Shown here: in pieces, positions 1 to 64,000 of the stretch | How positions within the stretch are numbered: the stretch's first letter is position 1 | Layout of the letters: each line of letters begins with the position of its first letter | The notes under the pieces: generated by a model | Seen by the model: the letters and a program-made list of their open reading frames with translations, nothing else | Database searches by the model: none | What the model was told of the DNA's origin: nothing | Translations under genes and position numbers: made by a program | Assembly (NCBI GenBank): GCA_041678605.1 | Contig: JBAYNW010000001.1 | Location: forward strand, 13,947-77,946 | Length of the DNA: 64,000 bases | Direction of reading: 5' to 3' | Source of the DNA: Candidatus Gastranaerophilaceae bacterium | GTDB lineage: Bacteria; Cyanobacteriota; Vampirovibrionia; Gastranaerophilales; Gastranaerophilaceae

Positions 1-2
1 CT

Positions 3-806
3 GAAAAAAAACTTAAAGAGCAGATTAATCTTGTTGATGTTGTGATTGAGGTTCTTGATGCGAGAATTCCATTGAGCAGCTGTTATACAAATATTAAATC
101 CCTGCTGGGCGAAAAACCCCGCCTGATTTTGCTTAACAAGGCAGATTTGACCGAAGAACACGAACTTAAAAATTGGATAAAAATCATTGAAAAGCTTTCA
201 GGCTGTCCTGTTTTGACCAGCGATGCCAAAAATTCTAAAAATTTGGATAAAATTGTAAGCAAAGCAGTCGAACTTAGCGAGCCTCGGATTCAAAAGTTAA
301 TGCAAAAGGGGCTTTTACACCGTGCGGCACGTGTTATGGTCGTCGGAATGCCGAATGTCGGCAAGTCCAGCATCATTAATAAATTAACAAAAACTTCCAA
401 AACGAAAGTCGGAGCCAAGGCAGGAGTTACCCGTCAGCAGCAGTGGGTAAAAATTAACCCTAAACTCGATTTGCTCGACACGCCCGGAATTATTCCAATG
501 AAACAGGAAGATCAGCAAAGAGCAAGAAAACTTGCGTTTGTGAATTCCGTTTCTGAAAACGCCTACGAAAGCGAAGCGGTTGCAAAAGAATTGTTGAAAA
601 TTTTGGAAGGCAAATACGGCATGAAAGTTAGAGCTTATTACTCTTTAAACGGGAACGACGAGTTGACGGTGGAAAATATCTCAAAAGCGAGAAACTGGAT
701 TGTAAAAGGTGCTTTGCCCGATATTGAACGCACCTCACAATTTGTACTGTGCGATTTTCGCACAGGTAAAATGGGGAAATTTATTTTGGACGAAGTGACC
801 GAGTAG
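3..806 (+). CDS. rbgA: ribosome biogenesis GTPase A (RbgA/YlqF), 5' end cut by window edge
   Basis: Frame is open from nt 3. Circularly permuted GTPase motif order: LLNKADL (G4), then GMPNVGKSSIINKL (P-loop), then LLDTPGI (G3). Also the DVVIEVLDARIP motif. Confidence 0.85.
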   Translation, partial: EKKLKEQINLVDVVIEVLDARIPLSSCYTNIKSLLGEKPRLILLNKADLTEEHELKNWIKIIEKLSGCPVLTSDAKNSKNLDKIVSKAVELSEPRIQKLMQKGLLHRAARVMVVGMPNVGKSSIINKLTKTSKTKVGAKAGVTRQQQWVKINPKLDLLDTPGIIPMKQEDQQRARKLAFVNSVSENAYESEAVAKELLKILEGKYGMKVRAYYSLNGNDELTVENISKARNWIVKGALPDIERTSQFVLCDFRTGKMGKFILDEVTE

Positions 807-888
807 GTTGGGCTTTTGTTTGACCCCCTCCCCCCCCCCTGAAGGGCGAGGGTTTGGGGTGGGGGGTTAAAATTTGCCCAACAACATA
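803..888. repeat. poly-C/poly-G palindromic miniature element (GTAGGTTGGGC ... GGTTTGGGGTGGGGGG ... GCCCAACAACAT)
   Basis: The same termini and G/C core recur inside rsgA (54977-55100). Related cores occur at 1478-1512, 2544-2583, 2725-2761 and 62431-62507. Confidence 0.65.
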
Positions 889-896
889 AGGCTAAT

Positions 897-1772
897 ATGA
901 CTAAATCAAATAATTTATTCGAATTTGAAAGAAATTTTTCTGCTTGTTCCACCCTTGAGGGGGAACCGACATTGTGTAAAAATTTCGAAGGGGAGAGAAA
1001 AACAATAGTAATCGGCACAGACGAAGCAGGCCGGGGTCCCGGTGCGGGCGGCGTTTTTGCAAGTGCGGTTTATTTTCCTGACCCAAATAAGGAACTGATA
1101 AAAAAACTTGCCTTCCTTAATGATTCTAAAAAGCTTTCAAAGAAAAAGAGAGAAGAACTGTATGAAATAATCATTGAAAACGCAATCCATTCGACCGTTT
1201 GCGTAGAAGTTGAAGAAATAGAAAAAATAAATATCTTGAATGCATCTTTAAAGGCAATGAAATTGGCTGTTGAAAATGTCATAAACGAGATGCAAAGCTG
1301 CATAGATGCAAAGACGCAAAGCGACGCAACTCTTGTTGAGAAAAGAAACTTAGAGATGTGTCATTGCGAGGAGCGAGGCACGAGCGACGCGGCAATCCAA
1401 AAAAAATCTTCTCACCTCTCACCTCTCACTTCTCACATTTTGGTCCTTGTTGATGGAAACAAGTTAATTAAAAACTTCCCCTCGCCCCTTGGGGGAGAGG
1501 GCAGGGTGAGGGTTAATATAACTCAAAAGTTTATAATCAAGGGCGACTCAAAGTCCGCAAGCATTGCGGCGGCAAGTATTTTGGCAAAAGTTTCACGTGA
1601 CAGATATATGAAGGAACTTGGCAAAAAATTTCCGCAGTACAACTGGGGGCAAAACGCAGGATATTTGACGGCAGAACATTTAGATGCTATTGATAAATAT
1701 GGACTAACACCAATTCACAGGAAAAGTTTTTTGAGGAAACACAACGCAAAGCAACTAAGCCTTTTGAATTGA
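897..1772 (+). CDS. rnhB: ribonuclease HII, with in-frame repeat insertions
   Basis: Motifs GTDEAGRGPGAGGVFASAV, LNDSKKLS, VDGN, KGDSKSASIAAASILAKVSRD and NAGY..AEH. True start is uncertain because the N-terminal 35 aa are repeat-derived. Confidence 0.85.
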   Translation: MTKSNNLFEFERNFSACSTLEGEPTLCKNFEGERKTIVIGTDEAGRGPGAGGVFASAVYFPDPNKELIKKLAFLNDSKKLSKKKREELYEIIIENAIHSTVCVEVEEIEKINILNASLKAMKLAVENVINEMQSCIDAKTQSDATLVEKRNLEMCHCEERGTSDAAIQKKSSHLSPLTSHILVLVDGNKLIKNFPSPLGGEGRVRVNITQKFIIKGDSKSASIAAASILAKVSRDRYMKELGKKFPQYNWGQNAGYLTAEHLDAIDKYGLTPIHRKSFLRKHNAKQLSLLN

Positions 1773-1794
1773 TGGTCCAAAGCCCATCCTACTT

Positions 1795-2157
1795 CTATTT
1801 ATACTTTTTAGATAATATATCGAGCCATCCATTCAGTGCATCAAATGGCGTAAGGCTTGAAGTTTCTTTACCTTTTACAGAGGGCATAAGGTCCTCTAAT
1901 AGTTCAACATGCGACTTAGTCTCCCCTTTTGTTATTTGAACTTCAAGAGGTATATCATTTCCTTCTATCCAGGTATAAATCCAATCACAATTTACACCTT
2001 GAGCTTTTTTAAACAAAAAATCTTTTTGTTCTTTTAAAATAATATTGCTCGTATCATATATTCTCAAAACAGCATTGAAAGTTGGCTGCTTTATATTTTT
2101 ATTTTGACCTTTGTTTAAAGATACGGAATTATACTTAGCTTGTGGAATTGATAACAT
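1795..2157 (-). CDS. hypothetical protein (orphan family with shared upstream motif)
   Basis: 120-aa ORF. N-terminus has ..KQPTFNAVLRIY.., resembling ..QASFGSVNLVQV.. of ORF 39792-40412. Upstream motif pair at 2178-2193 and 2226-2241. Confidence 0.5.
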   Translation of the reverse strand: MLSIPQAKYNSVSLNKGQNKNIKQPTFNAVLRIYDTSNIILKEQKDFLFKKAQGVNCDWIYTWIEGNDIPLEVQITKGETKSHVELLEDLMPSVKGKETSSLTPFDALNGWLDILSKKYK

Positions 2158-2291
2158 ATGTTTCCTTCATTTTCTAATATATTTAATATAAACCTTCTAA
2201 AGAGATTTTGTGCTAGCTCTGAAAATTTATTTACATAAATTCACATTGAAGAATAAGAATATTCTTGATAGAATTAATTTAGCGAGGAAAA

Positions 2292-3920
2292 ATGCAGTAC
2301 AATTCAATTAACTATGTGCCAAAAATAGAACCTGACAGTCTGGAAGTGCTTTCTTTGATTTACACGCCGGGCGTCGGGCATGCGTGTATGAAAATTAAGG
2401 AACAGGCGGGGCTTTCTTACGTTTATACCAACCGTGAAAATTCCGTTGCGGTTTTGTCCTTTGATTACGAAAAATCTCTCAAGCGGGCGATATTCCTAAA
2501 AAGTACGCTTAATATTGACGCATATCCGTTTGAAGCCAATATACCCTCCCCCCTTGAGGGTGAGCGAAGCTCTGGTGGGGAGCTTCAAGGTGTAATCAAA
2601 CTAGTAGTTGAAAATATTTCCCCAAATTTTTGCGGAATTGACTTGACGCTGATTACAGATGAAGTAAAAAATATTGAGTTTGATGTCGAAATTCCTGTTT
2701 TGAAAAGCACTTGTGCCGGAAATACCCCCCACCCCAACCCTCCCCCTCAAGGGGGGAGGGAGCAAACCGCGGCCGTTGAACCTATTCCAAAATCGGGTGT
2801 CGACATAATGGATTTTTTCAAACCATTTTCAAAAAATATTTTTCAATTTGATATAAATCAGCTTGAGGGTGATTTTAAAGAGCAGGCACTTTATTTAAGA
2901 GAAAAGGCAGGCGGAGTGATTGAAAGCCAATTAAGCGAAGAACCTTTCGTTTACCCTCCTGTTGCGATAATTTCTGACGGCTCGGCCGTGCTGGGGTTTG
3001 GAAATATCGGTCCGGAAGCCGGTCTTCCCGTGATGGAAGGGAAGGCAGTAATTTTCAAATCACTCGGTGGCGTAAACGCAATACCGCTTTGTCTTAAAAC
3101 CCAAAAATCCGGGGAAATAATAAAAATTGTGCAGGCTTTAAAAAATTCTTTCTCAGGCATAAATCTTGAGGATATTTCTGCACCAAGATGTTTTGACATT
3201 GAAAAGGAATTGATTAAAACCCTTGATATTCCCGTATTTCATGATGACCAGCATGGAACTGCGATTGTTGTTTTGGCAGCACTTTTGAACTCACTTACTC
3301 TTGCAAAGAAAAAGATTGCCAAAGTAAAAATAGTTTTTTCAGGTGCAGGAGCGGCAGCACAGGCGGTTTCCAAATTACTTATGAAAGCAGGGGCGAAAGA
3401 TATAATCCATGTTAATAAAAACGGAATAGTTAACGAAAACTCCGCTCAGGGAGATAATTATCTTAAAGAGTTAGCCAAAGTGACCAATAAAGAGGGTTTG
3501 GAAGGAAAACTGGAGGATGCACTTAAAGGAGCTGATGTTTTTATCGGGCTTTCGGCAGGTGGAGTTTTGAAGTCGGAATTTATCAAACAAATGGCCGAAA
3601 GCCCGATAATCTTTGCTCTGGCAAACCCGACTCCTGAAATCATGCCAAATGAAGCAAAGGCGGCAGGGGCATTTATTGTAGCAACCGGTCGGAGTGATTT
3701 TGATAACCAGATTAACAATTCACTCGTTTTTCCCGGACTATTCAGAGGGGTTTTGGATAACGGGATTAAAAAAATCACGGACGAAATCAAACTCGGATGT
3801 GCAATCGCACTTGCCTCGCTTATAAAAGACGAGGATTTAAGCCCGACAAACATCTTGCCGAATGCACTTGACCCGAGAGTTGTTTTGGCGGTTGCAAGCC
3901 GATTGGCTGAGTTTACCTGA
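2292..3920 (+). CDS. NAD(P)-dependent malic enzyme (short type) with a 169-codon insertion
   Basis: Motifs LIYTPGVG, SDGSAVLGFGNIGPEAGLPVMEGKAVIFK, INLEDISAPRCF, PVFHDDQHGTAIV, FSGAGAAAQA, ALANPTPEI and NNSLVFPG. Confidence 0.85.
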   Translation: MQYNSINYVPKIEPDSLEVLSLIYTPGVGHACMKIKEQAGLSYVYTNRENSVAVLSFDYEKSLKRAIFLKSTLNIDAYPFEANIPSPLEGERSSGGELQGVIKLVVENISPNFCGIDLTLITDEVKNIEFDVEIPVLKSTCAGNTPHPNPPPQGGREQTAAVEPIPKSGVDIMDFFKPFSKNIFQFDINQLEGDFKEQALYLREKAGGVIESQLSEEPFVYPPVAIISDGSAVLGFGNIGPEAGLPVMEGKAVIFKSLGGVNAIPLCLKTQKSGEIIKIVQALKNSFSGINLEDISAPRCFDIEKELIKTLDIPVFHDDQHGTAIVVLAALLNSLTLAKKKIAKVKIVFSGAGAAAQAVSKLLMKAGAKDIIHVNKNGIVNENSAQGDNYLKELAKVTNKEGLEGKLEDALKGADVFIGLSAGGVLKSEFIKQMAESPIIFALANPTPEIMPNEAKAAGAFIVATGRSDFDNQINNSLVFPGLFRGVLDNGIKKITDEIKLGCAIALASLIKDEDLSPTNILPNALDPRVVLAVASRLAEFT

Positions 3921-5283
3921 ACTTTTTCATCGCATTCATCACTTGAGCCATGTTTGGTTTCCCCTTGCCGCCTTTGAGATTGTCGGTCATGCCGGACATT
4001 CCTTTCATCATGGTACGCATTTGCTCAAATTGTTTGATAAAAATATTTATATCATGCAGAGAAATACCGCTGCCTTCGGCAATCCGTTTTTTGCGGCCGG
4101 AATTAATCAATTGCGGGTTTGCCCTTTCTTCAGGCGTCATACTGGAAATAAAAACTTCAATTCTCTTAAACTGTTTTTCGCCCTGATGGGAAATCAAATC
4201 CTTATCTTCCCTTTTTAAATTAGGAATCGGGAGCATTCCAAGGATTTGGTCGATTGAGCCGAACATTTTCATCTGTTTTTGCATTTTTAAAAAATCGTCA
4301 AAAGAAAATTCGGCTTTTCGCATTTTCTTTTCAAGTTCAAGTGCTTCTTTCTCGTCAAAAACTTCCTGAGCTCTTTCAACGAGCGAAACAATATCGCCCA
4401 TTCCTAAAATTCTTGTCGCCATCCGCTCAGGGTAGAAATCTTCCAATGCGTTCAGTTTTTCACCGGTACCTGTTAATTTAATCGGTTTTTTTGTGCAATG
4501 AACCACGCTTAAGGCCGACCCGCCGCGTGAATCACCGTCCAGTTTGGTTAAAACAAGTCCCGTAAGGCTGAGCTGTGCGTCAAAGTTTTCTGCGACATTC
4601 ACGGCCTCCTGACCGGTCATTGCATCAATTACGAGAAGCTTTTCCTGTGGAGCGAAAATTCTGTCGATGAGCAAAAGTTCGGCCATCATGTCGGTATCAA
4701 TTTGCAAACGCCCTGCCGTGTCAAGGATTAAGGTGTTAAATCCGTTTTCTTTTGCGTAAGATATTGCATTTTGAACAATTTTTTGAACATCTTTGGAATT
4801 TTCGTCTGAAAAGACTTCGACGCCGATTTGCTGTCCCAAAGCCTGTAATTGCTTTATAGCAGCAGGACGGTAAATATCACATGCTACTAAAAGCGGGTTT
4901 CTGCCTTCTTTTTTTAGTTTCACGGCAAGTTTTGCCGATGATGTGGTTTTCCCTGACCCCTGAAGTCCCAGCATCATAATAATATTAGGATGTCCGTCAA
5001 GATTGAGCGGAGAAAGCTCACGCCCCAAAAGTTCCACGAGTTCATCGTGGACAATTTTGACAAGCTGTTGAGAAGGATTGACGCCCTTTAACACCTCTTC
5101 GCCTTCGGCTTTGTCCTTAATGTTTGAGATAAATGCTTTTACCACACGCAAATTAACATCCGCCTCCAAAAGTGCACGGCGGATTTCCCTCAGGGCTTCT
5201 TGCATATTGTCTTCGGTCAAAGCACCGCTTGAAGACGTTTTTCTGATTATATCCTGTAATCTGTCTGATAAAGAGTCGAACAT
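3913..5283 (-). CDS. ffh: signal recognition particle protein Ffh
   Basis: MFDSLSDRLQ N-terminus, GLQGSGKTTSSAKLA P-loop, DTAGRLQ, TKLDGDSRGG, and a Met-rich M domain at the C-terminus. Confidence 0.95.
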   Translation of the reverse strand: MFDSLSDRLQDIIRKTSSSGALTEDNMQEALREIRRALLEADVNLRVVKAFISNIKDKAEGEEVLKGVNPSQQLVKIVHDELVELLGRELSPLNLDGHPNIIMMLGLQGSGKTTSSAKLAVKLKKEGRNPLLVACDIYRPAAIKQLQALGQQIGVEVFSDENSKDVQKIVQNAISYAKENGFNTLILDTAGRLQIDTDMMAELLLIDRIFAPQEKLLVIDAMTGQEAVNVAENFDAQLSLTGLVLTKLDGDSRGGSALSVVHCTKKPIKLTGTGEKLNALEDFYPERMATRILGMGDIVSLVERAQEVFDEKEALELEKKMRKAEFSFDDFLKMQKQMKMFGSIDQILGMLPIPNLKREDKDLISHQGEKQFKRIEVFISSMTPEERANPQLINSGRKKRIAEGSGISLHDINIFIKQFEQMRTMMKGMSGMTDNLKGGKGKPNMAQVMNAMKKFR

Positions 5284-5325
5284 ATTTTAATTTTACTATA
5301 AAAAAAGTCGTATTATAATAGTCTT

Positions 5326-6237
5326 ATGTTCAGGTTAGAAAAATTTATGGGAAGAAGAGTTTTGAAATCATCTCTATTGGATGATTTCGGCGTTGCTGCG
5401 TTTTTTACAACGAGAGATTTGCCGCTGAAATCAGGCGAAAGAGAAGATTTGATTGAAGAAGTCGAAAACAACAAACGCCTTGTTTGCGAAGGACTTGGTA
5501 TCCCTGCAGAAAACCTCATAATTCCTGTTCAAACTCACAGCGACAATGTAAGATGTATAGGGGCAAAGACGCATAGAAGCGTAGAAAATTTAAACATTTC
5601 AGCCTTTCAGCCTTTCAGCCCTTCAACCCTGGAAAACAACGACGCACTTATAACTGACCGGCCACAAATTGCACTGGCACTAAATTTTGCCGATTGCGTT
5701 CCGATTATTTTTTACGACCCGATTAAAAAAGCTGCCGCAGCGGCTCATGCCGGCTGGCGTGGAACAGCGGCAAAAATCGGCCCAAAAACAGTCAAAAAAA
5801 TGGCTGAAAATTTTGGTTCAAAACCTGAAGACATAATTGCACTTATCGGCCCGGCAATCGGAAAATGCTGTTTTGAAGTGGGAGAAGATGTTAAAGAAAA
5901 ACTGCTCGTCTCTGCGTCACTGCGAGGCTTAAAATGTAAAAATCAGCCAAAGTCGTCCACCGAAGCAGTCTGTCCAAAAGACAATGCCGGCAAGATTGCT
6001 TCGGTGGGTATTTCAAGCCCAGCCGATAATCAATGCCTCGCAATGACGGTTTGTGATAACAATAATATTGATTTAAAACAGATTAACAAACTTCAACTAT
6101 TAGCCATTGGGGTAAGAAAAATAGATTTATGCGAGTATTGCACTTCTTGCAGAACTGATTTATTCTTTTCTTATAGAAAAGAAAACGGCAATACCGCCAG
6201 ACATTCGGCAGTTATAATGATAAGAAATGAGAGATAA
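5326..6237 (+). CDS. pgeF: peptidoglycan editing factor PgeF / YfiH (DUF152 laccase-domain) with two in-frame repeat insertions
   Basis: Motifs VQTHSDNV, NFADCVPI, AHAGWRGT, GPAIGKCCFEVG and LFFSYRKENGNTARH. Confidence 0.8.
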   Translation: MFRLEKFMGRRVLKSSLLDDFGVAAFFTTRDLPLKSGEREDLIEEVENNKRLVCEGLGIPAENLIIPVQTHSDNVRCIGAKTHRSVENLNISAFQPFSPSTLENNDALITDRPQIALALNFADCVPIIFYDPIKKAAAAAHAGWRGTAAKIGPKTVKKMAENFGSKPEDIIALIGPAIGKCCFEVGEDVKEKLLVSASLRGLKCKNQPKSSTEAVCPKDNAGKIASVGISSPADNQCLAMTVCDNNNIDLKQINKLQLLAIGVRKIDLCEYCTSCRTDLFFSYRKENGNTARHSAVIMIRNER

Positions 6238-7546
6238 AATGACAACAATAGTAGAAAAACTACAAACAATAAGCGACGTAATGGGCGATTTAATAAATTT
6301 TGTTCAGACGAACAAAGAACTTGAGCCTGACTTCAAGGAATATTTGAGTACTATAGGCCTTAAAAAAGTTATGCCTTCGCAGGTTCAAGCAATCTGCCTG
6401 CCCTACATTTTTGAGAGAAATATAGATTCAAAAAATATTATAGAAATCTTTCTGGAAAAAGCCAAAAAGACGACAAAATATGCAAGAGCCATTCTCAAGG
6501 GGCTTACAAGCTCGGTTTCTTCAATATTTGAGGTTAAAAAAATCCTCAAAAACGGGTTTGAACTGTATAATTTGGTTAATGAAAAAACCTACAGCGTAAT
6601 TTCTCTGGTAAAAATGACGCACTTTAGAGGCGTTGGCATCGGGCAGTACGTTATTGCAAGAATTTTTGAGTTTGAAGAGGAATATTATCTGCTTGAAATA
6701 TCGAACGTTTTGGCCGCCAACAGAAAAGACGAGGCGATGCGTTATGCTATCGCAAAAATAATTCAATCCCCCGAGCTTGTTTACAAAGATAACAGCGAGA
6801 AACAAAAAGAAATTGAAAAACAGGTTAAAAAATTGCACAAAAAATTTCTGGAGTGCTTTGGAAAAGATGAAGTTATAACCACAAACAAGCTGGCAGACGA
6901 CGTTATTGGGATATTTAACGATTTTTCCGAAAAAAACGAAAAAGTCGTCCAAGAAGTAATAGACAAAAAAATTCAGGCCCTTGATGAATATAAATTTTTC
7001 GCCGTAGAGGAGTTTAATAATTCCTACGAAAACTTTTTGGAGAATTCCCTTGGCGGGTTTTCCGCACACAAAGAAACCTACGATGTGGGAATAATTTTTG
7101 ACGAAGAACTCGGGCTTTGTGCTGTGCCTTTTTACAAAACCTTTTGTAAATTATTTGAGGAGAAAGATTATAAAAAAATCGAAAATTACGATAAATGTTT
7201 AGAGCATTTCTTGCTTACAGACGGGATTTCTGCGAATTTGCTCAAAAGAGTCGAGGCAAAATCCCCCAATTTTATGAAAGTGATAAACAAAATTTATTCA
7301 ACAGACATGACCTTTGATGAACTGCTTGAAAAGTACAAACCGCAGTACTTGAAGGAGAAAATCTTTTCCTCAACAACTGTACTGTATGAATCAAAAACTT
7401 TTGCAAAAACTCTCGGCTACATTGAGGAAGAGGAGAAGGATAAATGCAAACCTAAATTTGATGCGGCAAATATCGGCAGAAACGAACTCTGCCCATGCGG
7501 CAGCGGTAAAAAATATAAAAGATGCTGTATGACAGCGTTTGCGTAA
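6227..7546 (+). CDS. hypothetical protein with C-terminal SEC-C metal-binding motif
   Basis: C-terminal CPCGSGKKYKRCC. The rest is unrecognised. Overlaps the pgeF stop by 11 nt; an alternative ATG lies at 6239. Confidence 0.6.
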   Translation: MRDKMTTIVEKLQTISDVMGDLINFVQTNKELEPDFKEYLSTIGLKKVMPSQVQAICLPYIFERNIDSKNIIEIFLEKAKKTTKYARAILKGLTSSVSSIFEVKKILKNGFELYNLVNEKTYSVISLVKMTHFRGVGIGQYVIARIFEFEEEYYLLEISNVLAANRKDEAMRYAIAKIIQSPELVYKDNSEKQKEIEKQVKKLHKKFLECFGKDEVITTNKLADDVIGIFNDFSEKNEKVVQEVIDKKIQALDEYKFFAVEEFNNSYENFLENSLGGFSAHKETYDVGIIFDEELGLCAVPFYKTFCKLFEEKDYKKIENYDKCLEHFLLTDGISANLLKRVEAKSPNFMKVINKIYSTDMTFDELLEKYKPQYLKEKIFSSTTVLYESKTFAKTLGYIEEEEKDKCKPKFDAANIGRNELCPCGSGKKYKRCCMTAFA

Positions 7547-7597
7547 GAGGATGCGGAAAAGTTTATCGTGTTATAATAGAATCGAAAAGGTGAAGCA

Positions 7598-8344
7598 TTG
7601 GCTGAAGAAAATAACAAATTAAAACTTTCATTAGCACATTTATATCCGGAATTGCTCAATATTTACGGAGATTTTGGCAATGTTTTGACAATAAAAAACC
7701 GCTGCGAATGGCGGAATATTGAGGTCGAAATTACTCAAATAAATATCGGTGACAAAATTGACCCCGAAAAATTCGATTTTTATTTTATCGGGGGCGGTCA
7801 AGATAAGCAGCAGATTGAAGTTGCAAGGGAATTACAGCTGCAAAAAGATAATCTGCATGCTTCAATGAATTCAGGTGCGGTTTTTCTGGGAATTTGCGGA
7901 GGATATCAGCTTTTCGGTAATTATTACCAGCCTCATAACGGTGCAAGATTAATGGGGATAGGGCTTTTGGACGCTTATACTCTGGCAGGCGAAAGAAGGT
8001 TTATAGGAAACGTTACCGCAAAAACAGATTTCACCATGCCCAGAACCCTTGTCGGGTTTGAAAATCACAGCGGATTGACGTATATAAAAGGCGAGACCAA
8101 GCCGCTTGCAACGGTGGAAATCGGTGCCGGCAACAATGGAGAAGACAAAACAGAAGGTGCAAGGTTTAAGAATGTTTTCGGGACTTATCTGCACGGTTCG
8201 TTTTTACCGAAAAACCCCCATTTCGCAGACTTTTTAATAAAACTTGCACTTGAAAAACGTTATAAAGACAACATTGAACTCCCAAAATTAAATGATGAAC
8301 TTGAACTTCAGGCACACATGGCTTTGATTAACAAACAGTATTGA
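7598..8344 (+). CDS. gatD: lipid II isoglutaminyl synthase glutaminase subunit GatD (CobQ-type GATase)
   Basis: TTG start. Motifs LAHLYPELLNIYGDFGN, FIGGGQDKQQ, ICGGYQLFG, GFENHSG, GNNGEDKTEG and GTYLHGSFLPKNP match the GatD pattern. Confidence 0.8.
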   Translation: MAEENNKLKLSLAHLYPELLNIYGDFGNVLTIKNRCEWRNIEVEITQINIGDKIDPEKFDFYFIGGGQDKQQIEVARELQLQKDNLHASMNSGAVFLGICGGYQLFGNYYQPHNGARLMGIGLLDAYTLAGERRFIGNVTAKTDFTMPRTLVGFENHSGLTYIKGETKPLATVEIGAGNNGEDKTEGARFKNVFGTYLHGSFLPKNPHFADFLIKLALEKRYKDNIELPKLNDELELQAHMALINKQY

Positions 8345-8345
8345 G

Positions 8346-8574
8346 CTTGCGGAAAAATTAAAAATTTTTCTCGCAATCTCCACTGTCCGGCTTTCATCCT
8401 TACCGCCGGCTGTCTTGAAAGCTCGCATTAAACGGGTCTGCAACGCCGCCGCCTACGCGTCGCCGTTTCGCCCTCTGCTCGCTTTCGCTGTCCCGCAGCC
8501 GGTAAGGATTTAGCACTTCCTAGGTCGGATTTGAAAAAGTTCTAAAAATTGTCATTTTTAGACTTTTTCCGCAT
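8346..8574. other. GC-rich structured intergenic element (candidate ncRNA or MITE-like element)
   Basis: Outer 10-bp complement TGCGGAAAAA (8348-8357) / TTTTTCCGCA (8564-8573). Inner complement ATCCTTACCGCCGGCTG (8396-8412) / CAGCCGGTAAGGAT (8496-8509). GC content is far above the flanks. Confidence 0.3.
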
Positions 8575-8605
8575 CCTCATTAGTTTTCATGATAAAATTA
8601 TTCCT

Positions 8606-9628
8606 ATGAGCAAGAAAAAGATTTTCGCATTATTTATAAGCCTGGCGTTTTTGGGGCTGATTTTTTACAAAATCGATTGGATGAAATTACTCCAAACTTT
8701 TGAGATGTTTGATTTAAAAAAACTGTGGATGATTGTCCCTATCTATATTTCAACGCTTTATTTGCGTGGAATTCGTTGGAAATCTCTGCTTTTGGACAAC
8801 CCTAAATACAGTGCTTACCATTTGGGTGCGGTTTTCACGGTCGGAAGCATGCTCAATATATTTCTGCCCGCAAGAGCCGGCGACGTTTACAGAGCGTACT
8901 ATCTCGGGGAAAATAAGCAAGAAAAAAAAATGAAGCTTTTTGGCTCGATTATTCTGGAGAGGACGCTGGATGGAATTTGCGTATTTTTAATCCTGCTTTT
9001 TGCAATTCTCGCCTACTCAAAACAGCAATGGATAATGAATTTGGCGTACCTGATAGGAATTTTATTTGTAGGAAGTTTTATAATTTTTTACCTGATTTTT
9101 AAATTTAATAAAGTTGATTTTATTTTTGAAAAATTAATTAAATTCAGCTCAAAGCTGCCTGACTTTTTTTCAAAACCGCTTATAAAAATACTTGAAAGTG
9201 CAAATGTCCACACAAACTCATTTATAGAGGGTTTTGAGGTCCTAAACAGCTTAAAATACAGCACTCAGGCTTTTATAATGAGTATAATAATCTGGCTAAT
9301 CGAGTGTTATGTGGTGTTTTTAATCATAAACAGCTTCCACATCAATCTCGGATTTTCGGCGGCACTTTTTGTAATCAGCCTAATCTCGTTTTCCACGATG
9401 ATACCATCAACTTCGGTGTTTTTGGGGCCTTATCAGTACGCATATATTTTGGCTCTGGGGATTTATAATGTCGATAAATCGACCGCACTTGCAATATCAA
9501 CGGTGCATCAAGGAATCTTGATGATAATACTGTCGATAATCGGCGGGTATTATTTGCTAAAGTTTAATTTTTCAATAAAAAATAAGACAGAAAAAAACAT
9601 TATTGACGAGACTATACTGCAGTCGTAA
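8606..9628 (+). CDS. lysylphosphatidylglycerol-synthase-TM-like (UPF0104/flippase-like) integral membrane protein
   Basis: Multi-pass TM protein with RGIRWKSLL and LPARAGDVYRAYYL motifs. ATG at 8606 is preferred over the TTG at 8549. Confidence 0.7.
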   Translation: MSKKKIFALFISLAFLGLIFYKIDWMKLLQTFEMFDLKKLWMIVPIYISTLYLRGIRWKSLLLDNPKYSAYHLGAVFTVGSMLNIFLPARAGDVYRAYYLGENKQEKKMKLFGSIILERTLDGICVFLILLFAILAYSKQQWIMNLAYLIGILFVGSFIIFYLIFKFNKVDFIFEKLIKFSSKLPDFFSKPLIKILESANVHTNSFIEGFEVLNSLKYSTQAFIMSIIIWLIECYVVFLIINSFHINLGFSAALFVISLISFSTMIPSTSVFLGPYQYAYILALGIYNVDKSTALAISTVHQGILMIILSIIGGYYLLKFNFSIKNKTEKNIIDETILQS

Positions 9629-9767
9629 CTTTAATCTTGCCATTGCCTTCCAGAATGATTTCTGTTTCCACGCCGTCGTTGGATATGACAAGTTTTGACT
9701 TATGAACCGTTTTATTATTTTCGTCTACAACATTGAATTCACTGACTTCTTTTATAACCATTGCCAT
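9612..9767 (-). CDS. possible small protein (51 aa)
   Basis: ATG preceded by GAAAGG. The ORF is below the cutoff of the supplied ORF track and has no recognisable domain. Confidence 0.25.
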   Translation of the reverse strand: MAMVIKEVSEFNVVDENNKTVHKSKLVISNDGVETEIILEGNGKIKVTTAV

Positions 9768-9954
9768 AGTTTTGCCTTTCTTTTGCTGTTCTATCTATAT
9801 TTAAGGAGTGTCTATACATATGATAACGCATTTTTAGGAAATTTCAACCCCTTTTTTCATATATGTTGTAAAACATGAACAAGAAAAAAATTGCTAAGGG
9901 TTGAAAAAAATGTTTACATAATTTACAATGAGTTTGTTAAAAAAAGGAGGAGCT

Positions 9955-10245
9955 ATGAACAACGAAGAAAAGAAAGAGAAAATGGAATTTTTGCAGCGGT
10001 TTTTTGCAAAAAGCTTTTTGGTAAGCTTTGTAATTTTGCTTATTGCAAGTTTGCTTTGCATACTTATGCATGACGCCCAGATGGCCATGGTCAACAAATA
10101 CTTCCCGATAGAAGCTGAAGACTTCAACTATCTTGTAATGCTTACTATGGGAATTTGGAAAATCTTAATTATCCAGTTTACACTGGTTCCGGCTCTTGTA
10201 ATCTGGTGCATGAGACATTGCTGCAAATGTAATTGCGGGAAATAG
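9955..10245 (+). CDS. small membrane protein with Cys-rich C-terminus (CMRHCCKCNCGK)
   Basis: Strong RBS AAGGAGG 7 nt upstream of the ATG at 9955. Two or three predicted TM segments. Confidence 0.5.
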   Translation: MNNEEKKEKMEFLQRFFAKSFLVSFVILLIASLLCILMHDAQMAMVNKYFPIEAEDFNYLVMLTMGIWKILIIQFTLVPALVIWCMRHCCKCNCGK

Positions 10246-10250
10246 GCTGA

Positions 10251-10928
10251 CTACCAGAATGCTCTTGGCATGAAGCGTTTGTAAATCCAGACGTCTACAT
10301 TGTCGTAGGTAAAATCAAAATCCGCCATAAGTTTTTCATCAACGCCGATTGCTCTAATCGGTATGTTGAGCTTTTTTGCTGCTTTTTTAACAATTTCATA
10401 ACCTCTGATTATATCTTCTTTGGTGGTTTCGTCGCCGAAATGAGTGTTCGAGATAATCCCTGAAAACTTTTTCCATACCCGCTTTTCAAGTCCCTGACTG
10501 AATTCAAAGTATTCAAGTATATTTTCGACAGAGGATGTTTCATATTTGGAGGCATTTATTACAAGATAAATTTTTAAATCTTTTTCATTTTCAATGTTAT
10601 TGATAATATCAAGAATATCAAGCCCTGATGCCCCGTACCCGACGTCAATAACAATATCGCCTTTAGCACTAAGACAATTCATCTGCAGGGGTGTAACGTA
10701 GCTTCCTGCCTCTCCAAGCCCGAAATAATCAAGCTGGGTTATGACATTAATCCCGTTTTTCTCAAGTTCGCCGGCGAGCGGCCTTAGAGTATAAGCCGGT
10801 TCCACGGTATCTAAATCGACAAGCGTAATTTTTTTATGCTGAAGAGCAAACTGCCTCGCCCTGTTGATTGCTGTTTCTGATTTTCCGCTGGCGTATGCCC
10901 CTGCGTATACTTCGACTGTTCTTGACAT
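10251..10928 (-). CDS. P-loop NTPase (MinD/CooC-like SIMIBI class), function unknown
   Basis: Walker A GAYASGKSE near the N-terminus, then LVDLD. RBS GGAGAGG lies before the ATG at 10928. Confidence 0.6.
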   Translation of the reverse strand: MSRTVEVYAGAYASGKSETAINRARQFALQHKKITLVDLDTVEPAYTLRPLAGELEKNGINVITQLDYFGLGEAGSYVTPLQMNCLSAKGDIVIDVGYGASGLDILDIINNIENEKDLKIYLVINASKYETSSVENILEYFEFSQGLEKRVWKKFSGIISNTHFGDETTKEDIIRGYEIVKKAAKKLNIPIRAIGVDEKLMADFDFTYDNVDVWIYKRFMPRAFW

Positions 10929-11074
10929 GACCTCTCCCTGCAAATTCTATTCAATCATAGCAAAAAAATAACATTTTTAACATAGTTATTCCCATTTTAC
11001 TATGTTTTTGGTAGAATTAATTAGCGATGTAGGGTGGGATTGCTATCCCGCCAATAAGACATAGAAAGAAAACA

Positions 11075-12850
11075 ATGATTAAAACAAAGTACAAAACAAG
11101 CAATTGCGGGGTATTAAACCTCAATAACTTAAACGAAGAATTTACGCTTTCGGGCTGGGCATCCTGCATCAGAGATTTGGGCGGAATTATTTTTGTGGAA
11201 TTAAGAGACAGAAGCGGCTTTTTTCAATTGGTTTCAGATCCGCAGGTTAACCCGCAGGTTCACAAAACTTTTGAAAAATTAAAAACAGAATTTGTTGTTA
11301 CGGTCAGGGGCAAAATCACCCGACGTCCCGAAGAAACTTACAACGAAAAACACGCCACCGGTCAGGTCGAAATGTATCCCGAGTTTATTGAAATCCTTTC
11401 CGAGGCTAAGGTTTTACCATTCGCACTTGAAGATGATAATGTATCGGAAGATATAAGGTTAAAATACCGTTATCTTGATATAAGACGCGAAAAGACTTTG
11501 AACAACCTGATTTTGCGTCATAAAATTGTTACCGCTGCGAGAAATTACTTGAACAAACAGGACTTTTTAGAGGTGGAAACACCGATTTTAATCAATACGA
11601 CACCTGAAGGGGCAAGAGATTATTTGGTTCCTTCAAGGGTTCAGGAGGGCAAATTTTATGCACTTCCGCAGTCACCTCAAATTTTCAAACAACTGCTGAT
11701 GGTGGGAGGAATCGAAAAATACTACCAAATCGCAAAATGCTTTAGGGATGAGGATTTGAGAGCTGACAGGCAGCCTGAATTCACTCAAATCGATCTGGAA
11801 ATGTCTTTTGTCGAACAGCAGGATGTAATCGAGCTTGTCGAAGGGCTTTTGGTTGATACTTTTAAGGAAGCAGGTGTTGAGATTAAGCCTCCGTTTATCC
11901 AAATGACTTACAAAGAGGCAATGGAGCGTTTTGGCTCGGACAAGCCCGACACACGTTTTGGACTGGAACTTTTTGACGTAACCGACATTATGCAAGCCTC
12001 GACTTTTGAGGCGTTCAAAGGCGTAATCGCCAACGGCGGGACAGTTAGAGCGATTAAAATTCCCGGAATTGCAAATTACTCAAGAAAAGATATGGACGAC
12101 GTAAGAAATTTAGCGATTTCTTTCGGTGCAAAAGGGCTTGCGTGGGTGACTTATATGGAAACAGGCGAAGTAAAATCACCTGTATTCAAGTTCTTAACGG
12201 AAGAGCAGATTGCCGAATTGCAGACACGCTCAGGTGCCGTCAAAGGCGATATCGTTTTCTTTGTGGCAGACAAACCGAACGTAGTTTTTGATGTTCTGGG
12301 AAGATTTAGGTTACATTTTGGTAAAAAGCTTGAAATGATTGACGAGAGTAGGCACAATTTACTCTGGATTGTTGATTTTCCTATGTTTGAATACTCTGAA
12401 GAAGAGCAAAGATATATGGCGAAACACCATCCGTTCACGTCACCTAATTTGGAAGATATTGACAAAATGGAAACAGACCCTGCAAACTGCCGTTCAATCG
12501 CCTATGATATAATTTACAACGGGGCAGAGCTGGGTGGCGGAAGCGTCAGAATTCACTCAAGCGAAGTACAGGAACGTGTATTTAAGGCGTTAGGATTTTC
12601 ACAGGAGGAAGTCCAAAAGAAATTCGGATTTATGGTAAATGCTTTCAAATACGGAACACCTCCTCATGCCGGTCTGGCAATCGGCTTGGACAGGCTTGTG
12701 GCACTTCTGGCAAGAACAGAGTCCATTCGTGACGTGATTGCGTTCCCTAAAAATTCAAGTGCCAAGTGTCTTATGACAGACGCACCCGCGGAAGCTTCCT
12801 TGCTTCAGATGAGAGAATTGCACCTGAAAAGCACTGTGACAAAACGTTGA
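11075..12850 (+). CDS. aspS: aspartate--tRNA ligase
   Basis: Motifs GWASCIRDLGG.IFVELRDRSG, FRDEDLRADRQPEFTQIDLEMSF, GGGSVRIH and GLAIGLDRLV. Confidence 0.95.
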   Translation: MIKTKYKTSNCGVLNLNNLNEEFTLSGWASCIRDLGGIIFVELRDRSGFFQLVSDPQVNPQVHKTFEKLKTEFVVTVRGKITRRPEETYNEKHATGQVEMYPEFIEILSEAKVLPFALEDDNVSEDIRLKYRYLDIRREKTLNNLILRHKIVTAARNYLNKQDFLEVETPILINTTPEGARDYLVPSRVQEGKFYALPQSPQIFKQLLMVGGIEKYYQIAKCFRDEDLRADRQPEFTQIDLEMSFVEQQDVIELVEGLLVDTFKEAGVEIKPPFIQMTYKEAMERFGSDKPDTRFGLELFDVTDIMQASTFEAFKGVIANGGTVRAIKIPGIANYSRKDMDDVRNLAISFGAKGLAWVTYMETGEVKSPVFKFLTEEQIAELQTRSGAVKGDIVFFVADKPNVVFDVLGRFRLHFGKKLEMIDESRHNLLWIVDFPMFEYSEEEQRYMAKHHPFTSPNLEDIDKMETDPANCRSIAYDIIYNGAELGGGSVRIHSSEVQERVFKALGFSQEEVQKKFGFMVNAFKYGTPPHAGLAIGLDRLVALLARTESIRDVIAFPKNSSAKCLMTDAPAEASLLQMRELHLKSTVTKR

Positions 12851-12854
12851 TTGG

Positions 12855-13084
12855 GGGTAAATGGGAAAGGGAAACAGGAAAAGGTGGAAACGGTGAGACG
12901 TGAGAGGTGAGACGTGAGAAGAGAAACGGGAAACGGGAAAGGAAATTGGGAATTGGGAATTGGGAATTGGTAATTGAACCGTTCGACCATTCAACCATTC
13001 AACCATTCAGCCTTTAAGCCTTTCGACTTATCAACTCCCTTAATCACTTCGTAAAAAGCCTTTCAACTGTTCAACCTTTCAACC
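12855..13084. repeat. composite heptanucleotide (STRR-like) repeat array, forward orientation
   Basis: Successive tandem 7-mers GTGAGAC/GTGAGAG, GAAACGG, GGGAATT/GGTAATT, TTCAACC/TTCGACC, CTTAAGC and CTTATCA, then CTTAATCACTTCGTAAAAAGCC. Confidence 0.9.
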
Positions 13085-13090
13085 AAGATT

Positions 13091-13990
13091 ATGCAAGTAT
13101 TCAATGAAATAAATAAAAATAAAGGATTTTCTTTGGCGTTTGGATTTTTCGACGGGGTACATATCGGACATCAAGCGGTAATTAAGAGTGCTGTGAATTA
13201 CGCAAAAAAAAATGGCTGTAAATCAGCTATAATAACATTTCAAGACCATCCTTGCTGTTTTTTCTACCACGTTAAGCCAAAATACCTTATAAGAAAGCAC
13301 GACAAAATTAAATTTTTTGAAGATTTGGGCGTGGATTACCTCTATTTTCTTAAGTTTGACGAATATTTGGCGATGATGGACGCTTCCGAATATTTAAAAG
13401 ACGTTATCATAAAAAACTTTGCCCCGTCGGCTATTTCAACGGGGTTTAACTATTTTTTCGGAGCAAAAAAATCAGGAGATGTTAATTATCTAAAAAAGAT
13501 GCAGGAAGAATTAAATTACAAATATTTTGAAACTCCGCCTGTTCTCTACGATTCTGAGATTGTGAGCAGTACAAGAATTCGTGAGGATTTAACTTTGGGC
13601 AACGTGGAACTTGTAAATTCCATGCTGGGGTATGAATATTTTTTGGAAGAAACCGTTATTGAAGGCGAAAAACTCGGCGGTGAATTGGGATTCAAAACAG
13701 CTAACCTCGTTTACCCTGACAATCTTGTTGAAATCGGCCGCGGAGTTTACAAAGTCAGAGCAGAATATAACGGTAAAAGTTTTGATGCAATAGCCAATTA
13801 CGGAATTCGCCCGACCATCGGGAATAAAGAAACTCCGATTTTGGAAGTTCATATTCTAAATTTCGACAAAAATATTTACGGTGAAAAAATCAAAGTCACA
13901 TTCCTAAAAAAAATCAGAGATGAGAAGAAATTCCATTCGCTTGACGAATTAAAAGAACAAATAAGACAAGATATTAGCTCAACAAAGTAG
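13091..13990 (+). CDS. ribF: bifunctional riboflavin kinase / FAD synthetase
   Basis: FGFFDGVHIGHQ, SSTRIR and GFKTANL motifs; about 300 aa. Confidence 0.9.
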   Translation: MQVFNEINKNKGFSLAFGFFDGVHIGHQAVIKSAVNYAKKNGCKSAIITFQDHPCCFFYHVKPKYLIRKHDKIKFFEDLGVDYLYFLKFDEYLAMMDASEYLKDVIIKNFAPSAISTGFNYFFGAKKSGDVNYLKKMQEELNYKYFETPPVLYDSEIVSSTRIREDLTLGNVELVNSMLGYEYFLEETVIEGEKLGGELGFKTANLVYPDNLVEIGRGVYKVRAEYNGKSFDAIANYGIRPTIGNKETPILEVHILNFDKNIYGEKIKVTFLKKIRDEKKFHSLDELKEQIRQDISSTK

Positions 13991-14026
13991 GTGGGCCGTC
14001 AAGCCCAAACAATATAGGGTAAAAAA

Positions 14027-14998
14027 ATGAAAGTCGTCATACTCGGTTCAGGTCAAATGTTAACAAATTTAATCGCAGGGTGCATGGATGCAGGCTGCAA
14101 CATTGTTGGCGTTTTCAGGTATGAGAGGGTCAGATACCCACTAATAGACAGGCTTATTATTGATATCCTTAACCCGAGTAAAGAATACAACTACATAAAA
14201 GGCCACAAGTTATATGAAATCAAGGCACGGAGTGCAAATTCGGCAGAATTTAAAAAGGAAATCCTAAGGTTGAATGCCGATTTGATTTTGGTCGGAACCT
14301 GGGGAGAAAAAATTAAAAAAAGCATAATAGATTTGCCAAAATTTGCCACAATAAACGTTCATCCTGCACTTTTGCCCAAATATCGCGGGCCAAACCCTTA
14401 TCTGCAATCAATAAAACATCTGGAAAAAGAATCCGGCGTTACATTTCATCTTATGGATGAAAATTTCGACACAGGTGCAATTTTGCTCCAAAAAATCGTT
14501 AAAATCGAACCGGCCGATACAGGAAAAGAATTACGTGATAAAACGGCAACCGCCGCCAGAGAAGGTGTTTGCGAGCTTATTAACAACCTTGATACAGAAA
14601 TTATAATTCCAATCCCTCAAGATGAAAAACATTCAAGTTATTTCCCTCAAATAACAGAAAACGACGTTATGCTTGATTTTTCCAAGTCGGCAGAGGAAGT
14701 TTCAGCTCATATCAGGGGGTTTCACCCATGGTATAAATGTTATTTTGCCTATAATAAGCAGTTTTTCACCCCAAATCCTTATGAATTGGAAATAATATCG
14801 AAATCTTCTCATGTCTCGCATCTCACCTCTCACTCAGCCATTGTCGCAAAATCTGCAAAAGACAATTCAATAACCGTCTTATGTGGGGACGGGAAGCTTT
14901 TAAAAATGAATGACGTAAGATTATACGGGTTCTTAAACCGATTTTTCACCAAATTTTACATAAGGCACATAGTAAAAAACTCAAGCAAGGTCTGTTAA
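14027..14998 (+). CDS. formyltransferase family protein (Fmt-like)
   Basis: INVHPALLPKYRGPNPY and HLMDENFDTGAIL motifs. It lacks the typical Fmt N-terminal TQPD motif, so it is named only at family level. Confidence 0.7.
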   Translation: MKVVILGSGQMLTNLIAGCMDAGCNIVGVFRYERVRYPLIDRLIIDILNPSKEYNYIKGHKLYEIKARSANSAEFKKEILRLNADLILVGTWGEKIKKSIIDLPKFATINVHPALLPKYRGPNPYLQSIKHLEKESGVTFHLMDENFDTGAILLQKIVKIEPADTGKELRDKTATAAREGVCELINNLDTEIIIPIPQDEKHSSYFPQITENDVMLDFSKSAEEVSAHIRGFHPWYKCYFAYNKQFFTPNPYELEIISKSSHVSHLTSHSAIVAKSAKDNSITVLCGDGKLLKMNDVRLYGFLNRFFTKFYIRHIVKNSSKVC

Positions 14999-16588
14999 AT
15001 CAGGAATATTCGCCTTTGCTTTAATTTCTTTTACTTTATTTGCCATCTTAATTTTTTTATTTTCCAATTCTCTTTGTTTTCTGTAGCCGTAAACAACATA
15101 AATAAGCAGTCCTATCAGCAGCCAGAGCGGGAAAAGAAGCGAAGATGTTTTAAGCCTTCCCATTGAATAAATCATAAGTCCGCTGCAGGTCAATATTCCC
15201 AATATCGGGAAAAGCGGTGAAAACGGCACCCTAAATGGTCTGTGTCTGTCAGGGTCGGTTTTTCTCAAGACCAAAATGGCCGCACAAACAATTATAAACG
15301 AAGTAAATGTTCCGAAATTGCAAAGTTCTGCGGAAATATTTATATCCATAAATAATGACCCGACAATGACTATAAGCCCTGCGAGCCATGTTAAAATATG
15401 CGGGGTTCTGAATTTCCTGTGAATTTGTTTCATTGATTTAGGCAAAAATCCGTCCCTGCTCATTGCATAGAGAATTCTGGTTGTACCCAATTGATAAATC
15501 AGCAAAACAGAAGTCAGACCCGCCAATGCCCCGACCGAGATAAAGCCCGCAAGCCTGTTTTGGCCTACTACTCTCATCGCATGAGCAATCGGGGCTTGAA
15601 AATCTATCTGGCTGTAAGGCATCATTCCTGTTAAAACCAGTGCCACAACAATGTAGAGAATTGTGCAGATAACCAGAGTTCCGATAATCCCTATAGGCAA
15701 ATCTCTTTGAGGGTTTTTTGTTTCCTCCGCAGTGGTCGAAATTGCATCAAAACCTATGTAGGCAAAGAAAATTAAAAATGCACCCATAAATATACCATCA
15801 AATCCGTTAGGGGCGAAAGGAACCCAGTTTTCGGGTTTTACATAAAATATTCCGACCGCAACGAAAGAGAAAATTATCAAAAGGTTTATTGCAACCATAA
15901 CGCCTGCAAGTCTTGTTGATTCCTTAACCCCTCTCACCAAAATCGCTGTTATAAATATTACAATCAATATGGCGGGGATATTTACTGAAATCGGGATACC
16001 CAAAATGTGCGGAATAACAATATTCGGGTCTAAATGTTCTCTTTGGCAGATAATTGTCGCCGAACGGTAATCATTTATAAGCCATATAGGCGGATTTACC
16101 ACCCATGAAGGCAAGATGTGCGAAAAACCTTTGAGCAGCTGAAATAAATACCCCGTCCATGCACTTGCAACGGTAATATTTCCGATAGCATATTCAAGCA
16201 TCAAAATCCAGCCGACCATCCATGCCATAAATTCACCCATGGTTGCAAAAGTATATGTGTAAGCACTTCCGGCAACAGGAATCATTGACGCAAATTCAGA
16301 GTAACAGAGTGCCGCAAACACACAGGCAACAGCGGCAAAAATCATTGAAATAACAAGTGCCGGACCGGCACCTACGCCCTCAGGTCCTCCTTGAGCGGCT
16401 ATGCCGACGATAGTAAAAATTCCCGTCCCGACAACAGCACCAATTCCCAAAATTATTAAATCCCAAACAGTTAGGGTTTTGCTCAACTCAGATTTTTGTC
16501 CTTCTGCAATTAATTCATCAGGGCTTTTTATTTTAAACAATTTTGAGGATAAATCCTTCAGCTTAATTAATAACGGGTTGTTGTTCAT
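14981..16588 (-). CDS. APC-superfamily amino acid permease (CAT-like)
   Basis: About 12-14 TM segments. Motifs GAVVGTGIF and FFAYIGFDAISTTAEETKNPQRDLP. Confidence 0.85.
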   Translation of the reverse strand: MNNNPLLIKLKDLSSKLFKIKSPDELIAEGQKSELSKTLTVWDLIILGIGAVVGTGIFTIVGIAAQGGPEGVGAGPALVISMIFAAVACVFAALCYSEFASMIPVAGSAYTYTFATMGEFMAWMVGWILMLEYAIGNITVASAWTGYLFQLLKGFSHILPSWVVNPPIWLINDYRSATIICQREHLDPNIVIPHILGIPISVNIPAILIVIFITAILVRGVKESTRLAGVMVAINLLIIFSFVAVGIFYVKPENWVPFAPNGFDGIFMGAFLIFFAYIGFDAISTTAEETKNPQRDLPIGIIGTLVICTILYIVVALVLTGMMPYSQIDFQAPIAHAMRVVGQNRLAGFISVGALAGLTSVLLIYQLGTTRILYAMSRDGFLPKSMKQIHRKFRTPHILTWLAGLIVIVGSLFMDINISAELCNFGTFTSFIIVCAAILVLRKTDPDRHRPFRVPFSPLFPILGILTCSGLMIYSMGRLKTSSLLFPLWLLIGLLIYVVYGYRKQRELENKKIKMANKVKEIKAKANIPDLTDLA

Positions 16589-18170
16589 GAATACCTATTT
16601 CTTTTTCTTTTTCAAGTTTGGTCATTTCGGCTTTTCTATTCTTTTTGTAGCCATAGTGAAAATATATTAATGCCCCGAGTCCAATCCAAATTGGGAATAA
16701 AATGGCCGACGTAGTTAAAAACTGCATTGAATAAAGCATTAACCCGCCGCAGCAAACTATCCCGAGGATAGGAAAGAGTGGCGAAAACGGCACTCTGAAA
16801 GGCCTATGTCTATCAGGGTCAGTCTTCCTGAGAATCAAAACTGCCACACAAACAATTATAAACGAAGCAAATGTTCCAAAGTTGCATAACTCTGCCGCAA
16901 CATTCAAATCCAGTGTCAAAACCCCGATTATACAAATAATTCCGACAACCCATGTCAAAATATGCGGGGTGTGAAATTTTGGATGAAGTTTTTGAAGCCT
17001 TTTAGGAAGAAAATTATCTCTGCTCATAGCATACAAAATTCTCGTCGCAGCCAACTGCAAAACCAAAAGAACAGAGGTCAGACCGGCCAAAGAGCCTATT
17101 GAGATAAGCCCCGCTGCCCAGTTTTGTCCGGCAACATCCATAACGTAAGCCAAAGGTGCTTTCAAAAATCCGGCTGGAATAATTCCCCCGCTTGTTGACT
17201 GCATCCCGGTGAGAACCAGTGCAACCAGAACATAAACGATTGTCGTAACAACCAGCGAACCAATAATCCCTATCGGCAAATCTTTTTGAGGGTTTTTACA
17301 TTCTTCGGCAGTGGTTGAAAGTGCATCAAAACCTATGTATGCAAAGAAAATTATAAACGCACCCATAAACACGCCCTGAAATCCGTTAGGGGCGAAAGGT
17401 GCCCAGTTTCCGGGTTTCACGAAAAACGCTCCGACAACTACAAACAAGGCAATTACGGCAAGCTTTATAATAACCATAAATCCCGCCATTTTGGTAGAAT
17501 CTTTGGTCCCTTTAATTAAAATCATTGTGATTGCAAGAACAATAAAAATTGCAGGCAAATTGACACAAAATTGAATACCATGAAAGGAAGGAATAACAGT
17601 ACTCGGGTCCAAACCGCTATCAGTTAAGGTTTTTGTCGCCGTTCTCAAATCATTTACCAGCCAAACAGGCGGATTTGAAGCCCAATGGGGAAGAAAATGT
17701 TCAAACCCTTTTAAAAGCTGAATTAAATTATTTGACCATGCACAAGCTACCGCAATATATCCGATAGCGTATTCAAGCATTAGTATCCACCCAATCATCC
17801 ATGCGGCGAATTCGCCCAAAGTTGCGAAAGTATAGGTGTAAGCCCCGCCTGCAACAGGAATCATTGCCGCAAATTCCGAATAACAAAGTGCTGAAAATAC
17901 ACACACAAAAGCGGCTACAACCATTGAAACCATAAGAGCAGGTCCTGCTCCAACACTTTCAGGCCCGCCGGCGGCGGCAATTCCGACAACAGCAAAAATT
18001 CCGGAGCCTATAATGGCACCAATTCCAAGGATTATTAAATCCCATACGCCCAACGTTTTTTCAAGCCCTTCTTTTTTGGCATCGGCAAGCATATCATCGG
18101 GGTTTTTTGTCTTGACTAAATTTCTCAAAAATTGTTTTGATAAATTAGCTCTATGTGCATTTTTTGTCAT
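16563..18170 (-). CDS. APC-superfamily amino acid permease, tandem paralog
   Basis: Same length (535 aa) and collinear with ORF 14981-16588. FFAYIGFDALSTTAEECKNPQKDLP. Confidence 0.85.
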   Translation of the reverse strand: MTKNAHRANLSKQFLRNLVKTKNPDDMLADAKKEGLEKTLGVWDLIILGIGAIIGSGIFAVVGIAAAGGPESVGAGPALMVSMVVAAFVCVFSALCYSEFAAMIPVAGGAYTYTFATLGEFAAWMIGWILMLEYAIGYIAVACAWSNNLIQLLKGFEHFLPHWASNPPVWLVNDLRTATKTLTDSGLDPSTVIPSFHGIQFCVNLPAIFIVLAITMILIKGTKDSTKMAGFMVIIKLAVIALFVVVGAFFVKPGNWAPFAPNGFQGVFMGAFIIFFAYIGFDALSTTAEECKNPQKDLPIGIIGSLVVTTIVYVLVALVLTGMQSTSGGIIPAGFLKAPLAYVMDVAGQNWAAGLISIGSLAGLTSVLLVLQLAATRILYAMSRDNFLPKRLQKLHPKFHTPHILTWVVGIICIIGVLTLDLNVAAELCNFGTFASFIIVCVAVLILRKTDPDRHRPFRVPFSPLFPILGIVCCGGLMLYSMQFLTTSAILFPIWIGLGALIYFHYGYKKNRKAEMTKLEKEKEIGIHEQQPVIN

Positions 18171-18174
18171 CTGG

Positions 18175-19074
18175 TTATATTCCGGCCTTTTCTAATTTAC
18201 GACAGAGAGGAAATCCTAGTTTTTCCCTCTGCTCCACGTATAATCTAGCTACGGCAGCTGCCATAGTCCTAATTCTGTTTATAAAATTTATTCTTTCATC
18301 CTTGCTTATAACCCCTCTTGCGTCGAGCAAATTGAAGGTGTGCGAGCATTTCAAAACGTAATCATAAGCAGGCAAGACCAACTTCTCGTTAATACAATTG
18401 TCAACTTCTTTCTGATATAAGTCAAACATCTTGAATAATGAATCGGCAGATGAAACCTCAAAATTGTATTTGGACTGTTCAATTTCATTTTGCAAATAAA
18501 TTTCGCCGTATTTTAATTCTTTATTCCATAAAACGTCGTAGACCGAGTTTACATTTTGCAAATACATCGCAATTCTTTCCAGCCCATAGGTCAATTCCAG
18601 TGCCACAGGACGAATTTCAAGCCCGCCTACCTGCTGAAAGTAAGTAAATTGAGTAATTTCCATCCCGTCAAGCCAAACTTCCCAGCCAACACCTGCCGCA
18701 CCCAGAGTCGGAGATTCCCAGTTATCTTCAACAAATCTTACGTCATGTTTGGACAGATTAATCCCCATAGCTTCCAAGCTTTTCAAATAAAGCTCCTGAG
18801 CGTTATCGGGAGATGGTTTTAAGATAACCTGATATTGAAAATAATGCCCCAATCTGTTTGGATTTTCTCCATATCTTGCGTCAGTCGGGCGTCTGCAAGG
18901 TTCAACCATTGCAGTATTCCACGGCTCAGGACCCAGAGAACGCAAAAAAGTTGCGGGATTCATTGTAGAAGCACCTTTTTCGATATCATAAGGCTGCTGG
19001 ATTATACAACCGTAATCCGACCAGAATTTGGACAAATTTAATATTAATTCCTGAAAAGTAAGTGCTTGAGTCAT
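18175..19074 (-). CDS. glyQ: glycine--tRNA ligase alpha subunit
   Basis: [32 protein letters not shown] and YFQYQVI.KP motifs. Confidence 0.95.
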
Positions 19075-19232
19075 TTTTTATCCCAACTAACGTAGATTGT
19101 ACACCCTTTTTTTAAGTCGCTGTACTATTATAATAGTAACAATTAAAAAAAGCAATAAAATAGACTAAAAATATTAACTTATTTGACATTGTTTTGGTAT
19201 AATTGATATTATTTAGTAATCGGGAGCTAAAA

Positions 19233-19748
19233 ATGGCAGAAAAAATAATTATATTTTCAGGCAAGCAATATTCAGGCAAAGATACGGTTGCGAGGTTTTT
19301 ACTTAAACAAATGCCCGATTACAAGCGTTTTGCTATGGGCGATGTGATAAAGCTTGAATATGGGAAGCAAAAAGGTCTGACATACGAGGAAATCGAGAAA
19401 AATAAACCTGTTTATCGTCAGGATTTAATAGATTTGGGCAATTGGGGCAGAAGTGTCGACCCTGATTACTGGCTCAAAAAAATTATTTCCCAACCCGGAA
19501 AAATTATTGTAACGGATGTTCGTGTTTGGCATGAATACGAGATTTTCAAAGCTGCCGGAGCAATTGCGATAAGGGTTGAAGCTTCCCGTGAAGTTAGGGC
19601 AAAAAGAGGTGAGCTTATTGGGGAAAACGATGTAACCGAGATAGGCTTGGATAAAATAAAAGATTGGGATTATGTGATTGAAAATAATTCTGATTATGAG
19701 AGTTTGAAGAAAAAGTCACTGGAATTGGCTGAAGGGTTGAAGGGTTGA
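19233..19748 (+). CDS. P-loop kinase of the phosphomevalonate-kinase (animal type) / phage dNMP-kinase fold
   Basis: FSGKQYSGKDT P-loop, VTDVRVWHE, RVEASREVRAKRG and DWDYVIENNS. Collinear from memory with human PMVK (FSGKRKSGKDF ... VSDTRR ... DWVIEN). RBS GGGAG. Confidence 0.55.
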   Translation: MAEKIIIFSGKQYSGKDTVARFLLKQMPDYKRFAMGDVIKLEYGKQKGLTYEEIEKNKPVYRQDLIDLGNWGRSVDPDYWLKKIISQPGKIIVTDVRVWHEYEIFKAAGAIAIRVEASREVRAKRGELIGENDVTEIGLDKIKDWDYVIENNSDYESLKKKSLELAEGLKG

Positions 19749-19896
19749 AAGGTCGAAAGGCTTTTTACGAAGTGATTAAGTGACTGGGTGATTAAGTGAC
19801 TAAGTGCAACAAAAAAAATTAAAACTTTTCTTTTCCCGTTTCTCTTCTCACGTCTCACCTCTCACGTTTCCCCCTTTCCTTTTCCCGTTTCTTTCA
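19721..19896. repeat. composite heptanucleotide repeat array, reverse orientation
   Basis: GGTTGAA units, GGCTTTTTACGAAGTGATTAAGTGACTGGGTGATTAAGTGACTAAGTGCAAC, AAAAAAAATTAAAAC, CCCGTTTC and CTCACGT units. Confidence 0.9.
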
Positions 19897-19940
19897 CTTG
19901 CCCTATTCACTTATTAACTCTTTTATAGTACTATTTTTCT

Positions 19941-21320
19941 ATGGAAATAGCAGAAATTAAGAAAATATGGGAAGATGTTAAAGAGGAACTGGTTTCGACC
20001 ATTGTGCCTTCGTCTTACGAGCCATGGATTTTGCCTTTGGAGCCAATCGGGTTTGAAAATGGTGAGTTTTCAGTGCTTACCGGACAGTCTTTTGCTATTC
20101 AGGTCATAAGAAAAAACCATTATCAGCAAATTATTGATGCGTTTAAAAATGTTTTGGGGCATGAAGTCGAGTTCAAGATGATTTTTGACGAAGAATTGTC
20201 CGCAAAACTTAAAAAACAGATTGAAAAAGCTAAAAAAGTGGCCGAAAAATCCACAAAAGAAACAGCAATTGACAATCTTGCACAAATGCAGTCGTTTTCC
20301 AACTTAAATTTGAAATACAAGTTCGAAAATTTTGTTGTCGGCGAAAATAGCCGCTTTGCACAGGCTGCGGCAATGGCTGTCGCAAAAAATCCTTCAAAAA
20401 AATATAATCCCCTTTTTATTTACGGAGCTTCGGGACTTGGCAAAACTCACCTTATGCAGGCAATCGGGCATTATATCGTCTTTAATCACCCGAAATTAAA
20501 AGTCAGATACATTAAAACGGAAGATTTTACCAATGAATTGATTAATAACATCCGTCGAGGCGGCGATATAAATGAAAGAATGTCTAAATTCCGCCAAAAA
20601 TACCGGAATGTTGATGTTTTACTGCTTGACGATATTCAGTTTATTGAGTCCAAAGAACGCACGATGGAAGAGGTTTTTCATACTTTTGACAGCCTGCATA
20701 ACAATTCAAAACAGATTGTCATAACTTCAGACCGTCCGCCCAAAGATATTCCGACCCTGCCCGAAAGACTCAGAACCCGCTTCGAATGGGGCTTGATGGT
20801 TGATATTACACCTCCTGATTTCGAAACACGTGTGGCGATTTTGGCAAATTTGGCCGATGAAATCGGGATGAAAATATCTTCTGCGGTTTTGGATTTTGTC
20901 GCACAGAATTACTGCAAAAACGTCAGGGAGCTTGAAGGAGCGTTCAATAAAATAAGTGCTTATGCTAGTATCCAGAACGCCGAACTTGATTTGGATTCGG
21001 TTAAAAAGATTTTAAAATGCGATTGTAAGATAAGAAATATTGATATTGAGCATATCTCAAAAATTGTTTGTGAACATTTTGACGTGTCAGAAGTGGATTT
21101 GAAAAGTACCGCCAGAAACCAGAAAATTTCACACGCCAGACAAATAGCAGTGTATTTGACAAGGGAATTAACCCAGCTTAGTTTTGTGAACATAGCAAAT
21201 TTTTTCAACAAAAAACACCCGACGATTTTGTTTTCCTACGAAAAAATTAAGGAAGAAATCAAGACAGATAATAATCTAAACCGGATTATTTGTGATTTAA
21301 AAAAAGAAATCAAGGGATAA
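19941..21320 (+). CDS. dnaA: chromosomal replication initiator protein DnaA
   Basis: GASGLGKTHLMQAIGH, LLLDDIQF, SDRPPKDI and a C-terminal DNA-binding domain (ARQIAVYL). Confidence 0.95.
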   Translation: MEIAEIKKIWEDVKEELVSTIVPSSYEPWILPLEPIGFENGEFSVLTGQSFAIQVIRKNHYQQIIDAFKNVLGHEVEFKMIFDEELSAKLKKQIEKAKKVAEKSTKETAIDNLAQMQSFSNLNLKYKFENFVVGENSRFAQAAAMAVAKNPSKKYNPLFIYGASGLGKTHLMQAIGHYIVFNHPKLKVRYIKTEDFTNELINNIRRGGDINERMSKFRQKYRNVDVLLLDDIQFIESKERTMEEVFHTFDSLHNNSKQIVITSDRPPKDIPTLPERLRTRFEWGLMVDITPPDFETRVAILANLADEIGMKISSAVLDFVAQNYCKNVRELEGAFNKISAYASIQNAELDLDSVKKILKCDCKIRNIDIEHISKIVCEHFDVSEVDLKSTARNQKISHARQIAVYLTRELTQLSFVNIANFFNKKHPTILFSYEKIKEEIKTDNNLNRIICDLKKEIKG

Positions 21321-21397
21321 AAAAAAATTGCAAAAGACAAAAATTTACCATATCAAACTTTAATTAAAGAAATTATTCACAAAAATTTAGCCTAAAA

Positions 21398-22366
21398 TTA
21401 AACTTTAAACAAACACGAAAAGGCTCTTTTAAAGTCTATCCTGAAATAAGACAGCCGTATCTGCCAGATAAGGCGGTTTAAGTTTCGCCGGCCAAGGTTT
21501 TCGCTGAAAGCCTTGCGGTTTTTTAAGATAAAATTCAGGGTATCTTTTCTTATTTTTTTGTTGTTTTCAACATTAATTTTTGTTATTTCGTCGTTATTAT
21601 AGCGTTTGCAGCCGCAAACAACCTTTGAGCAGCCTGCGTTTTCTCCGTGTCTTCGATATCCGACCAATGGAGCATAAACAATTGCAGAGCCGCCAATCAG
21701 GTGTGCAAAATTCAGCAAAAATTTGTCCGGACAAATTTTCCAATTTTCAGGCGTATCATATCTCAAGAATAAATCCAATGCCGATTTCCTGAACATGTTT
21801 GCACTCATCGCCGACCAGTGCCATCCGCCGAAAGGAGCTTCCTTTAGCGTTAAAACCTTAAAGTCAACATTGTCAATATCAATTTTTAGCAAATCATCGA
21901 GCGATTTTAGTTCAAAATTCTTTTCCTTCTGGAAAGACGAAACAGAATAGGTTGTGTGGATTTCGTCGTTTTCGCCGATTTCAATCAATTGCCCCGAAAC
22001 AAAAGCCACACTTGAAGATAAATGCACCCTGATTAGAGTTTTGGCATAATCTTTCACCAAAATATCATCTGAATCGATAAAGCTTACAAATTGCCCGTTT
22101 GCGTGCAAAAGACCCGTTTGCATTGAAGCCATTTGGCCCTTGTTTTCCGTATTTTCAATTAGTTTAAGCGGTAAATGTTTATTGTGTTCGGCGAATTTCT
22201 TAATTTTTTCAACCGAATTATCATTCGATTTATCGTCAACAACAATTATTTCAATGTTTTCGTAGGACTGATTTTTAATACTTTCCAGCGTTTTAATTAC
22301 GTAATTTTCGTAATTAAATGACGTTACAATAAAACTTATTAGTGGTAATTTTAATAATTCTGTCAC
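21398..22366 (-). CDS. family 2 glycosyltransferase
   Basis: ISFIVTSFNYENY, IIVVDDKSNDNS and IDSDD motifs. Confidence 0.8.
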   Translation of the reverse strand: MTELLKLPLISFIVTSFNYENYVIKTLESIKNQSYENIEIIVVDDKSNDNSVEKIKKFAEHNKHLPLKLIENTENKGQMASMQTGLLHANGQFVSFIDSDDILVKDYAKTLIRVHLSSSVAFVSGQLIEIGENDEIHTTYSVSSFQKEKNFELKSLDDLLKIDIDNVDFKVLTLKEAPFGGWHWSAMSANMFRKSALDLFLRYDTPENWKICPDKFLLNFAHLIGGSAIVYAPLVGYRRHGENAGCSKVVCGCKRYNNDEITKINVENNKKIRKDTLNFILKNRKAFSENLGRRNLNRLIWQIRLSYFRIDFKRAFSCLFKV

Positions 22367-22404
22367 TTTTTGCCTTATGTTGTTGGGCCGGAAAATCCGA
22401 CTTA

Positions 22405-23442
22405 CTATTTACTATTAACTCGCTTATTATGAATTAAAGATGAAATTAACGCCAGCACGATAAAGGCTAATCCGATTAGACCCGTTAGAACCTCAGGAAC
22501 CTCCCTGAAGCTTGAGATTAGCATTATTACTGCCAATGCCCCGATTGCCCAGTGGGCACCATGTTCAAGATAAAGGTATTTGTTCAGAGTTTTCTTTTCG
22601 ACAAGCATAATTGTCAAAGACCTTACAAACATGGCTCCAATCGAAAGTCCGATTGTGATTATTAAAATGTCTTTGCTCAATGCAAAGGCACCCAAAACGC
22701 CGTCGAGTGAGAAAGAAGCATCAATTAATTCAAGATACAAAAATCCGATAAGCCCCGAGCCTCTTACTGTTTGGGCTATTAATTTTGTACTCTCATCCTC
22801 TTTTTTCTCAAGCCAGTGCGTCACTCCGTCGACCAGAAGATAAATTATGACCCCGCTGATACCTGACAAAATAACAAACAGTTTTTGTTCCGGATTAATG
22901 TGGGGCTGAATTACAAACAGTGCCAAAAGAGTTATGATGGTCTCTGCCCCGTTTATATTTCCGAAATATTGAAGTTTTTTTTCTAAATGCTTAATCCAGT
23001 GTGTTTCTTTTTTGTTATTGAAAAAATATGATAAAAACAGCATCATCAAGAATGTGCCGCCGAATGTAACAATCGGGGCGTGGGTTTGGTGAAGGTAATA
23101 TGCGTACTGGTTGGCGTTTGTGAGGGCAACTCTTATAACTTCAATCAGTCCGATTTGTGCAAACACCGAAACGACAAGGACGGGGAATAAAAACCTCATT
23201 CCAAAAACCGCAATAATAATCCCCCAGGTTAAAAATCGGCCCCTCCATTTTTCATTCATTTTTTCAAGTTTCATAGCGTTTATAACGGCGTTGTCAAAAG
23301 ACAAACTTACTTCCAAAACACTTAAGACAAGGACGATAAAGATGCTTACAAGTCCTGCCCCGGAGTGAATGTGTTCACCCCAAATGTAAGCTAATATAAT
23401 TCCAAATATCGTAACAATGTAAGAACCTACGAAATACTGCAT
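22405..23442 (-). CDS. TerC/DUF475-like integral membrane protein
   Basis: Multi-pass TM protein with the LSFDNAVINA motif. The ATG at 23442 has an AGAGG RBS. Confidence 0.55.
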   Translation of the reverse strand: MQYFVGSYIVTIFGIILAYIWGEHIHSGAGLVSIFIVLVLSVLEVSLSFDNAVINAMKLEKMNEKWRGRFLTWGIIIAVFGMRFLFPVLVVSVFAQIGLIEVIRVALTNANQYAYYLHQTHAPIVTFGGTFLMMLFLSYFFNNKKETHWIKHLEKKLQYFGNINGAETIITLLALFVIQPHINPEQKLFVILSGISGVIIYLLVDGVTHWLEKKEDESTKLIAQTVRGSGLIGFLYLELIDASFSLDGVLGAFALSKDILIITIGLSIGAMFVRSLTIMLVEKKTLNKYLYLEHGAHWAIGALAVIMLISSFREVPEVLTGLIGLAFIVLALISSLIHNKRVNSK

Positions 23443-23561
23443 TTTTGCCTCTTTTTGATAATTCATCCTGATTAATTATATCTTAACCGGTGAAATAAAG
23501 CAATTTTTTACATTTTGAAACTAATAAAAATTGTAGTATAATATAAAAAGGGAGAGTTTTA

Positions 23562-24728
23562 ATGTATAAAAAGATGTTTGCCAGAGTACTTATATTTGCT
23601 TATTTTTTAAGCAACTTATCGAACATCGCATATTGTGCATCGGTTGGCGATGTGTTTAAGGGCCATGCCGAAAAAACCGATAAAGCTCCTGAACAGAGCG
23701 AACTTTTTACGGGTAAAATAAATAATTTGGACAGAAAAGACATTTTAACAATGACTGTTTCACAGGTTATTGACGGGAGTTTTTCTCAAGAAGGTGATGA
23801 ATTTTTTGCGGAAGTAACCAGTGACGTTTCCGGAGAAGAAGGAGTTATAATCCCGACAGGGACGATTGCCCACGGGAAAATAAGGCAAACAACAGGCCCT
23901 CAAAGATTGGGACGTGACGGGTGGATAGATTTGGATTTTGACTACCTGATGACTCCTGACGGCAGAGAAATACCTATTGAAGGCCAAATGTCAACAAAGT
24001 TGCATACACTTAACGCTACTACAAAAATAGTCGCAACAGACCTCGGATATACCGCCGTAGGCGGTGTGGTCGGAGGGATTGTAGCACTCAACATGTTTGG
24101 GCTTGAAGCTGCTATAGCTTCTCAAGGATATACTGTAGCCGGAGGTGCCGCAGTTGGCGGGGTATTAGGACTCGGAGCCGCTTTGTACAGAAAAGGGAAA
24201 GATGTTTTGATTGCCCCGGGTGATGAAATAAGGGTAAAAATAAATACTTCCGTTCCCCTGCCGGTGTACAAAGAAACCGCCCTGCTTCAACATGAGATGC
24301 AATATGACGGACTGCAAATTAAAATTAACAACATAACTTACGAAAAAGACCCGTTTGATCAGTTAAACACGATTACTTTATCATTAACGATAACAAACAT
24401 GTCAAAACTTACTTTTTCAAGCTTTGATTTGGCACTCGTAAATGATTATAATTCTGTTTTTCAGCCGTCAATTTTTGGCGATACATCTTTGATGTTTAAG
24501 CAGATTAAACCGGGGGACAGCGTTGCGGGAAAAATTTCTTTTTCGGTTGACAACGTAAAACGCAAATTCTGGCTAACTTTTTATGACAGAAAAAACAGAA
24601 AACCTGTCGCAAAAATTTCCATTGACAATGCATATCGAAAAGTCTCAGACAAAACCAAAAAGCAAAATGAAAGATTATTCAAAAGGAAAGATTATTTAAA
24701 AGAAGCCGACCCGCTTGACGATATTTAG
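23562..24728 (+). CDS. hypothetical secreted/membrane protein with glycine-zipper segment
   Basis: N-terminal signal-like segment, a Gly-rich TM region (GGVVGGIVALN...GGAAVGGVLGLGAALY) and a beta-rich C-terminal domain. RBS GGGAGAG. Confidence 0.5.
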   Translation: MYKKMFARVLIFAYFLSNLSNIAYCASVGDVFKGHAEKTDKAPEQSELFTGKINNLDRKDILTMTVSQVIDGSFSQEGDEFFAEVTSDVSGEEGVIIPTGTIAHGKIRQTTGPQRLGRDGWIDLDFDYLMTPDGREIPIEGQMSTKLHTLNATTKIVATDLGYTAVGGVVGGIVALNMFGLEAAIASQGYTVAGGAAVGGVLGLGAALYRKGKDVLIAPGDEIRVKINTSVPLPVYKETALLQHEMQYDGLQIKINNITYEKDPFDQLNTITLSLTITNMSKLTFSSFDLALVNDYNSVFQPSIFGDTSLMFKQIKPGDSVAGKISFSVDNVKRKFWLTFYDRKNRKPVAKISIDNAYRKVSDKTKKQNERLFKRKDYLKEADPLDDI

Positions 24729-24792
24729 TCTTAATTTTATTTAATAATATATCATCTCAGGCTCTCTTATGATAGAATTATAAGGGGAGAGT

Positions 24793-26505
24793 TTGAATTT
24801 GGACGACAAATTAAGAAGATTTAAAACTTTTGATAAACGCCTGGGGTGCTGGCATGTTGTTTTTGCACTCTTTGCTGTTGCTCTTATCGTTTATTTGTTT
24901 TTAATTCAGGTGGTAGATATAAAAAGTTACCGCCTAAGAGCCAAAAGACAAAGAAGTTCAAGAACTTTTGTTATGCGGGGGGATATTTTTGACAGAAACG
25001 GGATAAAACTCGCGTCTGACAGGATTTATTATGACGCATATGCACATCCGGCAGATTATGACCATTCCCCCGAGGAATTGGCAAAAATATTGGCACCTTA
25101 TTTAAAAATCTCTACGGCGACTTTAGTCGAAAAGCTTTCGAAAACAGACACCGTTATAACATTAAAAAAAGATATTGACAGACCGACCGCACAGGCAATA
25201 AAAAAGCTGGGCTTAAGGGAAATAAGCCTGGGCAAGAAAAATACCAGAATTTATCCTCAGGGTTCAATGGCGTCGCATATTTTGGGATATTATAATTTTG
25301 ATGCGGATATAGCCTCAGGTGTCGAACTCACGGCAAAGGACCAGTTAGAACACGTTGAAAAGAATGTCCCGACAGAAAGAACACCGGATGGAAATATCAT
25401 TTACAGCTTTTCAACGGATCCTGTTGCGACTACTTCGCCTCTTAAGGGAAAAAGCCTTACTTTAACTATTGACACTGCAATTCAGCATATTTGCGAACAA
25501 GAACTTTACAGGATGGTTTTAAAAAGGCAAGCTCTCAGAGGTACGGTAATAGTAATGAATCCAAAGAACGGCGAAATCCTTGCTTATGCTGTTTATCCGT
25601 ATTATGACCCTAACAATTATAAAAATGCTTCGCAAATGCAAATAAAGAATTGGACACTGACGGATGTCTTTCCGCCCGGTTCTACTTTTAAAACAATAAC
25701 CGTCGCCTCTGCAATGGCTCTGGGCAAAATAAACCTTAACACAAAAATTTTGGACACAGGCAAAATAAAAGTAGGCTGGTGGGACATAAAAAATTATGAT
25801 TACTCAAGACGCCCGTATCCCGGATGGATAGGTCTTGAATACTTGTTTGAACATTCAAGCAACGTCGGTTCAATAAAAGTTGCTCAGACGATGTCCTCTC
25901 AGGAGTTTTATTCTATGCTGAAAAAATTTGGTCTGGGGGCAAAAACAGGAATAGATTTGCCGGGCGAATCCGTGGGCTTGCTGCCTAATTGGACGAAATG
26001 GGACAGTTCAACACATGCATCGATGGGATATGGTTATGGTGCGTCTGTAACTCCTATTCAAATGGTTTCTGCGGTTTCTGCCCTCGCAAACAACGGCGTC
26101 AGGGTTACCCCGCATGTTATTAAATACTCGCCGGAAGAAGCAGAAACAAAAATATTCTCAACACAGGTTATGACGCCGGAAACCGCCAGAAATATAACAA
26201 AACTTTTGACAGAAAGTGTTAACAATTCCAAAGCACCGATAAAGTTGGACAATTATAATATTGCCGCAAAGACAGGAACCTCCAAAAAACCTAAGGAAAA
26301 TGCGGCAGGATATTCAAATATGCTGTATACTTCAATAGTGGGTTATCTGCCTGCCTCAAACCCGCAAGTATTAATATATGTTCTGGTTGACTCGGCCTCA
26401 ACCGCAGGAGGTGAAGTTTGGGGAAGTACGGTTGCGGCACCGGTGTTCAAAGAAATTGCGAGTCAAACCGCAAGAATTTTAAATCTAAAACCGGATAAAC
26501 GATAA
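24793..26505 (+). CDS. ftsI: peptidoglycan D,D-transpeptidase (class B PBP, FtsI-like)
   Basis: N-terminal TM anchor; STFK, SSN and KTGT active-site motifs; located upstream of murE. Confidence 0.85.
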   Translation: MNLDDKLRRFKTFDKRLGCWHVVFALFAVALIVYLFLIQVVDIKSYRLRAKRQRSSRTFVMRGDIFDRNGIKLASDRIYYDAYAHPADYDHSPEELAKILAPYLKISTATLVEKLSKTDTVITLKKDIDRPTAQAIKKLGLREISLGKKNTRIYPQGSMASHILGYYNFDADIASGVELTAKDQLEHVEKNVPTERTPDGNIIYSFSTDPVATTSPLKGKSLTLTIDTAIQHICEQELYRMVLKRQALRGTVIVMNPKNGEILAYAVYPYYDPNNYKNASQMQIKNWTLTDVFPPGSTFKTITVASAMALGKINLNTKILDTGKIKVGWWDIKNYDYSRRPYPGWIGLEYLFEHSSNVGSIKVAQTMSSQEFYSMLKKFGLGAKTGIDLPGESVGLLPNWTKWDSSTHASMGYGYGASVTPIQMVSAVSALANNGVRVTPHVIKYSPEEAETKIFSTQVMTPETARNITKLLTESVNNSKAPIKLDNYNIAAKTGTSKKPKENAAGYSNMLYTSIVGYLPASNPQVLIYVLVDSASTAGGEVWGSTVAAPVFKEIASQTARILNLKPDKR

Positions 26506-26550
26506 GCGGAAAGGCACCTGTAAAACAATCAGGTGTAATGGTATAAAAAA

Positions 26551-28023
26551 ATGAGATTAGAAGAATTAATAGAAAAATTAAAATATGAACAACTGATAAA
26601 CTTTGAAGATGTCGAGATTACGGGGATTTCTTACAACTCAAAAACGACAAAATCGGGTGACATTTTTGTCTGCCTTGTCGGAGAACATTCAGACGGCCAC
26701 GAGTATTTTAAAAGTGCTGTGGAAAACGGTGCGAGAGCATTTTTAGTTGAAAAAAAACTGGACTGCCATCTTCCTCAGGTCGTTGTAAAGTCGACACGAC
26801 GCCAGATTGCCGATATAGCCGACAAATTTTACAATTCACCTTCAAAATCTCTTAATTTAATAGGAATTACTGGGACAAACGGAAAAACGACCGTTACGCA
26901 TTTAGTTCAGAAAATTTTAGAATCAAAGGGGAATGGTGAAAAATGTGCCTTAATAGGAACCTTGGGATATAAACTTTCATCAACGGACGGATACAAAGAG
27001 GCCAAGCACACAACGCCTCAGGCACCGGAACTTCAAGCCACGCTTGACCTGATTTGCAAAGCCGGAATTAAAAATGTTGTGATGGAGGTCAGCTCGCACG
27101 CACTTGAGCAAAACAGGGTCGGCGGCTGTGTTTACAACGGGGCGGTTTTGACCAATTTAACTCAGGACCACCTTGATTACCACGTCACTATGGACAACTA
27201 TTTTGAAGCAAAAGCAATTCTTTTTAAAAGCTTAAAAGCCGGTGATTTTGCCGTGATTAATGCAGATGATGAATATGCGAAAAGATTTTTGGACATAATC
27301 CCGCAGGGAGTGAAGGTTATTACTTACGGAATAAAGAATTCCGCAGATATTATGGCAAAAAACGTTGAGTTTTCGCTGAGTGGTGCAGAATTCACTCTCT
27401 TCTCAGACGAATTCGGCTCGACAGAGGTCAAACTGCACATGAATGGGATGTTCAGTGTTTACAACGTGCTTGCGGCACTTGCGGTCGGGCTTACACACGG
27501 TATAAATCTTAATCTATGCGTTAAGGCTTTGGAAAGCACAAGGGGCGTAGCCGGAAGATTTGAAGTTGTGTCCGAAAATCCGCTTGTAATCGTTGATTAT
27601 GCACATACGCCGGACGGGCTTAAAAATGTTTTGACAGCAGCGAGAGAAATTACGCCAAAAGCTTCCAAACTTATTTGTCTTTTCGGGTGCGGGGGCGACA
27701 GAGATACAACAAAACGCCCTCAAATGGGTGCAATAGCTGAAAGGCTCTCGGACAAAATTGTAATAACATCAGACAACCCGAGAAGCGAAGAGCCGCAGCA
27801 AATTATAACGGATGTTTTGGCGGGGCTGAAATCAATCAACACCCGGACTGTTTTTGTCGAGATAGACAGGAGAAAAGCCATCAAGCTTTTAAAAAATATT
27901 TGTGACAAAAACGATGTAGTGGTAATTGCGGGCAAGGGACATGAAGATTATCAGATTTTGAAGGACAGAACAATTCATTTTGACGACAGAGAAGAGGCCA
28001 AAAAAGTTTTTTTGGGGGGCTAA
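26551..28023 (+). CDS. murE: UDP-N-acetylmuramoyl-L-alanyl-D-glutamate--2,6-diaminopimelate ligase
   Basis: GITGTNGKTT, the DNPR motif typical of mDAP-adding MurE, and GKGHE. Confidence 0.9.
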   Translation: MRLEELIEKLKYEQLINFEDVEITGISYNSKTTKSGDIFVCLVGEHSDGHEYFKSAVENGARAFLVEKKLDCHLPQVVVKSTRRQIADIADKFYNSPSKSLNLIGITGTNGKTTVTHLVQKILESKGNGEKCALIGTLGYKLSSTDGYKEAKHTTPQAPELQATLDLICKAGIKNVVMEVSSHALEQNRVGGCVYNGAVLTNLTQDHLDYHVTMDNYFEAKAILFKSLKAGDFAVINADDEYAKRFLDIIPQGVKVITYGIKNSADIMAKNVEFSLSGAEFTLFSDEFGSTEVKLHMNGMFSVYNVLAALAVGLTHGINLNLCVKALESTRGVAGRFEVVSENPLVIVDYAHTPDGLKNVLTAAREITPKASKLICLFGCGGDRDTTKRPQMGAIAERLSDKIVITSDNPRSEEPQQIITDVLAGLKSINTRTVFVEIDRRKAIKLLKNICDKNDVVVIAGKGHEDYQILKDRTIHFDDREEAKKVFLGG

Positions 28024-28028
28024 AAGTC

Positions 28029-28808
28029 CTAAATAATATGTGAAAATGACAGGAAGTATTCGCTGATTACAGTCACAAGCATCGGCAAAATCCATACCAT
28101 AATTGCCGCACCTAACACCGGTTTAAAGAGGAAGCTCAATTGAAAAACGTTTACCTGCGGTGCGGTTTTGGAGATTATGCCGAGGATTATGTCCTGACCG
28201 AGTGTCGCCAGAAGCACCGGTGCGGCAATTTGCAGACCCATGTACAAAACGTTTGAAGTCATTTGAATTAGATATTCCATATTTACAATTTTTGCTAAGG
28301 GGATACTTGTCGCATAAATCGGAAAGATTTCAAAACTTCTCATAAATGCCTGAAAAAGCCAGTAAACGCCTCCGAGTTGAATAAATATCAAAATGGCAAA
28401 AACAGAAAAATATTTTTCCAAAATGGAAATTTGGCTCTGGGTGGTGGGGTCAAGCACCATTGCGGAAGATAACCCCATTTGCATATTTATCATATCCGCT
28501 CCGGCATCTATGGCAGAGAGTATTAATCTCGCCATATAACCAATCATAGCCCCAACAGCTACGTTCAAAACTATTGATAATATAAGTGAATTATTCACAG
28601 GCGGAACCGGAGGATGAAGAACGCCGGTCAAAGTAATTGTAAGAAGAAAAACGAACCCGATTTTCGCAAGCGACGGAATTTCTTTTCTGCTGAAAACAGG
28701 TGCCAGCAGCACAAATCCCAACATTCTTGCAAACACGATAATGCCCGCACCAAGTGCGGCATCAAAAGCCGGAAAAAGTTTTGCAATTTGTGTTATAAAA
28801 ACATCCAT
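28029..28808 (-). CDS. fliR: flagellar biosynthetic protein FliR
   Basis: 259-aa polytopic protein in fliP-fliQ-fliR order, with a FliR-like hydrophobic profile. Confidence 0.75.
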   Translation of the reverse strand: MDVFITQIAKLFPAFDAALGAGIIVFARMLGFVLLAPVFSRKEIPSLAKIGFVFLLTITLTGVLHPPVPPVNNSLILSIVLNVAVGAMIGYMARLILSAIDAGADMINMQMGLSSAMVLDPTTQSQISILEKYFSVFAILIFIQLGGVYWLFQAFMRSFEIFPIYATSIPLAKIVNMEYLIQMTSNVLYMGLQIAAPVLLATLGQDIILGIISKTAPQVNVFQLSFLFKPVLGAAIMVWILPMLVTVISEYFLSFSHII

Positions 28809-28831
28809 TTGTTATGTAAATCCTTTTAATA

Positions 28832-29282
28832 AGTGATTAAGTGACTAGGTGACTAAGTGATTAAGTGCAATTAAGTTTTTTTATCTAAATATTTTTTTAA
28901 TCCTGATGTTAAAGCACTAATTTTACCTAATTCATTCAGCAATACATCTAAATTATCTAAATATCCTAAATTTTTTGAAATAATCAATTGAGTTTCAAGT
29001 TCGGCAATTGACCCTAACGCAATATCTAGAAATCTTGAAGTTTCTCTAGCCGAGTATCTGGCACAACCCTCTGCAATATTTGAAGGAATAGAGATAACGC
29101 ATCTCCTAATTTGATTTGTTAAACTAAACATTTCATATTTAGGAAATTTATTTGTAATTAAATAAATTTTTGTTACGAAATTAATTGATTCTTTCCAAGC
29201 TTCTAAATCTTTATGATGCATCCTTATTTATATCCTTCTTTTTGTTGCACTTAGTCACTTAATCACCTAGTCACTTAGTTAC
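28832..29282. mobile_element. cassette: four-helix-bundle gene bounded by ~40-bp imperfect terminal inverted repeats of the CACTTAATCAC module
   Basis: Left AAGTGATTAAGTGACTAGGTGACTAAGTGATTAAGTGCAA (28832-28871). Right TTGCACTTAGTCACTTAATCACCTAGTCACTTAGTTACTT (29243-29282). About 36/40 complementary. Confidence 0.4.
28871..29221 (-). CDS. four-helix-bundle protein (23S rRNA intervening-sequence protein / Avd-like family)
   Basis: Motifs DLEAWKES, FPK.E.FSLTNQIRR...SIPSNIAEG and GS..ELETQL. Confidence 0.85.
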   Translation of the reverse strand: MHHKDLEAWKESINFVTKIYLITNKFPKYEMFSLTNQIRRCVISIPSNIAEGCARYSARETSRFLDIALGSIAELETQLIISKNLGYLDNLDVLLNELGKISALTSGLKKYLDKKT

Positions 29283-29287
29283 TTTTA

Positions 29288-29779
29288 TTACCTTCCCATT
29301 ATTTTTTTAGTTTCAACAAGATTAGGTTTTGGCATTTGTGTTTTTGGTGCGGGGGTATATTTCATGCCTTCCTCGGTTTGTTTCGAGAAATCAAACCTTT
29401 GAGAACCTTTCATTAGGTCTTTAAGATTAGCTTTATCCTTGATTTTATCCTTCATTTCCCCCTGAAAAGGACGGGTATACTTATAATATTCAGTCGGCAG
29501 GGCATAACTGTCGCTCTTTGGAACAACATCAAACGCCATCAAAAATCCTTCGTTCATCAAATTCGTGAGCAGTCGTACGTATCCGTAACCGCCTATTATA
29601 ATAACCAAAAATACGGCTAAAATTTTCGGAGCAGCCGCAATCGTTTGCTCCTGAACCTGAGTTACCGCCTGCAAAACCCCGATTACAAGTCCTACCAGTG
29701 CTGCTACCAGTACACAGGGCATGGATATCAGCAGCATAACCACAAAACCTCTTGCCATATATTCTACTAATAGTTCCAT
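29288..29779 (-). CDS. fliQ: flagellar biosynthetic protein FliQ with ~75-aa C-terminal extension
   Basis: The first ~88 aa match the FliQ pattern (LQAVTQVQEQTIAAAPKI). The rest is a Lys-rich tail. Confidence 0.8.
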   Translation of the reverse strand: MELLVEYMARGFVVMLLISMPCVLVAALVGLVIGVLQAVTQVQEQTIAAAPKILAVFLVIIIGGYGYVRLLTNLMNEGFLMAFDVVPKSDSYALPTEYYKYTRPFQGEMKDKIKDKANLKDLMKGSQRFDFSKQTEEGMKYTPAPKTQMPKPNLVETKKIMGR

Positions 29780-29876
29780 GTTTTATTTCCTTCTTTTTCT
29801 GTTTTTGTTTTGGATGAAATCCTGAACAAGTTCAGGAGGACACATTTATAAGGCTCGTTTTTCGCCAAGAGCTGCG

Positions 29877-30518
29877 TCAATTGTAGCTGCTAACAAGTCC
29901 TTGTACTATCAACGCCCAACCATCGACCGCAATAAAGATTAGGAGTTTGAACGGCAGTGAAATAATCGTCGGTGATAACATAAACATCCCCAACGCAAGC
30001 AGGATGTTTGCAACCACCAAATCCAGCACGATAAACGGAACGAAAATTATAAAACCGATTTCAAAAGAAGTTTTTAATTCGCTCGTGATAAATGCCGGTG
30101 CAACCTGCCAAATGGTTATTTCTTCCGGTGATTTTGGCGGATTTTTTTGCGAAAGCGACACGAAGAACTCCAAATCCTGCTGCCGCGTCTGTTTCATCAT
30201 GAATTCTTTTAAAGGTTTTGAACCCTCTTCAATTGCAAGCACAATATTCCCCGTTTTGTTGTACGGAACTTGCCCCATGTCATACATTTTTTGAAAGACA
30301 GGACCCATTGTGTAGAAAGTTAAAATCATCGACAAACCTATAATTACTATTGCCGGCGGAACCTGCTGCGTGCCGAGTGCGGTTTTTAGCATTGAAAACA
30401 CTATGACAAATCTCAAAAAGCTTGTCATGCAGCTAAAAACGAATGGCAAAAGTGAAAATACACTCATTACCACCAACATTTGTATGACCGGATTCATATC
30501 CTTTAAAACAGATTCCAT
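29877..30518 (-). CDS. fliP: flagellar biosynthetic protein FliP
   Basis: MTSFLRFVIVFSMLKTALGTQQVPP and GLSMILTFYTMGPV motifs. Confidence 0.85.
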   Translation of the reverse strand: MESVLKDMNPVIQMLVVMSVFSLLPFVFSCMTSFLRFVIVFSMLKTALGTQQVPPAIVIIGLSMILTFYTMGPVFQKMYDMGQVPYNKTGNIVLAIEEGSKPLKEFMMKQTRQQDLEFFVSLSQKNPPKSPEEITIWQVAPAFITSELKTSFEIGFIIFVPFIVLDLVVANILLALGMFMLSPTIISLPFKLLIFIAVDGWALIVQGLVSSYN

Positions 30519-30531
30519 ATTTATTCCTCTT

Positions 30532-30948
30532 TTATATTACACTTAGCTTCTTTGCCAACTCTCTCATCATCGGTCCCTTTTTTGAACGTTCTTTTTCAAA
30601 ATCTATTATCGAGGCAAATTCCCCCAGACTTTCTATCCCGTCAAAACTACTCAGTTCTGAACTTTTATCTTCTCTAAGAGGCTTCGATTCTTTTTCGAAA
30701 TCCTTGCCCAGCCTTGCAATTAAAGCAGTTCTGTCAATATCGGCGGCGATTAAAAATCTTTCATTCTCCGCATTTATCACATAGAGTGTCTTTCTAGGAG
30801 ACAGGCTCATTGACTCCTCTATATTTAACATCCCTGATTTTTTGGAAAAACATTTGTTAGAAAATGTTTTGAACACAAAAAGTGCAAGAAAAATTACACC
30901 TATCATTGCAAGTGTGTATACTAAAAAACTAACTAAGTATCCTGTCAT
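30532..30948 (-). CDS. FliO/FliZ-like single-pass flagellar export protein
   Basis: One N-terminal TM helix. Assignment rests on position immediately upstream of fliP, so it is positional only. Confidence 0.45.
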   Translation of the reverse strand: MTGYLVSFLVYTLAMIGVIFLALFVFKTFSNKCFSKKSGMLNIEESMSLSPRKTLYVINAENERFLIAADIDRTALIARLGKDFEKESKPLREDKSSELSSFDGIESLGEFASIIDFEKERSKKGPMMRELAKKLSVI

Positions 30949-30984
30949 TTTGCCTCCCCGTTATTTTTACTGTTTACCGTTTCC

Positions 30985-32157
30985 TCAAATGTCCTGATCA
31001 TCAAGCTCGAAATCGCTGTAATCGAACTCTTCATCCGCTTTGCTGTTGCTTTCGCTCTCTTGAGGTTCTTGCTGTTGTGCTTCGGTTTCTTCTCCGGAAT
31101 TTTCGGTCTGCACCTGAGTTATTTGTTCCGCCTGATTTTTTTCAGAGGCAAAAACCTCATCCACCCTCACTCCGTAGCGGTCGTTAACAATTACCAGTTC
31201 GCCTTTTGCGATGGTTTTGTTTTCCACTTTTAGAAAAATTTTGTTGTTATAAACCGAACTTATATCCACGACAAGACCCTGTTCAATATTTTTCAGTTCT
31301 CCGAGAGTTATTTTTACTTTTTCAAACTCTGCACCCATCTCGACCTGAATATTGTCCCATAAGTCTTTAGATAAAGCATTTTCTTCCATGTTATGTCCTC
31401 CGTTGTTGTTGGCTGATGTTATTAGACCCGGATTGGGGCTGACCTTAAAATCTTGTTCGTAATCTTCATAAATGAGCTTCATTGAGTGAATGTCACTGTT
31501 TTCGAAAACAACTATGTCCTCTTTTTCCAAATTTTTTAATTCTTTTAGCAAGAATTTTGTAGTCCCGACTTTTATGTTCACCGGCAATTTGCTTGTTTTG
31601 AAATCCGAAACATCAAATTTTTCACTCTCCACTTTGACGGCCTCGGGGGATAGTAAAACCTGCGGCAGAGAAACTATTAATTTTGCTCCGTTATCCGATT
31701 CTTTTTCTTTGATAAAGAAGGTTAAATGAATTGTGTCCATGTTCTTTCTTTTTGGGGACTTAGGGACAGACGAAGTCAAAAACTTTGAGATACTGTTATA
31801 CAAATAATCGTTGAATGAGCTTATTATCTTTGCTTCCAGCTCAGTTACATTCGTCAAATTAAATTTTTCATTTTTGCCCAAAATTTTGTCCAGAATAATT
31901 TTGACTGCATTTTCCGAACACCTTAAGAAAACTTCATGCTGCTTATCTACACGGATTTTGGTTACAAAATAATCGTCGCCTTGAAACAAAACATTCATAT
32001 TTTTGCTCACGGATATTAACTTGAAAGAAGAAAGCCCCGAGAAAAAATCGTCGCCTGCCGTTTGTATTGACGGCAAAAAAGTTTGGTAAAACCAGTTGTA
32101 CTGGTCGTACAGCTCATCTTTTAAAATTATTTTTGCTTCAGTTTTAACTTCACTCAA
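30985..32157 (-). CDS. flagellar motor switch protein of the FliM/FliN (SpoA domain) family with acidic C-terminal tail
   Basis: C-terminal SpoA-like segment LGELKNIEQGLVVDI......IFLKVENKTIAKGELVIVNDRYGVRVDEV. TTG start. No LSQEEID CheY-binding motif seen. Confidence 0.6.
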   Translation of the reverse strand: MSEVKTEAKIILKDELYDQYNWFYQTFLPSIQTAGDDFFSGLSSFKLISVSKNMNVLFQGDDYFVTKIRVDKQHEVFLRCSENAVKIILDKILGKNEKFNLTNVTELEAKIISSFNDYLYNSISKFLTSSVPKSPKRKNMDTIHLTFFIKEKESDNGAKLIVSLPQVLLSPEAVKVESEKFDVSDFKTSKLPVNIKVGTTKFLLKELKNLEKEDIVVFENSDIHSMKLIYEDYEQDFKVSPNPGLITSANNNGGHNMEENALSKDLWDNIQVEMGAEFEKVKITLGELKNIEQGLVVDISSVYNNKIFLKVENKTIAKGELVIVNDRYGVRVDEVFASEKNQAEQITQVQTENSGEETEAQQQEPQESESNSKADEEFDYSDFELDDQDI

Positions 32158-32263
32158 ATTCTATCCCCGTCCCAAATTAAAGCTCAATCCCCAATGATAG
32201 AATAAGGCTTACAAGCAGATATCACATCAACTATTTGCTGTATTTATGGTTGTTTAAATTGAC

Positions 32264-32348
32264 GAAGGAAGAGGAAACGGTGAGACGTGAGAGGGAAGAC
32301 GTGAGAAGAGAAACGAGAAGCTTTGAGGTTCAGAAGGTTAGAGGTTTA
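32264..32348. repeat. short heptamer array (GTGAGAC/GAAACG/GGTT units)
   Basis: GAAACGGTGAGACGTGAGAGGGAAGACGTGAGAAGAGAAACGAG ... GAGGTTCAGAAGGTTAGAGGTTTAG. Confidence 0.75.
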
Positions 32349-32379
32349 GTAATATAAACCAAACTTCCCGTTTCCCCCG

Positions 32380-33141
32380 TCAATAACTCATCTGCCAGCC
32401 TTCGTCGATGATTCTGCCGATACAATAGGAACCGGATTTATTTGTTCCGCCGTTATATCCGTCGTTACAAAGCTTGTTGGATTTCCAGTAGGTAAGTTTA
32501 GCCCCGCCAACGGGATATAATGCAGGGCCATTATCATTGACAATCCTAAAGTAAAATATATCGCGACCAAAAGCATTTGGTTTTTTGAGCCCGTTTACAT
32601 CAATATAAACACTTGCCATACATACTTTTGTCAGAGAATCAGCTGAACCGCTGCAACCTAAATATGGGGTTTTGCCAAGAAAAACCGACATACCATCCGC
32701 TGTTATAAACCTGTAATAAGATGTCCAATCATATCCACTTGAAGTGTTAGTGCCATCAAAATTTAGTGCTATTGTATTTGAAAAACAGCCTGAGGTTGTC
32801 GTATCACAATTCTTTGCCACATTAAAATAAGCAGCTATCTTATCGCCCATAGTTTTTGCATCGGCCGAATCAAAGAAGCAGCTTAAATCACCTATGCATC
32901 CTGAATCTGCGGCCATCTGGATTAATGCCTGATTCCACAAGGAGTAAGCTTTTCTCACGCCTGCGACGTATCCTACTTTTTGGGATTCGGCAATCAGTCC
33001 CGGAATCATAAGCCCTGCGACCACGCCGATAATGCCGATTGTGACTAAAACTTCGGCGAGAGTGAAGGCGAGTGAGCGAAAGAAAACTCCCTGCTGTTGG
33101 GCTTGCCAGCCCAACCTACTTTGTTTTTTATCGGATTTCAT
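32380..33141 (-). CDS. prepilin-type N-terminal cleavage/methylation domain protein (pilin/pseudopilin-like)
   Basis: FTLAEVLVTIGIIGVVAGL class III signal region. C-terminal IDVNG.KKPN..GRDIF motif shared with ORF 57501-58193. Confidence 0.7.
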   Translation of the reverse strand: MKSDKKQSRLGWQAQQQGVFFRSLAFTLAEVLVTIGIIGVVAGLMIPGLIAESQKVGYVAGVRKAYSLWNQALIQMAADSGCIGDLSCFFDSADAKTMGDKIAAYFNVAKNCDTTTSGCFSNTIALNFDGTNTSSGYDWTSYYRFITADGMSVFLGKTPYLGCSGSADSLTKVCMASVYIDVNGLKKPNAFGRDIFYFRIVNDNGPALYPVGGAKLTYWKSNKLCNDGYNGGTNKSGSYCIGRIIDEGWQMSY

Positions 33142-33168
33142 AAATCTTTTCCTTCCAAAGCTTCATTT

Positions 33169-33205
33169 TGCTAGTACCACTAGTTGTAACCCATGCTAGT
33201 ATAGC
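33169..33205. promoter_or_regulatory. candidate operator in divergent XRE/prepilin intergenic region
   Basis: Direct repeat TGCTAGTA (33169-33176 and 33194-33201). Small palindromes CTAGTACCACTAG and GCTAGTATAGC. Confidence 0.3.
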
Positions 33206-33218
33206 TAACAATTAGGAA

Positions 33219-33434
33219 ATGGACAAGGAATATTTACAAAAATTTGCAAACAATCTGAAAAAAATTAGGAACAAAAAAGGCCTAAAACAAGACGACTTAG
33301 CTGTTTCGGATGAAATTTCGCGTTCCATGATAAGTCTGGTTGAGACGGTAAAAACAGACCTCACCGTTACCAAGGTAAAAATAATTGCCGATGCCCTTGG
33401 TGTAAACCCCAAGGAGTTATTTGATTTTGATTAG
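33219..33434 (+). CDS. XRE-family helix-turn-helix transcriptional regulator
   Basis: LKKIRNKKGLKQDDLA....ISRSMISLVE HTH pattern; 71 aa. Confidence 0.75.
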   Translation: MDKEYLQKFANNLKKIRNKKGLKQDDLAVSDEISRSMISLVETVKTDLTVTKVKIIADALGVNPKELFDFD

Positions 33435-33441
33435 CCGCAGT

Positions 33442-33801
33442 TTAGCCATAACGTTTGATTAATGCTTCATTGATGAGGTGGGAAACTGAAACACCCTCGT
33501 CTTCAGACTTTTTTAAAAGTTTTAAATGCATAGACTTGGAAGTCCTGACGTTAATTTTTCCGTTCGCCTTGCTTTCATCAATTAAAACAGGCTCAACGCC
33601 ATCTTCCAAAAGAGTTTCTACGTATAATTCAAGAGCTTCCTTAATGTTTTTTTCAGCTTCTTCAATCGTATCTCCGCCGGAATAGCAGGAAATACCCTCA
33701 ACTCTGGCGGCATAGCCTTCGGATGGGACATACTCAAATTCAAACTTCCAAGGTAAGCTTAAATAATATTCTTTTGTTTTTAATTCTTTTTTGTCATTCA
33801 T
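33442..33801 (-). CDS. hicB: HicB-family antitoxin (no adjacent HicA)
   Basis: YAARVEGISCYSGGDTIEEAEKNIKEALELYVE HicB fold pattern, plus a C-terminal ribbon-helix-helix-like segment (MHLKLLKKSEDEGVSVSHLINEAL). Confidence 0.7.
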   Translation of the reverse strand: MNDKKELKTKEYYLSLPWKFEFEYVPSEGYAARVEGISCYSGGDTIEEAEKNIKEALELYVETLLEDGVEPVLIDESKANGKINVRTSKSMHLKLLKKSEDEGVSVSHLINEALIKRYG

Positions 33802-33829
33802 AATATTTCTCCCATGCGTTTAATGCATC

Positions 33830-34576
33830 TTACTCCAATTTTTGTAAAATATCGTCTGAAATGTCAAAATTTGAATAGACGTTTTGAACGTCGTCGTGTT
33901 CTTCAATCTTTTCCAAAAGTTTTAAAATCTGCCCTGCTGTTTTTTCGTTCGTAACTTCAATATTATTCTGGGGCAATCTCGTTAATTCGGCGTTTGAACT
34001 TTTGAATCCCTCTTTCTCAAGCCCCTCAACCACTTTTTGGAAATTTTCAACAGAAGTCACAACCTTATATTCTTCATCCTCTTCCTGAATATCGTCCGCA
34101 CCCAACTCGACCGCGGCCTCAAAAAGTTTTTCGAAATCAACCGATTTTTCAAAAGAAACCGCTCCAACTGGTTTAAACATCCAGCCCACACAGCCGTTTT
34201 CGCCCAAATTTCCGTTGAATTTGGTGAAATAACTCCTGATATCGCCAGCCGTTCTGTTTCTGTTATCTGTCAACGCCTCAATAAAGATAGCCACGCCGCC
34301 CGCTCCGTAACCTTCATAAGTCAGCTCCTCAAAGTTTTCACTGCCCGAAAGCCCCGCACCTTTTTCGATTGCACGTTTAATATTATCGGCAGGAAGCCCC
34401 GCCGCTTTCGCCTTTTCTATCGCAGTTCTTAACCTGAAATTCGAACCGGCATCAGCTCCGCCCATCTTGGCAGAAACCATTAATTCTCTCGAATACTTCT
34501 GAAACACAACCGCTCTGGCCGAATCCACCTTCGCCTTTTTATGTTTAATCGTTGACCACTTTGAATGTCCTGACAA
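33830..34576 (-). CDS. YebC/PmpR family DNA-binding transcriptional regulator
   Basis: MSGHSKWSTIKHKKAKVD, NFRLRTAIEKAKAAGLPADNIKRAIEKG. Confidence 0.9.
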   Translation of the reverse strand: MSGHSKWSTIKHKKAKVDSARAVVFQKYSRELMVSAKMGGADAGSNFRLRTAIEKAKAAGLPADNIKRAIEKGAGLSGSENFEELTYEGYGAGGVAIFIEALTDNRNRTAGDIRSYFTKFNGNLGENGCVGWMFKPVGAVSFEKSVDFEKLFEAAVELGADDIQEEDEEYKVVTSVENFQKVVEGLEKEGFKSSNAELTRLPQNNIEVTNEKTAGQILKLLEKIEEHDDVQNVYSNFDISDDILQKLE

Positions 34577-34630
34577 TTCTTCGCCTCCTGTTAACTTGTT
34601 CGCTTACTCCCCATTTTAAACTAAACACAG

Positions 34631-35782
34631 CTATTTGCAAAACTTTTTTGTAACTTTGCATGCGAGGGCAAAGTACAAAACGCAAAGTCCGACTAAGACC
34701 CAAAAATCGCCCTGAACTTGGTGAAAGACGGCACCCATCTGGTTTACCCTTGTCAGTCCATCCATTGTAGCCGTTGCAGGAATGAATTTTGAGCCGGCAA
34801 TCAGCCACAATGGCATAGACTCTTTTGGCCAGACAAAACCGGGTAAAAATATCATCGGCAAAGATGTTACAACAAGAATTAAGAGCGAATTTTCTCTTTC
34901 CGTGTAAAAATATACCAACGCTTGTGCCAAAAACGCAACAGACAGGAAAAACGGGATTAAAAGTAAGTACAATAACCCGATATTATAGGTCATTTCGTAC
35001 ACAAACAGGCTCGGGTAGATTAAGAAACAAAATATCGAGTAAAACAAATAAAGCGAAATATATGCCATGCTTTTGCCCAAAACTATTTCCACAGGGTTGT
35101 TTGAATATTCACAAAATGCTTTTGAGACGCCATTATTAAGCCTTTCTCTCACAGTTCCGCCCAAAAGGCCGGCTCCGACAAGCATTGTTTGCTGCAAAAT
35201 CAAAATCAGAACCAGCGGGTAAATGTAGTTTTCATAACTTCCCGCAGGGTTATAAAGCGGAATCTGGATAAATTCAAACGGAAGTTTTACGCTCATAGCC
35301 TGCTGTTTGCTGAATCCCTTTTTCATAAACTTGCCTATCTCAAGCTTTGCCCCCAATGATGATGCCGTTGTTAAAATTCCTGTTGAAACCTGTTTATACA
35401 CAATTAAATAAGCACTGTCCTCAAATGAGGCAATGTAAGAGTTTCCGCCTCTGAAAATATCTTTTTCGAAATCTTCCGGAATGACAATATAGGCTCTGAT
35501 TTTGTTGGCATAGAATTCTGTTTTGGCTTCGTTCACGTCTATCGGACGGCTTGCAATCTTTATAAATTCGTTGCTGTCTAAATCCCTTATCAATTCCCTT
35601 GAAAGTGAACTGTTGTCAAAATCAACCACCCCGATAGGAACATCCCTCAATATCTGGTTAGCAAACGGAATTGTGTAAAACAGCGAATACATAAACACCC
35701 CGATTACCATAATCAAAAGCGAACCCGGATCTTTCAGCATCGTAATAAATTCATTTTTCCAAATTTTAAGTATATTTTTCAT
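34631..35782 (-). CDS. ABC-2 type transporter permease (YhhJ-like)
   Basis: N-terminal TM, large periplasmic loop, C-terminal 5-TM block. The ATG at 35782 overlaps the upstream stop as ATGA. Confidence 0.7.
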   Translation of the reverse strand: MKNILKIWKNEFITMLKDPGSLLIMVIGVFMYSLFYTIPFANQILRDVPIGVVDFDNSSLSRELIRDLDSNEFIKIASRPIDVNEAKTEFYANKIRAYIVIPEDFEKDIFRGGNSYIASFEDSAYLIVYKQVSTGILTTASSLGAKLEIGKFMKKGFSKQQAMSVKLPFEFIQIPLYNPAGSYENYIYPLVLILILQQTMLVGAGLLGGTVRERLNNGVSKAFCEYSNNPVEIVLGKSMAYISLYLFYSIFCFLIYPSLFVYEMTYNIGLLYLLLIPFFLSVAFLAQALVYFYTERENSLLILVVTSLPMIFLPGFVWPKESMPLWLIAGSKFIPATATMDGLTRVNQMGAVFHQVQGDFWVLVGLCVLYFALACKVTKKFCK

Positions 35783-36948
35783 ATTTTGTACCATTGTTTT
35801 TCGTCTTGTGCGTGTTTTTTCAATAACGGCAAAAATGCCGCCCCGAAAAGTGCAAGCAGAATCAGCCACCGAATATAAACCATGTCAAATACAGGCGGAA
35901 TTTCCCTTAAGGATTGGTCAATCAACAAGCTTATATAAGGTCTTAAGGGAAGTAAGGCACTATAAAATTTCGCAAACGCCGGCATGGCAATCGCCGGATA
36001 AGTCATGCCGGCAAAAGTAAATCCCAAAGATGTGTAAAAAGCCCCGCAGCTGAACGACAGCCTCAAGTTTGAGGTGATTGCCACAAACATAATTCCGATA
36101 AGCTGATACGCAAGGATAAACAGAAGAGTCCCAAACGCTAAAAATATGATACTCCCCTTAAAAGGAGCTCCATAACCCAGAAAATATATCAGGTACACAA
36201 GTCCCGAAACAATCATGAAATTTAAAATATAAGGTGTCAATTTACCGAAAATGCCGGTTAAAATGGAGCCGCCGGCTGTTTCCATCCACTCTTTTGTAGT
36301 GCCTTCCTTAAATTCAATTCCTACTGCCCAGATTGCCAAAAAGGCGATTAGGATTTGGAAAGTATGGACAAAAGCCGCAAGCGAAAGAAAGTAAGAGTAA
36401 TTCAAATATGGATTTGAGCGGACATGTTCATCCACTCTTATCAGATTTATCCTTGATAGTGCAACATCCTTCGGTAAGCCCTTTTTCATCTGAATTTTGG
36501 CGTTTACCCCCACCATAACGGTTTGAACGGCCATGGTCACGTCTTTGGTTATAATTCCGCCTATCAAAAGCAGTTGGTTGTTATAGTAATAGACCAGCTT
36601 CGGGTAAGTTCCCCTGTAAATATCTCTTGTAAAATCCCTTGGAATAACAAGAAGGGCATAGGTTTGCCCGCCGACAATCAGCTGACGGCCTTCCTCAAGG
36701 CTGGTCACATGATATTTGACTTCGCAGGTTGGCGTTGCGTCCACCATTCGGGCAATTTTTCTTGACAGACTTGAATTGTCCTGATCTAAAACGGCAATCG
36801 GCAGATTTTTGGGAGAACCTTCCTTGAAAGTTTCGCCTAGTATAAAACAAATAACCAGAGGCACAACAAACATAATAACCAAAAGCACAGGCTTTTTGAA
36901 AATCTTTCCAAACTCTCGTTTTGCCACGTTAATGAATGTATTCGCCAT
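35779..36948 (-). CDS. ABC-2 type transporter permease (YhhJ-like), paralog
   Basis: Same architecture as the downstream gene. No ATPase gene is adjacent. Confidence 0.7.
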   Translation of the reverse strand: MANTFINVAKREFGKIFKKPVLLVIMFVVPLVICFILGETFKEGSPKNLPIAVLDQDNSSLSRKIARMVDATPTCEVKYHVTSLEEGRQLIVGGQTYALLVIPRDFTRDIYRGTYPKLVYYYNNQLLLIGGIITKDVTMAVQTVMVGVNAKIQMKKGLPKDVALSRINLIRVDEHVRSNPYLNYSYFLSLAAFVHTFQILIAFLAIWAVGIEFKEGTTKEWMETAGGSILTGIFGKLTPYILNFMIVSGLVYLIYFLGYGAPFKGSIIFLAFGTLLFILAYQLIGIMFVAITSNLRLSFSCGAFYTSLGFTFAGMTYPAIAMPAFAKFYSALLPLRPYISLLIDQSLREIPPVFDMVYIRWLILLALFGAAFLPLLKKHAQDEKQWYKI

Positions 36949-37291
36949 TTTCTCCCCTATATTGCTTCATAAATCAATTGTAACACTAAAAAACCGGCAT
37001 CCACAGTCCGGCAAAAGCCATGCTTTCCTCTCGGCATAGTTTGGTTATTTTTGGTTTTTTGTCCGGACATGGTACGAAATTTGCCAAGCCTCAGATTTGT
37101 TAAGTTTTATTAAGATAAGGTACGCATTTTAAAAATGGTGTAAAATACAGTATATGATGGGTTTTTGAGAAGTGAGGGTTTATTTTTTCAAAAAATAATT
37201 ATATAATTTCTTAATAAACTAGCAAAAAAAATTCCGGGCATGTTTTATAACATAATAAATAGGTAAATACAAAAAGAAACGGGTAAAGATT

Positions 37292-37645
37292 ATGAGAGAA
37301 GTTAAAAACAACGTGGAGATTGGGAAAGCCCAAAAATCTGATTTAAGAACCGCCAAGGGGACGAAGGCAGAACCTCAATTTTGCGGTGAATTTGAGGAAG
37401 AATCAAGCATAAAAGATTTTTCCAACCCAAAAGCTGAAGCATTGGGCCGTTCACAAGTCAGCAAAACTGACAACGTAGAAAAAGACGTTGCTTTTGGTAA
37501 GGCTCATCCTGAGACAATAGAGCGTGCAGATAAACTCTTTGCTCTTGCGTTTAAAGGGCTTCGGGCTGCCGGAGATCCGGATGCTTATGAAAAAGCTTGT
37601 GCTATTTCGACCTCTTCTGATGCAAGAGATTTGCTTTCCAAGTAA
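37292..37645 (+). CDS. hypothetical protein
   Basis: 117-aa hydrophilic ORF with no recognisable domain. Confidence 0.4.
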   Translation: MREVKNNVEIGKAQKSDLRTAKGTKAEPQFCGEFEEESSIKDFSNPKAEALGRSQVSKTDNVEKDVAFGKAHPETIERADKLFALAFKGLRAAGDPDAYEKACAISTSSDARDLLSK

Positions 37646-37746
37646 ACAGAATTTCCTTGACGTAATATTTATTACAAAATATTACAAAAATGCTTAAGAA
37701 AATAAATTCGTTTTAACATCTCTTAACATTACACTTGTATTTTTGA

Positions 37747-37793
37747 TATATATGTGATATATTAAATATATATGTGATATATTAAATATATAC
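37747..37793. repeat. tandem 20-bp duplication ATATATGTGATATATTAAAT x2.3 upstream of the sigma factor gene
   Basis: Two exact copies at 37747-37766 and 37767-37786, followed by a partial third. Confidence 0.85.
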
Positions 37794-37918
37794 GTTACTT
37801 AAAAATGCCCCATTTATTCCCGTTTGAGCGGTATTTTCCGTACGCCGAAAAAGTATCTTTTAAGGGCGTTAGTTGTGATGAATAATTTTACGAGAATGTG
37901 AAAGTAGGAGTTTTATTT

Positions 37919-38833
37919 ATGAAAAACGAAAAAATTAAGATGAGAAAGACTTCAAGGCTGACAAATCCGGCAAGAAACAGTGTTTTGCAGAGCAGCAGTG
38001 ATGATTTGCTGACATGTTATTTGAGAGAAATTTCGGGCTATCCGGCATTAAGTGCTGCCGAAGAAAAAGAAATTGCAAAGCGTGCAAAAGAAGGCGATAA
38101 ACAGGCCAAAAAACAGCTTGTCAGGGCAAATTTGAAACTGGTAATAACAATTGCCAGAAAGGCTATCCACATATCCAGAATTCCCATGATTGACCTAATT
38201 CAGGAGGGAAATTTGGGATTGATGATTGCGGTTGAAAAATTTAATTACAAACTCGGATACAAGTTTTCGACTTACGCAAGCTGGTGGATAAAACAATCAA
38301 TGTTTAAGGCTATTTCAGAGCAATCGCATTGCATGAAAATTCCTGTTTACATTCAGGAAACCCTGTCCAAATTCTCTAAAATTAAAGCTGAGATGGAGCG
38401 TCAGTACAACTGTCAGGTAAAGACATGCGATGTCGCAAAAAAAATGAACATACCTGCGGATAAAATTGATTCCTATCTTTCCGCATACTCCAAAACAATC
38501 TCAATAGAGGGCGGTTTTGATACAGACAGCGGGAAGGAAATAAGCGTAGCCGACATTTTGGAAGATGAAAAATCCTGTGTTCAGTCAAATGTGGAGTTTG
38601 AACACTTGCACAAAGATATTGAAATCGTAGTTTCGACGTTAAAAGAAAGGGAGCAGGATGTCGTCAGAATGCGTTACGGGCTGGGCGAATTTGCGAGGCA
38701 AACTCTTGAAGAAATCGGAAATATTTACGGCGTGACAAAAGAATGTATCCGCCAAACAGAATTGAGAGCCTTAAAAAAAATGCGTTCTTCGGCATTCGGG
38801 CAGGATGTCTTGTCTTGCTATATCAATGAGTAA
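37919..38833 (+). CDS. RNA polymerase sigma-70 family factor (RpoD-like, short)
   Basis: Region 2 LIQEGNLGLMIAVEKFNYKLGYKFSTYASWWIKQS; region 4 LEEIGNIYGVTKECIRQTELRALKKM. AGGAG RBS before the ATG at 37919. Confidence 0.85.
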   Translation: MKNEKIKMRKTSRLTNPARNSVLQSSSDDLLTCYLREISGYPALSAAEEKEIAKRAKEGDKQAKKQLVRANLKLVITIARKAIHISRIPMIDLIQEGNLGLMIAVEKFNYKLGYKFSTYASWWIKQSMFKAISEQSHCMKIPVYIQETLSKFSKIKAEMERQYNCQVKTCDVAKKMNIPADKIDSYLSAYSKTISIEGGFDTDSGKEISVADILEDEKSCVQSNVEFEHLHKDIEIVVSTLKEREQDVVRMRYGLGEFARQTLEEIGNIYGVTKECIRQTELRALKKMRSSAFGQDVLSCYINE

Positions 38834-38840
38834 ACAGGTA

Positions 38841-39232
38841 TCGAAAGGCTTAAGGGCTTAAGGGCTTTTTACGAAGTGATTAAGTGACTGGGTGATTAAG
38901 TGATTAAGTGCAATAATGCTTCGCAAATTTTTAAAAAACAGGGAACGGGGGGCAGGGAAGGGAATTTCTTGTCGTTGCGAGGAGAAACAAAGTTTCGACG
39001 AAGCAATCCAAAAAATTGCCTCATTATTCCTGAAAGGCTTTTTACGAAGTGATTAAGTGACTGGGTGATTAAGTGATTAAGTGCAACAAAAAAATTAAAA
39101 CTTTTCTTCTCACGTCTCACCTCTCACGTCTCACGTTTTCCCAATTCCCAATTCCCAATTCCCAATTTCCTTTTCCCGTTTCCCGTTTCTCTTCTCACGT
39201 CTCACGGTTTCCCCCATTTTCCATTTCCATTT
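38841..39232. repeat. composite repeat block (reverse orientation) containing two direct copies of the ~50-nt CACTTAATCAC module
   Basis: GGCTTTTTACGAAGTGATTAAGTGACTGGGTGATTAAGTGATTAAGTGCAA occurs near 38862 and 39036, followed by CTCACGT, CCCAATT and CCCGTTT heptamer runs. Confidence 0.9.
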
Positions 39233-39315
39233 GTAAATATTCTTTATATAATTAGTAGCTTTTTATTTTTTTTGTAGCATAATGTAGGAGTTACACAAAA
39301 TATGGAAAGAAAACA

Positions 39316-39618
39316 ATGTACGAACAAAACTACGAAAACCAACAACTACAGTGTGTTGAATGTGGAAAAATCTTTGAATTTCTAGCAGAAGATCAAGAAT
39401 TTTACGCAAAGAAAGGCTATTCAGCTCCGAAAAGATGTCCTGAATGCCGCGAAAACAGAAAAGCAAGAAGTAACAACTCAAGAGGGGGCGGGTACAGAGA
39501 AAAAAGAGAATATCCTGTAACCTGTGCAGCTTGCGGTTGTGAAACTACAGTGCCTTTCAAACCAAGCAACGACAGACCAGTGTTCTGTTCTGACTGCTAC
39601 AAAAAAGGACAACAATAA
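39316..39618 (+). CDS. zinc-ribbon protein (two CxxC...CxxC units)
   Basis: CVECGKIFEF....RCPECRENRKA and CAACGCETTVPF.....FCSDCYKK. Confidence 0.7.
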   Translation: MYEQNYENQQLQCVECGKIFEFLAEDQEFYAKKGYSAPKRCPECRENRKARSNNSRGGGYREKREYPVTCAACGCETTVPFKPSNDRPVFCSDCYKKGQQ

Positions 39619-39701
39619 CTGAAAATCTAAAATTTTAAAACACAGAAATTAATCTGTTAATATAATTTAGAAAAAATCGGTTTATATTTGAAACTTTTAA
39701 A

Positions 39702-39726
39702 AACCTCACGTAAGTGGGGTTTTTTG
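39702..39726. terminator. bidirectional rho-independent terminator between convergent genes
   Basis: AAAACCTCAC-GTAA-GTGGGGTTTTTT: a 6-bp GC-rich stem flanked by an A-run and a T-run. Confidence 0.6.
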
Positions 39727-39791
39727 TAATGTAGAAATAAAAATAGCGGGTTTTAAAAATTAAACCCACTATTTAAATTTATTTTATATTT

Positions 39792-40412
39792 TCAGTATTC
39801 AATTTGTTCAAATACTTTTGGCAACTGGGATAAATCATCTATAACAAATTTATGGACCGGTTGCCCTTCAAGGATTGGATTAAGTTGTTCACTAAGAAGT
39901 TGGTTTAATCTTGCAGCAGCCCAAGTTCCTTCCACTTTAGATTTTTCACCGCTTGAAACTTTTTGTAATCCTTCGTTAATAACTTTTTTCGTTAATGCAA
40001 ATATATTTTTTGCGAACAATAAATGACTTGCTCCATCTTTTTGTTCTTTTGTAAGAACTGTGAATGAGTGGTGGCTTTGACTTAATGGTTCTGCAATAGG
40101 AATACCAGTATTTCGACTCAACCAAGAAGTAGAATAACCTCCAATTTTTTTTAATTCTTCTGCAATATTGGCATATCCAGGTTGCTCAAGATATACAACA
40201 GTCTTATTAAATTTTTTACCTAAGCCGCATAAACTTAATACTGTTCCTAATTTACTATTAACTTCATTGGTTACTTTAATGGTTGCATTATTAAATTGTT
40301 TACTTACAGCAACTAAATCTTCAGGATTTTTAAAAGCTTTTCTTGACACTTGAACTAAATTCACACTTCCAAAACTTGCTTGATTGTTATTTTGCACTGG
40401 GGTAACATTCAT
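39792..40412 (-). CDS. hypothetical protein (orphan family with shared upstream motif)
   Basis: 206-aa ORF with RBS AAAGGAG. N-terminus MNVTPVQNNNQASFGSVNLVQV. Confidence 0.55.
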   Translation of the reverse strand: MNVTPVQNNNQASFGSVNLVQVSRKAFKNPEDLVAVSKQFNNATIKVTNEVNSKLGTVLSLCGLGKKFNKTVVYLEQPGYANIAEELKKIGGYSTSWLSRNTGIPIAEPLSQSHHSFTVLTKEQKDGASHLLFAKNIFALTKKVINEGLQKVSSGEKSKVEGTWAAARLNQLLSEQLNPILEGQPVHKFVIDDLSQLPKVFEQIEY

Positions 40413-40682
40413 TTTAATTTCTCCTTTACGTTATATGTTACTTACTAAAATTACATTGATGTTTATATAAAGTCCGTAAAGGAAAAATTTTACCCTTTTG
40501 GAAAAATTATTTACAAAAATTAATACTCAACATTTTTACGCTTAAAATTTTACTCCGATTTTCAGAGAGTTAGGCAACTTAGATATACAAATACCACAAG
40601 TAACAACTCAGGTAAAAATGCAAACAAGTCTTGCATCATTGTGAGGAGGTAAATGTTCTGACCTATGCTAAAGAGCGTTCGA

Positions 40683-40818
40683 GTCATTGCGAGGGGTGGG
40701 TTTCCGGCTATGCATAGATTGTCCACCGAAGCAATCTATCTTATGTTTGTACATTGGCAAGATTGCTTCGAAATGCAAACCTCTTTGTGTGTCTACAAGT
40801 TTCATGCCTCGCAATGAC
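40683..40818. repeat. palindromic miniature element GTCATTGCGAGG ... GCCTCGCAATGAC
   Basis: Terminal 12-13-bp inverted repeats. Internal CCACCGAAGCAATC / GATTGCTTCG pair. Related copies at 5915-6049, 56017-56110 and 57003-57096; half copies at 1360-1398, 38975-39025 and 46637-46685. Confidence 0.8.
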
Positions 40819-40889
40819 GCGGCAGTGTAAGTTTTAAGTGTGTTTATTTCTTGCCGACTTGAGTTATTACCTGTTACAACCCTTGTTAA

Positions 40890-42098
40890 TTATACTTTAA
40901 CTGCCGGTGACGTATTTATAAATTTGTCGAGGTGGCTGTATTTTGAATAGGACCCTTCAGGGTCGCGTCTTATCGCTTCAATTTCGTTACGGATGCTCAC
41001 AAAAAGTTCCGCCAAATTAGGGTCAAACTGTGTTCCCGAGCAGGTTCTTATCTCTTTAATAGCTTCCTCGTGCGAAAGAGCCTTTCTATAAGAGCGGTCG
41101 GAAGTCATGGCATCATAAGTGTCAGCGATTGCAATAATTCTGGACGAAATCGGAATTTGCTCTCCTGAAAGCCCTTCAGGATAACCTCTTCCATCGTACC
41201 GTTCGTGGTGGGATTTTAGCCAATTTGAAATTAGTTTAAGTTTTTCGATTCCGCTAACCAATTTTCCCCCAAGTGCAGGGTGGGTCTTTATAACCTCATA
41301 TTCTTCAATTGTCAGCTTTCCCGGTTTTAGAAGAATTTTCTCGGGAATAGCTATTTTGCCAATGTCGTGCAAAAGTCCCGTTGTTTCTATTTCTTCCAAT
41401 AAATCGTCCGAAAGGTTCAAGTGTTTTGCCAGAGCCAGAGAGTACAAAGTTACTCTCATTGAGTGGCCGAGGGTATACTTATCTTTTGCATCCAGTGCGT
41501 AGGCAATAGATTTTATTGTCTTGTAAAATAATTCCGACAAATCCCGCAAAATCTGCGTTCTGGAAGTGCTGATTTCGTATTTCTTAATCCCGCTTTCCAC
41601 AATCATGCATAATTGTTCAGGTTCAAACGGTTTCAAAATGTATTGAAAAAGGTGGCATTCATTTATTGCTTCTACCAGTATATCTATGTTTGAGTAGCCG
41701 GTTAGTAATATCTTTACGATATCAGGGTATTTTTCATATATCCTTTTAAAAAGTTCTGTTCCTTCCATAATGGGCATTTTTTGGTCAGAAACTATCAGCG
41801 AAATCTCTTTCCCGTGTTCCTCAAGTATATCGAGAGCTTCCCGGCCGCTTGAGGCCAAAAGGACATTATACTTATTCTTGAATATCCTCTGAAGCAGGTC
41901 CAGATTGCTTTTTTCATCATCAACAGCAAGAATTGTATGCTTTTTGTCTTCGCCTTTTGACAAAAGAATGTGTTCTAAATCTGAACTAATGGTTTTGTTA
42001 AAGTAATTTTTACTCAATAACCTGTCCTTTTTCACTACCACTAAAGGAATAACGACATAAAAACGATTTTCTTTAAGATTGTAGCACAATTGTAACAA
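40890..42098 (-). CDS. response regulator with HD-GYP (c-di-GMP phosphodiesterase-type) output domain
   Basis: Receiver ILAVDDEKSNLDLL...SDQKMPIMEG. HD-GYP motifs GLLHDIGK and HHERYDGRGYPEGL. Start codon uncertain. Confidence 0.8.
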   Translation of the reverse strand: MLQLCYNLKENRFYVVIPLVVVKKDRLLSKNYFNKTISSDLEHILLSKGEDKKHTILAVDDEKSNLDLLQRIFKNKYNVLLASSGREALDILEEHGKEISLIVSDQKMPIMEGTELFKRIYEKYPDIVKILLTGYSNIDILVEAINECHLFQYILKPFEPEQLCMIVESGIKKYEISTSRTQILRDLSELFYKTIKSIAYALDAKDKYTLGHSMRVTLYSLALAKHLNLSDDLLEEIETTGLLHDIGKIAIPEKILLKPGKLTIEEYEVIKTHPALGGKLVSGIEKLKLISNWLKSHHERYDGRGYPEGLSGEQIPISSRIIAIADTYDAMTSDRSYRKALSHEEAIKEIRTCSGTQFDPNLAELFVSIRNEIEAIRRDPEGSYSKYSHLDKFINTSPAVKV

Positions 42099-42157
42099 AA
42101 ATTCAAATAGAATTAATTAGTTCAGCATGACGTATTTACTTTTTGTGTCAACAGACC

Positions 42158-43396
42158 CTAGTTCTTTTCTTCCTCAATCATTTTAGCCAAAACCATTTTC
42201 GCTTTGCGAAGTTGGACATCATTTCTGTTAAATATATCTTTTTCAGTCAATTTCACTTCAATGTCGGGAGCTATACCCTTTTTATTAATATCATGCCCCG
42301 CAGGAGTCAAATATTTTGCGATTGTTAAATTCAATCCTGTTTCATTGGGCATTGGGATAATTTTTTGAACCATTCCTTTTCCAAACGTTTTTGTCCCGAT
42401 TAATGTCGCCTTGTGATAATCTTTCAAAGCCCCCGATAATATTTCACTCGCACTTGCAGATGCCCCGTCAACCAGTACCAGCATAGGTTTATCTACAACA
42501 TATTCGGTTTCTTGTGCGTAAATGTCTTTCTTGTAACCGTTTCTGCCGACTATACTGACCAGAGTTCCTTTGTTGATGAACATGTTCGCTATGAAAACAG
42601 CATTGGGTAACAATCCGCCGGTATTTCCTCTTAAATCTATTATAAGCCCCTTTGTGTTGTTTGTTTTTTCAAGTGCGTCTATAAATTCACTTGAAGTCGT
42701 ATTCCCGATAAAGCTTAAAACCTGTATATATCCTATGTTTTTGTCAATAGAGCTTTTTACGGTTTTAATTTTTATTTCCTTTCGTATTATTTTTTTTGTT
42801 ATTAATCCCTTTTTTCTTAAAACGGTAATTTTTACAACAGTATTTTCCGGCCCTCTCACCAAATCCGCAACTTCGGAAGCTTTCATTCCCGAAATTTCTT
42901 TTCCGTTGACTTTCAGAATTATATCCCCGCTTTTAAGCCCCGCAAAAAATGCCGGAGTGGACTCAATTACACTCACAACATAAGTTTTTCCGCCCAAAGA
43001 AGATATATTAACCCCGATGCCCGTGATTTTTGAATCTATCGAAGTGTTTTGCTCCGCATAATTTTTTTTATCCAAATATCTGGAGTACGGGTCGTCCAAG
43101 CTTTCCAGCATAGTACCTATCGCAACGTTAGCATCGTCATCATTCTTTATTTTGCCGCGATAATGGCTCTCCCACCTGCTCCAGTCTTGCCCGTTCAAAG
43201 AGGAATCATAAAAATTCTTTTTAACGATTTTCCAGGTTCTGTTGAATAAAGTTTGAGAATTTACATGCTCTTTATTGACTAATTCCTGAGTGTTCGTAAT
43301 AGTTGAATTTGTGACAAAATCCCCCATCAGAATTTTATTGAAAATAAAAAGTGCCAGTACTAATAAAATAAATATAATAAATTGTTTTTTCTTCAT
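42158..43396 (-). CDS. ctpA: carboxyl-terminal processing peptidase (S41 family)
   Basis: PDZ segment GIGVNISSLGG.....GLKSGDIILKVNG. Motifs DLRGNTGGLL and LVDGASASASEILSGALKD...ATLIGTKTFGKG. Confidence 0.85.
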   Translation of the reverse strand: MKKKQFIIFILLVLALFIFNKILMGDFVTNSTITNTQELVNKEHVNSQTLFNRTWKIVKKNFYDSSLNGQDWSRWESHYRGKIKNDDDANVAIGTMLESLDDPYSRYLDKKNYAEQNTSIDSKITGIGVNISSLGGKTYVVSVIESTPAFFAGLKSGDIILKVNGKEISGMKASEVADLVRGPENTVVKITVLRKKGLITKKIIRKEIKIKTVKSSIDKNIGYIQVLSFIGNTTSSEFIDALEKTNNTKGLIIDLRGNTGGLLPNAVFIANMFINKGTLVSIVGRNGYKKDIYAQETEYVVDKPMLVLVDGASASASEILSGALKDYHKATLIGTKTFGKGMVQKIIPMPNETGLNLTIAKYLTPAGHDINKKGIAPDIEVKLTEKDIFNRNDVQLRKAKMVLAKMIEEEKN

Positions 43397-43464
43397 TTTT
43401 AACTCTTCTCTCAATAACATTTAATACCAACATTTGTTTTTTTTCAATAGCCTTATAGAGAATA

Positions 43465-43708
43465 GTGAAGGAGAAGGGGGGAAAGTGAGACGTGAGAGGT
43501 GAGACGGGAAACGGAAATTGGTAATTGGTAATTGGGAATTGGGAATTGGTAATTGAACCGTTCGACCCTTCAACTTATCGACTCATCGACTTATCGACTT
43601 ATCAACTTATCAACTAGAAAACGGGAAAAGAAAAGTTTTAATTTTTTTGTTGCACTTAGTCACTTAATCACCCAGTCACTTAATCACTTCGTAAAAAGCC
43701 TTTCAGCC
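43465..43708. repeat. composite heptanucleotide repeat array, forward orientation
   Basis: GTGAGAC, GAAACGG, GGTAATT/GGGAATT, TTCGACC and CTTATCGA runs, then GTTGCACTTAGTCACTTAATCACCCAGTCACTTAATCACTTCGTAAAAAGCC. Confidence 0.9.
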
Positions 43709-44872
43709 TCATTTATACACTTCAACGTATTTTGGATTAACGGCCAGCCATTTGAAAGATTGCGGCGATGTGTCGGGGATATCAATAACGAAAGTTCCGC
43801 CGTATCGGCCTCTTACAAATCTCAAATAACCTTCATTTGCAAGATTGTTCAAAGCCTTTCGGATAGTATTCGGGCTTAAGTCGAGTTCTTTTGACAATTC
43901 CATGATGGAAGGCAATTTTGAACCGATTTCATAATTCTGTGCAATCAAGGCCTTAATATGATTTTGGGTTTTTTCGTAGTTGTAAAATGCTGTTTCCTGA
44001 GCCGAGGCAAAAATTGATGTTTCTTTTTTAGGGGAAAGAATATTTTCACCGGGCATCTTTATAACAGTTGTGCCGTACCGGCCCCTGCGTGCGAGTAAAA
44101 TTCCCTTTTTAATTAAAGATTTAAGTGCATCATGAATTGTTTTTATGCTTACTTTTAATTCGGCGGACAACCGCTCGTGAGCAGGTAATTTGTCACCTAC
44201 GTTCAATTTTTTTGTAATATATTTTTCCAAGTCTTTTTCAACTTTTTCAACCAGAGTAACGTTATCTGAAATATCCAATTTTGTCCTCGGCATTGAAAAA
44301 TTATCCGACGCAAGAATCCATCTGGCTTCGTTTGACATCTTAAATTTGTGTTCAAGAATTCTCATGGAGCACAAAGCCTCCAAAGCAAGCCTTGTGGTGT
44401 TTGGAGAAATCCCTATTGAAGTTGCCAAAACCCTTGAAGAAGGGAGTTTTTGGCCTATCTTTATTTTTTTGTCAATAATATATTTTTTGATTAAATCAAC
44501 GCAAATATCTCTTTTGGAAGTCAATTTTCTGAGGGTGGAAGTGGATTTTTTCCAATTTCTTACCATGGTGCCGATACACTGCTTTGATTCTACATGCCCC
44601 TTGTCCTCAACATATCTGAATGCGTTTTGCATTGTTCCGATACTCACACCCAAATGATATGCCAAATCTGCCTTTTGAGGCAGCAGGTCGGTTTCTTTTA
44701 TTTTCCCCGCCTTAAAATCGGCTTCAATCCAATCAATCAGCCAATTTGCGACCACCATGGCCTTTGATTCAAAAATATTTTTTAAATCAGGAAACGGGAC
44801 AGAAACATCTTTAACACTGAGTTTTCTGAGATTATTTTTATCCAATAACAAGAATTCATCTGTTTTTTTCAC
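43709..44872 (-). CDS. protein with four tandem GntR-type winged-helix HTH domains
   Basis: Four repeats of the pattern (G/D)xKLPSxxxL(A/S)xxLxVSxxTxxxALxxLxxxGxL: LPQKADLAYHLGVSIGTMQNAF, LPSSRVLATSIGISPNTTRLAL, LPAHERLSAELKVSIKTIHDAL, LPSIMELSKELDLSPNTIRKAL. Confidence 0.7.
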   Translation of the reverse strand: MKKTDEFLLLDKNNLRKLSVKDVSVPFPDLKNIFESKAMVVANWLIDWIEADFKAGKIKETDLLPQKADLAYHLGVSIGTMQNAFRYVEDKGHVESKQCIGTMVRNWKKSTSTLRKLTSKRDICVDLIKKYIIDKKIKIGQKLPSSRVLATSIGISPNTTRLALEALCSMRILEHKFKMSNEARWILASDNFSMPRTKLDISDNVTLVEKVEKDLEKYITKKLNVGDKLPAHERLSAELKVSIKTIHDALKSLIKKGILLARRGRYGTTVIKMPGENILSPKKETSIFASAQETAFYNYEKTQNHIKALIAQNYEIGSKLPSIMELSKELDLSPNTIRKALNNLANEGYLRFVRGRYGGTFVIDIPDTSPQSFKWLAVNPKYVEVYK

Positions 44873-44991
44873 GATTAGCCTCCACGCTTCAAACTAATTA
44901 TACAGTTAATATAAAAAAACAAGCAACTTTTTTTTGCTAGCAAACGCCAAAACCTTTACAAATCTTAAGGTTGGCAGAACATAGAATAAGT

Positions 44992-45233
44992 TTATGAGTC
45001 GATGAGTCGAAAGGTTAATTTTTCAGTGTCGTTGCGAGGAGAAACAGTGAGACGTGAGAGGTGAGACGTGAGAAGAGAAACGGGAAACGGGAAAGGAAAT
45101 TGGGAATTGGGAATTGGTAATTGAGAACAGAACCCTTCGACCATTCAACTCTTCGACCTTTCAACCCTTCAGCCTTTAAGCCCTTAAGCCCTTCGACTTA
45201 TCAACCCTTCAACTTATCGGCTTAATCACTTCG
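44992..45233. repeat. composite heptanucleotide repeat array, forward orientation
   Basis: Same module order as 12855-13084. Its 3' end supplies the stop codon of ORF 45226-45687. Confidence 0.9.
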
Positions 45234-45687
45234 ATTTACCTATTCCAAAGGCTTCTTGAAGCAAGAAAATTCCGCCGTAGGCTATAAGCCCCGCTCCGCA
45301 AAATTTTGAGAAAATCTGTTTCCCGCCTCTTTTGCCGAAGAAGGTCCCGATTGCTAGTCCGAAAGGAATAACTTCGCTTACGAGCATTGAGGCAAAGCCT
45401 TTGCCGTAGCCGGCAATATTTGTGAAGAAGCCGGTCAAATTTTCATCAAGAGAGTATTTAAACAATTCTTTTTTAACGCCTGCCTCAACAGTACTAGGGC
45501 TGTCAAGCTTCATATCATCCAAATAGCGTTCTGTTAAGCCTGTTGCTTTGTGATTTTTTTCATAGGCACTGGCTTTAATTTTGCCGGCAATGTGAGAATC
45601 GTAGGCAATTAAGCCCAAAGTTGCGGCTCCTAAAGTTTGAGTCAAAACATTTGCTATTTTTATAGTTTTAATATTCGGAATTTTCAT
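45226..45687 (-). CDS. hypothetical membrane protein
   Basis: 153 aa, three to four hydrophobic segments, no recognisable domain. Confidence 0.45.
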   Translation of the reverse strand: MKIPNIKTIKIANVLTQTLGAATLGLIAYDSHIAGKIKASAYEKNHKATGLTERYLDDMKLDSPSTVEAGVKKELFKYSLDENLTGFFTNIAGYGKGFASMLVSEVIPFGLAIGTFFGKRGGKQIFSKFCGAGLIAYGGIFLLQEAFGIGKSK

Positions 45688-45690
45688 AAA

Positions 45691-46359
45691 TTATTCCTTT
45701 TTGGTTTCTTTTTCAGGTTTTTCCTTGACCTCAAATTCCTTTTGCATCGGATTGCCTGACATTTTCAATAAAATATTTGAAGCTTTCAGTGAATCTTCAC
45801 CGTAGCCCGTTTTTTGTTTTTGGATATCTTTAAGAAGTTTTACAGAAGTGTCATTGCCTGTTGCCAATCTGGATTCCAGAGCCGCCATAGCTATAAATTT
45901 AACAGGTTGAGAAGGGTCTTGAAGCATTTTATTGACCAAAGCATTCAATGCAGGGTCATTTTTTCTGCTGTCATCTTCCTGAAGTCTTGCCAAAACCTCT
46001 TTTGCACCCATTAGCCGTACATCTTTGTTCTGGTTATTCAAATAACCTTCCAGTGTTTTTACGTAATCATCCGTGAGCTGAACCACTTCACGCTTTTCTG
46101 TTTTTTTCTTCTCTGGTACTTGTGCCGGTGCGGATTGAACCGGAGCCGGAGTTGTAGGCTGAGCAAGGTTTTGCGTATAGTAACTTGCAGGATAGCTCGG
46201 ATTTGTAGAGTAATTCGCCGCATTAACCGTTGATGCGGGAACACTTGCACCGGGTGCCGCAACTGAAGGATTAAATATCTGAATATTTACTCCCGAATAA
46301 TTCGGTACCTGAACGTTTTGAGCTTGTCCAACCATATCTGCCATAAACTTACCTTTCAC
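45691..46359 (-). CDS. hypothetical protein: Pro/Ala-rich N-terminal half and HEAT-like C-terminal half
   Basis: ORF stop lies 3 nt upstream of the start of ORF 45226-45687. VRLMGAKEVLARL...VKFIAMAALESRL helical repeats. Start at 46359 (GTG) or 46344 (ATG). Confidence 0.5.
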   Translation of the reverse strand: MKGKFMADMVGQAQNVQVPNYSGVNIQIFNPSVAAPGASVPASTVNAANYSTNPSYPASYYTQNLAQPTTPAPVQSAPAQVPEKKKTEKREVVQLTDDYVKTLEGYLNNQNKDVRLMGAKEVLARLQEDDSRKNDPALNALVNKMLQDPSQPVKFIAMAALESRLATGNDTSVKLLKDIQKQKTGYGEDSLKASNILLKMSGNPMQKEFEVKEKPEKETKKE

Positions 46360-46432
46360 TACTTATCTAAATAAAGTCTAAAACCATGAAATAATTGCCT
46401 TTTTTAGGAATTTTTTAAGAAATGTAACAATG

Positions 46433-46842
46433 GTTGGTTGGCTTTTTGCGAAGTGATTAAGGGAGTTGATAAGTCGAAAAGGCTTAAGGGCTTAAAGGGT
46501 GAAGGGTTGAAGGGTTGAAGGGTCGAATAGCTTTTTACGAAGTGATTAAGTGACTGGGTGATTAAGTGATTAAGTTCAATAATGCTTCGCAAATTTTTAA
46601 AAAACAGGGAACGGGGGCAGGGAAGGGAATTTCTTGTCGTTGCGAGGAGAAACAAAGTTTCGACGAAGCAATCCAAAAAATTGCCTCATTATTCCTGAAA
46701 AGCTTTTTACGAAGTGATTAAGTGACTGTGACCGGGTTGAACGGTCGAACGGTTCAATTACCAATTCCCAATTACCAATTCCCAATTTCCTTTCCCGTTT
46801 CCCGTTTCTCTTCTCACGTCTCACTTCCCTCCTGTCCCCTTT
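46433..46842. repeat. composite repeat block, reverse orientation, with a near-identical copy of the 38862-39087 unit
   Basis: 46529-46728 matches 38862-39087 with about 4 differences. Flanked by GGTTGAA, CCAATT and CCCGTTT heptamer runs. Confidence 0.9.
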
Positions 46843-46869
46843 TTCGGCTAACTGTTATATAATAATTAA

Positions 46870-47175
46870 ATGCAGAATTCAGAATTTATTAAAAGCAGGC
46901 CGCAGAGGCTTTGTAAGATGTGCGGGAAATGCCCAGAGGGTTATCCGCTTTCCATTTGGGATAAAATGCCTGAAGGTTGCGGATTTGAAGGTTGGCTTTT
47001 TCAAAAAAAAGAAGAAATAAAACAAAAAATCCGCAAACAAAAAGAACTTTTGTTGTCGCTTGAGGTTATGGTAAAAACAGTAACTCCCGAGCAGGCTGAA
47101 AAATTAAGCGAAAGCATAAAAAAAATTAAAAAAACAATAGAAAGTTATGCAAAATACGGCTCCGAAAATTGGTAG
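46870..47175 (+). CDS. hypothetical small protein with CxxCxxC motif and coiled-coil tail
   Basis: 101 aa; CKMCGKCPEG....GCGFEGW, then a Lys/Glu-rich helix. Confidence 0.45.
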   Translation: MQNSEFIKSRPQRLCKMCGKCPEGYPLSIWDKMPEGCGFEGWLFQKKEEIKQKIRKQKELLLSLEVMVKTVTPEQAEKLSESIKKIKKTIESYAKYGSENW

Positions 47176-47181
47176 AAAGAC

Positions 47182-47580
47182 AAGGGCTTAAAAAGTGAGA
47201 CGTGAGATGTGAGACGTGAGAAGAGAAACGGGAAACGAGAAAGGAAATTGGGAATTGGTAATTGGAAACAGAACCTTTCGACCATTCAATTTAGTGACTT
47301 AAATTCAGATCCCGCATCAGAATGAATAACAAAAGTCAACCGCCATACCCTAAGCAGTGCGGGATGACAATAAAGTGAAAAGGTAATTGGAAATTGGCAA
47401 TTGGGAATTGGTAATTGAACCGTTCGACCCTTCGACCCTTCGACTTATCAACTAGAAGACGGGAAACGGAAAGTTTTAATTTTTTTGTTGCACTTAATCA
47501 CTTAATCACCCAGTCACTTAATCACTTCGTAAAAAGCCCTTCGACCTTTCAACCCTTCACCCCTTAAGCCCTTAAGCCCT
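47182..47580. repeat. double composite heptanucleotide array (two forward units separated by a TCCCGCA/TGCGGGA palindromic unit)
   Basis: Unit 1 at 47182-47300; palindromic unit at 47309-47366; unit 2 at 47380-47580, ending at the stop codon of the NarL-type regulator. Confidence 0.9.
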
Positions 47581-48308
47581 TATACCAATCCCTCGCGGAC
47601 TGCCTTAACTGCCGCCTGTACTCTGTCATTTACGCACATTTTTTGCAAAATCGAGCAAACGTGAGCTTTCGCTGTGTGAACGCTTACAATTAATTCTTTT
47701 GCAATTTCCGTATTGCTTTTTCCCATGACAAGATGTTTTAAAACTTCACATTCTCTTTCTGTCAGAGGAACTCGGCCGGTGGCCCCCGTTTTTGACGGCA
47801 AAAGACTTGTGTTTTCAGGTTTAGGGAAAGCGTTTAATGCTATCTGTGCTACTTGCGGGTCAATCCAGCAAACACCATTTGCAACATCTCTAACCACGTC
47901 GGCAAGTTTCACCGGATCAATGTCCTTAAGGCAATATCCGTGGGCTCCTGACGCAAGTGCCGCTATAACTTCCTCTTCCCTGTCGTGAGAAGTAAGTGCT
48001 ATGATTTTTGTTTCGGGCAGTATTTCTTTTACCTTAATTGTTGCTTCTATTCCATTCATCTCCGGAAGTCCCAAATCCATCAAAACTACATCGGGTTTAA
48101 ATTTGGCTATAAGTTCCAGCCCTGCTGCAGCATTGTCACACTCGGCAATAACATTTATATCTTTGTTCGAATTTAACGCACACCGCAATCCCACTCTTGT
48201 TAATTTAAAATCTTCAACAATTATAACGTTTAATGCTTTTATTTTTGTACTGTCATTTTCGGCAGGCTTATGTTTGTGCTTCGATGAAGCAGTTTTTGTT
48301 TCGCTCAT
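47580..48308 (-). CDS. NarL/FixJ-family response regulator (LuxR-type HTH)
   Basis: Receiver VIIVEDFKLTRVGL...DLGLPEMNG. HTH LTERECEVLKHLVMGKSNTEIAKELIVSVHTAKAHV. No histidine kinase is adjacent. Confidence 0.85.
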   Translation of the reverse strand: MSETKTASSKHKHKPAENDSTKIKALNVIIVEDFKLTRVGLRCALNSNKDINVIAECDNAAAGLELIAKFKPDVVLMDLGLPEMNGIEATIKVKEILPETKIIALTSHDREEEVIAALASGAHGYCLKDIDPVKLADVVRDVANGVCWIDPQVAQIALNAFPKPENTSLLPSKTGATGRVPLTERECEVLKHLVMGKSNTEIAKELIVSVHTAKAHVCSILQKMCVNDRVQAAVKAVREGLV

Positions 48309-48562
48309 TGTTCTCTCCTGATTTTTTTAACGGACTTAATATTTTTAGATGAATTATAAGGTTTTACTCTTTGATTTAATAATACTTTTGACACCTTGTA
48401 TATTACCCAATCAAGCGTCAAACATGGACTAAATTAAATTGCCCAACCGGGTATATATACTTTAACAATATTGAGTATATGCCTACCGGAGACGAAGGGA
48501 ATTGGCAGTCTTCACCGGTTTATTTAAAAGGTTGGTTTCGTTAAGTTTTATGACTTAATTTG

Positions 48563-48703
48563 CTAATTATTGCTTGACTCCGACAAAAAAAGTTGTTTTA
48601 TTAAGTCACAGTAAACATTAATTTCTTCCTTTACAGTATCAATCCCCTTTATTAAATCCTTTATTTCAAGGATTATTTTTTCATTTTCCAAATTATTTAT
48701 CAT
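48563..48703 (-). CDS. possible small protein (46 aa)
   Basis: ATG-initiated helical ORF (MINNLENEKIILEIKDLIKGID...) upstream of the response regulator. Below the ORF-track cutoff and without domain support. Confidence 0.2.
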   Translation of the reverse strand: MINNLENEKIILEIKDLIKGIDTVKEEINVYCDLIKQLFLSESSNN

Positions 48704-48869
48704 TTCACATACCCCTAATTAAAAAACAATTCACCCCTATAGGTTTCTTTTCGGCAGAAATGATTGAAAACTTTATGGAAAAATGTGCTTTTGTAACAAA
48801 GATTAATATTGGCGAACAGCTCACTCTATCATTTTTTTGGTATTATGGAATAAAAGCGAGGAAAAAACA

Positions 48870-50132
48870 ATGACAACACAAATTATAGAAGCCAAAAACG
48901 GCCGAATAACACCCGAAATGTTTGCAGCAGCAGAGAAAGAAGGGCTTTCAAAACAGGAAATTCTTGAAAAAGTCGCATCCGGCAGGGTGGTTATTTTAAA
49001 GAATAATAGAAGAGAAAACGTTGTGCCTACTGCAGTCGGCGAAGGAACAACGGTTAAAATCAACGCCAATATAGGAACTTCTCTTGAGCGTTCCTCAATT
49101 GAAGAAGAATTAGACAAGGTAAAGATTATAGAGGCGACCGGTGCTGACGTTTTAATGGATTTATCCACAGGTGATAACATTGACGAAACAAGAAAACAAA
49201 TTATTGCCGCAACAAATCTTCCAATCGGCACTGTGCCTATGTATCAGGCAGGGAAAGAGGCTCTGGATATACATAGGGATTTGGCAAAACTTTCCAAAGA
49301 AAAGCTTTTTTCTGACATAGAAAAACAATGCAAAGACGGAATTGATTTTATAACCGTTCACTGCGGCGTGACGAAGTTTGTGGTTGACCAGTTACAAAAG
49401 CAGGGCAGAGTTACAAATGTTGTATCCAGAGGCGGCTCAATGCTTGCCTGTTGGATTAGGGCAACCGGCATGGAAAATCCTTTGTATGAATATTACGACG
49501 AACTGCTGGAACTTGTAAGAGAATATGATTGCACATTGTCTCTTGGTGACGGCCTAAGGCCCGGTTGTACGGCTGATGCAGGCGATAGAGCTCAGGTGGC
49601 TGAAACATTAATTTTGGGGGAATTGGTGCAGCGTGCAAGAGCGGCGGGTGTTCAAACGATGGTTGAAGGCCCCGGGCATGTGCCTTTGAACAAAATTGCC
49701 TCAATGATTGAAACAATAAAAGTTCTTACGGATTATGCACCTTTATATGTCCTCGGGCCTTTGGTTACAGATATTGCACCGGGCTATGACCACATAACTT
49801 CCGCTATCGGCGGAACTCTGGCGGCGTATCATGGAGCTGATTTCCTGTGTTATGTAACTCCGGCCGAACACCTCGGCTTACCCGATGTTAAGCAGGTACG
49901 AGAAGGAATTATCGCATCAAAAATATCGGCACATGCGGCTGATTTGGCGAGAGGGAATAAAAAGGCACTGGAACAGGATTTGCAGATGTCTATTGCAAGA
50001 AAAAATCTCGATTGGGAAGGGCAAAGACAGTACGCAATTGACAAATGTGTTTTTGAAAAAATCGATCAAGGCAAGCCATGCACTATGTGCGGCCAATACT
50101 GCAGCATGAAAATTTTTAAGGAATATTTTTAA
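48870..50132 (+). CDS. thiC: phosphomethylpyrimidine synthase ThiC
   Basis: VKINANIGTS, DLSTG, VPMYQA, TVHCGV, SRGGS and C-terminal CTMCGQYCS. GAGGA RBS before the ATG at 48870. Confidence 0.9.
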   Translation: MTTQIIEAKNGRITPEMFAAAEKEGLSKQEILEKVASGRVVILKNNRRENVVPTAVGEGTTVKINANIGTSLERSSIEEELDKVKIIEATGADVLMDLSTGDNIDETRKQIIAATNLPIGTVPMYQAGKEALDIHRDLAKLSKEKLFSDIEKQCKDGIDFITVHCGVTKFVVDQLQKQGRVTNVVSRGGSMLACWIRATGMENPLYEYYDELLELVREYDCTLSLGDGLRPGCTADAGDRAQVAETLILGELVQRARAAGVQTMVEGPGHVPLNKIASMIETIKVLTDYAPLYVLGPLVTDIAPGYDHITSAIGGTLAAYHGADFLCYVTPAEHLGLPDVKQVREGIIASKISAHAADLARGNKKALEQDLQMSIARKNLDWEGQRQYAIDKCVFEKIDQGKPCTMCGQYCSMKIFKEYF

Positions 50133-50153
50133 AATTGTCGTGAAAAAGGCTAC

Positions 50154-51575
50154 CTAAAAAGCGGAACAGACAATTTGTTTGTCCATTCCGTTTTTTTGAT
50201 TAAATTGAGTTGTTATTTTTTTCTCTGTTTTTTTGGCTTCGGCAGCTTCTTTTTCCAAGTTTGCCTCAGCTTTTTCAATTATTTTGGCTAATTGGTTTTG
50301 AGTTTCGTCATCTGCTTGGCCTGCAACATCAAGCAGTTTATCCAACAGTTTGGTATCGCCGCTTTTGCGTGTAAGAGTATACAGGTCATTGCTATTTTTT
50401 AAAAGGAACTCGCCTATTGGTATCTGTTCCAAAGTCCCAACTACACGAAGGGCTTTAACGGCAACTTCCGGCTGACTGTTTTCCATAGCACTCTTGAATA
50501 TTTTCAAGCCATGTTTTGAGCAGAACTCACCTCTTGGCTCCTGCTTAAGTTTGGTTGCCGCAAAACTAAGAAAATCCTTTACCGTGTCTGTCTTTCCTTG
50601 TTTCAATAAATTACCGGCAACCTCAGCTCCTTTGTCAAGATAAATTTTTGCCGTGTCATCACCAAAGGATAAGAGCTTGCCCATAATCATTCTTGAAAGT
50701 GAGTGTGCTGAATAAAGAGCATCAAGTCCATCTCTGAGGAATATTTCCTTTTGTACCTCAGGTTTCAAAGTTTCTATTTGCCTCCAAGTCTCTGATTGAG
50801 AATCTCTGGCAATCGATTTTTCAAATTCCCAAGGTTTATCGTTAACGTTACCCGCTTCAATAAATGGCTTTAATCCGAATTTTTTGTAAAAACCTTCTTT
50901 ATGCTCGCCTGCTTCTTCAATCATTTTAGAAAACATCATAATTCGTTTATAATTATAATAAAAGTTTTTCGAATTTGAATTTTTAAATAAAGAGGAAAGT
51001 AAACTATAATTGTTTACAATAGCTTCTCCTTTTGCTTTAGGACTAATAAGTTTAGCCATGTCAAGGTACTGATATATTAGTTCACTTGTATCTCTTTTAT
51101 TAAAATCTAAATTTTTCCAAACATTGCCATGTTCTCTTGCAAAGAAAGCTTCTTTAATTTCCTCATTTTTAATTTTATAAGACACGTCGAACAAAAAATT
51201 ATGTGTACTAAATTTCTTGTCTAGAATTTCCCAGTCGTTATATGAAGGGTTCTTTTTTGTAAAAATACCTAAAACATCTGTTTTCTTGTCCAACAAAACT
51301 TTTCTTAATATATCGTCTGGAAGGTTTAAAAGTTTTTCTATATTTTCTAAATCTTTCCAATAGGTTGTACTTTCAGAAATATTTTTAAAAAATTCTTTGG
51401 CTGCATCGGCAATAATTTTGGAATTTTTCGATGCCATTCCGAAAGATACGCAATCTCCGTAATTCGGAAGGGAATTATTTTGTACCTGAGTTTGAGCCTG
51501 AGGGTTTGAGTTCATCTTTGTGCTGTTTGTTTGATTTAAACCGTAATGACGGTTTTGAATAGACTGTACTTGCAT
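50154..51575 (-). CDS. hypothetical protein (orphan family with shared upstream motif)
   Basis: 473-aa mostly helical ORF. Q/N-rich N-terminus ending in LPNYGDCVSFGM. Confidence 0.55.
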   Translation of the reverse strand: MQVQSIQNRHYGLNQTNSTKMNSNPQAQTQVQNNSLPNYGDCVSFGMASKNSKIIADAAKEFFKNISESTTYWKDLENIEKLLNLPDDILRKVLLDKKTDVLGIFTKKNPSYNDWEILDKKFSTHNFLFDVSYKIKNEEIKEAFFAREHGNVWKNLDFNKRDTSELIYQYLDMAKLISPKAKGEAIVNNYSLLSSLFKNSNSKNFYYNYKRIMMFSKMIEEAGEHKEGFYKKFGLKPFIEAGNVNDKPWEFEKSIARDSQSETWRQIETLKPEVQKEIFLRDGLDALYSAHSLSRMIMGKLLSFGDDTAKIYLDKGAEVAGNLLKQGKTDTVKDFLSFAATKLKQEPRGEFCSKHGLKIFKSAMENSQPEVAVKALRVVGTLEQIPIGEFLLKNSNDLYTLTRKSGDTKLLDKLLDVAGQADDETQNQLAKIIEKAEANLEKEAAEAKKTEKKITTQFNQKNGMDKQIVCSAF

Positions 51576-51714
51576 TGTTTTATCCTTTCTTCTCTAAAAT
51601 AAAATATAGACCCCTTTGATAACTCTATTAATGTTTATACAAAACCCGTAAAAATATTTTTTGCGGGTAAAGTCAAAATATTTACAAAAATTAACAATTA
51701 GTTTAAAAAATAAC

Positions 51715-51985
51715 AGCTCAGCAGAAATCAAGTGAGGCTGAAACTCTTTAGTAATAGGTGTTCGTGCCTCCTCCTTCCTTGCGGAGGAGGATAGAATTTC
51801 AACGCGAGGTACGAGCGTATGAAATTCTTGGTGGAGGGTGAAAAGCGGATTGTGATTACGTTTTCCCTCACCCGCTTTTCTAACGTTCGCGGCTCCACCG
51901 CTCACATTGAAAAGACGGCCTCCCCGCAAGGAGGATGCAATTGGCACGTTAAATCACGACTTACGACCATGTTAAATTCTGCTGA
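51715..51985. ncRNA. candidate structured RNA (or complex palindromic element), class unknown
   Basis: Six nested/adjacent helices readable by eye (details in findings). GC-rich against AT-rich flanks. Lies in a 515-nt gap with no credible CDS. Confidence 0.3.
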
Positions 51986-52091
51986 CCTGTTACACCGAGA
52001 AAACGAAATATTAATAAATTGCAAAAAGGTTAAAAATTTACAACTCTTATACAGTTTGAAAGGTCAAAGACCTTTGTTAGTATTGAAATCT

Positions 52092-53444
52092 TTAAACCAG
52101 CCCTTTTCGTGCGTAGTAGTCTTCAATAAATCCAGTATTAAAGTTGCCGGAGATAAAGACATCATCTTCAATTATATCCTGATGGAAAGGAATTGTTGTT
52201 TCAATGCCTGTGACGACATATTCTTTTAATGCTCTGTACATCCTTCTGCGGGCTTCCTGCCGATTTCTGCCCCAGCAGATAAGTTTTCCTATCATTGAAT
52301 CGTAATATGGCGGAATCGAGTATCCGGGGTATGAGTGCGAATCCACTCTGACGCCAAAGCCCCCCGGTGCAACGTATCCGTCGATTTTGCCCGGACACGG
52401 CATAAAATCTTTGTCGGGATTTTCCGCATTAATTCTGCACTCAATGGCATGTCCTCTTAACAAAACATCTTTTTGCGTAAACCCGAGTTTTTCACCCGCC
52501 GCGATTAAAATCTGTTCCCTGACAATATCAATATTTGAAATCATTTCGGTAACGCAGTGTTCAACTTGAATACGCGTGTTCATTTCCATAAAATACCATT
52601 TTTTGTCGTTATCCATTAAGAATTCTATTGTTCCGGCACCTTCATACTTAATTGCTTTTGCTGCACGGACGGCTGCTTTCCCCATTTCCTTCCTTATTTT
52701 TTCGTCAATCGCCGGAGACGGAGCTTCTTCAATCAGTTTTTGGTGACGACGCTGGATTGAGCAATCTCTTTCACCGAGATGAACAACATTTCCAAAGCTG
52801 TCGCCCAGAATTTGAACCTCAATGTGTCTGGGATTTTCCAGATATTTTTCTATATAGACATTCGGGTTGCCAAAGGCGTTTTGGGCTTCTTGCCGGCACA
52901 TATTCATCATGCCTTCGAGTTCGCTCTCTTTTCTGACAATTCTCATGCCTTTTCCGCCGCCGCCCGCCGTTGCTTTAATTATAATAGGATATCCCGCTTT
53001 TTTTGCAAATGCTTTGGCTTCGTCAACTGTTTTTACCAAATCTGTTCCGGGCGTCACGGGTACTTTGTGTTCAGCCATGGTTTTTCTTGCGGTGGCTTTG
53101 TCGCCCATCTTTCTCATTGCATCCGCCGAAGGGCCTACAAATTTTATTCCGTGTTGGGTACAAATGTCAACAAAGTCGGCTCTTTCCGCCAAAAATCCGT
53201 AGCCCGGATGGATTGCATCCGCACCGCACATCATTGCGGTTGAAATTATAGCAGGGATGCTTAAATAACTTTTTGTGCTTTGAGCAGGCCCTATGCAATA
53301 CGCCTCTGTCGCCAAACTTACGTGCAAAGACTGAGCGTCGGCTTGAGAATACACGGCAACTGTCGGAATTCCTAATTCTCTGCATGCCCTTATTACCCTA
53401 ACGGCGATTTCTCCGCGATTGGCTACTAATACCTTTTTGAACAT
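52092..53444 (-). CDS. accC: acetyl-CoA carboxylase biotin carboxylase subunit
   Basis: MFKKVLVANRGEIAVRVIRACRELGI, GGGGKGMRIV and EMNTRIQVEH. Confidence 0.95.
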   Translation of the reverse strand: MFKKVLVANRGEIAVRVIRACRELGIPTVAVYSQADAQSLHVSLATEAYCIGPAQSTKSYLSIPAIISTAMMCGADAIHPGYGFLAERADFVDICTQHGIKFVGPSADAMRKMGDKATARKTMAEHKVPVTPGTDLVKTVDEAKAFAKKAGYPIIIKATAGGGGKGMRIVRKESELEGMMNMCRQEAQNAFGNPNVYIEKYLENPRHIEVQILGDSFGNVVHLGERDCSIQRRHQKLIEEAPSPAIDEKIRKEMGKAAVRAAKAIKYEGAGTIEFLMDNDKKWYFMEMNTRIQVEHCVTEMISNIDIVREQILIAAGEKLGFTQKDVLLRGHAIECRINAENPDKDFMPCPGKIDGYVAPGGFGVRVDSHSYPGYSIPPYYDSMIGKLICWGRNRQEARRRMYRALKEYVVTGIETTIPFHQDIIEDDVFISGNFNTGFIEDYYARKGLV

Positions 53445-53476
53445 TTTTTGTTATCCCTCAATATTTATTGTATTTA

Positions 53477-53550
53477 GGTGAAAAGGTGAATGGGTGAACG
53501 GATTAAAGGTTATTAAACTTTTCACCCTTTCAGCCTTTAAGCCTTTCAAC
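53477..53550. repeat. opposed heptamer runs (GGTGAA units vs TTCACC/TTCAGCC units) forming an imperfect hairpin
   Basis: GGTGAAAAGGTGAATGGGTGAACGG ... TTCACCCTTTCAGCCTTTAAGCCTTTCAAC between accB and accC. Confidence 0.7.
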
Positions 53551-53568
53551 TAAAAAAGCTTCGCTTTT

Positions 53569-54015
53569 TTACTCTACGTACATCAAAACTTGTCCGAATT
53601 CAACGGGCTGGCCGTCTTCGACACAAATCTCGGCCACTTTTCCTGAAACATCCGACTCTATTTCGTTCATCAATTTCATTGCTTCAATTATACAAACGAC
53701 ATCTCCGTCAGAAATGGCTGAACCAATTTCCACAAAAGGCTTTGAATCAGGTGAAGGCGATTTATAGAAAGTTCCTACCATCGGAGAAGTTATCGGTTTG
53801 CCTTTTTTGACTTCAACCGGAGTACAAACAAAAGCTTCGGAAGTTCCTGCCCCTTGAAGCGTGGAAGCCGAAACAATTGAAGGTGCGGCTCCGGATACGA
53901 TTCCTTTTTCCTTCTTAAGCACTATTTCCTTGTCGCCTTCTTTTAATGAAAGTTCCGTTAAGCCGTTTTTGTTTAGCAAATCTGCTAATTCCTGTATGTG
54001 TTTTTTGTCAATCAT
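53569..54015 (-). CDS. accB: acetyl-CoA carboxylase biotin carboxyl carrier protein
   Basis: [11 protein letters not shown] biotinyl-lysine motif; 148 aa. Confidence 0.9.
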
Positions 54016-54040
54016 TTTCTCTATTCCTCACTTTTTCAAA

Positions 54041-54109
54041 GGAAATAGTAAATAGGAAATGGTAAATAGATAGCTAATTTCTATTCCCTATTCCCTATTT
54101 TCTATTCAC
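54041..54109. repeat. opposed heptamer runs (AAATAGG units vs CTATTCC units) forming an imperfect hairpin
   Basis: GGAAATAGTAAATAGGAAATGGTAAATAG ... CTATTCCCTATTCCCTATTTTCTATTCAC between efp and accB. Confidence 0.7.
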
Positions 54110-54113
54110 TTTA

Positions 54114-54671
54114 TTAACATCTATCTAAATATTCATTAGTTCTTGTATCAACTCTGATTTTATCACCGTTTTGAACAAAGAAAGGAACATTTACAACTGC
54201 ACCTGTTTCCATTGTAGCACGTTTTGTCCCGCCCTGTGCGGTGTTGCCTTTTTCGGCAGGCGGTGTGTCAACTACTTCCAATTCAACCTGCATAGGCATG
54301 TCCACCCCGATAACTTTGCCGTCGTGAAGCAATACAGAAAGGTTCATGTTCTCTTTTAAATATTTCATGCCATCTCCGATCTGAGCTTCAGACAATGAAA
54401 TTTGCTCGTAATTTTCGCTGTCCATCATAACAAATTCTTTACCTTCTTTGTACAGATATTGCATACCTCGTCTGTCTAACATCGCTCTGGCAACCTTTTC
54501 ACCCGCTCTGAAGGTTTTTTCGACGACCTGACCTGTTTCAACGTTTTTCAATTTTGTTCTGACAAAAGCCGCTCCTTTGCCCGGTTTCACGTGCAAAAAT
54601 TCAACAACTGCCCAAAGCCCATGGTCTAATTCCAACGTTAAACCTGTTTTTAAATCATTTACCGAAATCAT
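54114..54671 (-). CDS. efp: elongation factor P
   Basis: MISVNDLKTG......VEFLHVKPGKGAAFVRTKLKNV. Confidence 0.95.
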   Translation of the reverse strand: MISVNDLKTGLTLELDHGLWAVVEFLHVKPGKGAAFVRTKLKNVETGQVVEKTFRAGEKVARAMLDRRGMQYLYKEGKEFVMMDSENYEQISLSEAQIGDGMKYLKENMNLSVLLHDGKVIGVDMPMQVELEVVDTPPAEKGNTAQGGTKRATMETGAVVNVPFFVQNGDKIRVDTRTNEYLDRC

Positions 54672-54819
54672 GTCCTGCTCCTGTTAATCTATTCTGATAT
54701 TTTTTGATAATATCATAAAAAAGTCAAATTTCAAAATTGCTTAACATTTCTTGCTTGGAAATCCAAATTGGTATATTATTATTAAAGTTACGGGAATAAG
54801 AAACAGGGAACAGGAAACG

Positions 54820-55992
54820 GTGAAGGGACAAATATTTAAGATACATTCGGATTTTTATTACGTAAATTCAGGAAACGAGGTTTACGAGTGTAAGGTGCGT
54901 GAAGTTTTAAAAAAACAAAAAGAAAAGATTTTGGTCGGAGATTTTGTAGATATTTCAGAGATAAATGCTCGTCAAAGTAGGTTAGGCTATTGTCCGGCTC
55001 CATCCCCCCTTGAGGGAAGGACTCCGCTCTGTCGATTGAGTATCGACAGAGATGGAGGGAAAGGTTTGGGGTGGGGGGCTTCCAAAATTGCCCAACAGCA
55101 AAAAACTGCTGTTATAGAAAAAATCTTACCCAGAAAAAATTTCTTAACCCGTCCGAGTGTCGCAAACGTTGAGCAGGTCGTAATAGTTTCTTCGATTAAA
55201 GAGCCTGATTTGGACTTTGAACAGCTTAACAGGTACATTGCACTTGCAAAATACCATAAGATTAAAACAAAACTGTGCTTTAATAAAAATGATTTGTCGG
55301 AAGATGACACAATTATTGAAAAAATCTTTGAAATTTACGAACCGCTTGGATTTGAAATAGTTTTCACATCTGCTTTAGAAAAACTCGGAATAGAAGATTT
55401 TGTGGAACTTTTGGGAAATAAAATCACTGTTTTTTGCGGAAATTCAGGCGTGGGCAAATCGAGTTTGATAAACTCGATTTGCCCCGATTTAAATATAAAA
55501 ACAAAAGAAGTTAGCGAAAAGACAAGCCGTGGGGTTCACACGACAAGACATTGTGAGATAATCACGATAGGAAACAGTAAATCGAAAACAGGAAACAGAA
55601 GCCTCTCACTTACAAAAATTATCGATACTCCGGGATTCAGCAATGTAAAATTTGATTTTTTAATGCCTGATGACATTGATGAACTTTTTGACGAAATAAA
55701 AAAATACAAATCAAATTGTAAATTCAAGGACTGTCTGCATATCCAAGAGGAAGGCTGCGAAGTTCTTGAACACATCGATGAAATTGACATTTCAAGATAT
55801 CAGAGTTATCTTTCTTTTGTTGAGGAGGCAAAGGACTTTAAAGAAAAAGTAAAACGTCAGGGTACAAAAAAGGAAACCTCGCAAAAAGAAGGTTTGAACA
55901 GACAGGTTGCAAAAATCAGCACCCGCAAACGCCAGTCCGCCAGAAATACTCTAAAACAAAATATTTATAAGGATTTGGAAGAAGACGAATAA
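54820..55992 (+). CDS. rsgA: ribosome small subunit-dependent GTPase A with in-frame repeat insertion
   Basis: VKGQIFKIHSDFYYV OB-fold start (GTG at 54820; the ORF is open from TTG at 54751). Motifs NVEQVVIV, FNKNDL, GNSGVGKSSLIN, IIDTPGF and the zinc motif C.F.DC.H..E.GC. Confidence 0.85.
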   Translation: MKGQIFKIHSDFYYVNSGNEVYECKVREVLKKQKEKILVGDFVDISEINARQSRLGYCPAPSPLEGRTPLCRLSIDRDGGKGLGWGASKIAQQQKTAVIEKILPRKNFLTRPSVANVEQVVIVSSIKEPDLDFEQLNRYIALAKYHKIKTKLCFNKNDLSEDDTIIEKIFEIYEPLGFEIVFTSALEKLGIEDFVELLGNKITVFCGNSGVGKSSLINSICPDLNIKTKEVSEKTSRGVHTTRHCEIITIGNSKSKTGNRSLSLTKIIDTPGFSNVKFDFLMPDDIDELFDEIKKYKSNCKFKDCLHIQEEGCEVLEHIDEIDISRYQSYLSFVEEAKDFKEKVKRQGTKKETSQKEGLNRQVAKISTRKRQSARNTLKQNIYKDLEEDE

Positions 55993-56122
55993 GTAAATGC
56001 CAACATCAAGCAAGTCGTTGCGAGGAGTGAGCTTGCGAGCGACGTGGCAATCCAAAACAGTACATAATCCTTCTTGGATTGCTTCGGCTAAAGCCTCGCA
56101 AAGACATAATTTGCAAACGCCA
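55955..56122. repeat. left copy of 168-nt direct repeat (rsgA 3' end plus palindromic CGTTGCGAGG element)
   Basis: Differs from 56941-57108 at 2 positions. Confidence 0.9.
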
Positions 56123-56222
56123 ATCAGCCAGAAATGTTCAAAAGCAGAATCTTTATAAGGATTTGGACGTTTAATTGAATTTTTTAAAAAAATGGGTTAT
56201 AATTATTTAAAAGAGGTTAAAT

Positions 56223-56537
56223 ATGGATCTTTCTAAAGTCATAAAAGAATTAAATTTACGCATAAAAGAAAAGTATCCCGATTTTCGCGGGTCTTATCTG
56301 TACGGTTCTCGTGCAAGAGGTGATTATCGAGAAGACAGTGACATAGACATTGTTTTGGTTTTTGAAAAAACACATTCTTATGATGAAGAAGCAGAAATTC
56401 ATAGTATTGTTGCAGACTTAAACTGCAAATACGACATTGTGATTATTGGAATTCCTTACACAAAAAGACAGCTTAAAAAGAATTATGTCTTTCATAATGA
56501 GGTAGTGTTTAAAGGGATTTATTATGAAGCAGCATAA
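56223..56537 (+). CDS. nucleotidyltransferase-domain protein (MNT/MntA-type antitoxin-like)
   Basis: YLYGSRARGDYREDSDIDIVLVF signature. Confidence 0.8.
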   Translation: MDLSKVIKELNLRIKEKYPDFRGSYLYGSRARGDYREDSDIDIVLVFEKTHSYDEEAEIHSIVADLNCKYDIVIIGIPYTKRQLKKNYVFHNEVVFKGIYYEAA

Positions 56538-56913
56538 AGAATTGTTAGTAAAAAATTCTATGAAAAAAGCTGATGAAGCATTGACTGACGCCCAAAGTAA
56601 TTTAAGTCTTACTTTAAAACAAAATCGCAATTATTATGCTGTATTTTATATAGTTTTGGCCTTAGCTTATTTGGATGATTTTCAAACAGGTAAACACCAT
56701 CAACTTATGGGCTGGTTTAATAGGGAGTATATTTATAAAAATAAGATTTTTGGCGATAAATTAAAAACTATTTACCAAACATTAATTGCCAACAGAGAAA
56801 AATTTGATTATAGCGTCATGGAAACGCCTAAAGAAGAAACTGTTAAAAAAGGTTTTGAAGATGCGAAATTTTTCGTTCAAACGGTAAAAGAATATATTTT
56901 GAAAAGACTATAG
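56524..56913 (+). CDS. HEPN-domain protein (toxin-like partner of MNT)
   Basis: Overlaps the upstream NTase gene by 14 nt. Helical, with an R-E-K-F-D-Y (RxxxDY) motif typical of MNT-associated HEPN. Confidence 0.7.
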   Translation: MKQHKELLVKNSMKKADEALTDAQSNLSLTLKQNRNYYAVFYIVLALAYLDDFQTGKHHQLMGWFNREYIYKNKIFGDKLKTIYQTLIANREKFDYSVMETPKEETVKKGFEDAKFFVQTVKEYILKRL

Positions 56914-56940
56914 GCAGATAATCAGCCAGAAACGTCCAGA

Positions 56941-57108
56941 AACAAAATATTTATAAGGATTTGGAAGAAGACAAATAAGTAAATGCCAACATCAAGCAAG
57001 TCGTTGCGAGGAGTGAGTTTGCGAGCGACGTGGCAATCCAAAACAGTACATAATCCTTCTTGGATTGCTTCGGCTAAAGCCTCGCAAAGACATAATTTGC
57101 AAACGCCA
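56941..57108. repeat. right copy of 168-nt direct repeat
   Basis: Differs from 55955-56122 at 2 positions. Confidence 0.9.
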
Positions 57109-57189
57109 GTCCGCCAGAAACGTCAAAAAGTTTGCAGGAAAATTATAAAATTGTCTCAAGCAAAGGGTTGTAACCCTTTATTTGTGTTT

Positions 57190-57390
57190 TTAATCAGAAT
57201 ATTGAAACAATTCTTGCGTATTGCATTCCAATGCCCAGCAAATTTTGTTTAAAGTCTCAAAATCAACCCCTTTAGTTTTATTATAATAAAGATTTGAAAT
57301 AGTGTTATAATTTAACCCTGTCATCTGGCTAAGTTCTGCTATTTTTAACCTTTTAATTCCCATAATTATGGATAGTCTATTTTTAATCAT
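57190..57390 (-). CDS. XRE/Cro-C1 family helix-turn-helix regulator
   Basis: MIKNRLSIIMGIKRLKIAELSQMTGLNYNTISNLY HTH pattern. The ORF is open to 57429, but the ATG at 57390 fits the family. Confidence 0.7.
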   Translation of the reverse strand: MIKNRLSIIMGIKRLKIAELSQMTGLNYNTISNLYYNKTKGVDFETLNKICWALECNTQELFQYSD

Positions 57391-57427
57391 AAATTTGATT
57401 GTAACATTTTGTTCTTTACATGTTGAC

Positions 57428-57449
57428 ATATCTTATTATAATAAGATAT
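57428..57449. promoter_or_regulatory. perfect 22-bp palindrome ATATCTTATTATAATAAGATAT, candidate operator
   Basis: Lies in the divergent XRE/prepilin intergenic region, adjacent to a TTGACA hexamer (57423-57428). Confidence 0.4.
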
Positions 57450-57500
57450 CGTTTACTATGGTAAGAACTTTCTTTAATATTTTTTAACATAGAGGCAACT

Positions 57501-58193
57501 TTGAAAAAATTAATTATAAAAAACAAAATTAAATCACTAAAATCGTTTACTTTAGCCGAAACACTGATTACATTATTGATAATCGGGATTGTGGCAATTC
57601 TTACGATAAAATCATTGATTAGCTATACAAGCGACCTTGAAATCAGATCTTCATGGAAAAAAGATTTTTCAACCTTAAGTCAGGCAATTCAGCTCCTGAG
57701 AAATGATAATGGTGGAACTTTACTCGGTTTGTGTGCTGGTGGTGATCACACTTGTTTTAAAAATGCTCTTGCTCCATATTTAAGTTATTTAAAAGCTTGT
57801 GATATGTCTTCCAGTACAACCCAGCCTGGCGGATGCTGGCATATCTATAATGGAGACGGTACTTTTCAGGCAAAATATTTAAGTGGTGATGCCGTTACTA
57901 CATCTCATTGGCTTATTTCCCCCGCGGGATTTGTTCTTAAAAATGGTCATCTCTTATATATTTCTTGGTATAAATCAGATTGTAAAGAGACAGGATATGG
58001 CCCGAACGCTCTCTCTTGTGGATATATATCGGTCGATGTTAATGGTTTTAAAGGCCCTAATACTGTAGGTAAAGATATATTTGAAACATCCGTCAGGGCA
58101 GATGTTTTAAAACCTATTGGCTCGATGGATGACAACTTTAACAATTCTTGTTCAGGAGCCGGCTATGGCTGTGCTGCTAAATATTTAGAATAG
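57501..58193 (+). CDS. prepilin-type N-terminal cleavage/methylation domain protein (pilin/pseudopilin-like)
   Basis: FTLAETLITLLIIGIVAIL signal region and VDVNGFKGPNTVGKDIF motif. TTG start. Confidence 0.7.
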   Translation: MKKLIIKNKIKSLKSFTLAETLITLLIIGIVAILTIKSLISYTSDLEIRSSWKKDFSTLSQAIQLLRNDNGGTLLGLCAGGDHTCFKNALAPYLSYLKACDMSSSTTQPGGCWHIYNGDGTFQAKYLSGDAVTTSHWLISPAGFVLKNGHLLYISWYKSDCKETGYGPNALSCGYISVDVNGFKGPNTVGKDIFETSVRADVLKPIGSMDDNFNNSCSGAGYGCAAKYLE

Positions 58194-58280
58194 AAGAATA
58201 AATTTATGGTTATGCAATAAGCATTGAGCAAGGTGGGTTCCCTAACCCACTTTTATGGTAAGATTATTTTCGTGAGTGAC

Positions 58281-59144
58281 ATGAAAAAACTTATTAAATT
58301 AATCGACGAAAACTTGGACAAGTTATTGCCCGTGCAATACCCGCAAGAGATTTTTGAATCCATGCGTTACAGCGTTTTGGCCGAAGGCAAAAGGCTTCGT
58401 CCTGTCTTGTGTCTTGAGGCGGCAAGAGTTTTCGGCGGAAAAATCGAGGACGCAATTCCTACTGCGTGTGCAATCGAAATGCTCCACGCCCAAAGCTTAA
58501 TACATGACGATTTACCCTGTATGGACAACGACGATTACAGGCGGGGAAAATTGACCAACCACAAGGTCTTTGGCGAGGCCGTGGCGGTTTTGGCAGGCGA
58601 CGCACTGTTAACTTTTGCTCCTCAGCTTATAATCCAAAAAAGCAATTTGCCTTCTGAAATAAAATTAAGACTTTTGGAAGAATATTGTATTGCGGCCGGA
58701 GCCTACGGGCTTATTGCCGGACAGGCTGTGGATATAGAATCCGAAGGTAAAGAAATTTCACCTGAAACTCTTGAATTTATTCACACGCACAAAACCGCCG
58801 ACCTTTTTAAATTAGCACTCAAGGCGGGGGCGATTATTGCAGGTGCGGGCGAAGAAAAAATTTCTGCAATGGAAAATTTCGGACAAAACCTCGGGTTTGC
58901 GTTTCAAATTTGTGACGATATTTTGGATGAAACTTCAACATTTGAAGAACTCGGTAAAACTCTTGGTAAGGATAAAGCTGCACAAAAACCTACATATACG
59001 GCAATTTTTGGGCTGGAAAAGGCCCGCACGGAAGTGATTTGCCTTTTGGATAATACTTGTGGTATAATGGCAAAACACGGTATCCAATCCGGCGTTTTCT
59101 GTGAGATAATCGACGGGATAAAAGAAAGGGCGACTAAGTGTTAG
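58281..59144 (+). CDS. polyprenyl diphosphate synthase (FPP/GGPP synthase type)
   Basis: LIHDDLPCMDNDDYRRGK (first DDxxD) and FQICDDILD (second DDxxD). Confidence 0.85.
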   Translation: MKKLIKLIDENLDKLLPVQYPQEIFESMRYSVLAEGKRLRPVLCLEAARVFGGKIEDAIPTACAIEMLHAQSLIHDDLPCMDNDDYRRGKLTNHKVFGEAVAVLAGDALLTFAPQLIIQKSNLPSEIKLRLLEEYCIAAGAYGLIAGQAVDIESEGKEISPETLEFIHTHKTADLFKLALKAGAIIAGAGEEKISAMENFGQNLGFAFQICDDILDETSTFEELGKTLGKDKAAQKPTYTAIFGLEKARTEVICLLDNTCGIMAKHGIQSGVFCEIIDGIKERATKC

Positions 59145-59605
59145 CAAAAGCGGATATTTTAAACACGGGGTATGAAGTTTTATTGACAGCCTTATTTGCG
59201 GCTTGTATTGCTCAGATAATGAAATTTATCTTGCATCTGATTTTTGAAAAGAAAATTAATTTTAAAATTTTTACAACAACGGGCGGCATGCCCAGTTCAC
59301 ATTCTGCTTCTGTCGTTAGTTTATCAACTTCTGTCGGGCTTATTACGGGATTTGATTCCATATCTTTTGCTATTGCAACCGGATACGCACTTATTGTAAT
59401 GTATGACGCAGCAGGTTTAAGGCGTGCTTCGGGCAAAATGGCTGTTTGCCTGAATAAGATTATGGATGATTTTTACAAGCACGATGTTCAATCGGTCGGC
59501 GGGAAACTTAAAGAACTCCTCGGCCACACTCCCGTTGAAGTTTTTGCCGGTGCCATTTTTGGTGCTTTATACGCTTATTATATGCATTTTATGGTTTTGC
59601 AGTAA
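59138..59605 (+). CDS. divergent PAP2 / DUF212 family membrane protein
   Basis: GGMPSSHSASV, YDAAGLRR and GHTPVEV motifs. GTG start overlaps the upstream stop. Confidence 0.75.
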   Translation: MLAKADILNTGYEVLLTALFAACIAQIMKFILHLIFEKKINFKIFTTTGGMPSSHSASVVSLSTSVGLITGFDSISFAIATGYALIVMYDAAGLRRASGKMAVCLNKIMDDFYKHDVQSVGGKLKELLGHTPVEVFAGAIFGALYAYYMHFMVLQ

Positions 59606-59681
59606 AATTTTATTTACAATTTCGTCATTTTCCGTTATTTAGTGCTAAAATACCGTTAGGGATATAACTGAGGATTTTTAG

Positions 59682-61268
59682 GTGAGAAGTAATCGTATAA
59701 AATATTGTTTTATTTCGTTTTGCATTTTGTTAATAGGGGTGCAGTTTGTTCTTGCAGGTGAAACTTTTCAGAATAACCTGCTTAAGGCCGACCTTTATCA
59801 GACCCCGTCCGGCGGAGTTAAGGTAACTTTGTACACCGGCAAACCTTACAATGACAACGTCGTTGTCAATAAAAAAAGTGACTTTGAATATGTTATTCTG
59901 ATGCCTGAAACCTCAAATTCTTTGACGGCAAAACCATCGTTAACATCCGTGGCAGATACGGTTAAAGGCATTGAGATTAAGACACAGCAGTACGAAAATC
60001 AGGTTAAGGGCTACACTAAGATAGTCATTTCAACCGCAAAACCCGTTGAAATAACCACACAAGTCCAAACTTTGGCCGTTTCTGACTATAAATTAAGTGA
60101 AAAGGATTACAAAGAATTGCTCTCCCAATCGGCGAAGAAGGCCACCGCTCCGGTTAAAAAAGAAGCGATTAAATCTGTCCAAAAACCAAAACCAGCCACA
60201 ATAAAGATAGGCACACCCGTTTTGGTTCAAAAAACAATGAAAAAGTTCACCTCCGCAAAAAAAACAGCCACGGCTAAACCTGTTTCAAAACCGGTTTCAG
60301 CTGCTGCTCACAAAACAATAGAAAAACCTCAAAAACAACCTGCACTGCAGCAACCTGAAGTTCAACCCGCATTGGTAGAAGAAAAGGCTCCGGCTTTGGT
60401 TGAAGAGCCGAAAATTGAAAGCGAAGCTACGGCTCCGATTCCTGAAAAAATTGCAGAAATACCCCAGCCCGTGGGAAGAATTCAGAAATACAAAAATATA
60501 ATAAAAAATAATCTTTATGCCGTTTTAGGCGTGATTTTTGCAATTTTTGTTTTACTGCTTTTGGGTGCGAGAAGGATGACCAAAAATATTAATAAACAGA
60601 AAGAAGATTTTATAAGCCATTTGGAAGAAAAGCCTTTACCGGTTAGGAATTATTCAGAAAAAATCAATGATAATATGAACTGGAGAGAAAAATTTCAGAC
60701 TTACGTTGAAGCCACACAGGCTTCTGACGGGGACGTGCAGAAAGATGAAAATATCCGGAATACTCAGGATTTGGATGAATTATTTGCTGACGAAGTCCCC
60801 GATATTTCTGAAGAAAAAACCGAAAATGAAACGATATCCTCACTTGATGAATTGGGAGAAATGTTTGAACAGGACAATGCCGACGAACAGGACTTTTCAA
60901 TAGAAGAACTTTTGGGTGAAGAAGAAGAGAAAGAAGAAATCGGAGAAGAAGTAGAAGAAGAAAACCTTTCAGCCCTTCAGCCTTCCGGCCCTTCTGCCGA
61001 AGAAGATGAATTTATCAAATCAGAATTTGCCATTGATGACGATAAAGGATTCTATCTGGTTGATTTTGAAGATGCAACAGCACTTGTCGGACATATAGCG
61101 GAAGAAATTTTTATTCTGAAACGCTTTGATGAGAAGGTCAGAGGCAGTCTGCAAGCCAGATTAGACGAGAAAAAAGGAACCAGCACCAGTTATATGACAA
61201 AGGTAGGCGGTTTTAGAGGGCTTGTTGAGGTAACGCCTGATAATATGAATTTGTTAATTGAACTGTAA
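59682..61268 (+). CDS. hypothetical single-pass membrane protein with Pro/Lys-rich linker and very acidic cytoplasmic region
   Basis: Signal/TM at the N-terminus, a central TM (LYAVLGVIFAIFVLLLLG) and an E/D-rich segment. GTG start. Confidence 0.5.
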   Translation: MRSNRIKYCFISFCILLIGVQFVLAGETFQNNLLKADLYQTPSGGVKVTLYTGKPYNDNVVVNKKSDFEYVILMPETSNSLTAKPSLTSVADTVKGIEIKTQQYENQVKGYTKIVISTAKPVEITTQVQTLAVSDYKLSEKDYKELLSQSAKKATAPVKKEAIKSVQKPKPATIKIGTPVLVQKTMKKFTSAKKTATAKPVSKPVSAAAHKTIEKPQKQPALQQPEVQPALVEEKAPALVEEPKIESEATAPIPEKIAEIPQPVGRIQKYKNIIKNNLYAVLGVIFAIFVLLLLGARRMTKNINKQKEDFISHLEEKPLPVRNYSEKINDNMNWREKFQTYVEATQASDGDVQKDENIRNTQDLDELFADEVPDISEEKTENETISSLDELGEMFEQDNADEQDFSIEELLGEEEEKEEIGEEVEEENLSALQPSGPSAEEDEFIKSEFAIDDDKGFYLVDFEDATALVGHIAEEIFILKRFDEKVRGSLQARLDEKKGTSTSYMTKVGGFRGLVEVTPDNMNLLIEL

Positions 61269-61286
61269 ATTCGTGAGAGGTGAGAA

Positions 61287-62687
61287 GTGAGAGGTGAGAG
61301 GAAATTATTAATATTTATCGCCCTTATTACCTTGCTTTTAACTGGTTGCATTAAAAAAGATTCCCGAACGGTCATTCAATTCGCAACATGGGGTTCGCAA
61401 TCGGAAGTTGCAATTTTGAAACCGATTTTGGCCGAATTTGAAAGGGAAAATCCTGATGTAAAAGTTGATTTAATACATATTCCGCAGAATTATTTCCAAA
61501 AAATTCACCTGCTTTTTGCGTCAAATTTGGCTCCTGACGTGATTTTTATAAACAACTTATATCTGCCAGTTTATGCCAATGCCGGCGTGTTGCAGGAGTT
61601 GAAAAGCCGAACAGTTGAAAAGCCGATAAGTTTGACTGTTTCAAAGAAAAACCATTCAACCTTTCGACCATTCAACCATTCAATTTTTTATAATAAGGCA
61701 TTGGATGCACTATCTTATGACGGAAAGCTTTACGCCATTCCCCGAGATGTTTCAAACCTTGTAATTTACTACAACAAAGACCTTTTTGACAAATACAAAG
61801 TGCCATACCCTAAAGCAAATTGGACGTTTAAGGATTTTTTAGCTGTGGCTCAAAGGCTTACCAAAGACACAAATAACGACGGCAAAAGGGATATTTGGGG
61901 TGTAAGTTTTGAGGAAGATCCGCCGTTGTTTTATTTGCCTTATTTAATGTCAGAAGGCGGCGGGGTTTTGTCGGACGATTTGAAAACTTTGATAATAGAT
62001 ACACCGCAGAGCCAAAAAGGGCTTAGGTTTTATGCCGATTTAAGAAATAAGTACCACGTGGCACCGACAAAGGCCGAGAGTGCGAGTGCGACCATGGCTC
62101 AATTGTTTTTGCAAGGAAAGCTTGCGATGCAGGTTTCGGGGCGTTGGCTTGTGCCAAAATACAGGGAAGATGCGAAATTTAATTGGGATGTGATTAATTT
62201 CCCAAGAGGGGATAAGGGCAGTGTTGTTCCGCTTGACGCTTCAGGCTGGGCAATTTCAAAAAGTTCTAAGCATAAGGAAGAGGCGGCAAAGCTGGTTGAA
62301 TTTTTGGCGTCAAAAAAAAGTATTGAGAAATTTACCCGAAGCGGGCTGATTGTACCTGCGAGAGTTGATGTTGCGGAGGGCGAATTTTTAGATAGAGATA
62401 GTGCAATTAAAAATTGTTCCTCTTATTTGACCCCCCACCCTTACCTTACCTCTCAACCCAAAGATACTCAATCTTTGGATTTCGGCAGAGTCCCTCAAGG
62501 GGGGAGGAAGAACCCATATAATGTAAGATTTTGCAGACCAAAAAGCGAAAGAGTTTTCATTGACGTAATCAAAACCTCAAAACCCACTCCGGTTTCGGTT
62601 GATTACAGTGAAATTCAGGACGAACTGCAAGAAAAAACGAATTATTTGTTTAATTTAAACACTAATGCTTGTCATGTTTTGAATTAA
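61287..62687 (+). CDS. ABC transporter extracellular solute-binding protein (family 1, sugar type) lipoprotein with in-frame repeat insertions
   Basis: Lipobox LLLTGC. Motifs IQFATWGS and LAPDVIFINN, plus a family-1 SBP pattern throughout. Confidence 0.75.
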   Translation: MRGERKLLIFIALITLLLTGCIKKDSRTVIQFATWGSQSEVAILKPILAEFERENPDVKVDLIHIPQNYFQKIHLLFASNLAPDVIFINNLYLPVYANAGVLQELKSRTVEKPISLTVSKKNHSTFRPFNHSIFYNKALDALSYDGKLYAIPRDVSNLVIYYNKDLFDKYKVPYPKANWTFKDFLAVAQRLTKDTNNDGKRDIWGVSFEEDPPLFYLPYLMSEGGGVLSDDLKTLIIDTPQSQKGLRFYADLRNKYHVAPTKAESASATMAQLFLQGKLAMQVSGRWLVPKYREDAKFNWDVINFPRGDKGSVVPLDASGWAISKSSKHKEEAAKLVEFLASKKSIEKFTRSGLIVPARVDVAEGEFLDRDSAIKNCSSYLTPHPYLTSQPKDTQSLDFGRVPQGGRKNPYNVRFCRPKSERVFIDVIKTSKPTPVSVDYSEIQDELQEKTNYLFNLNTNACHVLN

Positions 62688-63945
62688 ATTTGTCCAAAAG
62701 AGGTTGGAAATTGAGCCTTTTCGGAGATTTTAATTTTGAGGTGTCTAAGATTATTGCACCCTTTGAAGCATTTTTCAAAGTTTCTTTGATTACATCAGGG
62801 TACCATTCATATCCAGGTAACTCTTTATTATTAATCTTATTTATAACTACATCTATGTATTTCTGAGCGTTTTTAGGCATATCCGGATGTGCCGATTCTA
62901 TCCACTTATGCATGGGTATACTCATTCTTGGGTTGTTATCTCCAGCACACTCTGTAATGCAGTTGCCCGGTTCATCTTCACCAGCCAACCCTTCAATCGG
63001 CTTTAGAGGAAATACATGTTCATTTGTTGAAACAGATGTGGAAATCAATCTCTGTGAAATTTCCTGTGGAGTTCTATAAATTTTGCCATTAGAGTTTTTC
63101 CTGTAGGTTTTGCCTGAATATTTTACTACAAAAGCACTTAGATTATTTTGAGAAGTCGGGATAGATGATGCTATTTCGAGAATTTTATCAATTTTATCAA
63201 TTTTGGGAAAAGGGTTTGTAACTGCATATAGGATTGCAAGAAATTTTTTTCTTTTAAAAGGATCTTCATCATTTTCTTCAATTATCAAAGCCTTATTTTC
63301 ATCTACTAAATTCTTAATCTTGTTTCTGATTTGATAAGGTAAATCATCCGCCATCGAATGGACTTCATCTAATATTTTAAATTGCTTCGTTTTCAAAATT
63401 TCCATATGTTCCGGCCGCATTAAGAGCAACAATTCTTGCAGTGATTTTTGCGGAGATTTTAAACTTAAATCTTTAAGCTGTTTAAAAATTTCATGCTCTA
63501 TATCATGCATGTTGGATTCAAATGGATTTAAAATATCTATCAATTTTTTATTATATTCTTTATTCGGTAACGTTCTATAACAACCATAAAAGTTCTTAAA
63601 TATTTCAGGAGGGTCGTTGATTTTTTCTAACAAATTATCAAACGTAGAATTTTGCTCCTTAACATTGAAGTTTTCAATATTTTTCAAGACATTCTTTTCG
63701 TGCTGATTCATTTTTTTTCTTATTTTTTTTAAACTATCAATGACAAAATCGGCCGAAAGCGGTTCTTCCTTTAAAGGCCAAATTATTGAATAGAACTTAC
63801 TTTTCGAAATCATAATTTTTCCACAACAAGGGCATGGAATATTCTCCATTTTTTCAAATGGTAAGCTTATACCAAACGTTGTTGTAGGCTTACATAATAT
63901 GGCATAGTTGGGAATATCCCTTATTGAAAGTTTTCTCAAAGGCAT
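62662..63945 (-). CDS. hypothetical protein with N-terminal CPCCG zinc knuckle
   Basis: 427-aa ORF. The frame stays open upstream towards the window end, so the start is uncertain. Confidence 0.45.
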   Translation of the reverse strand: MPLRKLSIRDIPNYAILCKPTTTFGISLPFEKMENIPCPCCGKIMISKSKFYSIIWPLKEEPLSADFVIDSLKKIRKKMNQHEKNVLKNIENFNVKEQNSTFDNLLEKINDPPEIFKNFYGCYRTLPNKEYNKKLIDILNPFESNMHDIEHEIFKQLKDLSLKSPQKSLQELLLLMRPEHMEILKTKQFKILDEVHSMADDLPYQIRNKIKNLVDENKALIIEENDEDPFKRKKFLAILYAVTNPFPKIDKIDKILEIASSIPTSQNNLSAFVVKYSGKTYRKNSNGKIYRTPQEISQRLISTSVSTNEHVFPLKPIEGLAGEDEPGNCITECAGDNNPRMSIPMHKWIESAHPDMPKNAQKYIDVVINKINNKELPGYEWYPDVIKETLKNASKGAIILDTSKLKSPKRLNFQPLLDKFNSKHDKH

Positions 63946-64000
63946 GGCAGAAGGAGCCGTTTGGCAAGCTTTAGCCTGAGAATTGCACGGCTGATTGTAT

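What the first reader, a model, noticed from the sequence alone, without database searches (positions are those of the whole stretch)
38841..47582. Accessory island in which composite repeat arrays punctuate single-gene or two-gene cassettes
Seen in sequence: the layout is array (38841-39232), zinc-ribbon gene and an orphan gene, palindromic element (40683-40818), then HD-GYP regulator and ctpA. It continues with array (43465-43708), 4xGntR gene, array (44992-45233), a two-gene unit, array (46433-46842), a small Cys-motif gene, a double array (47182-47580) and the NarL-type regulator. Several genes end within or exactly at an array: the stop codon of ORF 45226-45687 lies inside array 44992-45233, ORF 43709-44872 ends at 43709 immediately after array 43465-43708, and ORF 47580-48308 ends at 47580, the last base of array 47182-47580. 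Most enclosed genes are orphans or orphan regulators. Inference: the arrays may act like cassette boundaries for recombination-driven gene shuffling, analogous in layout only to integron attC-separated cassettes. No integrase is present in the window.
Basis: partly seen in the sequence, partly recalled or inferred. Interest (0 to 1): 0.65.

Follow-up and report, generated by a model that had tools for sequence, protein, structure and literature searches.

The report
Genome-wide mosaic short-repeat arrays, not cassettes
The "arrays" are real copies of one lineage-specific mosaic repeat, built from 7- and 8-base tandem units, that fills spaces between genes all over the chromosome of an uncultured melainabacterium; they are a relative of known cyanobacterial intergenic repeats rather than integron-like cassette boundaries.

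Summary
All five arrays, the palindrome, the gene identities and the stop codons at array edges are in the sequence and far beyond chance.

Each array is a full or partial copy of one composite element. Its modules keep a fixed order: (GTGAGAC)n-(GAAACGG)n-(AATTGGK)n-octamers-conserved core of about 65 bp-octamers.

The family is genome-wide. There are about 15 further sites in the window, and 107 arrays in 413 kb once 42 contigs from one metagenome are added. It also lies beside core genes (aspS|ribF, upstream of dnaA).

Arrays sit a median 20 nt from stop codons and about 120-136 nt from starts. They show no orientation rule, fold worse than shuffled sequence, and no recombinase is nearby.

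The host is a Melainabacteria/Gastranaerophilales-like bacterium. Relatives have only small arrays.

The integron analogy fails. Array modules do border lineage-specific insertions (a four-helix-bundle gene between fliQ and fliR, and a pilin-like gene plus HicB). They are commoner at non-conserved junctions (40% vs 11%, p≈0.02), but this disappears when spacer length is controlled.

Arrays are far more uniform than the paralogous genes they flank, so the repeats, not the genes, are the active entity.

Verdict: a new variant of a known kind, of moderate-to-low interest.

The parts
38841..39232 (-). Composite array with module order d-e-[nested 126-bp MITE-like insert, about 38912-39038]-e-a-c-b-a. 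It starts 7 nt after the sigma-70 stop and ends 84 nt before the zinc-finger gene start.
40680..40821 (.). Palindromic REPIN/MITE-like doublet (GTCATTGCGAGG...GAAGCAATCT / AGATTGCTTCG...CCTCGCAATGAC), downstream of the HD-GYP gene.
   Evidence: z -5.0; copies of this element in L101, L107, L113, and a related GTCGTTGCGAGG-type doublet at about 56000-56120 and 57000-57120
43465..43708 (+). Composite array A-B-C-D-E-D. It abuts the stop codon of the 4xGntR gene (0 nt) and lies 45 nt upstream of the ctpA ORF start.
44992..45233 (+). Composite array (d)A-B-C-D. It contains the TGA stop of ORF 45226-45687 and lies 120 nt from the 4xGntR start.
46433..46842 (-). Composite array d-e-[the same nested MITE-like insert, about 46577-46700]-e-d-c-b-a, between divergent genes. 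Positions 46509-46728 are 95% identical to 38843-39063.
47182..47582 (+). Two arrays (A-B-C-D at 47182-47300 and C-D-E-D at 47372-47582) separated by a small hairpin-type repeat (about 47305-47370). They lie between convergent genes, and the NarL TAA stop is the last repeat unit.
37898..38833 (+). Sigma-70 family factor. It has 3 paralogues in the 42 array-bearing contigs.
39316..39618 (+). Treble-clef / CxxC-x17-CxxC zinc-finger protein.
39792..40412 (-). 206-aa protein with no family hit.
40890..42098 (-). Response regulator with an HD-GYP (HD_5) domain. Its adjacency to ctpA is conserved in relatives.
42158..43420 (-). CtpA-type S41 C-terminal processing protease (called as 412 aa in databases). 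Used as the anchor for comparative loci.
43709..44872 (-). Protein made of four tandem GntR-type winged-helix domains with no effector domain, flanked by two arrays in direct orientation.
45226..46359 (-). Two-gene unit. The 222-aa protein belongs to an uncharacterised family with 337 representative homologues. The 153-aa protein has no family hit.
46870..47175 (+). Small Cys-motif protein (101-aa ORF, called as 85 aa) with no family hit.
47580..48308 (-). NarL/LuxR-type response regulator.
12859..13084 (+). Canonical composite array (B-A-B-C-D) between aspS and ribF. This adjacency is also present, with a 118-119-nt spacer, in gut relative L056.
19727..19893 (-). Canonical array (d-e-b-a-b) 48 nt upstream of dnaA.
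28830..29285 (.). Four-helix-bundle / 23S-rRNA-IVP-family gene (28871-29221, minus strand) bracketed by inverted copies of about 40 bp of the E core (28830-28872 and 29243-29285). It is inserted between fliR and fliQ, which are adjacent in three relatives.
32274..33801 (-). Array (32274-32376) plus a type-IV-pilin-like gene (32380-33141) plus HicB (33442-33801). This lies between fliN and yebC, which are 139 nt apart in relative L135.

Best explanation
The region is ordinary chromosome of an uncultured Melainabacteria (Gastranaerophilales-like) bacterium. Its genome has been colonised by a lineage-specific family of mosaic intergenic repeats.

What the repeat is. Each 'array' is a complete or partial copy of one composite element of roughly 100-400 bp. 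Blocks of 7-bp units (GTGAGAC, GAAACGG, AATTGGK) and 8-bp units (RACCNTTC-type, CACTTAAT) follow a fixed order around a nearly invariant core of about 65 bp. Nested MITE/REPIN-like palindromes often sit inside.

Shown here. The family is dispersed over more than 100 sites. Its module grammar is conserved. It runs up to stop codons but stays about 120 nt from gene starts. It shows no orientation rule. It is far more uniform than the genes it flanks.

Inferred. Copies spread or are homogenised by a copy-and-paste or gene-conversion process whose enzyme is not in the window. Block lengths drift by replication slippage. Selection removes copies that damage promoters or coding sequence. Arrays therefore accumulate in spacers between independent transcription units. 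The finding region is a run of short, separately transcribed genes, so arrays appear to 'punctuate cassettes'.

As dispersed near-identical DNA the arrays probably also favour rearrangements and insertions, or settle preferentially in new junctions. This would explain their presence at some lineage-specific junctions.
For: Module order is conserved in an alignment of 8 window arrays. It also holds in 107 arrays over the window plus 42 contigs of metagenome Ga0172381.

The core pattern matches 8 times in the window (7 exact, 1 with one mismatch, none with 2-3 mismatches). In 57 copies the core flanks not fixed by the search pattern are a median 91% identical. The 10 pilin-like paralogues embedded between arrays are a median 75% identical at nucleotide level.

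Of the 107 arrays, 96 lie outside ORFs. The median distance to a neighbouring stop codon is 20 nt, and about 120-136 nt to a neighbouring start. There is no preference for gene direction (47 against 36, and 36 against 33) or for flank configuration (++15, --16, -+12, +-14).

Canonical arrays lie beside core genes: aspS|ribF, whose adjacency is also present in relative L056, and upstream of dnaA. Simpler 7-/8-mer arrays of other units lie at accC|accB and accB|efp.

Assemblies break inside arrays.

Relatives have few small arrays, with different units: a median 0.47 rows per 10 kb against 8.1 in the window.

No recombinase or transposase was found in the window. The only multi-copy gene families in 413 kb are the pilin-like family and sigma-70.

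Published heptamer repeats in Xanthomonas and Nostoc show the same placement, close to the upstream ORF's 3' end, with length variation and no association with instability (PMC4692102).
Against: The dispersal mechanism is not shown. No mobilising enzyme was identified, and the genome was sampled rather than complete.

The strong conservation of the 65-bp core could instead reflect function. Part of that conservation is ascertainment, because the contigs were found with an exact pattern.

Arrays are enriched at junctions that differ from relatives (40% against 11%, p=0.023). They also flank clear insertions. A more active role in rearrangement is therefore not excluded.

Five of the seven large arrays in the window lie within 8.7 kb. 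This clustering is only partly explained by gene structure.
Confidence: 0.65

Rival explanations
1. Dispersed arrays act as portable homology. Small gene units bounded by arrays are excised, inverted or inserted by array-to-array recombination, giving cassette-like shuffling without an integrase.
For: Array modules lie at both junctions of the four-helix-bundle gene inserted between fliQ and fliR. They also lie at the fliN-side junction of the pilin-like+HicB insertion. An array sits at the upstream border of the conserved ctpA/HD-GYP block, which is inverted relative to ENA contig NODE_13. Arrays are more frequent at non-conserved junctions (18/45 against 2/18, p=0.023). Ten or more pilin-like paralogues are each embedded between arrays. 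The two island arrays carrying the same nested insert are each other's best match, at 95%. A toxin-antitoxin pair elsewhere in the window is flanked by 209-bp direct repeats that contain a palindromic element.
Against: Flanking arrays are inverted as often as direct: only one of four island units has direct flanks, and the fliQ/fliR insert has inverted flanks. This does not fit excision and reintegration. Arrays are much more similar to each other than the flanked paralogous genes are (91% against 75%), so the genes did not move recently with them. Breakpoints without arrays exist at 23467-23561, 34577-34630 and 8345-8548. An inversion between relatives L083 and L086 has no arrays at its ends. 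The enrichment vanishes when only spacers of at least 100 nt are compared (p=0.29). The only other assemblies of this population are colinear.
Confidence: 0.17
2. The arrays are functional cis elements. They could be binding platforms for a DNA-binding protein (for instance the adjacent four-winged-helix GntR-like protein, or a nucleoid protein), non-B DNA or G-quadruplex regulators, or transcribed 3'/5' UTR elements that insulate neighbouring genes.
For: The 65-bp core is nearly invariant in more than 50 copies. Placement directly after stop codons is stereotyped. G4 motifs occur 8 times in the window against 0.055 in shuffles, 5 of them in island arrays, as in the GGGNATC repeats of Xanthomonas and Nostoc, which are mostly transcribed (PMC4692102). 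Heptamer repeats affect promoter activity of recO and recF in Nostoc (bioRxiv 10.1101/2022.06.06.494920). The octamer units carry stop codons that fall in all three frames.
Against: There is no orientation preference relative to genes. No promoter-like or terminator-like signal in the region exceeds chance. Single-strand structure is worse than random. No Rfam family matches. Module number and composition vary freely. Some copies lie inside coding sequences. Relatives lack these units altogether, so no conserved cellular function depends on them.
Confidence: 0.13
3. The arrays are an assembly artefact or chimera of low-complexity reads.
For: Short-read contigs often end inside arrays.
Against: An independent ENA assembly spans four of the five arrays with 1 mismatch and 1 gap in 14.46 kb. 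A Logan contig matches at 100%. The arrays have a consistent grammar and respect reading frames and stop codons.
Confidence: 0.01

Closest known systems
Cyanobacterial STRR (short tandemly repeated repetitive heptamers; Mazel et al. 1990, cited from my own knowledge) and related heptamer repeats in Nostoc, Xanthomonas and Beggiatoaceae (PMC4692102; bioRxiv 10.1101/2022.06.06.494920)
   Same: They are tandem 7-bp units dispersed at many chromosomal sites. They are overwhelmingly non-coding and lie close to the 3' end of the upstream ORF. Unit number varies. They occur in the sister lineage of Melainabacteria. Module C (GGGAATT) differs by one base from the Xanthomonas GGGAATC unit and can form G4 motifs.
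   Different: The unit sequences differ: STRR1-3 are absent. Here 7-mers and 8-mers are combined in a fixed multi-module order around a non-repetitive 65-bp core. The host is a non-photosynthetic melainabacterium. The full-text search found no paper combining Melainabacteria, tandem repeats and intergenic.
Bacterial interspersed mosaic elements (BIMEs) built from REP/PU motifs in enterobacteria (from my own knowledge; the reference list of PMC3116915 cites related work)
   Same: They are extragenic mosaics of several short motifs in a stereotyped order, present in hundreds of copies. They often lie just after stop codons or between convergent genes, and other small elements insert into them.
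   Different: BIME units are palindromic hairpins. These arrays are strand-asymmetric tandem repeats that fold worse than random. No RAYT or other dedicated enzyme was seen.
Integron gene cassettes with attC sites
   Same: The layout looks similar: short repeats between one- or two-gene units.
   Different: There is no IntI, no attC-type imperfect hairpin, no uniform gene orientation and no single platform. The repeats occur all over the chromosome, including beside core genes.
MITEs/REPINs (PMC3116915) and small dispersed repeats of Nostoc (Elhai et al. 2008, cited there; the paper was not readable here)
   Same: The nested 126-bp insert, the 140-bp palindrome at 40680-40821 and the element around rsgA have terminal inverted repeats, form hairpins and are multi-copy. 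They nest inside other repeats, as described for cyanobacterial small dispersed repeats.
   Different: These are passengers within or beside the arrays, not the arrays themselves. No cognate transposase was identified.

Membership tests
Integron (attC-bounded gene cassettes) | A tyrosine recombinase IntI with attI next to the cassette array | tested here: not met
   No integrase or recombinase domain was found in any window ORF of at least 100 aa (Pfam). The rest of the genome could not be scanned with HMMs.
Integron (attC-bounded gene cassettes) | attC sites that are imperfect palindromes folding as single-strand hairpins | tested here: not met
   Arrays 43465-43708 and 44992-45233 fold worse than 199/200 and 200/200 shuffles (z +2.1 and +2.7).
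Integron (attC-bounded gene cassettes) | Cassettes that are co-oriented, promoterless and confined to one platform | tested here: not met
   Enclosed genes lie on both strands. Arrays occur at about 20 sites in the window and 107 sites in 413 kb.
Cyanobacterial STRR | Tandem heptanucleotide units | tested here: met
   Modules GTGAGAC, GAAACGG and AATTGGK are 7-mers with 2.6-5.7 copies. However, half of each array consists of 8-mers.
Cyanobacterial STRR | Many dispersed, mainly non-coding chromosomal copies | tested here: met
   There are 107 arrays, 96 of them outside ORFs.
Cyanobacterial STRR | Unit sequences STRR1-3 (CCCCAGT, TTGGTCA, CAACAGT) in heterocystous cyanobacteria | tested here: not met
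   There are no tandem occurrences of the three units. The closest relatives of the host are Melainabacteria/Gastranaerophilales MAGs.
BIME / REP mosaics | A mosaic of distinct short motifs in a stereotyped order at extragenic sites | tested here: met
   The A-B-C-D-E-D grammar is seen in the alignment and in the 107-array survey.
BIME / REP mosaics | Palindromic REP units, with an associated RAYT transposase in the genome | tested here: not met
   The arrays lack self-complementarity. No multi-copy or transposase-like gene was found among 408 ORFs clustered. The RAYT search was by clustering only, not by HMM.
MITE / REPIN (applies only to the palindrome 40680-40821 and the nested inserts) | Terminal inverted repeats, hairpin potential and multiple dispersed copies | tested here: met
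   Inverted arms and a z-score of -5.0. Copies occur at 38912-39038 and 46577-46700, around 56000 and 57000, and in L093, L101, L106, L107 and L113.
G4-forming GGGNATC-type heptamer repeats (PMC4692102) | Four or more G3 tracts from tandem heptamers, intergenic, near the 3' end of the upstream ORF | tested here: inconclusive
   (GGGAATT)4 at 39140-39163 and four other G4 motifs lie in island arrays. Many arrays have AATTGGT variants that break the G-tracts. G4 formation was not tested.

The most novel reading that the evidence does not exclude
The arrays act as a recombinase-independent counterpart of integron attC sites. They would be dispersed, homogenised homology blocks (some G-quadruplex-prone) through which small accessory units are inserted, duplicated and diversified around the chromosome. 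Candidate units are the four-helix-bundle gene, pilin-like genes with point-hypervariable positions, and toxin-antitoxin pairs. Expansion of the pilin-like family would be one product of this process.
Probability: 0.12. Interest if true: 0.65.

Novelty: new variant of a known kind. Interest (0 to 1): 0.35.

Why it matters
Short tandem heptamer repeats (STRR) have been known in photosynthetic cyanobacteria for decades, but their origin and role remain unexplained.

This window shows a richer version in the non-photosynthetic sister lineage: mixed 7- and 8-mers in a fixed order around an invariant core, with nested palindromic elements. Some in-frame intrusions into genes occur as well. The tendency to grow such repeats may therefore be an old trait of the whole cyanobacterial clade.

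The case offers a compact system for asking how these repeats spread. Practically, the arrays fragment short-read assemblies of these genomes. They can also be mistaken for mobile-element boundaries or for ORFs.

It would matter more if population data showed that arrays really mediate gene insertion.

Tried and rejected
- **Rfam and tRNA/tmRNA scans.** Rfam at gathering thresholds over the whole window gave no match. The tRNA/tmRNA scan found none. There is therefore no tRNA-linked island and no known RNA.
- **Promoter and terminator scan of 38.5-48.5 kb.** Counts equal the shuffle expectation, and nothing lies in the arrays.
- **PADLOC and NCBIfam on the unknown island genes.** They gave only generic winged-helix hits for the 4xGntR protein and no defence-system hit.
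- **Exact-protein look-up of the long CtpA ORF.** It failed because the database start differs. The 412-aa form worked.
- **Viral contig scan for the core pattern.** No hits.
- **Literature search for the GTCATTGCGAGG-type motif as a string.** It returned only unrelated primers.
- **Elhai et al. 2008.** The paper could not be read.
- **All-against-all blastn of the 43 sequences.** It found no alternative contigs or duplicated segments of at least 400 bp at 90% identity or more. No structural polymorphism could be read from the assemblies.
- **Synteny with the 80 GTDB relatives around ctpA.** They are too divergent (65-77% amino-acid identity) to be informative beyond the ctpA/HD-GYP pair.
- **Horizontally acquired island.** Considered and rejected. 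G+C content is normal, and conserved chromosomal genes (the ctpA pair, and a sigma-70 gene near ctpA in L024) sit inside it.

Full report

Yes. Tandem Repeats Finder lists dense blocks of 7- and 8-bp repeats at exactly the five stated places. The sequence can be read directly.

- A 38-nt pattern from the CACTTAAT block occurs 8 times in the window, against 0.00 expected from dinucleotide shuffles.
- A GTGAGAC-type 21-mer occurs 18 times, against 0.00 expected.
- The palindromic element is real at 40680-40821. It has 15-nt outer and 20-nt inner inverted arms. Its single-strand fold z-score is -5.0.

Pfam confirms the gene calls:

| ORF | Identity |
|---|---|
| 37898-38833 | sigma-70 |
| 39316-39618 | treble-clef zinc finger |
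| 40890-42098 | receiver + HD-GYP |
| 42158-43420 | S41/CtpA |
| 43709-44872 | four GntR winged-helix domains |
| 47580-48308 | NarL-type regulator |

The stop-codon statements are also correct.

- The TGA of 45226-45687 lies in the ...AAGTGATTAAGCC... run.
- The TGA of 43709-44872 is followed at once by GGCTGAAAGGC.
- The TAA of 47580-48308 is in register with the GGGCTTAA units.
- The sigma-70 stop precedes its array by 7 nt, and the small-gene stop precedes its array by 6 nt.

An independent ENA assembly (L081) covers 38935-53397 with one mismatch and one gap. A Logan contig (L082) is identical over 40753-43559. Both end inside repeats. The arrays are therefore not an assembly artefact.

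**2. What the arrays are**

Aligning eight arrays in one orientation shows that they are versions of one composite element. The order is:

(GTGAGAC/G)n - (GAAACGG)n - (AATTGGK)n - AATTGAACCGTTCGACC(NTTCRACC)n - (ACTTATCR)n - AGAAAAGTTTTAATTTTTTTGTTG-CACTTAATCACTTAATCACCCAGTCACTTAATCACTT-CGTAAAAAGCC - (YTTCRRCC)n

Modules may be missing or expanded, but their order holds.

Two island arrays (38841-39232 and 46433-46842) carry the same 126-bp MITE-like insert. It has terminal inverted repeats and an internal GTCGTTGCGAGG...CGACGAAGCAATCC motif, and it sits between two copies of the CACTTAAT block. These two arrays are each other's best match, at 95% over 221 bp.

As single strands the arrays fold worse than shuffled sequence (z +2.1 and +2.7). 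They contain no promoter- or terminator-like signal above chance and match no Rfam family.

**3. The arrays are not confined to the 'island'**

The same modules occur elsewhere in the window:

- at 12859-13084, between aspS and ribF;
- at 19727-19893, 48 nt upstream of dnaA;
- at 28830-28872 and 29243-29285;
- at 32274-32376.

Simpler 7-/8-mer arrays of other units lie at 53476-53548 (accC|accB) and 54043-54107 (accB|efp).

Some copies lie in frame inside coding genes. rnhB (897-1772) carries an insertion of about 50 aa. The Cu-oxidase_4 gene carries 'ISAFQPFSPS' and a second repeat-derived segment.

By bases, the island is about 19% array and the rest of the window about 1.9%. The island is thus a local hot spot, with 5 of the 7 large arrays, but it is not a distinct entity. 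Its G+C content is unremarkable.

**4. Host and genome-wide picture**

Relatives of CtpA, FliR and AspS are all Melainabacteria/Gastranaerophilales MAGs. The closest representative genomes reach only 76% (CtpA).

I scanned 241 million JGI metagenome records for the 38-nt core pattern. This returned 42 stretches (349 kb), all from one metagenome, Ga0172381, with many matches at contig ends.

These contigs share the window's G+C content (0.384 against 0.387). They encode proteins up to 92% identical to melainabacterial relatives. I therefore treat them as the rest of the same genome or population.

Over the window plus these contigs I found 107 arrays with the same grammar.

- 96 arrays lie outside ORFs.
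- They show no preference for orientation relative to neighbouring genes (47 against 36 for the 'tail' side, 36 against 33 for the 'head' side).
- They show no preference for convergent, divergent or co-directional flanks (14, 12, 31).
- They lie a median 20 nt from a neighbouring stop codon, often 0-10 nt or overlapping it. They lie about 120-136 nt from a neighbouring start.

This placement is what Rehm et al. reported for heptamer repeats in Xanthomonas and Nostoc (PMC4692102).

The 65-bp core is almost invariant. In the window, 7 of 8 copies match the pattern exactly and none has 2-3 mismatches. Across 57 copies, the flanks not fixed by the search are a median 91% identical.

Relatives carry only small single-module 7-/8-mer arrays with different units: a median 0.47 TRF rows per 10 kb, against 8.1 in the window. 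The tendency is therefore lineage-wide, but this family and its expansion are specific to this genome.

**5. Tests of the cassette idea**

*(a) Recombinase.* None was found. No ORF of at least 100 aa in the window has an integrase or transposase domain. Clustering 408 ORFs from 413 kb gave only two multi-copy families, a pilin-like protein (12 copies) and sigma-70 (4 copies).

*(b) Orientation.* Island arrays are oriented -, +, +, -, +, +. Only the 4xGntR gene has direct flanks. The enclosed genes lie on both strands.

*(c) Synteny.* Relatives with 82-84% CtpA identity (L083-L089) share only the ctpA/HD-GYP pair with the window. L086 and L089 are syntenic with each other over about 20 kb.

- In four relatives (L083, L086, L089, L090) a gene of about 247 aa directly precedes ctpA; its homology was not tested. 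No window ORF matches it in those loci. In the window, array 43465-43708 occupies that position.
- The other border of the pair carries the palindrome.
- The pair is inverted relative to ENA contig NODE_13.

The same contig is colinear with window 23.5-34.6 kb: 388-aa gene, PBP, murE, fliR, fliQ, fliP, fliO, fliN, yebC, at 71-96% identity. The window has two extra pieces against that backbone.

- A four-helix-bundle (23S-rRNA-IVP/TIGR02436) gene is bracketed by inverted copies of about 40 bp of the core. It lies between fliQ and fliR, which are 3-95 nt apart in three relatives.
- An array plus a pilin-like gene plus HicB lies between fliN and yebC.

Array modules therefore do sit at junctions of lineage-specific insertions.

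Against this, some breakpoints have no array (8345-8548, 23467-23561, 34577-34630, HicB|yebC). An inversion distinguishing L083 from L086 has no arrays at its ends. The aspS|ribF junction that carries a 226-bp array is an adjacency shared with the distant relative L056.

*(d) Junction test.* An automated test covered 63 scorable junctions.

| Junction class | With array | Total | Share |
|---|---|---|---|
| Non-conserved | 18 | 45 | 40% |
| Conserved | 2 | 18 | 11% |
| Non-conserved, spacer ≥100 nt | 13 | 23 | 57% |
| Conserved, spacer ≥100 nt | 2 | 6 | 33% |

The odds ratio for all junctions is 5.3, with one-sided p=0.023. Restricted to spacers of at least 100 nt, p=0.29. Conserved junctions are mostly tight operon spacers where an array could not be tolerated, so the association cannot be separated from that confound.

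*(e) Relative age.* The ten pilin-like paralogues, each embedded between arrays, are only 68-84% identical at nucleotide level (median 75%). The arrays beside them are 85-96% identical, and the core is essentially identical. The repeats are thus younger than, or homogenised independently of, the genes they flank. That is the opposite of what recently moved cassettes would show.

*(f) 'Orphan' content.* This is overstated. The 222-aa protein has 337 representative homologues, 96 of them at E<=1e-30 and the best at 69% identity. ctpA and the HD-GYP regulator are conserved. A sigma-70 gene lies 3.6 kb from ctpA in a gut relative.

**6. Interpretation**

I judge the best-supported reading, at about 0.65, to be a genome-wide, lineage-specific family of mosaic short-tandem-repeat elements.

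- It is STRR-like in unit size and placement.
- It is BIME-like in its mosaic grammar and in hosting nested small elements.
- Copies multiply or are homogenised by an unidentified copy or gene-conversion process.
- Copy lengths change by slippage.
- Copies persist where they do no harm: immediately after stop codons and between separate transcription units.

The finding region is a run of short, separately transcribed genes, so it looks 'punctuated'.

An active role of arrays as portable homology for insertion or inversion remains possible, at about 0.17. A cis-regulatory or protein-binding function is also possible, at about 0.13. An integron-like system is not supported.

**7. Novelty**

The kind is known: dispersed heptamer repeats in cyanobacteria and Xanthomonas, and mosaic extragenic repeats in enterobacteria.

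The variant is new in three ways: mixed 7- and 8-mers in a fixed six-module order around an invariant core; occurrence in a melainabacterium; and in-frame intrusions into genes. A full-text search found no paper combining Melainabacteria, tandem repeats and intergenic.

I rate it a new variant of a known kind, with interest about 0.35.

Noticed in passing
window 32380-33141; L093, L095, L101, L106, L107, L113, L115, L117, L127, L130: A protein with a type-IV prepilin motif (AFTLAEVLI) has 10 or more paralogues (64-82% aa, median 75% nt) in 349 kb of array-bearing contigs. Each is embedded between arrays. In most copies an array starts right at the stop codon, and in several copies repeat elements run into the cleavable leader peptide. 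The alignment shows conserved blocks with a few point-hypervariable positions, which suggests diversifying selection.
   Followed up: partly
window 28830-29285: A four-helix-bundle / 23S-rRNA-IVP-family gene, weakly similar to the DGR Avd protein, is inserted between fliQ and fliR. It is bracketed by inverted 40-bp copies of the array core. Three relatives have fliQ and fliR adjacent.
   Followed up: yes
window 55936-57130: A nucleotidyltransferase/HEPN toxin-antitoxin pair (56223-56913) is flanked by 209-bp direct repeats (93% identical). Each repeat holds the last 40 nt or so of rsgA plus a palindromic GTCGTTGCGAGG...GGATTGCTTCG doublet. It looks like an insertion with duplication of the target and of the MITE.
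   Followed up: partly
window 897-1772 (array 1288-1436) and 5326-6237 (5597-5630 and about 5900-6060): Repeat elements lie in frame inside conserved genes. rnhB carries an insertion of about 50 aa (…CHCEERGTSDAAIQ…SHLSPLTSH). The Cu-oxidase_4/YfiH-like gene carries repeat-derived segments (ISAFQPFSPS; …SLRGLKCKN…CLAMT).
   Followed up: partly
window 38975-39008, 46640-46673, 40680-40821, about 1360-1400, about 56020-56110: A second dispersed family, GTC(A/G)TTGCGAGG-N-CGA(A/C)G(C/T)(A/G)GCAATC, occurs alone, as inverted doublets (REPIN-like) and nested in arrays. When translated it gives the peptide motifs CHCEE…/…PRND….
   Followed up: partly
window 844-866, 1491-1512, 2725-2746: G-rich repeats (GGGCGAGGGTTTGGGGTGGGGGG and relatives) form G-quadruplex motifs. 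The same element occurs in L093 and L101 and is translated as '…SPLGGEGRVRV…' inside rnhB.
   Followed up: no
window 43709-44872: This protein consists only of four tandem GntR-type winged-helix domains with no effector domain, and it lies between two arrays. Whether such a protein binds tandem DNA repeats was not tested.
   Followed up: no
window 47305-47370; L091, L106: A small hairpin-type repeat (…ATCCCGCATCAGAATGAATAAC…GTGCGGGATGACAATAA) splits the double array. It recurs next to array cores in other contigs.
   Followed up: no
L083 versus L086/L089: Relatives differ by an inversion of the block of about 10 kb from the 350-aa gene to ctpA, relative to def/fmt and the HD-GYP gene. No arrays lie at the ends.
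   Followed up: partly
L138 12217-12305 and other sites; L078, L080: Other Melainabacteria carry their own 7-/8-mer arrays with different units (GGTAAAC x12.7, TAAGTGAA, CTTAGTGC). This indicates rapid turnover of unit sequences across the clade.
   Followed up: partly

Follow-up and report, generated by a model that had tools for sequence, protein, structure and literature searches.

Within a 64-kb stretch of DNA (64,000 nucleotides in all, called the window here), several minus-strand genes carry the same pair of short upstream boxes and begin with similar N-terminal peptides, which raises the question of what the boxes control and what the peptides are for. The source is a 1.77-Mb Candidatus Gastranaerophilaceae genome (97% complete, 38% G+C, about 1,690 genes); the bacterium is an uncultured, non-photosynthetic gut relative of the cyanobacteria. 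A preliminary description had proposed that these genes are a co-regulated set of lineage-specific proteins, and that the shared N-terminus might be an export or targeting signal, for example for flagellar type III or pilin-related machinery. All of the box and peptide strings that it quoted are present on the minus strand, at most 1 nt away from the positions it gave, and the shared two-part motif is genuine, the window being a local view of a genome-wide system (Table 1). Rfam and tRNA scans over the 64-kb window returned no matches.

The two boxes are very probably parts of a single three-part promoter, which would drive about 80 genes as a regulon. Box 2 makes up the 3' half of a core of 36 nt with the consensus cTAGCAAAAAATATTTTTAGGAGTTTTAAA, and consists of a non-canonical -10-like element, G(G)TTT(T)A(A/T)A, together with a T-rich spacer; a central -35-like TAGCAA lies between the boxes, and had been missed when the boxes themselves were correctly recognized. 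In the proposed arrangement, the distal HLR1-like repeat pair (box 1), TAGCAA and the -10-like element would form one promoter. We rejected the idea that the boxes themselves form a -35/-10 pair, as ~48 nt separate them and another element, which is -35-like, stands in between.

A PWM of the core matches at 82 sites across the 1.77-Mb genome versus 7 in shuffled sequence, and nearly all sites end 17-90 nt 5' of a start codon. De novo motif training on half of the genes whose products bear the N-terminal leader (the tag, described below) recovered the same consensus, and 33-43% of the held-out tagged genes were detected, with background detection at 2.5% (P 1e-6 to 2e-9). There is a negligible probability that the boxes are generic AT-rich promoter sequence found before most genes, an objection that the preliminary description had itself raised and that the genome-wide scan and the shuffles rule out: the low G+C content and the 140 occurrences of short versions such as TTTGTAAAT would suit it, but the core precedes only some 80 of the roughly 1,690 genes, regulon members score 11-27 where housekeeping, flagellar, sigma and pilin genes score <8.2, shuffled sequence yields only the few sites noted above, and a reversed control pattern gives 0-2 matches per genome. 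Within the same family (Gastranaerophilaceae-type Melainabacteria), 98 of 100 genomes contain a strict form of the core pattern; 201 other genomes of the class essentially lack it, with single, chance-level matches in 24 of them. Sequence statistics, phylogenetic footprinting and this family-wide conservation strongly support a co-regulated set of lineage-specific proteins; they establish the architecture of the promoter, its specificity, its link to the tag, and the conservation of promoter and tag.

Table 1. Promoter elements, genes and candidate export genes located in the window (PWM, score of the core promoter).
Feature	Position	Strand	Remarks
Gene A, 206 aa, lineage-specific	39792..40412	-	no Pfam family
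Gene A tag, residues 1-15	40368-40412	-	MNVTPVQNNNQASFG
Gene A core promoter with box 2	40461..40496	-	AGGGTAAAATTTTTCCTTTACGGACTTTATATAAAC; PWM 2.4-2.9; -35-like part degenerate
Gene A HLR1-like element (box 1)	40510..40527	-	plus strand TTTACAAAAATTAATACT
Gene B, 473 aa, orphan	50154..51575	-	paralogue C30:18995-19852
Gene B tag, residues 1-46	51438-51575	-	MQVQSIQN...LPNYGDCVSFG
Gene B core promoter with box 2	51632..51667	-	CCCGCAAAAAATATTTTTACGGGTTTTGTATAAACA; PWM 23.0; ends 56 nt before ATG
Gene B HLR1-like element (box 1)	51681..51698	-	plus strand TTTACAAAAATTAACAAT; 15/16 positions
Gene C, 120 aa, orphan	1795..2157	-	
Gene C tag, residues 1-28	2074-2157	-	MLSIPQAKYN...IKQPTFN
Gene C core promoter	2181..2216	-	CTAGCACAAAATCTCTTTAGAAGGTTTATATTAAAT; PWM 20.6; ends 23 nt before ATG
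Gene C HLR1-like element (box 1)	2230..2247	-	plus strand TTTACATAAATTCACATT; 15/16 positions
Gene E, 457 aa	62662..64000	-	extends to 64035, beyond the window
Gene E tag	ends at 63871	-	MKVTSIG...IPNYAILCKPTTTFG
Gene E core promoter	64037-64072, outside the window	-	PWM 15.5; abuts ATG
Core-promoter match before ORF 37292-37645 (117 aa)	37219..37254	+	PWM 12.3; ORF N-terminus not tag-like
Core-promoter match before ORF 43709-44872	44905..44940	-	PWM 12.1; ORF without tag
ORF D, HEAT-repeat protein	45691..46359	-	no core match, no clear tag; membership not supported
Flagellar gate genes, putative reading machine	28029..32157	-	without regulon promoter
fliR	28029-28808	-	
fliQ	29288-29779	-	
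fliP	29877-30518	-	
fliO	30532-30948	-	
fliN/Y	30985-32157	-	

The individual copies in the window differ in strength from their first description. On the minus strand the boxes read TTAATTTTTGTAAATA (40523-40508) and TTTACGGACTTTATATAAACATCAAT (40480-40455) before gene A, and TTAATTTTTGTAAATAT and TTTTACGGGTTTTGTATAAACATTAAT before gene B. The copy before gene A had been called strong, but its core is degenerate (PWM 2.9), while the supposedly weak copy before gene C (ORF 1795-2157) is a strong core (PWM 20.6). The homologues of gene A, collected by genome searches and a homologous-protein search, carry GGCAAAAA or TAGCAAAT at the core-promoter position, and box 1 is conserved in four homologues lying in different genomic contexts, with conservation stopping just 5' of the box. 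A related-loci search with protein A found no relative, and no PDB fold matched the protein (best E 1.1). Two further ORFs had been linked to the set through related peptide motifs: the one at 62662-63945 (gene E, whose true start is 64035) has both promoter and tag, whereas membership of ORF D is not supported. Because its core promoter abuts the ATG, the gene E mRNA may be leaderless.

Box 1 is an HLR1-like direct repeat, with (G/T)TTACA(T/A)(T/A) occurring twice; HLR1, to which RpaB binds in cyanobacteria, consists of two imperfect 8-nt direct repeats of (G/T)TTACA(T/A)(T/A) with a 2-nt gap (PMC6525291). Matches at 13 or more of 16 positions are found at 50 of the 80 regulon promoters versus 150 of 1603 controls (9%; odds ratio 16, P 7e-29), matches at 14 or more at 26/80 versus 34/1603, and the shorter string TGTAA[AC] in 38/80 core promoters versus 140/1677 control regions. 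The sites are phase-locked 32, 22 or 42 nt 5' of the core, in steps of ~10 nt, and most share one orientation; assuming that transcription starts ~7 nt after the -10-like hexamer, their centres would fall near -59.5, -49.5 and -70. In Synechocystis, RpaB activates when the HLR1 centre is at -66 to -45 (Riediger et al. 2019, PMC6525291). The genome encodes three OmpR-family regulators, and an RpaB equivalog is located at C7:33217-33972 (NCBIfam NF045944, 363.3 bits versus a cut-off of 330). From motif, position and orthology we infer that this RpaB orthologue probably binds box 1 and activates the regulon: RpaB would bind the repeats, centred ~60 nt before the predicted start site or one helical turn to either side, and would switch on about 80 transcription units as one programme. 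Another OmpR-family regulator could bind the repeats instead.

The likeness to cyanobacterial RpaB promoters (for example those of photosystem I genes, PMC6525291) extends to the 8-nt repeats and their 2-nt gap, to their placement 5' of the -35 region in fixed helical phase, with centres predicted to fall in or near the activating window, and to the presence of an RpaB equivalog in the genome. The differences are that the site is mostly in reverse orientation, that the core is an unusually invariant, non-sigma-70-like stretch of 36 nt restricted to one family, and that the host is non-photosynthetic; where the cyanobacterial promoters target photosynthesis genes, the predicted regulon here consists of about 80 lineage-specific, mostly tagged proteins.

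The core resembles neither a sigma-70 nor a sigma-28 promoter, and it is possible, though we regard it as somewhat unlikely, that box 1 is an A/T-rich UP-like element or another OmpR-type site and that an alternative sigma factor reads TAGCA-N15-GGTTT. Candidates would be a SigF-like factor encoded beside pilD and two small FliA-like factors, one of them directly 3' of flhB; in all, three group-3 sigma factors and a paralogue are encoded, and 30 of the 80 core promoters lack a good HLR1 match. The Synechocystis SigF promoter has TAGGC at -32 and GGTAA at -12 (PMC2532724), and the half-sites TAGCA and GGTTT are similar to these with the same ~20-nt offset; a SigF-like factor gene also lies beside the prepilin peptidase gene, but the spacer is A/T-rich here and AG-rich in Synechocystis, the pilin genes, classical SigF targets, are without the motif, and nothing seen ties the SigF-like factor to the regulon. 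All of the candidate factors also occur in families that lack the promoter; no sigma factor restricted to the promoter-bearing family was found, and because the flhB-linked FliA-like factor and the paralogue are conserved well beyond that family, the comparison of sigma-factor distributions is uninformative. The boxes do not fit a sigma-28 (FliA) promoter, TAAA-N15-GCCGATAA, and perfect sites of this canonical kind are found elsewhere in the genome, only before two other genes (C12:26217 and C12:27474). An alternative sigma factor would be partly compatible with activation by RpaB, but as a replacement for it this explanation has to face the very strong enrichment and helical phasing of HLR1.

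The second shared feature is the tag itself, which typically starts with M-x-I/V-x-x-I/V, continues with a variable-length linker rich in Asn, Gln, Ser and Thr, and ends with [P/V]-[S/A/T/N]-F-[G/K/T/N]. It is modular, disordered and acid-poor, and is borne by most regulon products and by some genes outside the regulon. Within residues 1-50, [STAN]FG is present in 27/75 regulon proteins versus 58/1615 others (P 4e-18), and an M-x-[I/V] start in 31/75 versus 214/1615 (P 5e-9); over 1000 composition-matched shuffles [STAN]FG averages 2.8 and never exceeds 10, and the N-terminal similarity first noticed in the window is far above them. The Phe lies at a median position of 24 (range 7-66, many at 7-20), many tags end in FGG, FGS or FGA and others in FKG, FTG or FN, and a hydrophobic residue (F, I, L or V) stands at F+4 in only about 40% of tags. 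In gene A, the Phe is residue 14 and is invariant in nine homologues; in the AlphaFold model residues 1-14 are disordered and the fold begins at residue 17, with a beta-strand at 17-23. The carriers are unrelated proteins, among them a kinase, an exonuclease, NAMPT, M16 peptidases and GAPDH, and likeness outside the tag was seen in only 4 of 780 protein pairs. A loose rule-based count gives 112 tagged proteins among 1,690, a figure to be read as an upper bound because RibF and FliP, for example, are false positives.

Could the shared N-terminus be a by-product at the DNA level, either of a mobile cassette made of the promoter plus the first codons or of selection for A-rich codons in translation? 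Some regulon upstream regions are indeed near-identical ~150-nt repeats (the C5, C29 and C25 contig ends; the C10/C8 pairs), gene A moves as a single-gene cassette, and AAT, AAA and CAA codons abound in the leaders. Such an origin is nevertheless very improbable: the tag's Phe and Gly are encoded by every synonymous codon and the residue before them by 12 different ones, the Phe box persists across linker lengths of about 5 to 45 residues and in orthologues whose linkers differ in length, and tags occur both on operon-internal genes without a promoter of their own (C2:90277-97143) and in families without the regulon promoter.

We consider it moderately likely that the leader, which is fused to unrelated folded domains, serves as an N-terminal export or sorting signal in place of a Sec signal peptide. 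The leaders are polar, and no Sec, Tat or lipoprotein h-region (8 or more hydrophobic residues) was found in them; a hydrophobic run of at least 9 residues within residues 1-35 is present in 0-4% of regulon proteins versus 9% of others. In the 5'-nucleotidase family, whose members are normally exported, the homologues from FlhA-less families (9/9 genomes) have classical Sec signal peptides, whereas in the FlhA-bearing families f1, f2, f9 and f11 15/15 have polar leaders without a hydrophobic core, a contrast drawn between distant paralogues in only a handful of independent clades and with one exception (the FlhA-bearing family f5, whose 5'-nucleotidase has a Sec peptide). These polar leaders are placed directly before the same NDxH motif. 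DUF6829, as a marker of tagged proteins in FlhA-less families, was found only in the source genome among the 24 tested. The earlier suggestion of an export or targeting signal thus has indirect support, in that the leader is modular, disordered and replaces the Sec peptide in the 5'-nucleotidases.

Like Sec/Tat, prepilin and double-glycine (PCAT) leaders, the tag is N-terminal and directly precedes the mature domain, and a tag ending in F-G-[G/S/A] superficially resembles a GG/GA/GS processing site. Unlike Sec/Tat and prepilin leaders, it has no hydrophobic core, twin arginine or G|FTLxE, and unlike double-glycine leaders it has no conserved acidic or hydrophobic positions; a C39-ABC exporter of the PCAT type was not detected by a crude motif test, which found no LSGGQ protein >640 aa except UvrA. 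The pilin-related route suggested by the preliminary description is not supported: 28 prepilin-like genes carry their own G|FTLAE signal, and none of them has the regulon promoter.

The leader could also be an intracellular label, that is, a protease or adaptor site, or a handle for localisation or assembly in an RpaB-controlled state. Several carriers are normally cytoplasmic enzymes, including second copies of PRPP synthetase, NAMPT, NagA and GAPDH, as well as a LOG-family protein and an acyltransferase, and the F-G/S/A ending would suit processing. We judge a purely intracellular role improbable, as the 5'-nucleotidase leader occupies the very position of the Sec signal peptide in relatives, M16 peptidases and three lipoprotein genes with the regulon promoter belong to the same regulon, and in some carriers the leader is followed by transmembrane segments.

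If the leader does serve in export, its most likely reader among known machines is the flagellar type III gate. Pfam and genome searches found fliE, fliF, fliH, flhA, flhB, fliI, fliN-R and four rod genes, the FliI-type Walker A ATPase being identified by motif only; flagellin is absent from the 97%-complete genome. In the proposed mechanism, the export gate FlhA/FlhB/FliPQR/FliHI, retained in a flagellin-less lineage, would read the leader, and the invariant Phe would dock in the C-terminal hydrophobic pocket of FlhB, in the manner of the gate-recognition motif of rod and hook proteins. Early flagellar substrates have an N-terminal small-hydrophobic signal and F-x-x-x-hydrophobic, docking on FlhB-C (PMC8983047, PMC9307174), and in Salmonella the FlhB pocket formed by A286, P287, A341 and L344 receives the substrate Phe, L344 being the critical contact (PMC9307174). 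Alignment to a solved FlhB gives S286/P287/A341/L344 here versus A/P/A/L in Salmonella, with NPIH instead of NPTH as the autocleavage motif.

The tag resembles the signals of early flagellar substrates in being unchaperoned and disordered, in having small hydrophobic residues at positions 3 and 6, and in carrying a single Phe, invariant and putatively critical, within ~50 residues of the N-terminus; the pocket residues of FlhB are conserved and the export gate is complete. It is unlike them in its [P/V]-[S/A/T]-F-G box, which stands against F-x-x-x-hydrophobic, in a Phe often only 7-20 residues from the N-terminus, and in its presence on roughly 60-110 non-flagellar proteins. FlgD stalls when its two signals are brought as close together (PMC8983047) as in tags with Phe at 7-20. 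The tag also shows no statistical similarity to the genome's own rod proteins, which a PSSM of the Phe box did not place above ordinary proteins (percentiles 41-94: FliE 84, FlgB 61, FlgC 94, FlgF-like 58, FlgG-like 41). The flagellar route, one of the two suggested earlier, remains the best candidate among known systems, although the Phe box does not resemble the genome's own rod proteins; we propose only tentatively, and at somewhat less than an even chance, that the flagellar gate reads the leader.

Reduced or filament-less flagellar systems are thought to export proteins, as with the basal bodies of Buchnera, and non-flagellar proteins leave through flagella in Campylobacter (Cia, FlaC) and Yersinia (YplA); such exporters are not known to use a consensus signal defined by sequence, and their substrates are few. 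A reduced flagellar gene set is known from the gut Melainabacteria MEL.A1 (PMC3787301). The present genome, from a host-associated lineage with reduced genomes, resembles these systems in keeping gate and rod but no flagellin, hook-filament junction or cap; it differs from them in that several percent of its proteome bears a recognisable tag, which occurs also in flagellated relatives. Since promoter and tag are found in flagellated and filament-less genera alike, they are not tied to filament loss, and since every genome of the promoter-bearing family and most other families have FlhA, nothing can be learned from its co-occurrence with the promoter.

A non-flagellar machine, either an undescribed transporter or a Vampirovibrionia-specific route to the periplasm or outer membrane, may read the leader instead. 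Such a machine would account for the lack of significant likeness between the Phe box and the genome's rod proteins, for tip-to-Phe distances that are short by the needs of flagellar substrates, for flagellar genes without the regulon promoter and so not co-regulated with the tagged genes, and for the equal presence of the tag in fully flagellated genera. We find it unlikely all the same, as no candidate was found, no PCAT-type ABC exporter was evident in the crude LSGGQ test, the flagellar gate is the genome's only known Sec-independent exporter with an N-terminal signal, and the polar 5'-nucleotidase leaders track FlhA-bearing families. The best overall explanation, to which we give about an even chance, is an RpaB-box promoter regulon together with a leader that acts as an export or sorting signal, with the flagellar gate as its likeliest reader.

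In cyanobacteria RpaB is a master regulator of photosynthesis genes. Di Rienzi et al. noted that RpaB and NblS must serve another function in Melainabacteria (PMC3787301), and the regulon predicted here, defined site by site, would be a first concrete answer to their role in these non-photosynthetic bacteria, a question open since the lineage was described (PMC3787301). About two thirds of the sampled genera keep the flagellar type III gate without any flagellin, and it is possible rather than probable that the Gastranaerophilaceae use the Phe tag as a general export signal read by this gate and have redeployed RpaB to switch on the secretome so defined; if true, some 80-100 enzymes and orphan proteins would be secreted as one RpaB-switched programme, and with the tag a flagellum-derived secretion route would for the first time have a consensus-type signal. 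The leader marks 4-6% of the proteome in a widespread gut lineage and matches no described sorting signal. If it is an export signal, it defines a secretome that includes kinases, nucleases, NAD-salvage enzymes and peptidases, whose targets could be the host or microbes nearby. Promoter and tag also provide annotation tools for the "hypothetical proteins" in hundreds of Gastranaerophilales genomes.

The preliminary description had placed two boxes upstream of each of three minus-strand orphan genes, A, B and C, and all of its quoted strings were found on that strand, at most 1 nt from where it had put them. A genome-wide comparison of the upstream regions of genes whose products start like those of A-C revealed a better-conserved element that spans and includes both boxes, cTAGCAAAAAATATTTTTAGGAGTTTTAAAaCA. 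At a threshold of at least 11 nats, a 36-nt weight matrix (PWM) for this core promoter element finds 82 sites in the genome against 7 in block-shuffled sequence, and almost all sites end 17-90 nt before a same-strand start codon. The proximal box (box 2) makes up the 3' half of the core. The other, 5' half was overlooked earlier because it is degenerate in gene A (GGGTAA in place of TAGCAA). As a control for circularity, 41 tagged genes, whose products carry the N-terminal leader described below, were split at random and the matrix was retrained de novo on one half: each retraining gave the same consensus and, with the cut-off set where 2.5% of other genes pass, 7-9 of 21 held-out tagged genes were detected (P 1e-6 to 2e-9). 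Scores of flagellar, sigma-factor, rpaB and pilin genes stay below 8.2, so the core is not this genome's generic promoter, and the suspicion that the boxes might be generic sequence falls away. Six core matches without a nearby ORF (see the table) may be promoters for small RNAs or for genes of very small proteins.

Locations of the features discussed, in window coordinates unless a contig (C) is named
Feature	Location	Strand	Observation
Gene A	39792-40412	minus	upstream: TTAATTTTTGTAAATA, 27 nt, then TTTACGGACTTTATATAAACATCAAT (direct reading)
Gene B	50154-51575	minus	upstream boxes near-identical to those of gene A (direct reading)
Gene C	1795-2157	minus	upstream boxes weaker in appearance (direct reading)
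Gene E	62662-64000 (to 64072 on the contig)		core promoter ends 1 nt before ATG; its GGTTATAAT lies 6-7 nt upstream of the ATG's A
G+C-rich composite repeat or palindromic elements	40683-40818; 51720-51900		directly upstream of the gene A and B promoter cassettes
Near-identical promoter segments, 100-150 nt	C10:34346, C8:7503, C8:58341; C5, C29, C25		upstream of unrelated genes; those on C5, C29 and C25 at contig ends
Core matches (PWM 11-23)	C44 (two), C12, C7 (two), C6		no ORF of at least 80 aa within 300 nt downstream
Type IV pilin-like genes, [G/A]F[T/S]LAE (28)	e.g. 32380-33141; C6, C9, C17, C22, C29, C50		
flhB and, directly downstream, divergent FliA-like factor (223 aa)	C24:18497-20275		
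Paralogue of the FliA-like factor	C13:4886-5449		45% identical
Tandem paralogues, 323 and 339 aa	C12:26115-28493		outside the window; start MGMSASQCRLLTLTSRLSDLE; each behind a perfect sigma-28 promoter, TAAAGATGTTGATTTATTTGCCGATAT
Tagged-enzyme island	C2:86942-97143		orphan protein, NAMPT (606 aa), small orphan protein, protein kinase (452 aa), promoter with 220-aa protein, second PRPP synthetase with 50-residue tag
Housekeeping PRPP synthetase	C40:11293-12303		untagged

Metagenomic homologues of gene A, 49-80% identical, occupy four different genomic neighbourhoods, and their upstream alignment runs from the distal box (box 1) to the ATG and stops beyond; before more distant homologues in five other genera the promoter is recognisable again (PWM up to 17.7). 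Of 100 genomes from the same family, 98 contain a strict pattern, AGCAAWWWWWWNTTTTNNNNNKTTT, typically in 3-30 copies; of 201 from ten other families of the class, 24 have it, each only as a single match that no gene follows, and a reversed version used as control matches 0-2 times. Named relatives of one conserved protein come from Candidatus Gastranaerophilales, Gastranaerophilaceae or Melainabacteria genomes, sampled from guts, the rumen and in some cases the environment. The shared upstream segments listed in the table, together with the differing neighbourhoods of gene A, suggest that promoter-bearing single-gene cassettes may move or recombine. In one of the four neighbourhoods the gene A homologue stands beside an integrase, and the G+C-rich elements may insulate or delimit the gene A and B cassettes. 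Because the promoter of gene E abuts the ATG, its mRNA may be leaderless; if it is not, a second Met, 30 codons downstream, would be the translation start.

Box 1, read on the opposite strand, is (G/T)TTACA(T/A)(T/A)-N2-(G/T)TTACA(T/A)(T/A), the HLR1 direct repeat bound by the cyanobacterial regulator RpaB (PMC6525291). The 60 nt that precede the core contain TGTAA[A/C] in 38 of 80 promoters versus 140 of 1677 control regions, and HLR1 is matched at 13 or more of 16 positions in 50 of 80 versus 150 of 1603 (odds ratio 16, P 7e-29). Most of these sites (36 of 50) point the same way, and they start at preferred distances of about 32, 22 and 42 nt from the core, one helical turn apart, a placement that accounts for the fixed spacing of 48-50 nt first described. 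Their centres fall near -59.5, -49.5 and -70, assuming that transcription starts some 7 nt past the -10-like hexamer; activating HLR1 sites in Synechocystis centre at -66 to -45 (PMC6525291). An RpaB equivalog is present in the genome, with an NF045944 score of 363 bits (cut-off 330). Di Rienzi et al. noted that RpaA, RpaB and NblS must have another role in these non-photosynthetic bacteria (PMC3787301), and our literature search found no paper describing their targets there. With two of the three testable features of that class found in the sequence, the regulatory half would work like cyanobacterial RpaB/HLR1 activation; what is new relative to it is the non-photosynthetic host, the different regulon, and the unusual, near-invariant core.

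In the core itself, TAGCAA and a -10-like hexamer are spaced 17 nt apart; the hexamer reads TTTAAA, TTTATA or TTTGTA after a G or GG and differs from a sigma-70 -10 box in missing A2 and T6. In half-sites and spacing the core resembles the Synechocystis SigF promoter TAGGC/GGTAA, and a SigF-like factor is encoded beside pilD. A sigma-28 site was rejected as an identity for the core; perfect sigma-28 sites, TAAAGATG-N11-GCCGATAT, occur twice elsewhere in the genome, before two paralogous genes on contig 12. The genome also encodes a true FliA/WhiG and the flhB-linked FliA-like factor (66-85% identity across the family, 53-67% in four other families). None of these factors, nor the paralogue of the last, is restricted to the promoter-bearing family. 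The core motif is absent before pilin genes, and the regulon promoter precedes 0 of the 28 pilin-like genes, in many of which in-frame short-repeat modules (...PRND..KLTF.PF.RSTFQP|AFTLAEVL) extend the leader to 40-90 residues.

Many of the proteins behind the core promoter share a leader. A scan of all ORFs found dozens that begin M-x-[I/V]-x-x-[I/V], continue with a nearly acid-free stretch rich in Asn, Gln, Ser and Thr, and then reach [S/A/T]-F-G; an all-against-all BLAST of 40 such proteins found only four pairs alike beyond this tag, and no Pfam family covers it. Within residues 1-50, [STAN]FG occurs in 36% of 75 core-promoter genes versus 3.6% of other genes (P 4e-18), and M-x-[I/V] starts in 41% versus 13%. 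The similarity of N-termini proposed earlier exceeds that of composition-matched shuffles (27 proteins against a mean of 2.8 and a maximum of 10 in 1000), and the remainder of the same proteins has [STAN]FG at one tenth the rate. Phe is encoded by both TTT and TTC, Gly by all four of its codons and the preceding residue by 12, a variety showing that selection acts on the peptide. Variants such as F-K-G, F-T-G, F-N-G and F-K/T-S are common, and counts vary with the rule applied: a loose one flags 112 of 1,690 proteins, some of them false positives, and 60-110 is a fair estimate. The assembly (1.77 Mb, 37.6% G+C, 58 contigs, 97% complete), in which the window spans C1:13947-77946, was searched with a crude ORF caller, so some start positions are uncertain. 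Across the gene A family the linker varies in length and sequence but the Phe never changes; an AlphaFold model of gene A (pLDDT 79, pTM 0.75), which has no fold match in the PDB, shows residues 1-14 disordered and a first beta-strand at 17-23. Carriers with recognisable domains include a protein kinase, a DEDD exonuclease, NAMPT, a second PRPP synthetase (the housekeeping copy is untagged), an acyltransferase, NagA, a LOG-family protein, GAPDH, a PvcA-type enzyme, a PIG-L deacetylase, a HATPase protein, two M16 peptidases of about 950 aa and a 5'-nucleotidase; the island on contig 2 looks like a tagged NAD-salvage set.

The tag is without a hydrophobic core, twin arginine or prepilin motif. 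Two signals mark early flagellar substrates, one hydrophobic and N-terminal, the other a Phe-containing gate-recognition motif (PMC8983047, PMC9307174), which docks in a FlhB-C pocket of A286, P287, A341 and L344 (PMC9307174); the equivalent residues here are S, P, A and L, and NPIH replaces the NPTH autocleavage motif. The tag has both ingredients of this dual signal, but the residues around its Phe differ. On two defining counts it is not to be classed as a member: the Phe often lies too near the N-terminus by the FlgD standard, and a tag PSSM did not single out FliE and the rod proteins that this genome encodes. Apart from its likeness in logic to the dual signal the tag appears to match no described signal. 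The flagellar apparatus genes lie outside the regulon, and flagellated genera also carry promoter and tag. Given the features that do not fit, the flagellar gate is kept as the best available candidate reader of the tag, at somewhat less than even confidence, and not as a finding.

The flagellar genes comprise fliE-fliF-(fliG-like)-fliH-flhA, fliN/Y-fliO-P-Q-R (inside the window), flhB, a FliI-type ATPase (by motif only), flgB, flgC and two flgF/G-like genes, with no flagellin in the genome; a reduced set was noted for the gut genome MEL.A1 (PMC3787301). Within the family, genera g1-g15 and g17 are without flagellin and have a more divergent FlhA, while g16 and g18-g23 have 5-9 flagellin genes. 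By PF00771, FlhA falls into two grades, canonical (about 865 bits, with flagellin) and divergent (about 730 bits, without), which suggests that the export gate may have gone on evolving once the filament was gone. The contig 12 paralogues belong to no Pfam family; their own family is multi-copy (5-20 matches per genome, in 31 of 37 genomes tested, flagellin-less ones included), with conserved N- and C-terminal ends of about 110 residues and a variable middle, an architecture similar to that of flagellin, and may represent a substitute filament protein or a further class-3 export substrate.

Read from sequence, tag and three-part promoter appear to be tied together by this window, and a contrast among 5'-nucleotidases adds to them; three lipoprotein genes also share the promoter. 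Bacterial members of the 5'-nucleotidase/UshA family are normally exported. Among homologues drawn from 20 genomes, in all nine from the two FlhA-less families the NDxH motif directly follows a classical Sec signal peptide, whereas all 15 from the FlhA-bearing families f1, f2, f9 and f11 have polar leaders of 20-90 residues without a hydrophobic stretch (for example, MVNSISQNMASPVQKRTNASIFYINDVHG and MNFNIPNFNINLPNFKGKQ...); family f5, also FlhA-bearing, has a Sec peptide. Since distant paralogues and few independent clades are compared, the contrast is suggestive only. What it does show is a leader sitting in place of an export signal, and polar leaders of this kind that are older and broader than the family-specific promoter.

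Follow-up and report, generated by a model that had tools for sequence, protein, structure and literature searches.

A metagenome-derived assembly of Candidatus Gastranaerophilaceae bacterium (GCA_041678605.1; 58 contigs, 1.77 Mb) carries a putative toxin–antitoxin (TA) gene pair downstream of rsgA, set between two nearly identical direct repeats. We analysed a 64,000-nt window of contig JBAYNW010000001.1 (positions 13,947–77,946, forward strand), and coordinates of locus features are positions in that window. The genes and minor features of the slot between rsgA and a polyprenyl synthase, with the two bounding genes, are:

54820–55992, + strand: rsgA (ribosome small-subunit-dependent GTPase A), GTG start; Pfam RsgA_GTPase 7e-49, RsgA_N 7e-14
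56175–56203, + strand: promoter-like site ahead of MNT, TTGAAT-17-TATAAT; agrees with the consensus at 10 of 12 positions, a consensus match only
56223–56537, + strand: MNT, minimal nucleotidyltransferase, putative antitoxin (104 aa); Polbeta 4e-14, NTP_transf_2 1e-11
56524–56913, + strand: HEPN-domain protein, putative toxin (129 aa); PF05168 1e-6, PDB HEPN matches
57162–57179, no strand: terminator-like hairpin between the last rsgA tail (T4, below) and the 3' end of the XRE gene
57190–57429, − strand: XRE/Cro-type HTH gene (79 aa), extra slot cargo; HTH_26 2e-18
57501–58193, + strand: prepilin-like protein (230 aa), extra slot cargo; N_methyl motif, ~45 paralogs in the genome
58281–59144, + strand: polyprenyl synthase (ispA-like), conserved on the right of rsgA in relatives

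Pfam upholds the calls that an earlier note on this DNA had made for rsgA, MNT and HEPN, and the ORF list and Pfam search place only MNT, HEPN, XRE and the prepilin-like gene between rsgA and the synthase. The same note's remark that no recombinase is present also holds: none occurs among the slot ORFs, and a profile search of the genome finds none on the 97.7-kb contig (C1), with PF00589 matches only on contigs C4, C7 and C10. The genome's three tyrosine recombinase genes all lie on other contigs. Rfam gives no match within 54500–57600. The rsgA gene carries in-frame repeat insertions at ~54970–55100 and ~55570–55615, and the rsgA of relatives aligns with it up to residue 382–389 of 390. The best match to the prepilin-like cargo among 400 family genomes reaches just 45 per cent identity, and the XRE–prepilin module is therefore not traceable.

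The HEPN gene overlaps MNT by 14 nt, in the same operon and in the MNT-then-HEPN order of the type VII HepT/MntA (HEPN/MNT) toxin–antitoxin systems (PMC7641770; PMC11586414), and the MNT protein has the G-S-x(n)-D-x-D nucleotidyltransferase motif. The pair differs from those systems in that the HEPN protein, a predicted toxin, is of the PF05168/UPF0332 type and has R-E-x-F-D-Y instead of Rx4-6H (in the alignment the invariant motif is R91-E-K-F-D-Y96, without a histidine, and the canonical motif is absent), and in that MNT scores 43.4 bits against the MntA_antitoxin equivalog, below its 60-bit cut-off. Homologs of the HEPN protein are 70–78 per cent identical, and exact-protein look-ups for MNT and HEPN return no identical protein. 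There is no trace of a second MNT–HEPN copy. The idea that HEPN is truncated where it meets the rsgA-like sequence behind it was dropped, as its C-terminus is variable and the genome's own paralog stops at the same position.

Repeats, displaced rsgA ends and the palindrome family

Four rsgA tails (T1–T4), two copies of a 168-nt repeat and two copies of a palindromic element overlap one another around the gene pair:

55927–55992, + strand: T1, the rsgA tail in use (KRQSARNTLKQNIYKDLEEDE*), continuous with the gene body and in its frame, of a type conserved in relatives
55955–56122, + strand: repeat copy A, 168 nt
56014–56105, + strand: pal1, TIR-bounded miniature element; two inverted hairpin units of type GTCGTTGC...GCAATC
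56115–56174, + strand: T2, displaced complete rsgA tail (KRQSARNVQKQNLYKDLDV*); stop and spacer to the MNT ATG colinear with relatives L050 and L051
56921–56978, + strand: T3, displaced rsgA tail with its 5' end cut (..SARNVQKQNIYKDLEEDK*), starting 7 nt past the HEPN stop
56941–57108, + strand: repeat copy B, 168 nt
57000–57091, + strand: pal2, second copy of the palindromic miniature element
57099–57148, + strand: T4, partial rsgA tail (GC + KRQSARNVKK...); rsgA homology ends ~57130

The earlier note had described the 168-nt repeats as differing at two positions, each starting from the final 38 nt of the rsgA coding region and continuing into a palindromic element, and this description is exact: 2 of 168 positions differ, at 55987 (G/A) and 56032 (C/T), and the longest identical stretch is 90 nt. 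Both copies begin with the tail of an rsgA allele (12 codons and the stop). A 21-nt spacer then leads to the 92-nt palindrome, and the opening bases of a further rsgA tail close the copy; in copy A the palindrome is followed by ATAATTT and GCAAACGCCA. The similarity is beyond chance, and its period is exactly 986 nt. Weaker similarity extends past the core (~55935–56144 against 56921–57130; 209 nt, 93 per cent), and the sequence flanking the core diverges by 25–35 per cent between copies. The palindrome units are 99 per cent identical centrally, while the left end differs at 6 of 9 nt and the right end differs in the 20-mer described next; a near-identical centre with such strongly divergent outer ends points to a recombination or conversion tract rather than to one element with defined att ends.

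That 20-mer, Q, is AAACGCCA(G/A)TC(C/A)GCCAGAAA from the rsgA tail, and its copies in locus order are Q1, Q2, q3 and Q4. Four copies had been claimed; three are complete (55927, 56115 and 57101), and the one at 56921, q3, keeps just the last 13 nt (AATCAGCCAGAAA). The first 22 nt of T4 are identical to 55925–55946, so that Q1 equals Q4 over 22 of 22 nt including the preceding GC (G..C type), and Q2 equals q3 over 13 of 13 nt (A..A type), whereas the Q cores on either side of each palindrome unit disagree at two sites. What had been taken for a degraded third tail near 56147 proved to be the second half of T2, which is complete and in frame.

All four tails are intact reading frames: T1 is in frame with rsgA, and the other three are displaced. 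T2 ends short, as in the L050/L051-type lineages; T1 and T3 end in ...EEDE/EEDK, as rsgA does in lineages whose slot carries other cargo. T3 does not lie in the HEPN reading frame and matches the rsgA tail of relative L083 at 40 of 41 nt; an argument from AATCAG microhomology at the HEPN–T3 junction was abandoned as too weak. Synonymous and nonsynonymous differences number 5 and 1 between T2 and T3, 4 and 1 between T2 and T4, and 4 and 3 between T1 and T2. This mostly synonymous divergence indicates that the tails were functional ends of genes, in separate lineages, while they diverged.

The palindrome itself, with ends GTCGTTGCGAGG and CCTCGCAAAGAC, is an ordinary, gene-less member of a dispersed, genome-wide TIR family that comprises 41 TIR-bounded elements and ~97 + 89 termini in the 1.77-Mb genome, with 51 occurrences of the exact 14-mer GTCGTTGCGAGGAG. 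Two full-length members carry a 98-aa GIY-YIG ORF (C17:24038–24428, 391 nt; C5:53288–53750, 463 nt; PF01541 8e-16). Both genes sit exactly within the TIR-bounded elements (the C17 gene at 24078–24371), whose ends match the termini of pal1, and the protein resembles the UPF0213 structures 1zg2 and 1ywl. Family members are often located at contig ends, and on C17 they form tandem arrays with 114-nt and 49-nt periods. A role for pal1 as a structured RNA was also considered and dropped (fold −36 kcal/mol, z-score only −1.75).

Direct repeats above background flank the element only at this locus and in one C17 tandem array; the 38 other TIR-bounded copies have none (longest common substring 6–10 nt, null 5–12), and long target duplications were rejected as a property of the family. 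BLAST against 400 sampled family genomes recovers palindrome fragments only and never the tail-plus-palindrome unit, and a scan of both public collections for an rsgA tail followed by a TIR returned only unrelated loci in other phyla.

The slot in related genomes

In most family representatives rsgA directly abuts or overlaps the polyprenyl synthase, and the slot is empty. L083 and L085 hold one unrelated ~300-aa gene there, and in L050–L053 rsgA, MNT, HEPN and the synthase are tightly packed with no repeats, palindrome, displaced tail or core repeat. The earlier note had proposed looking downstream of rsgA in relatives for different states of occupancy, and these are found in part: empty and MNT–HEPN slots both occur, and the MNT–HEPN relatives lack repeats and displaced tails.

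In L050 and L051 the stretch from the rsgA end to MNT matches T2, its stop and the promoter/RBS spacer column by column, and T2 thus occupies the position of the native tail in relatives that carry MNT–HEPN. The genes flanking the slot are at roughly equal distance from the MNT–HEPN relatives and the other-cargo relatives, so the cargo has a patchy distribution that does not track descent. Overall identity to the best rsgA homologs is ~72–74 per cent, no homolog closer than ~80 per cent was found, and a 26-nt pattern from the rsgA body has no match in metagenome contigs. On comparison of these sequences, the rsgA/polyprenyl-synthase junction is a variable slot, with cargo that changes from one Gastranaerophilales lineage to another.

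Slots of this kind recall the minimal mobile elements (MMEs) of Neisseria and the associated NIME/dRS3 repeat arrays (Saunders and Snyder 2002, summarised in PMC3898611), in which whole-gene cargo depends on lineage, dispersed short palindromic repeats are thought to promote exchange, and there is no dedicated recombinase. Likewise, the rsgA–synthase slot lies between conserved genes and is empty or filled with a ~300-aa ORF, MNT–HEPN or the present mosaic. It differs in that genera and species are compared here, not strains, that homologous exchange is only inferred, and that stacked duplicate ends of the flanking gene, as at rsgA, do not figure in the summarised account of MMEs on which we draw.

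Origin of the mosaic

With slightly better than even confidence, we favour homology-driven insertion-duplication of imported, diverged allelic DNA as the process that built the mosaic in this variable slot. Imported copies of the same locus would have anchored in the short conserved 3' end of rsgA and later in the adjoining palindromic repeat. Assuming natural transformation, they would have resolved as insertion-duplications, by a single crossover (Campbell-type) or by one-sided homology, so that each event would add one extra rsgA tail. T2–MNT–HEPN would derive from a homologous locus whose TA pair directly follows the rsgA stop, and the 168-nt repeats would be the homology block (rsgA tail, spacer and palindromic element) that hosted the last exchange. 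In the simplest last step, a 986-bp circular or tandem block–T2–MNT–HEPN molecule would recombine into an rsgA–T1–block–T4–XRE–prepilin chromosome, and recombination of such an intermediate within the repeat block was probably the final step. What the sequences show is the anatomy, the repeat family, how relatives are arranged and the synonymous divergence among tails; in what order things happened, whether a circular or tandem intermediate existed and whether the nuclease took part are inferred. The palindrome may stimulate exchange.

Events of the Campbell-type or homology-facilitated kind are familiar from transformation experiments with model bacteria in the laboratory. A single or one-sided homology there gives an insert with a duplicated homology segment, as proposed here, and the other junction may be illegitimate. 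The term 'homology-facilitated illegitimate recombination' is used for such events during natural transformation (PMC8116780). The fallback suggested in the earlier note, acquisition by recombination between palindromic elements, comes close to this explanation.

A crossover inside the block between diverged alleles predicts both the nested variants (Q1 with Q4, Q2 with q3) and the diverged flanks, although the nested pattern rests on two variable sites and could be a coincidence with a chance of roughly 1 in 4. Counting against insertion-duplication of imported DNA, the identical 22-nt repeats that bound the whole insert fit an att core too, and no concrete history that we could write gets by with fewer than two events, or with fewer than two lineages in which the tail–palindrome–tail arrangement was already present.

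Serial site-specific integration is an unlikely source of the locus. It would involve small circles with an attP resembling the rsgA end and a core inside AAACGCCAGTCCGCCAGAAA, moved by a recombinase encoded elsewhere: a 187-nt tail-plus-palindrome unit (twice) and an ~800-nt tail–MNT–HEPN unit, each bringing a new gene end. The gene end is indeed regenerated each time, with T1 in frame, Q-like sequence lies beside every unit with the 22- and 13-nt identities given above, and the genome does encode three tyrosine recombinases. Yet the 97.7-kb contig has none, a 187-nt circle is very small as a recombinase substrate, and the palindrome units, taken as copies of one element, would have inconsistent att arms despite their near-identical centres; nor is the unit present in the sampled genomes or in the pattern scans of the two public collections, and the MNT–HEPN relatives carry neither displaced tail nor core repeat. 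Of the earlier note's reading, serial insertion into the rsgA end, the stacked, regenerated ends stand, and they have the look of repeated insertion there; duplication of an att site by an MNT/HEPN cassette is not supported, given the repeat-free MNT–HEPN of relatives, the unequal repeat ends, a palindrome family without long target duplications elsewhere, a unit found in 0 of 400 genomes and recombinases that lie off the contig.

Prophage e14 and phage 21 insert at the 3' end of icd in E. coli by means of their own integrase and a defined att core. The likeness is that the insert replaces the 3' end of the target gene, leaves the gene intact and displaces the original end downstream; here too a replacement end is supplied (T1, in frame) and the native one displaced. 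The rsgA locus differs in having no integrase and in repeat ends that look inconsistent with a fixed core.

Quite unlikely is a purely internal history, in which unequal crossing-over or microhomology duplicated a 986-bp segment in tandem, from inside the rsgA tail to the HEPN end, with later deletions and gene conversion and no foreign DNA. The exact period, the illegitimate-looking junction right past the HEPN stop and the C17 tandem arrays suit such an origin. Copies diverging in place would do so neutrally, however, in contrast to the mostly synonymous tail differences; Q4 should resemble Q2 and q3 should resemble Q1, the opposite of what is observed, and the second MNT–HEPN copy has left no trace.

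It is a long shot that the 986-bp unit is a recombinase-free 'homology cassette' that circularizes via its 168-nt repeats, re-enters by way of the conserved rsgA end on the unit with the help of GIY-YIG nicking and is kept because the TA pair penalises its loss. Re-entry of such a unit into any related genome would always restore the essential gene rsgA, and the genome's GIY-YIG nuclease would nick palindrome hairpins, triggering exchange.

An assembly artefact, whether two strain variants sharing the block threaded into one contig or a graph loop traversed too often, is distinctly improbable. A cycle through a shared node would produce exactly this structure, and it comes from a 58-contig genome in which repeat-family members often end contigs; but the HEPN-stop-to-T3 junction needs some real molecule, two SNPs and a longest identical stretch of 90 nt make the copies resolvable with long k-mers, and the assembly has no alternative contig for the locus. 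Two transpositions of the palindrome into rsgA-tail-like targets, each duplicating ~20–30 nt, can be set aside as highly improbable: rsgA-tail sequence does flank both copies, but the duplications within a copy are not identical, the 38 other family copies have no flanking repeat above background, and an rsgA-like target would not exist downstream of HEPN. In our reading the palindrome did not give rise to the duplication by transposition.

Palindromes at possible breakpoints and what the locus may mean

Hairpin repeats associated with nucleases have been described as the NTS/SRM repeats of the Ssn GIY-YIG single-strand nucleases (Chenal et al. 2025, PMC11893778). The likeness is that many-copy hairpin repeats flank small single-domain GIY-YIG genes and bracket other genes as repeat–gene–repeat, and that the units start GTC(A/G)T and finish ATC (PMC11893778). 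The families differ in motif, the published SRM motif having 2 matches in this genome against 2–3 in shuffled sequence and none in pal1, and the nuclease here, which has a PF01541 match and resembles UPF0213 structures, is at most a candidate member of the Ssn clade (cd10448). An integron attC array was considered separately and rejected: the palindrome ends do not follow RYYYAAC...GTTRRRY, the contig encodes no integrase, and MNT has its own promoter-like site.

Rather than a novel type of mobile cassette, the paired repeats look like what an exchange of DNA among related strains left behind at a variable site. If this is true, the locus would be a fossil record of cargo swapping at a fixed slot without a dedicated recombinase in uncultured gut Gastranaerophilales, in which each exchange of cargo is recorded by a dated copy of the end of the gene next door, and it would add a locus-level example of dispersed GIY-YIG-associated palindromes at recombination breakpoints. 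Current ideas are not overturned; the value lies in the illustration and in a testable prediction. RecA recombination between the 168-nt repeats should remove exactly the TA pair with rsgA staying intact, and a TA pair between direct repeats would thus offer a simple natural test of resistance to its own loss.

The repeated end of rsgA

In and around the junction between rsgA and the polyprenyl synthase gene, here termed the slot, lie the following gene calls and copies of the rsgA end (tails T1 to T4).

54820-55992, rsgA
55927-55992, T1, the tail in use, with the rsgA frame kept; peptide KRQSARNTLKQNIYKDLEEDE, then stop
56115-56174, T2, complete but displaced tail; peptide KRQSARNVQKQNLYKDLDV, then stop
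56223-56537, MNT, minimal nucleotidyltransferase gene
56524-56913, HEPN gene
56921-56978, T3, displaced tail, 5'-truncated 7 nt past the HEPN stop; peptide ..SARNVQKQNIYKDLEEDK, then stop
57101-57148, T4, partial tail whose similarity to rsgA stops near 57130; peptide KRQSARNVKK...
57190-57429, minus strand, XRE-type HTH gene
57501-58193, prepilin-like gene
58281-59144, polyprenyl synthase gene
59138-59605, DUF212 gene

Two 168-nt repeats with only two mismatches had been described here, and 55955-56122 and 56941-57108 (period 986 nt) do differ solely at 55987 (G/A) and 56032 (C/T). Both copies of this block open with the final 12 codons of an rsgA reading frame and its stop, followed by a 21-nt spacer, GTAAATGCCAACATCAAGCAA, and a 92-nt palindromic element (pal1, 56014-56105; pal2, 57000-57091) with ends GTCGTTGCGAGG and CCTCGCAAAGAC; after a further ATAATTT another rsgA tail begins (GCAAACGCCA...). 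Lower similarity extends to about 55935-56144 versus 56921-57130 (209 nt, 93%). The copies are 99% identical centrally and differ by 25-35% just outside the core, which argues that the block is a crossover or conversion tract rather than an element with fixed ends.

The earlier note was right that regenerated rsgA ends are stacked at this locus, with T1 in frame and T2-T4 displaced downstream. The 20-mer that it counted four times is complete in T1, T2 and T4 (copies Q1, Q2 and Q4, named by tail), but T3 retains only the last 13 nt (q3). Q1 and Q4 are identical over 22 nt including the two preceding bases (a G..C variant), and an A..A variant is common to Q2 and q3. Codon by codon, T2 differs from T3 by five synonymous changes and one conservative replacement, from T4 by four synonymous changes and one replacement, and from T1 by four synonymous changes and three replacements. 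Since selection in the source genome can act on T1 alone, T2-T4 must have diverged while they were real rsgA ends in other lineages. Every tail variant occurs as a native rsgA end in relatives (for example ...NVQKQNIYKDLEE and stop in L083/P0115, and ...RDLEEDE and stop in L085/P0085), T2 ending short as is typical of MNT-HEPN lineages of the L050/L051 type. Judged by these sequences, the tails are alleles and not decayed copies.

Within rsgA itself there are in-frame, repeat-derived insertions at 54970-55100 and about 55570-55615. One, of about 40 codons with a poly-C/poly-G palindrome, follows the end of the OB-fold; the other interrupts the loop HCEII..[insert]..IIDTPGF, which is a recurrent in-frame insertion hot spot, since dozens of Gastranaerophilales rsgA homologs carry differing inserts of 5-45 residues there.

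The slot in relatives

By the names of its homologs the source genome belongs to Candidatus Gastranaerophilales, and no homolog among the relatives compared is closer than about 80%. In most family representatives the polyprenyl synthase and DUF212 genes come directly after the rsgA stop, or rsgA overlaps the synthase gene; at loci L083 and L085 one unrelated gene of ~300 aa fills the gap, and neither a tail copy nor a terminal inverted repeat (TIR) is present there. The order rsgA-MNT-HEPN-synthase-DUF212 is found tightly packed at L050 and L051, the HEPN stop lying 1-2 nt ahead of the synthase start, and L052 and L053 also have MNT-HEPN-synthase, with a HEPN-synthase gap of about 20 nt, on contigs that stop just upstream of MNT. 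Their HEPN proteins (L050-L053) are 74-78% identical to that of the window, and both the palindrome and a second rsgA tail are absent from these four MNT-HEPN loci. T2, its stop and the promoter-like/ribosome-binding spacer ahead of MNT line up, column by column, with the interval from rsgA end to MNT in L050 and L051. The contigs of L052 (GCA_964556295.1) and L053 (DRR835038) extend only 28-40 nt upstream of MNT and end just after the stop codon of an upstream ORF, which hints at an assembly-breaking repeat at the same position in that relative. L052 and L053 may not be independent assemblies. The same MNT-HEPN family occurs in unrelated contexts too, including a paralog on contig C21, and is never flanked there by block or palindrome repeats.

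The genes flanking the slot match MNT-HEPN relatives at 79% (rsgA), 79-81% (synthase) and 72-77% (DUF212), and relatives with other cargo at 82-83%, 82-83% and 74-87%. By these values the two groups are about equally distant, so cargo is patchy across lineages; in Neisseria, patchy cargo between lineages defines a minimal mobile element (PMC3898611).

The palindromic repeat family

The 1.77-Mb assembly contains 51 copies of the 14-mer GTCGTTGCGAGGAG, many of them at contig ends; a search that tolerates one mismatch gives ~97 left-type and ~89 right-type termini, and 41 TIR-bounded elements. Both halves of pal1 are hairpin units of the form GTC(G/T)TTGC...GCAATC, of which the genome holds 93, and 12 of 60 family genera share the right half of the palindrome. 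The terminal motif GTCATTGCGAGGAGCGAAGCGACGAAGCAATC with inverted partner ...CTCGCAATGAC was seen in MAGs of Treponema, Ruminococcus, Chloroherpeton, Dependentiae and Melioribacter (loci L128-L138). This hairpin repeat type is distributed across phyla. Two small GIY-YIG genes (98 aa; PF01541, 8e-16; structural similarity to UPF0213) are enclosed exactly by longer TIR-bounded members:

C17:24038-24428, longer member with GIY-YIG gene
C5:53288-53750, longer member with GIY-YIG gene

Pal1 and pal2 thus resemble miniature versions of such an element that lack the gene. The arrangement resembles the Ssn nuclease/NTS-SRM system (PMC11893778), a resemblance only, and these repeats do not fit the SRM search motif as published. 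At C17:23940-24700 of the source genome, two tandem palindromes (period 114 nt, repeated 23-nt spacer) stand on one side of the GIY-YIG element, and on the other its terminus and flank are tandemly duplicated as a 49-nt unit; these arrays on both sides suggest a family prone to local tandem duplication at its own ends.

The prepilin-like protein is one of ~45 paralogs in the genome, and many of their genes start no more than a few bases from an array of TIR-family repeats (for example C11:55945-56061/56062-56772, C13:18980/18979, C36:685/681 and C26:24131/24103), an arrangement that may recall the repeat-embedded pilin cassettes of Neisseria. The XRE and prepilin-like genes are divergent, and a perfect 22-bp palindrome between them (57428-57449), adjoined by strong promoter-like hexamers on both strands, is likely an operator.

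Origin and stability of the locus

As a class of explanation, we lean towards imported allelic DNA having entered a variable slot by repeated, homology-driven insertion-duplication. The nested pattern (Q1 matching Q4, Q2 matching q3, and two distinct outer-flank pairs) is what one crossover within the block would predict. One partner would have been a chromosome of order rsgA-T1-block-T4-XRE-prepilin, the other a 986-bp circular or tandem intermediate, block-T2-MNT-HEPN-(junction)-T3 start, derived from a homologous locus in a lineage whose rsgA is followed by MNT-HEPN.

Serial att integration, in which, as the earlier note proposed, an MNT/HEPN cassette inserted site-specifically and left the duplications, is unlikely. 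It fits poorly with block copies that are alike in the centre and diverged outside; no recombinase was found on the contig, as that note had also observed; the composite tail-plus-palindrome unit was found nowhere else in family genomes and pattern scans; and relatives holding MNT-HEPN in the slot bear no insertion footprint. Slightly less probable again is a purely internal tandem duplication followed by decay, which the synonymous pattern of the tails and the swapped Q variants contradict. An assembly chimera of two strains ranks lower still, in that some molecule must carry the HEPN-T3 junction and the block copies can be resolved by two SNPs. Transposition with a long target duplication is highly improbable, because a comparison of 100 nt on each side of all 41 bounded elements (random background 5-12 nt) gave no shared flank stretches above background except the rsgA copies and the C17 tandem array; long target duplications are not a trait of this family, and the rsgA-tail duplication is on that ground not a transposition footprint.

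The MNT-HEPN pair is probably a HepT/MntA-like toxin-antitoxin module (PMC7641770). MNT, the putative antitoxin, has the G-S...D-x-D nucleotidyltransferase signature and scores under the MntA equivalog cut-off, and the putative toxin is a HEPN protein of PF05168/UPF0332 type with the invariant motif R-E-x-F-D-Y, not Rx4-6H. A promoter-like site of its own precedes the pair at 56175-56203. From the 168-nt direct repeats one would predict that RecA-mediated recombination removes exactly the MNT-HEPN pair and leaves rsgA intact.
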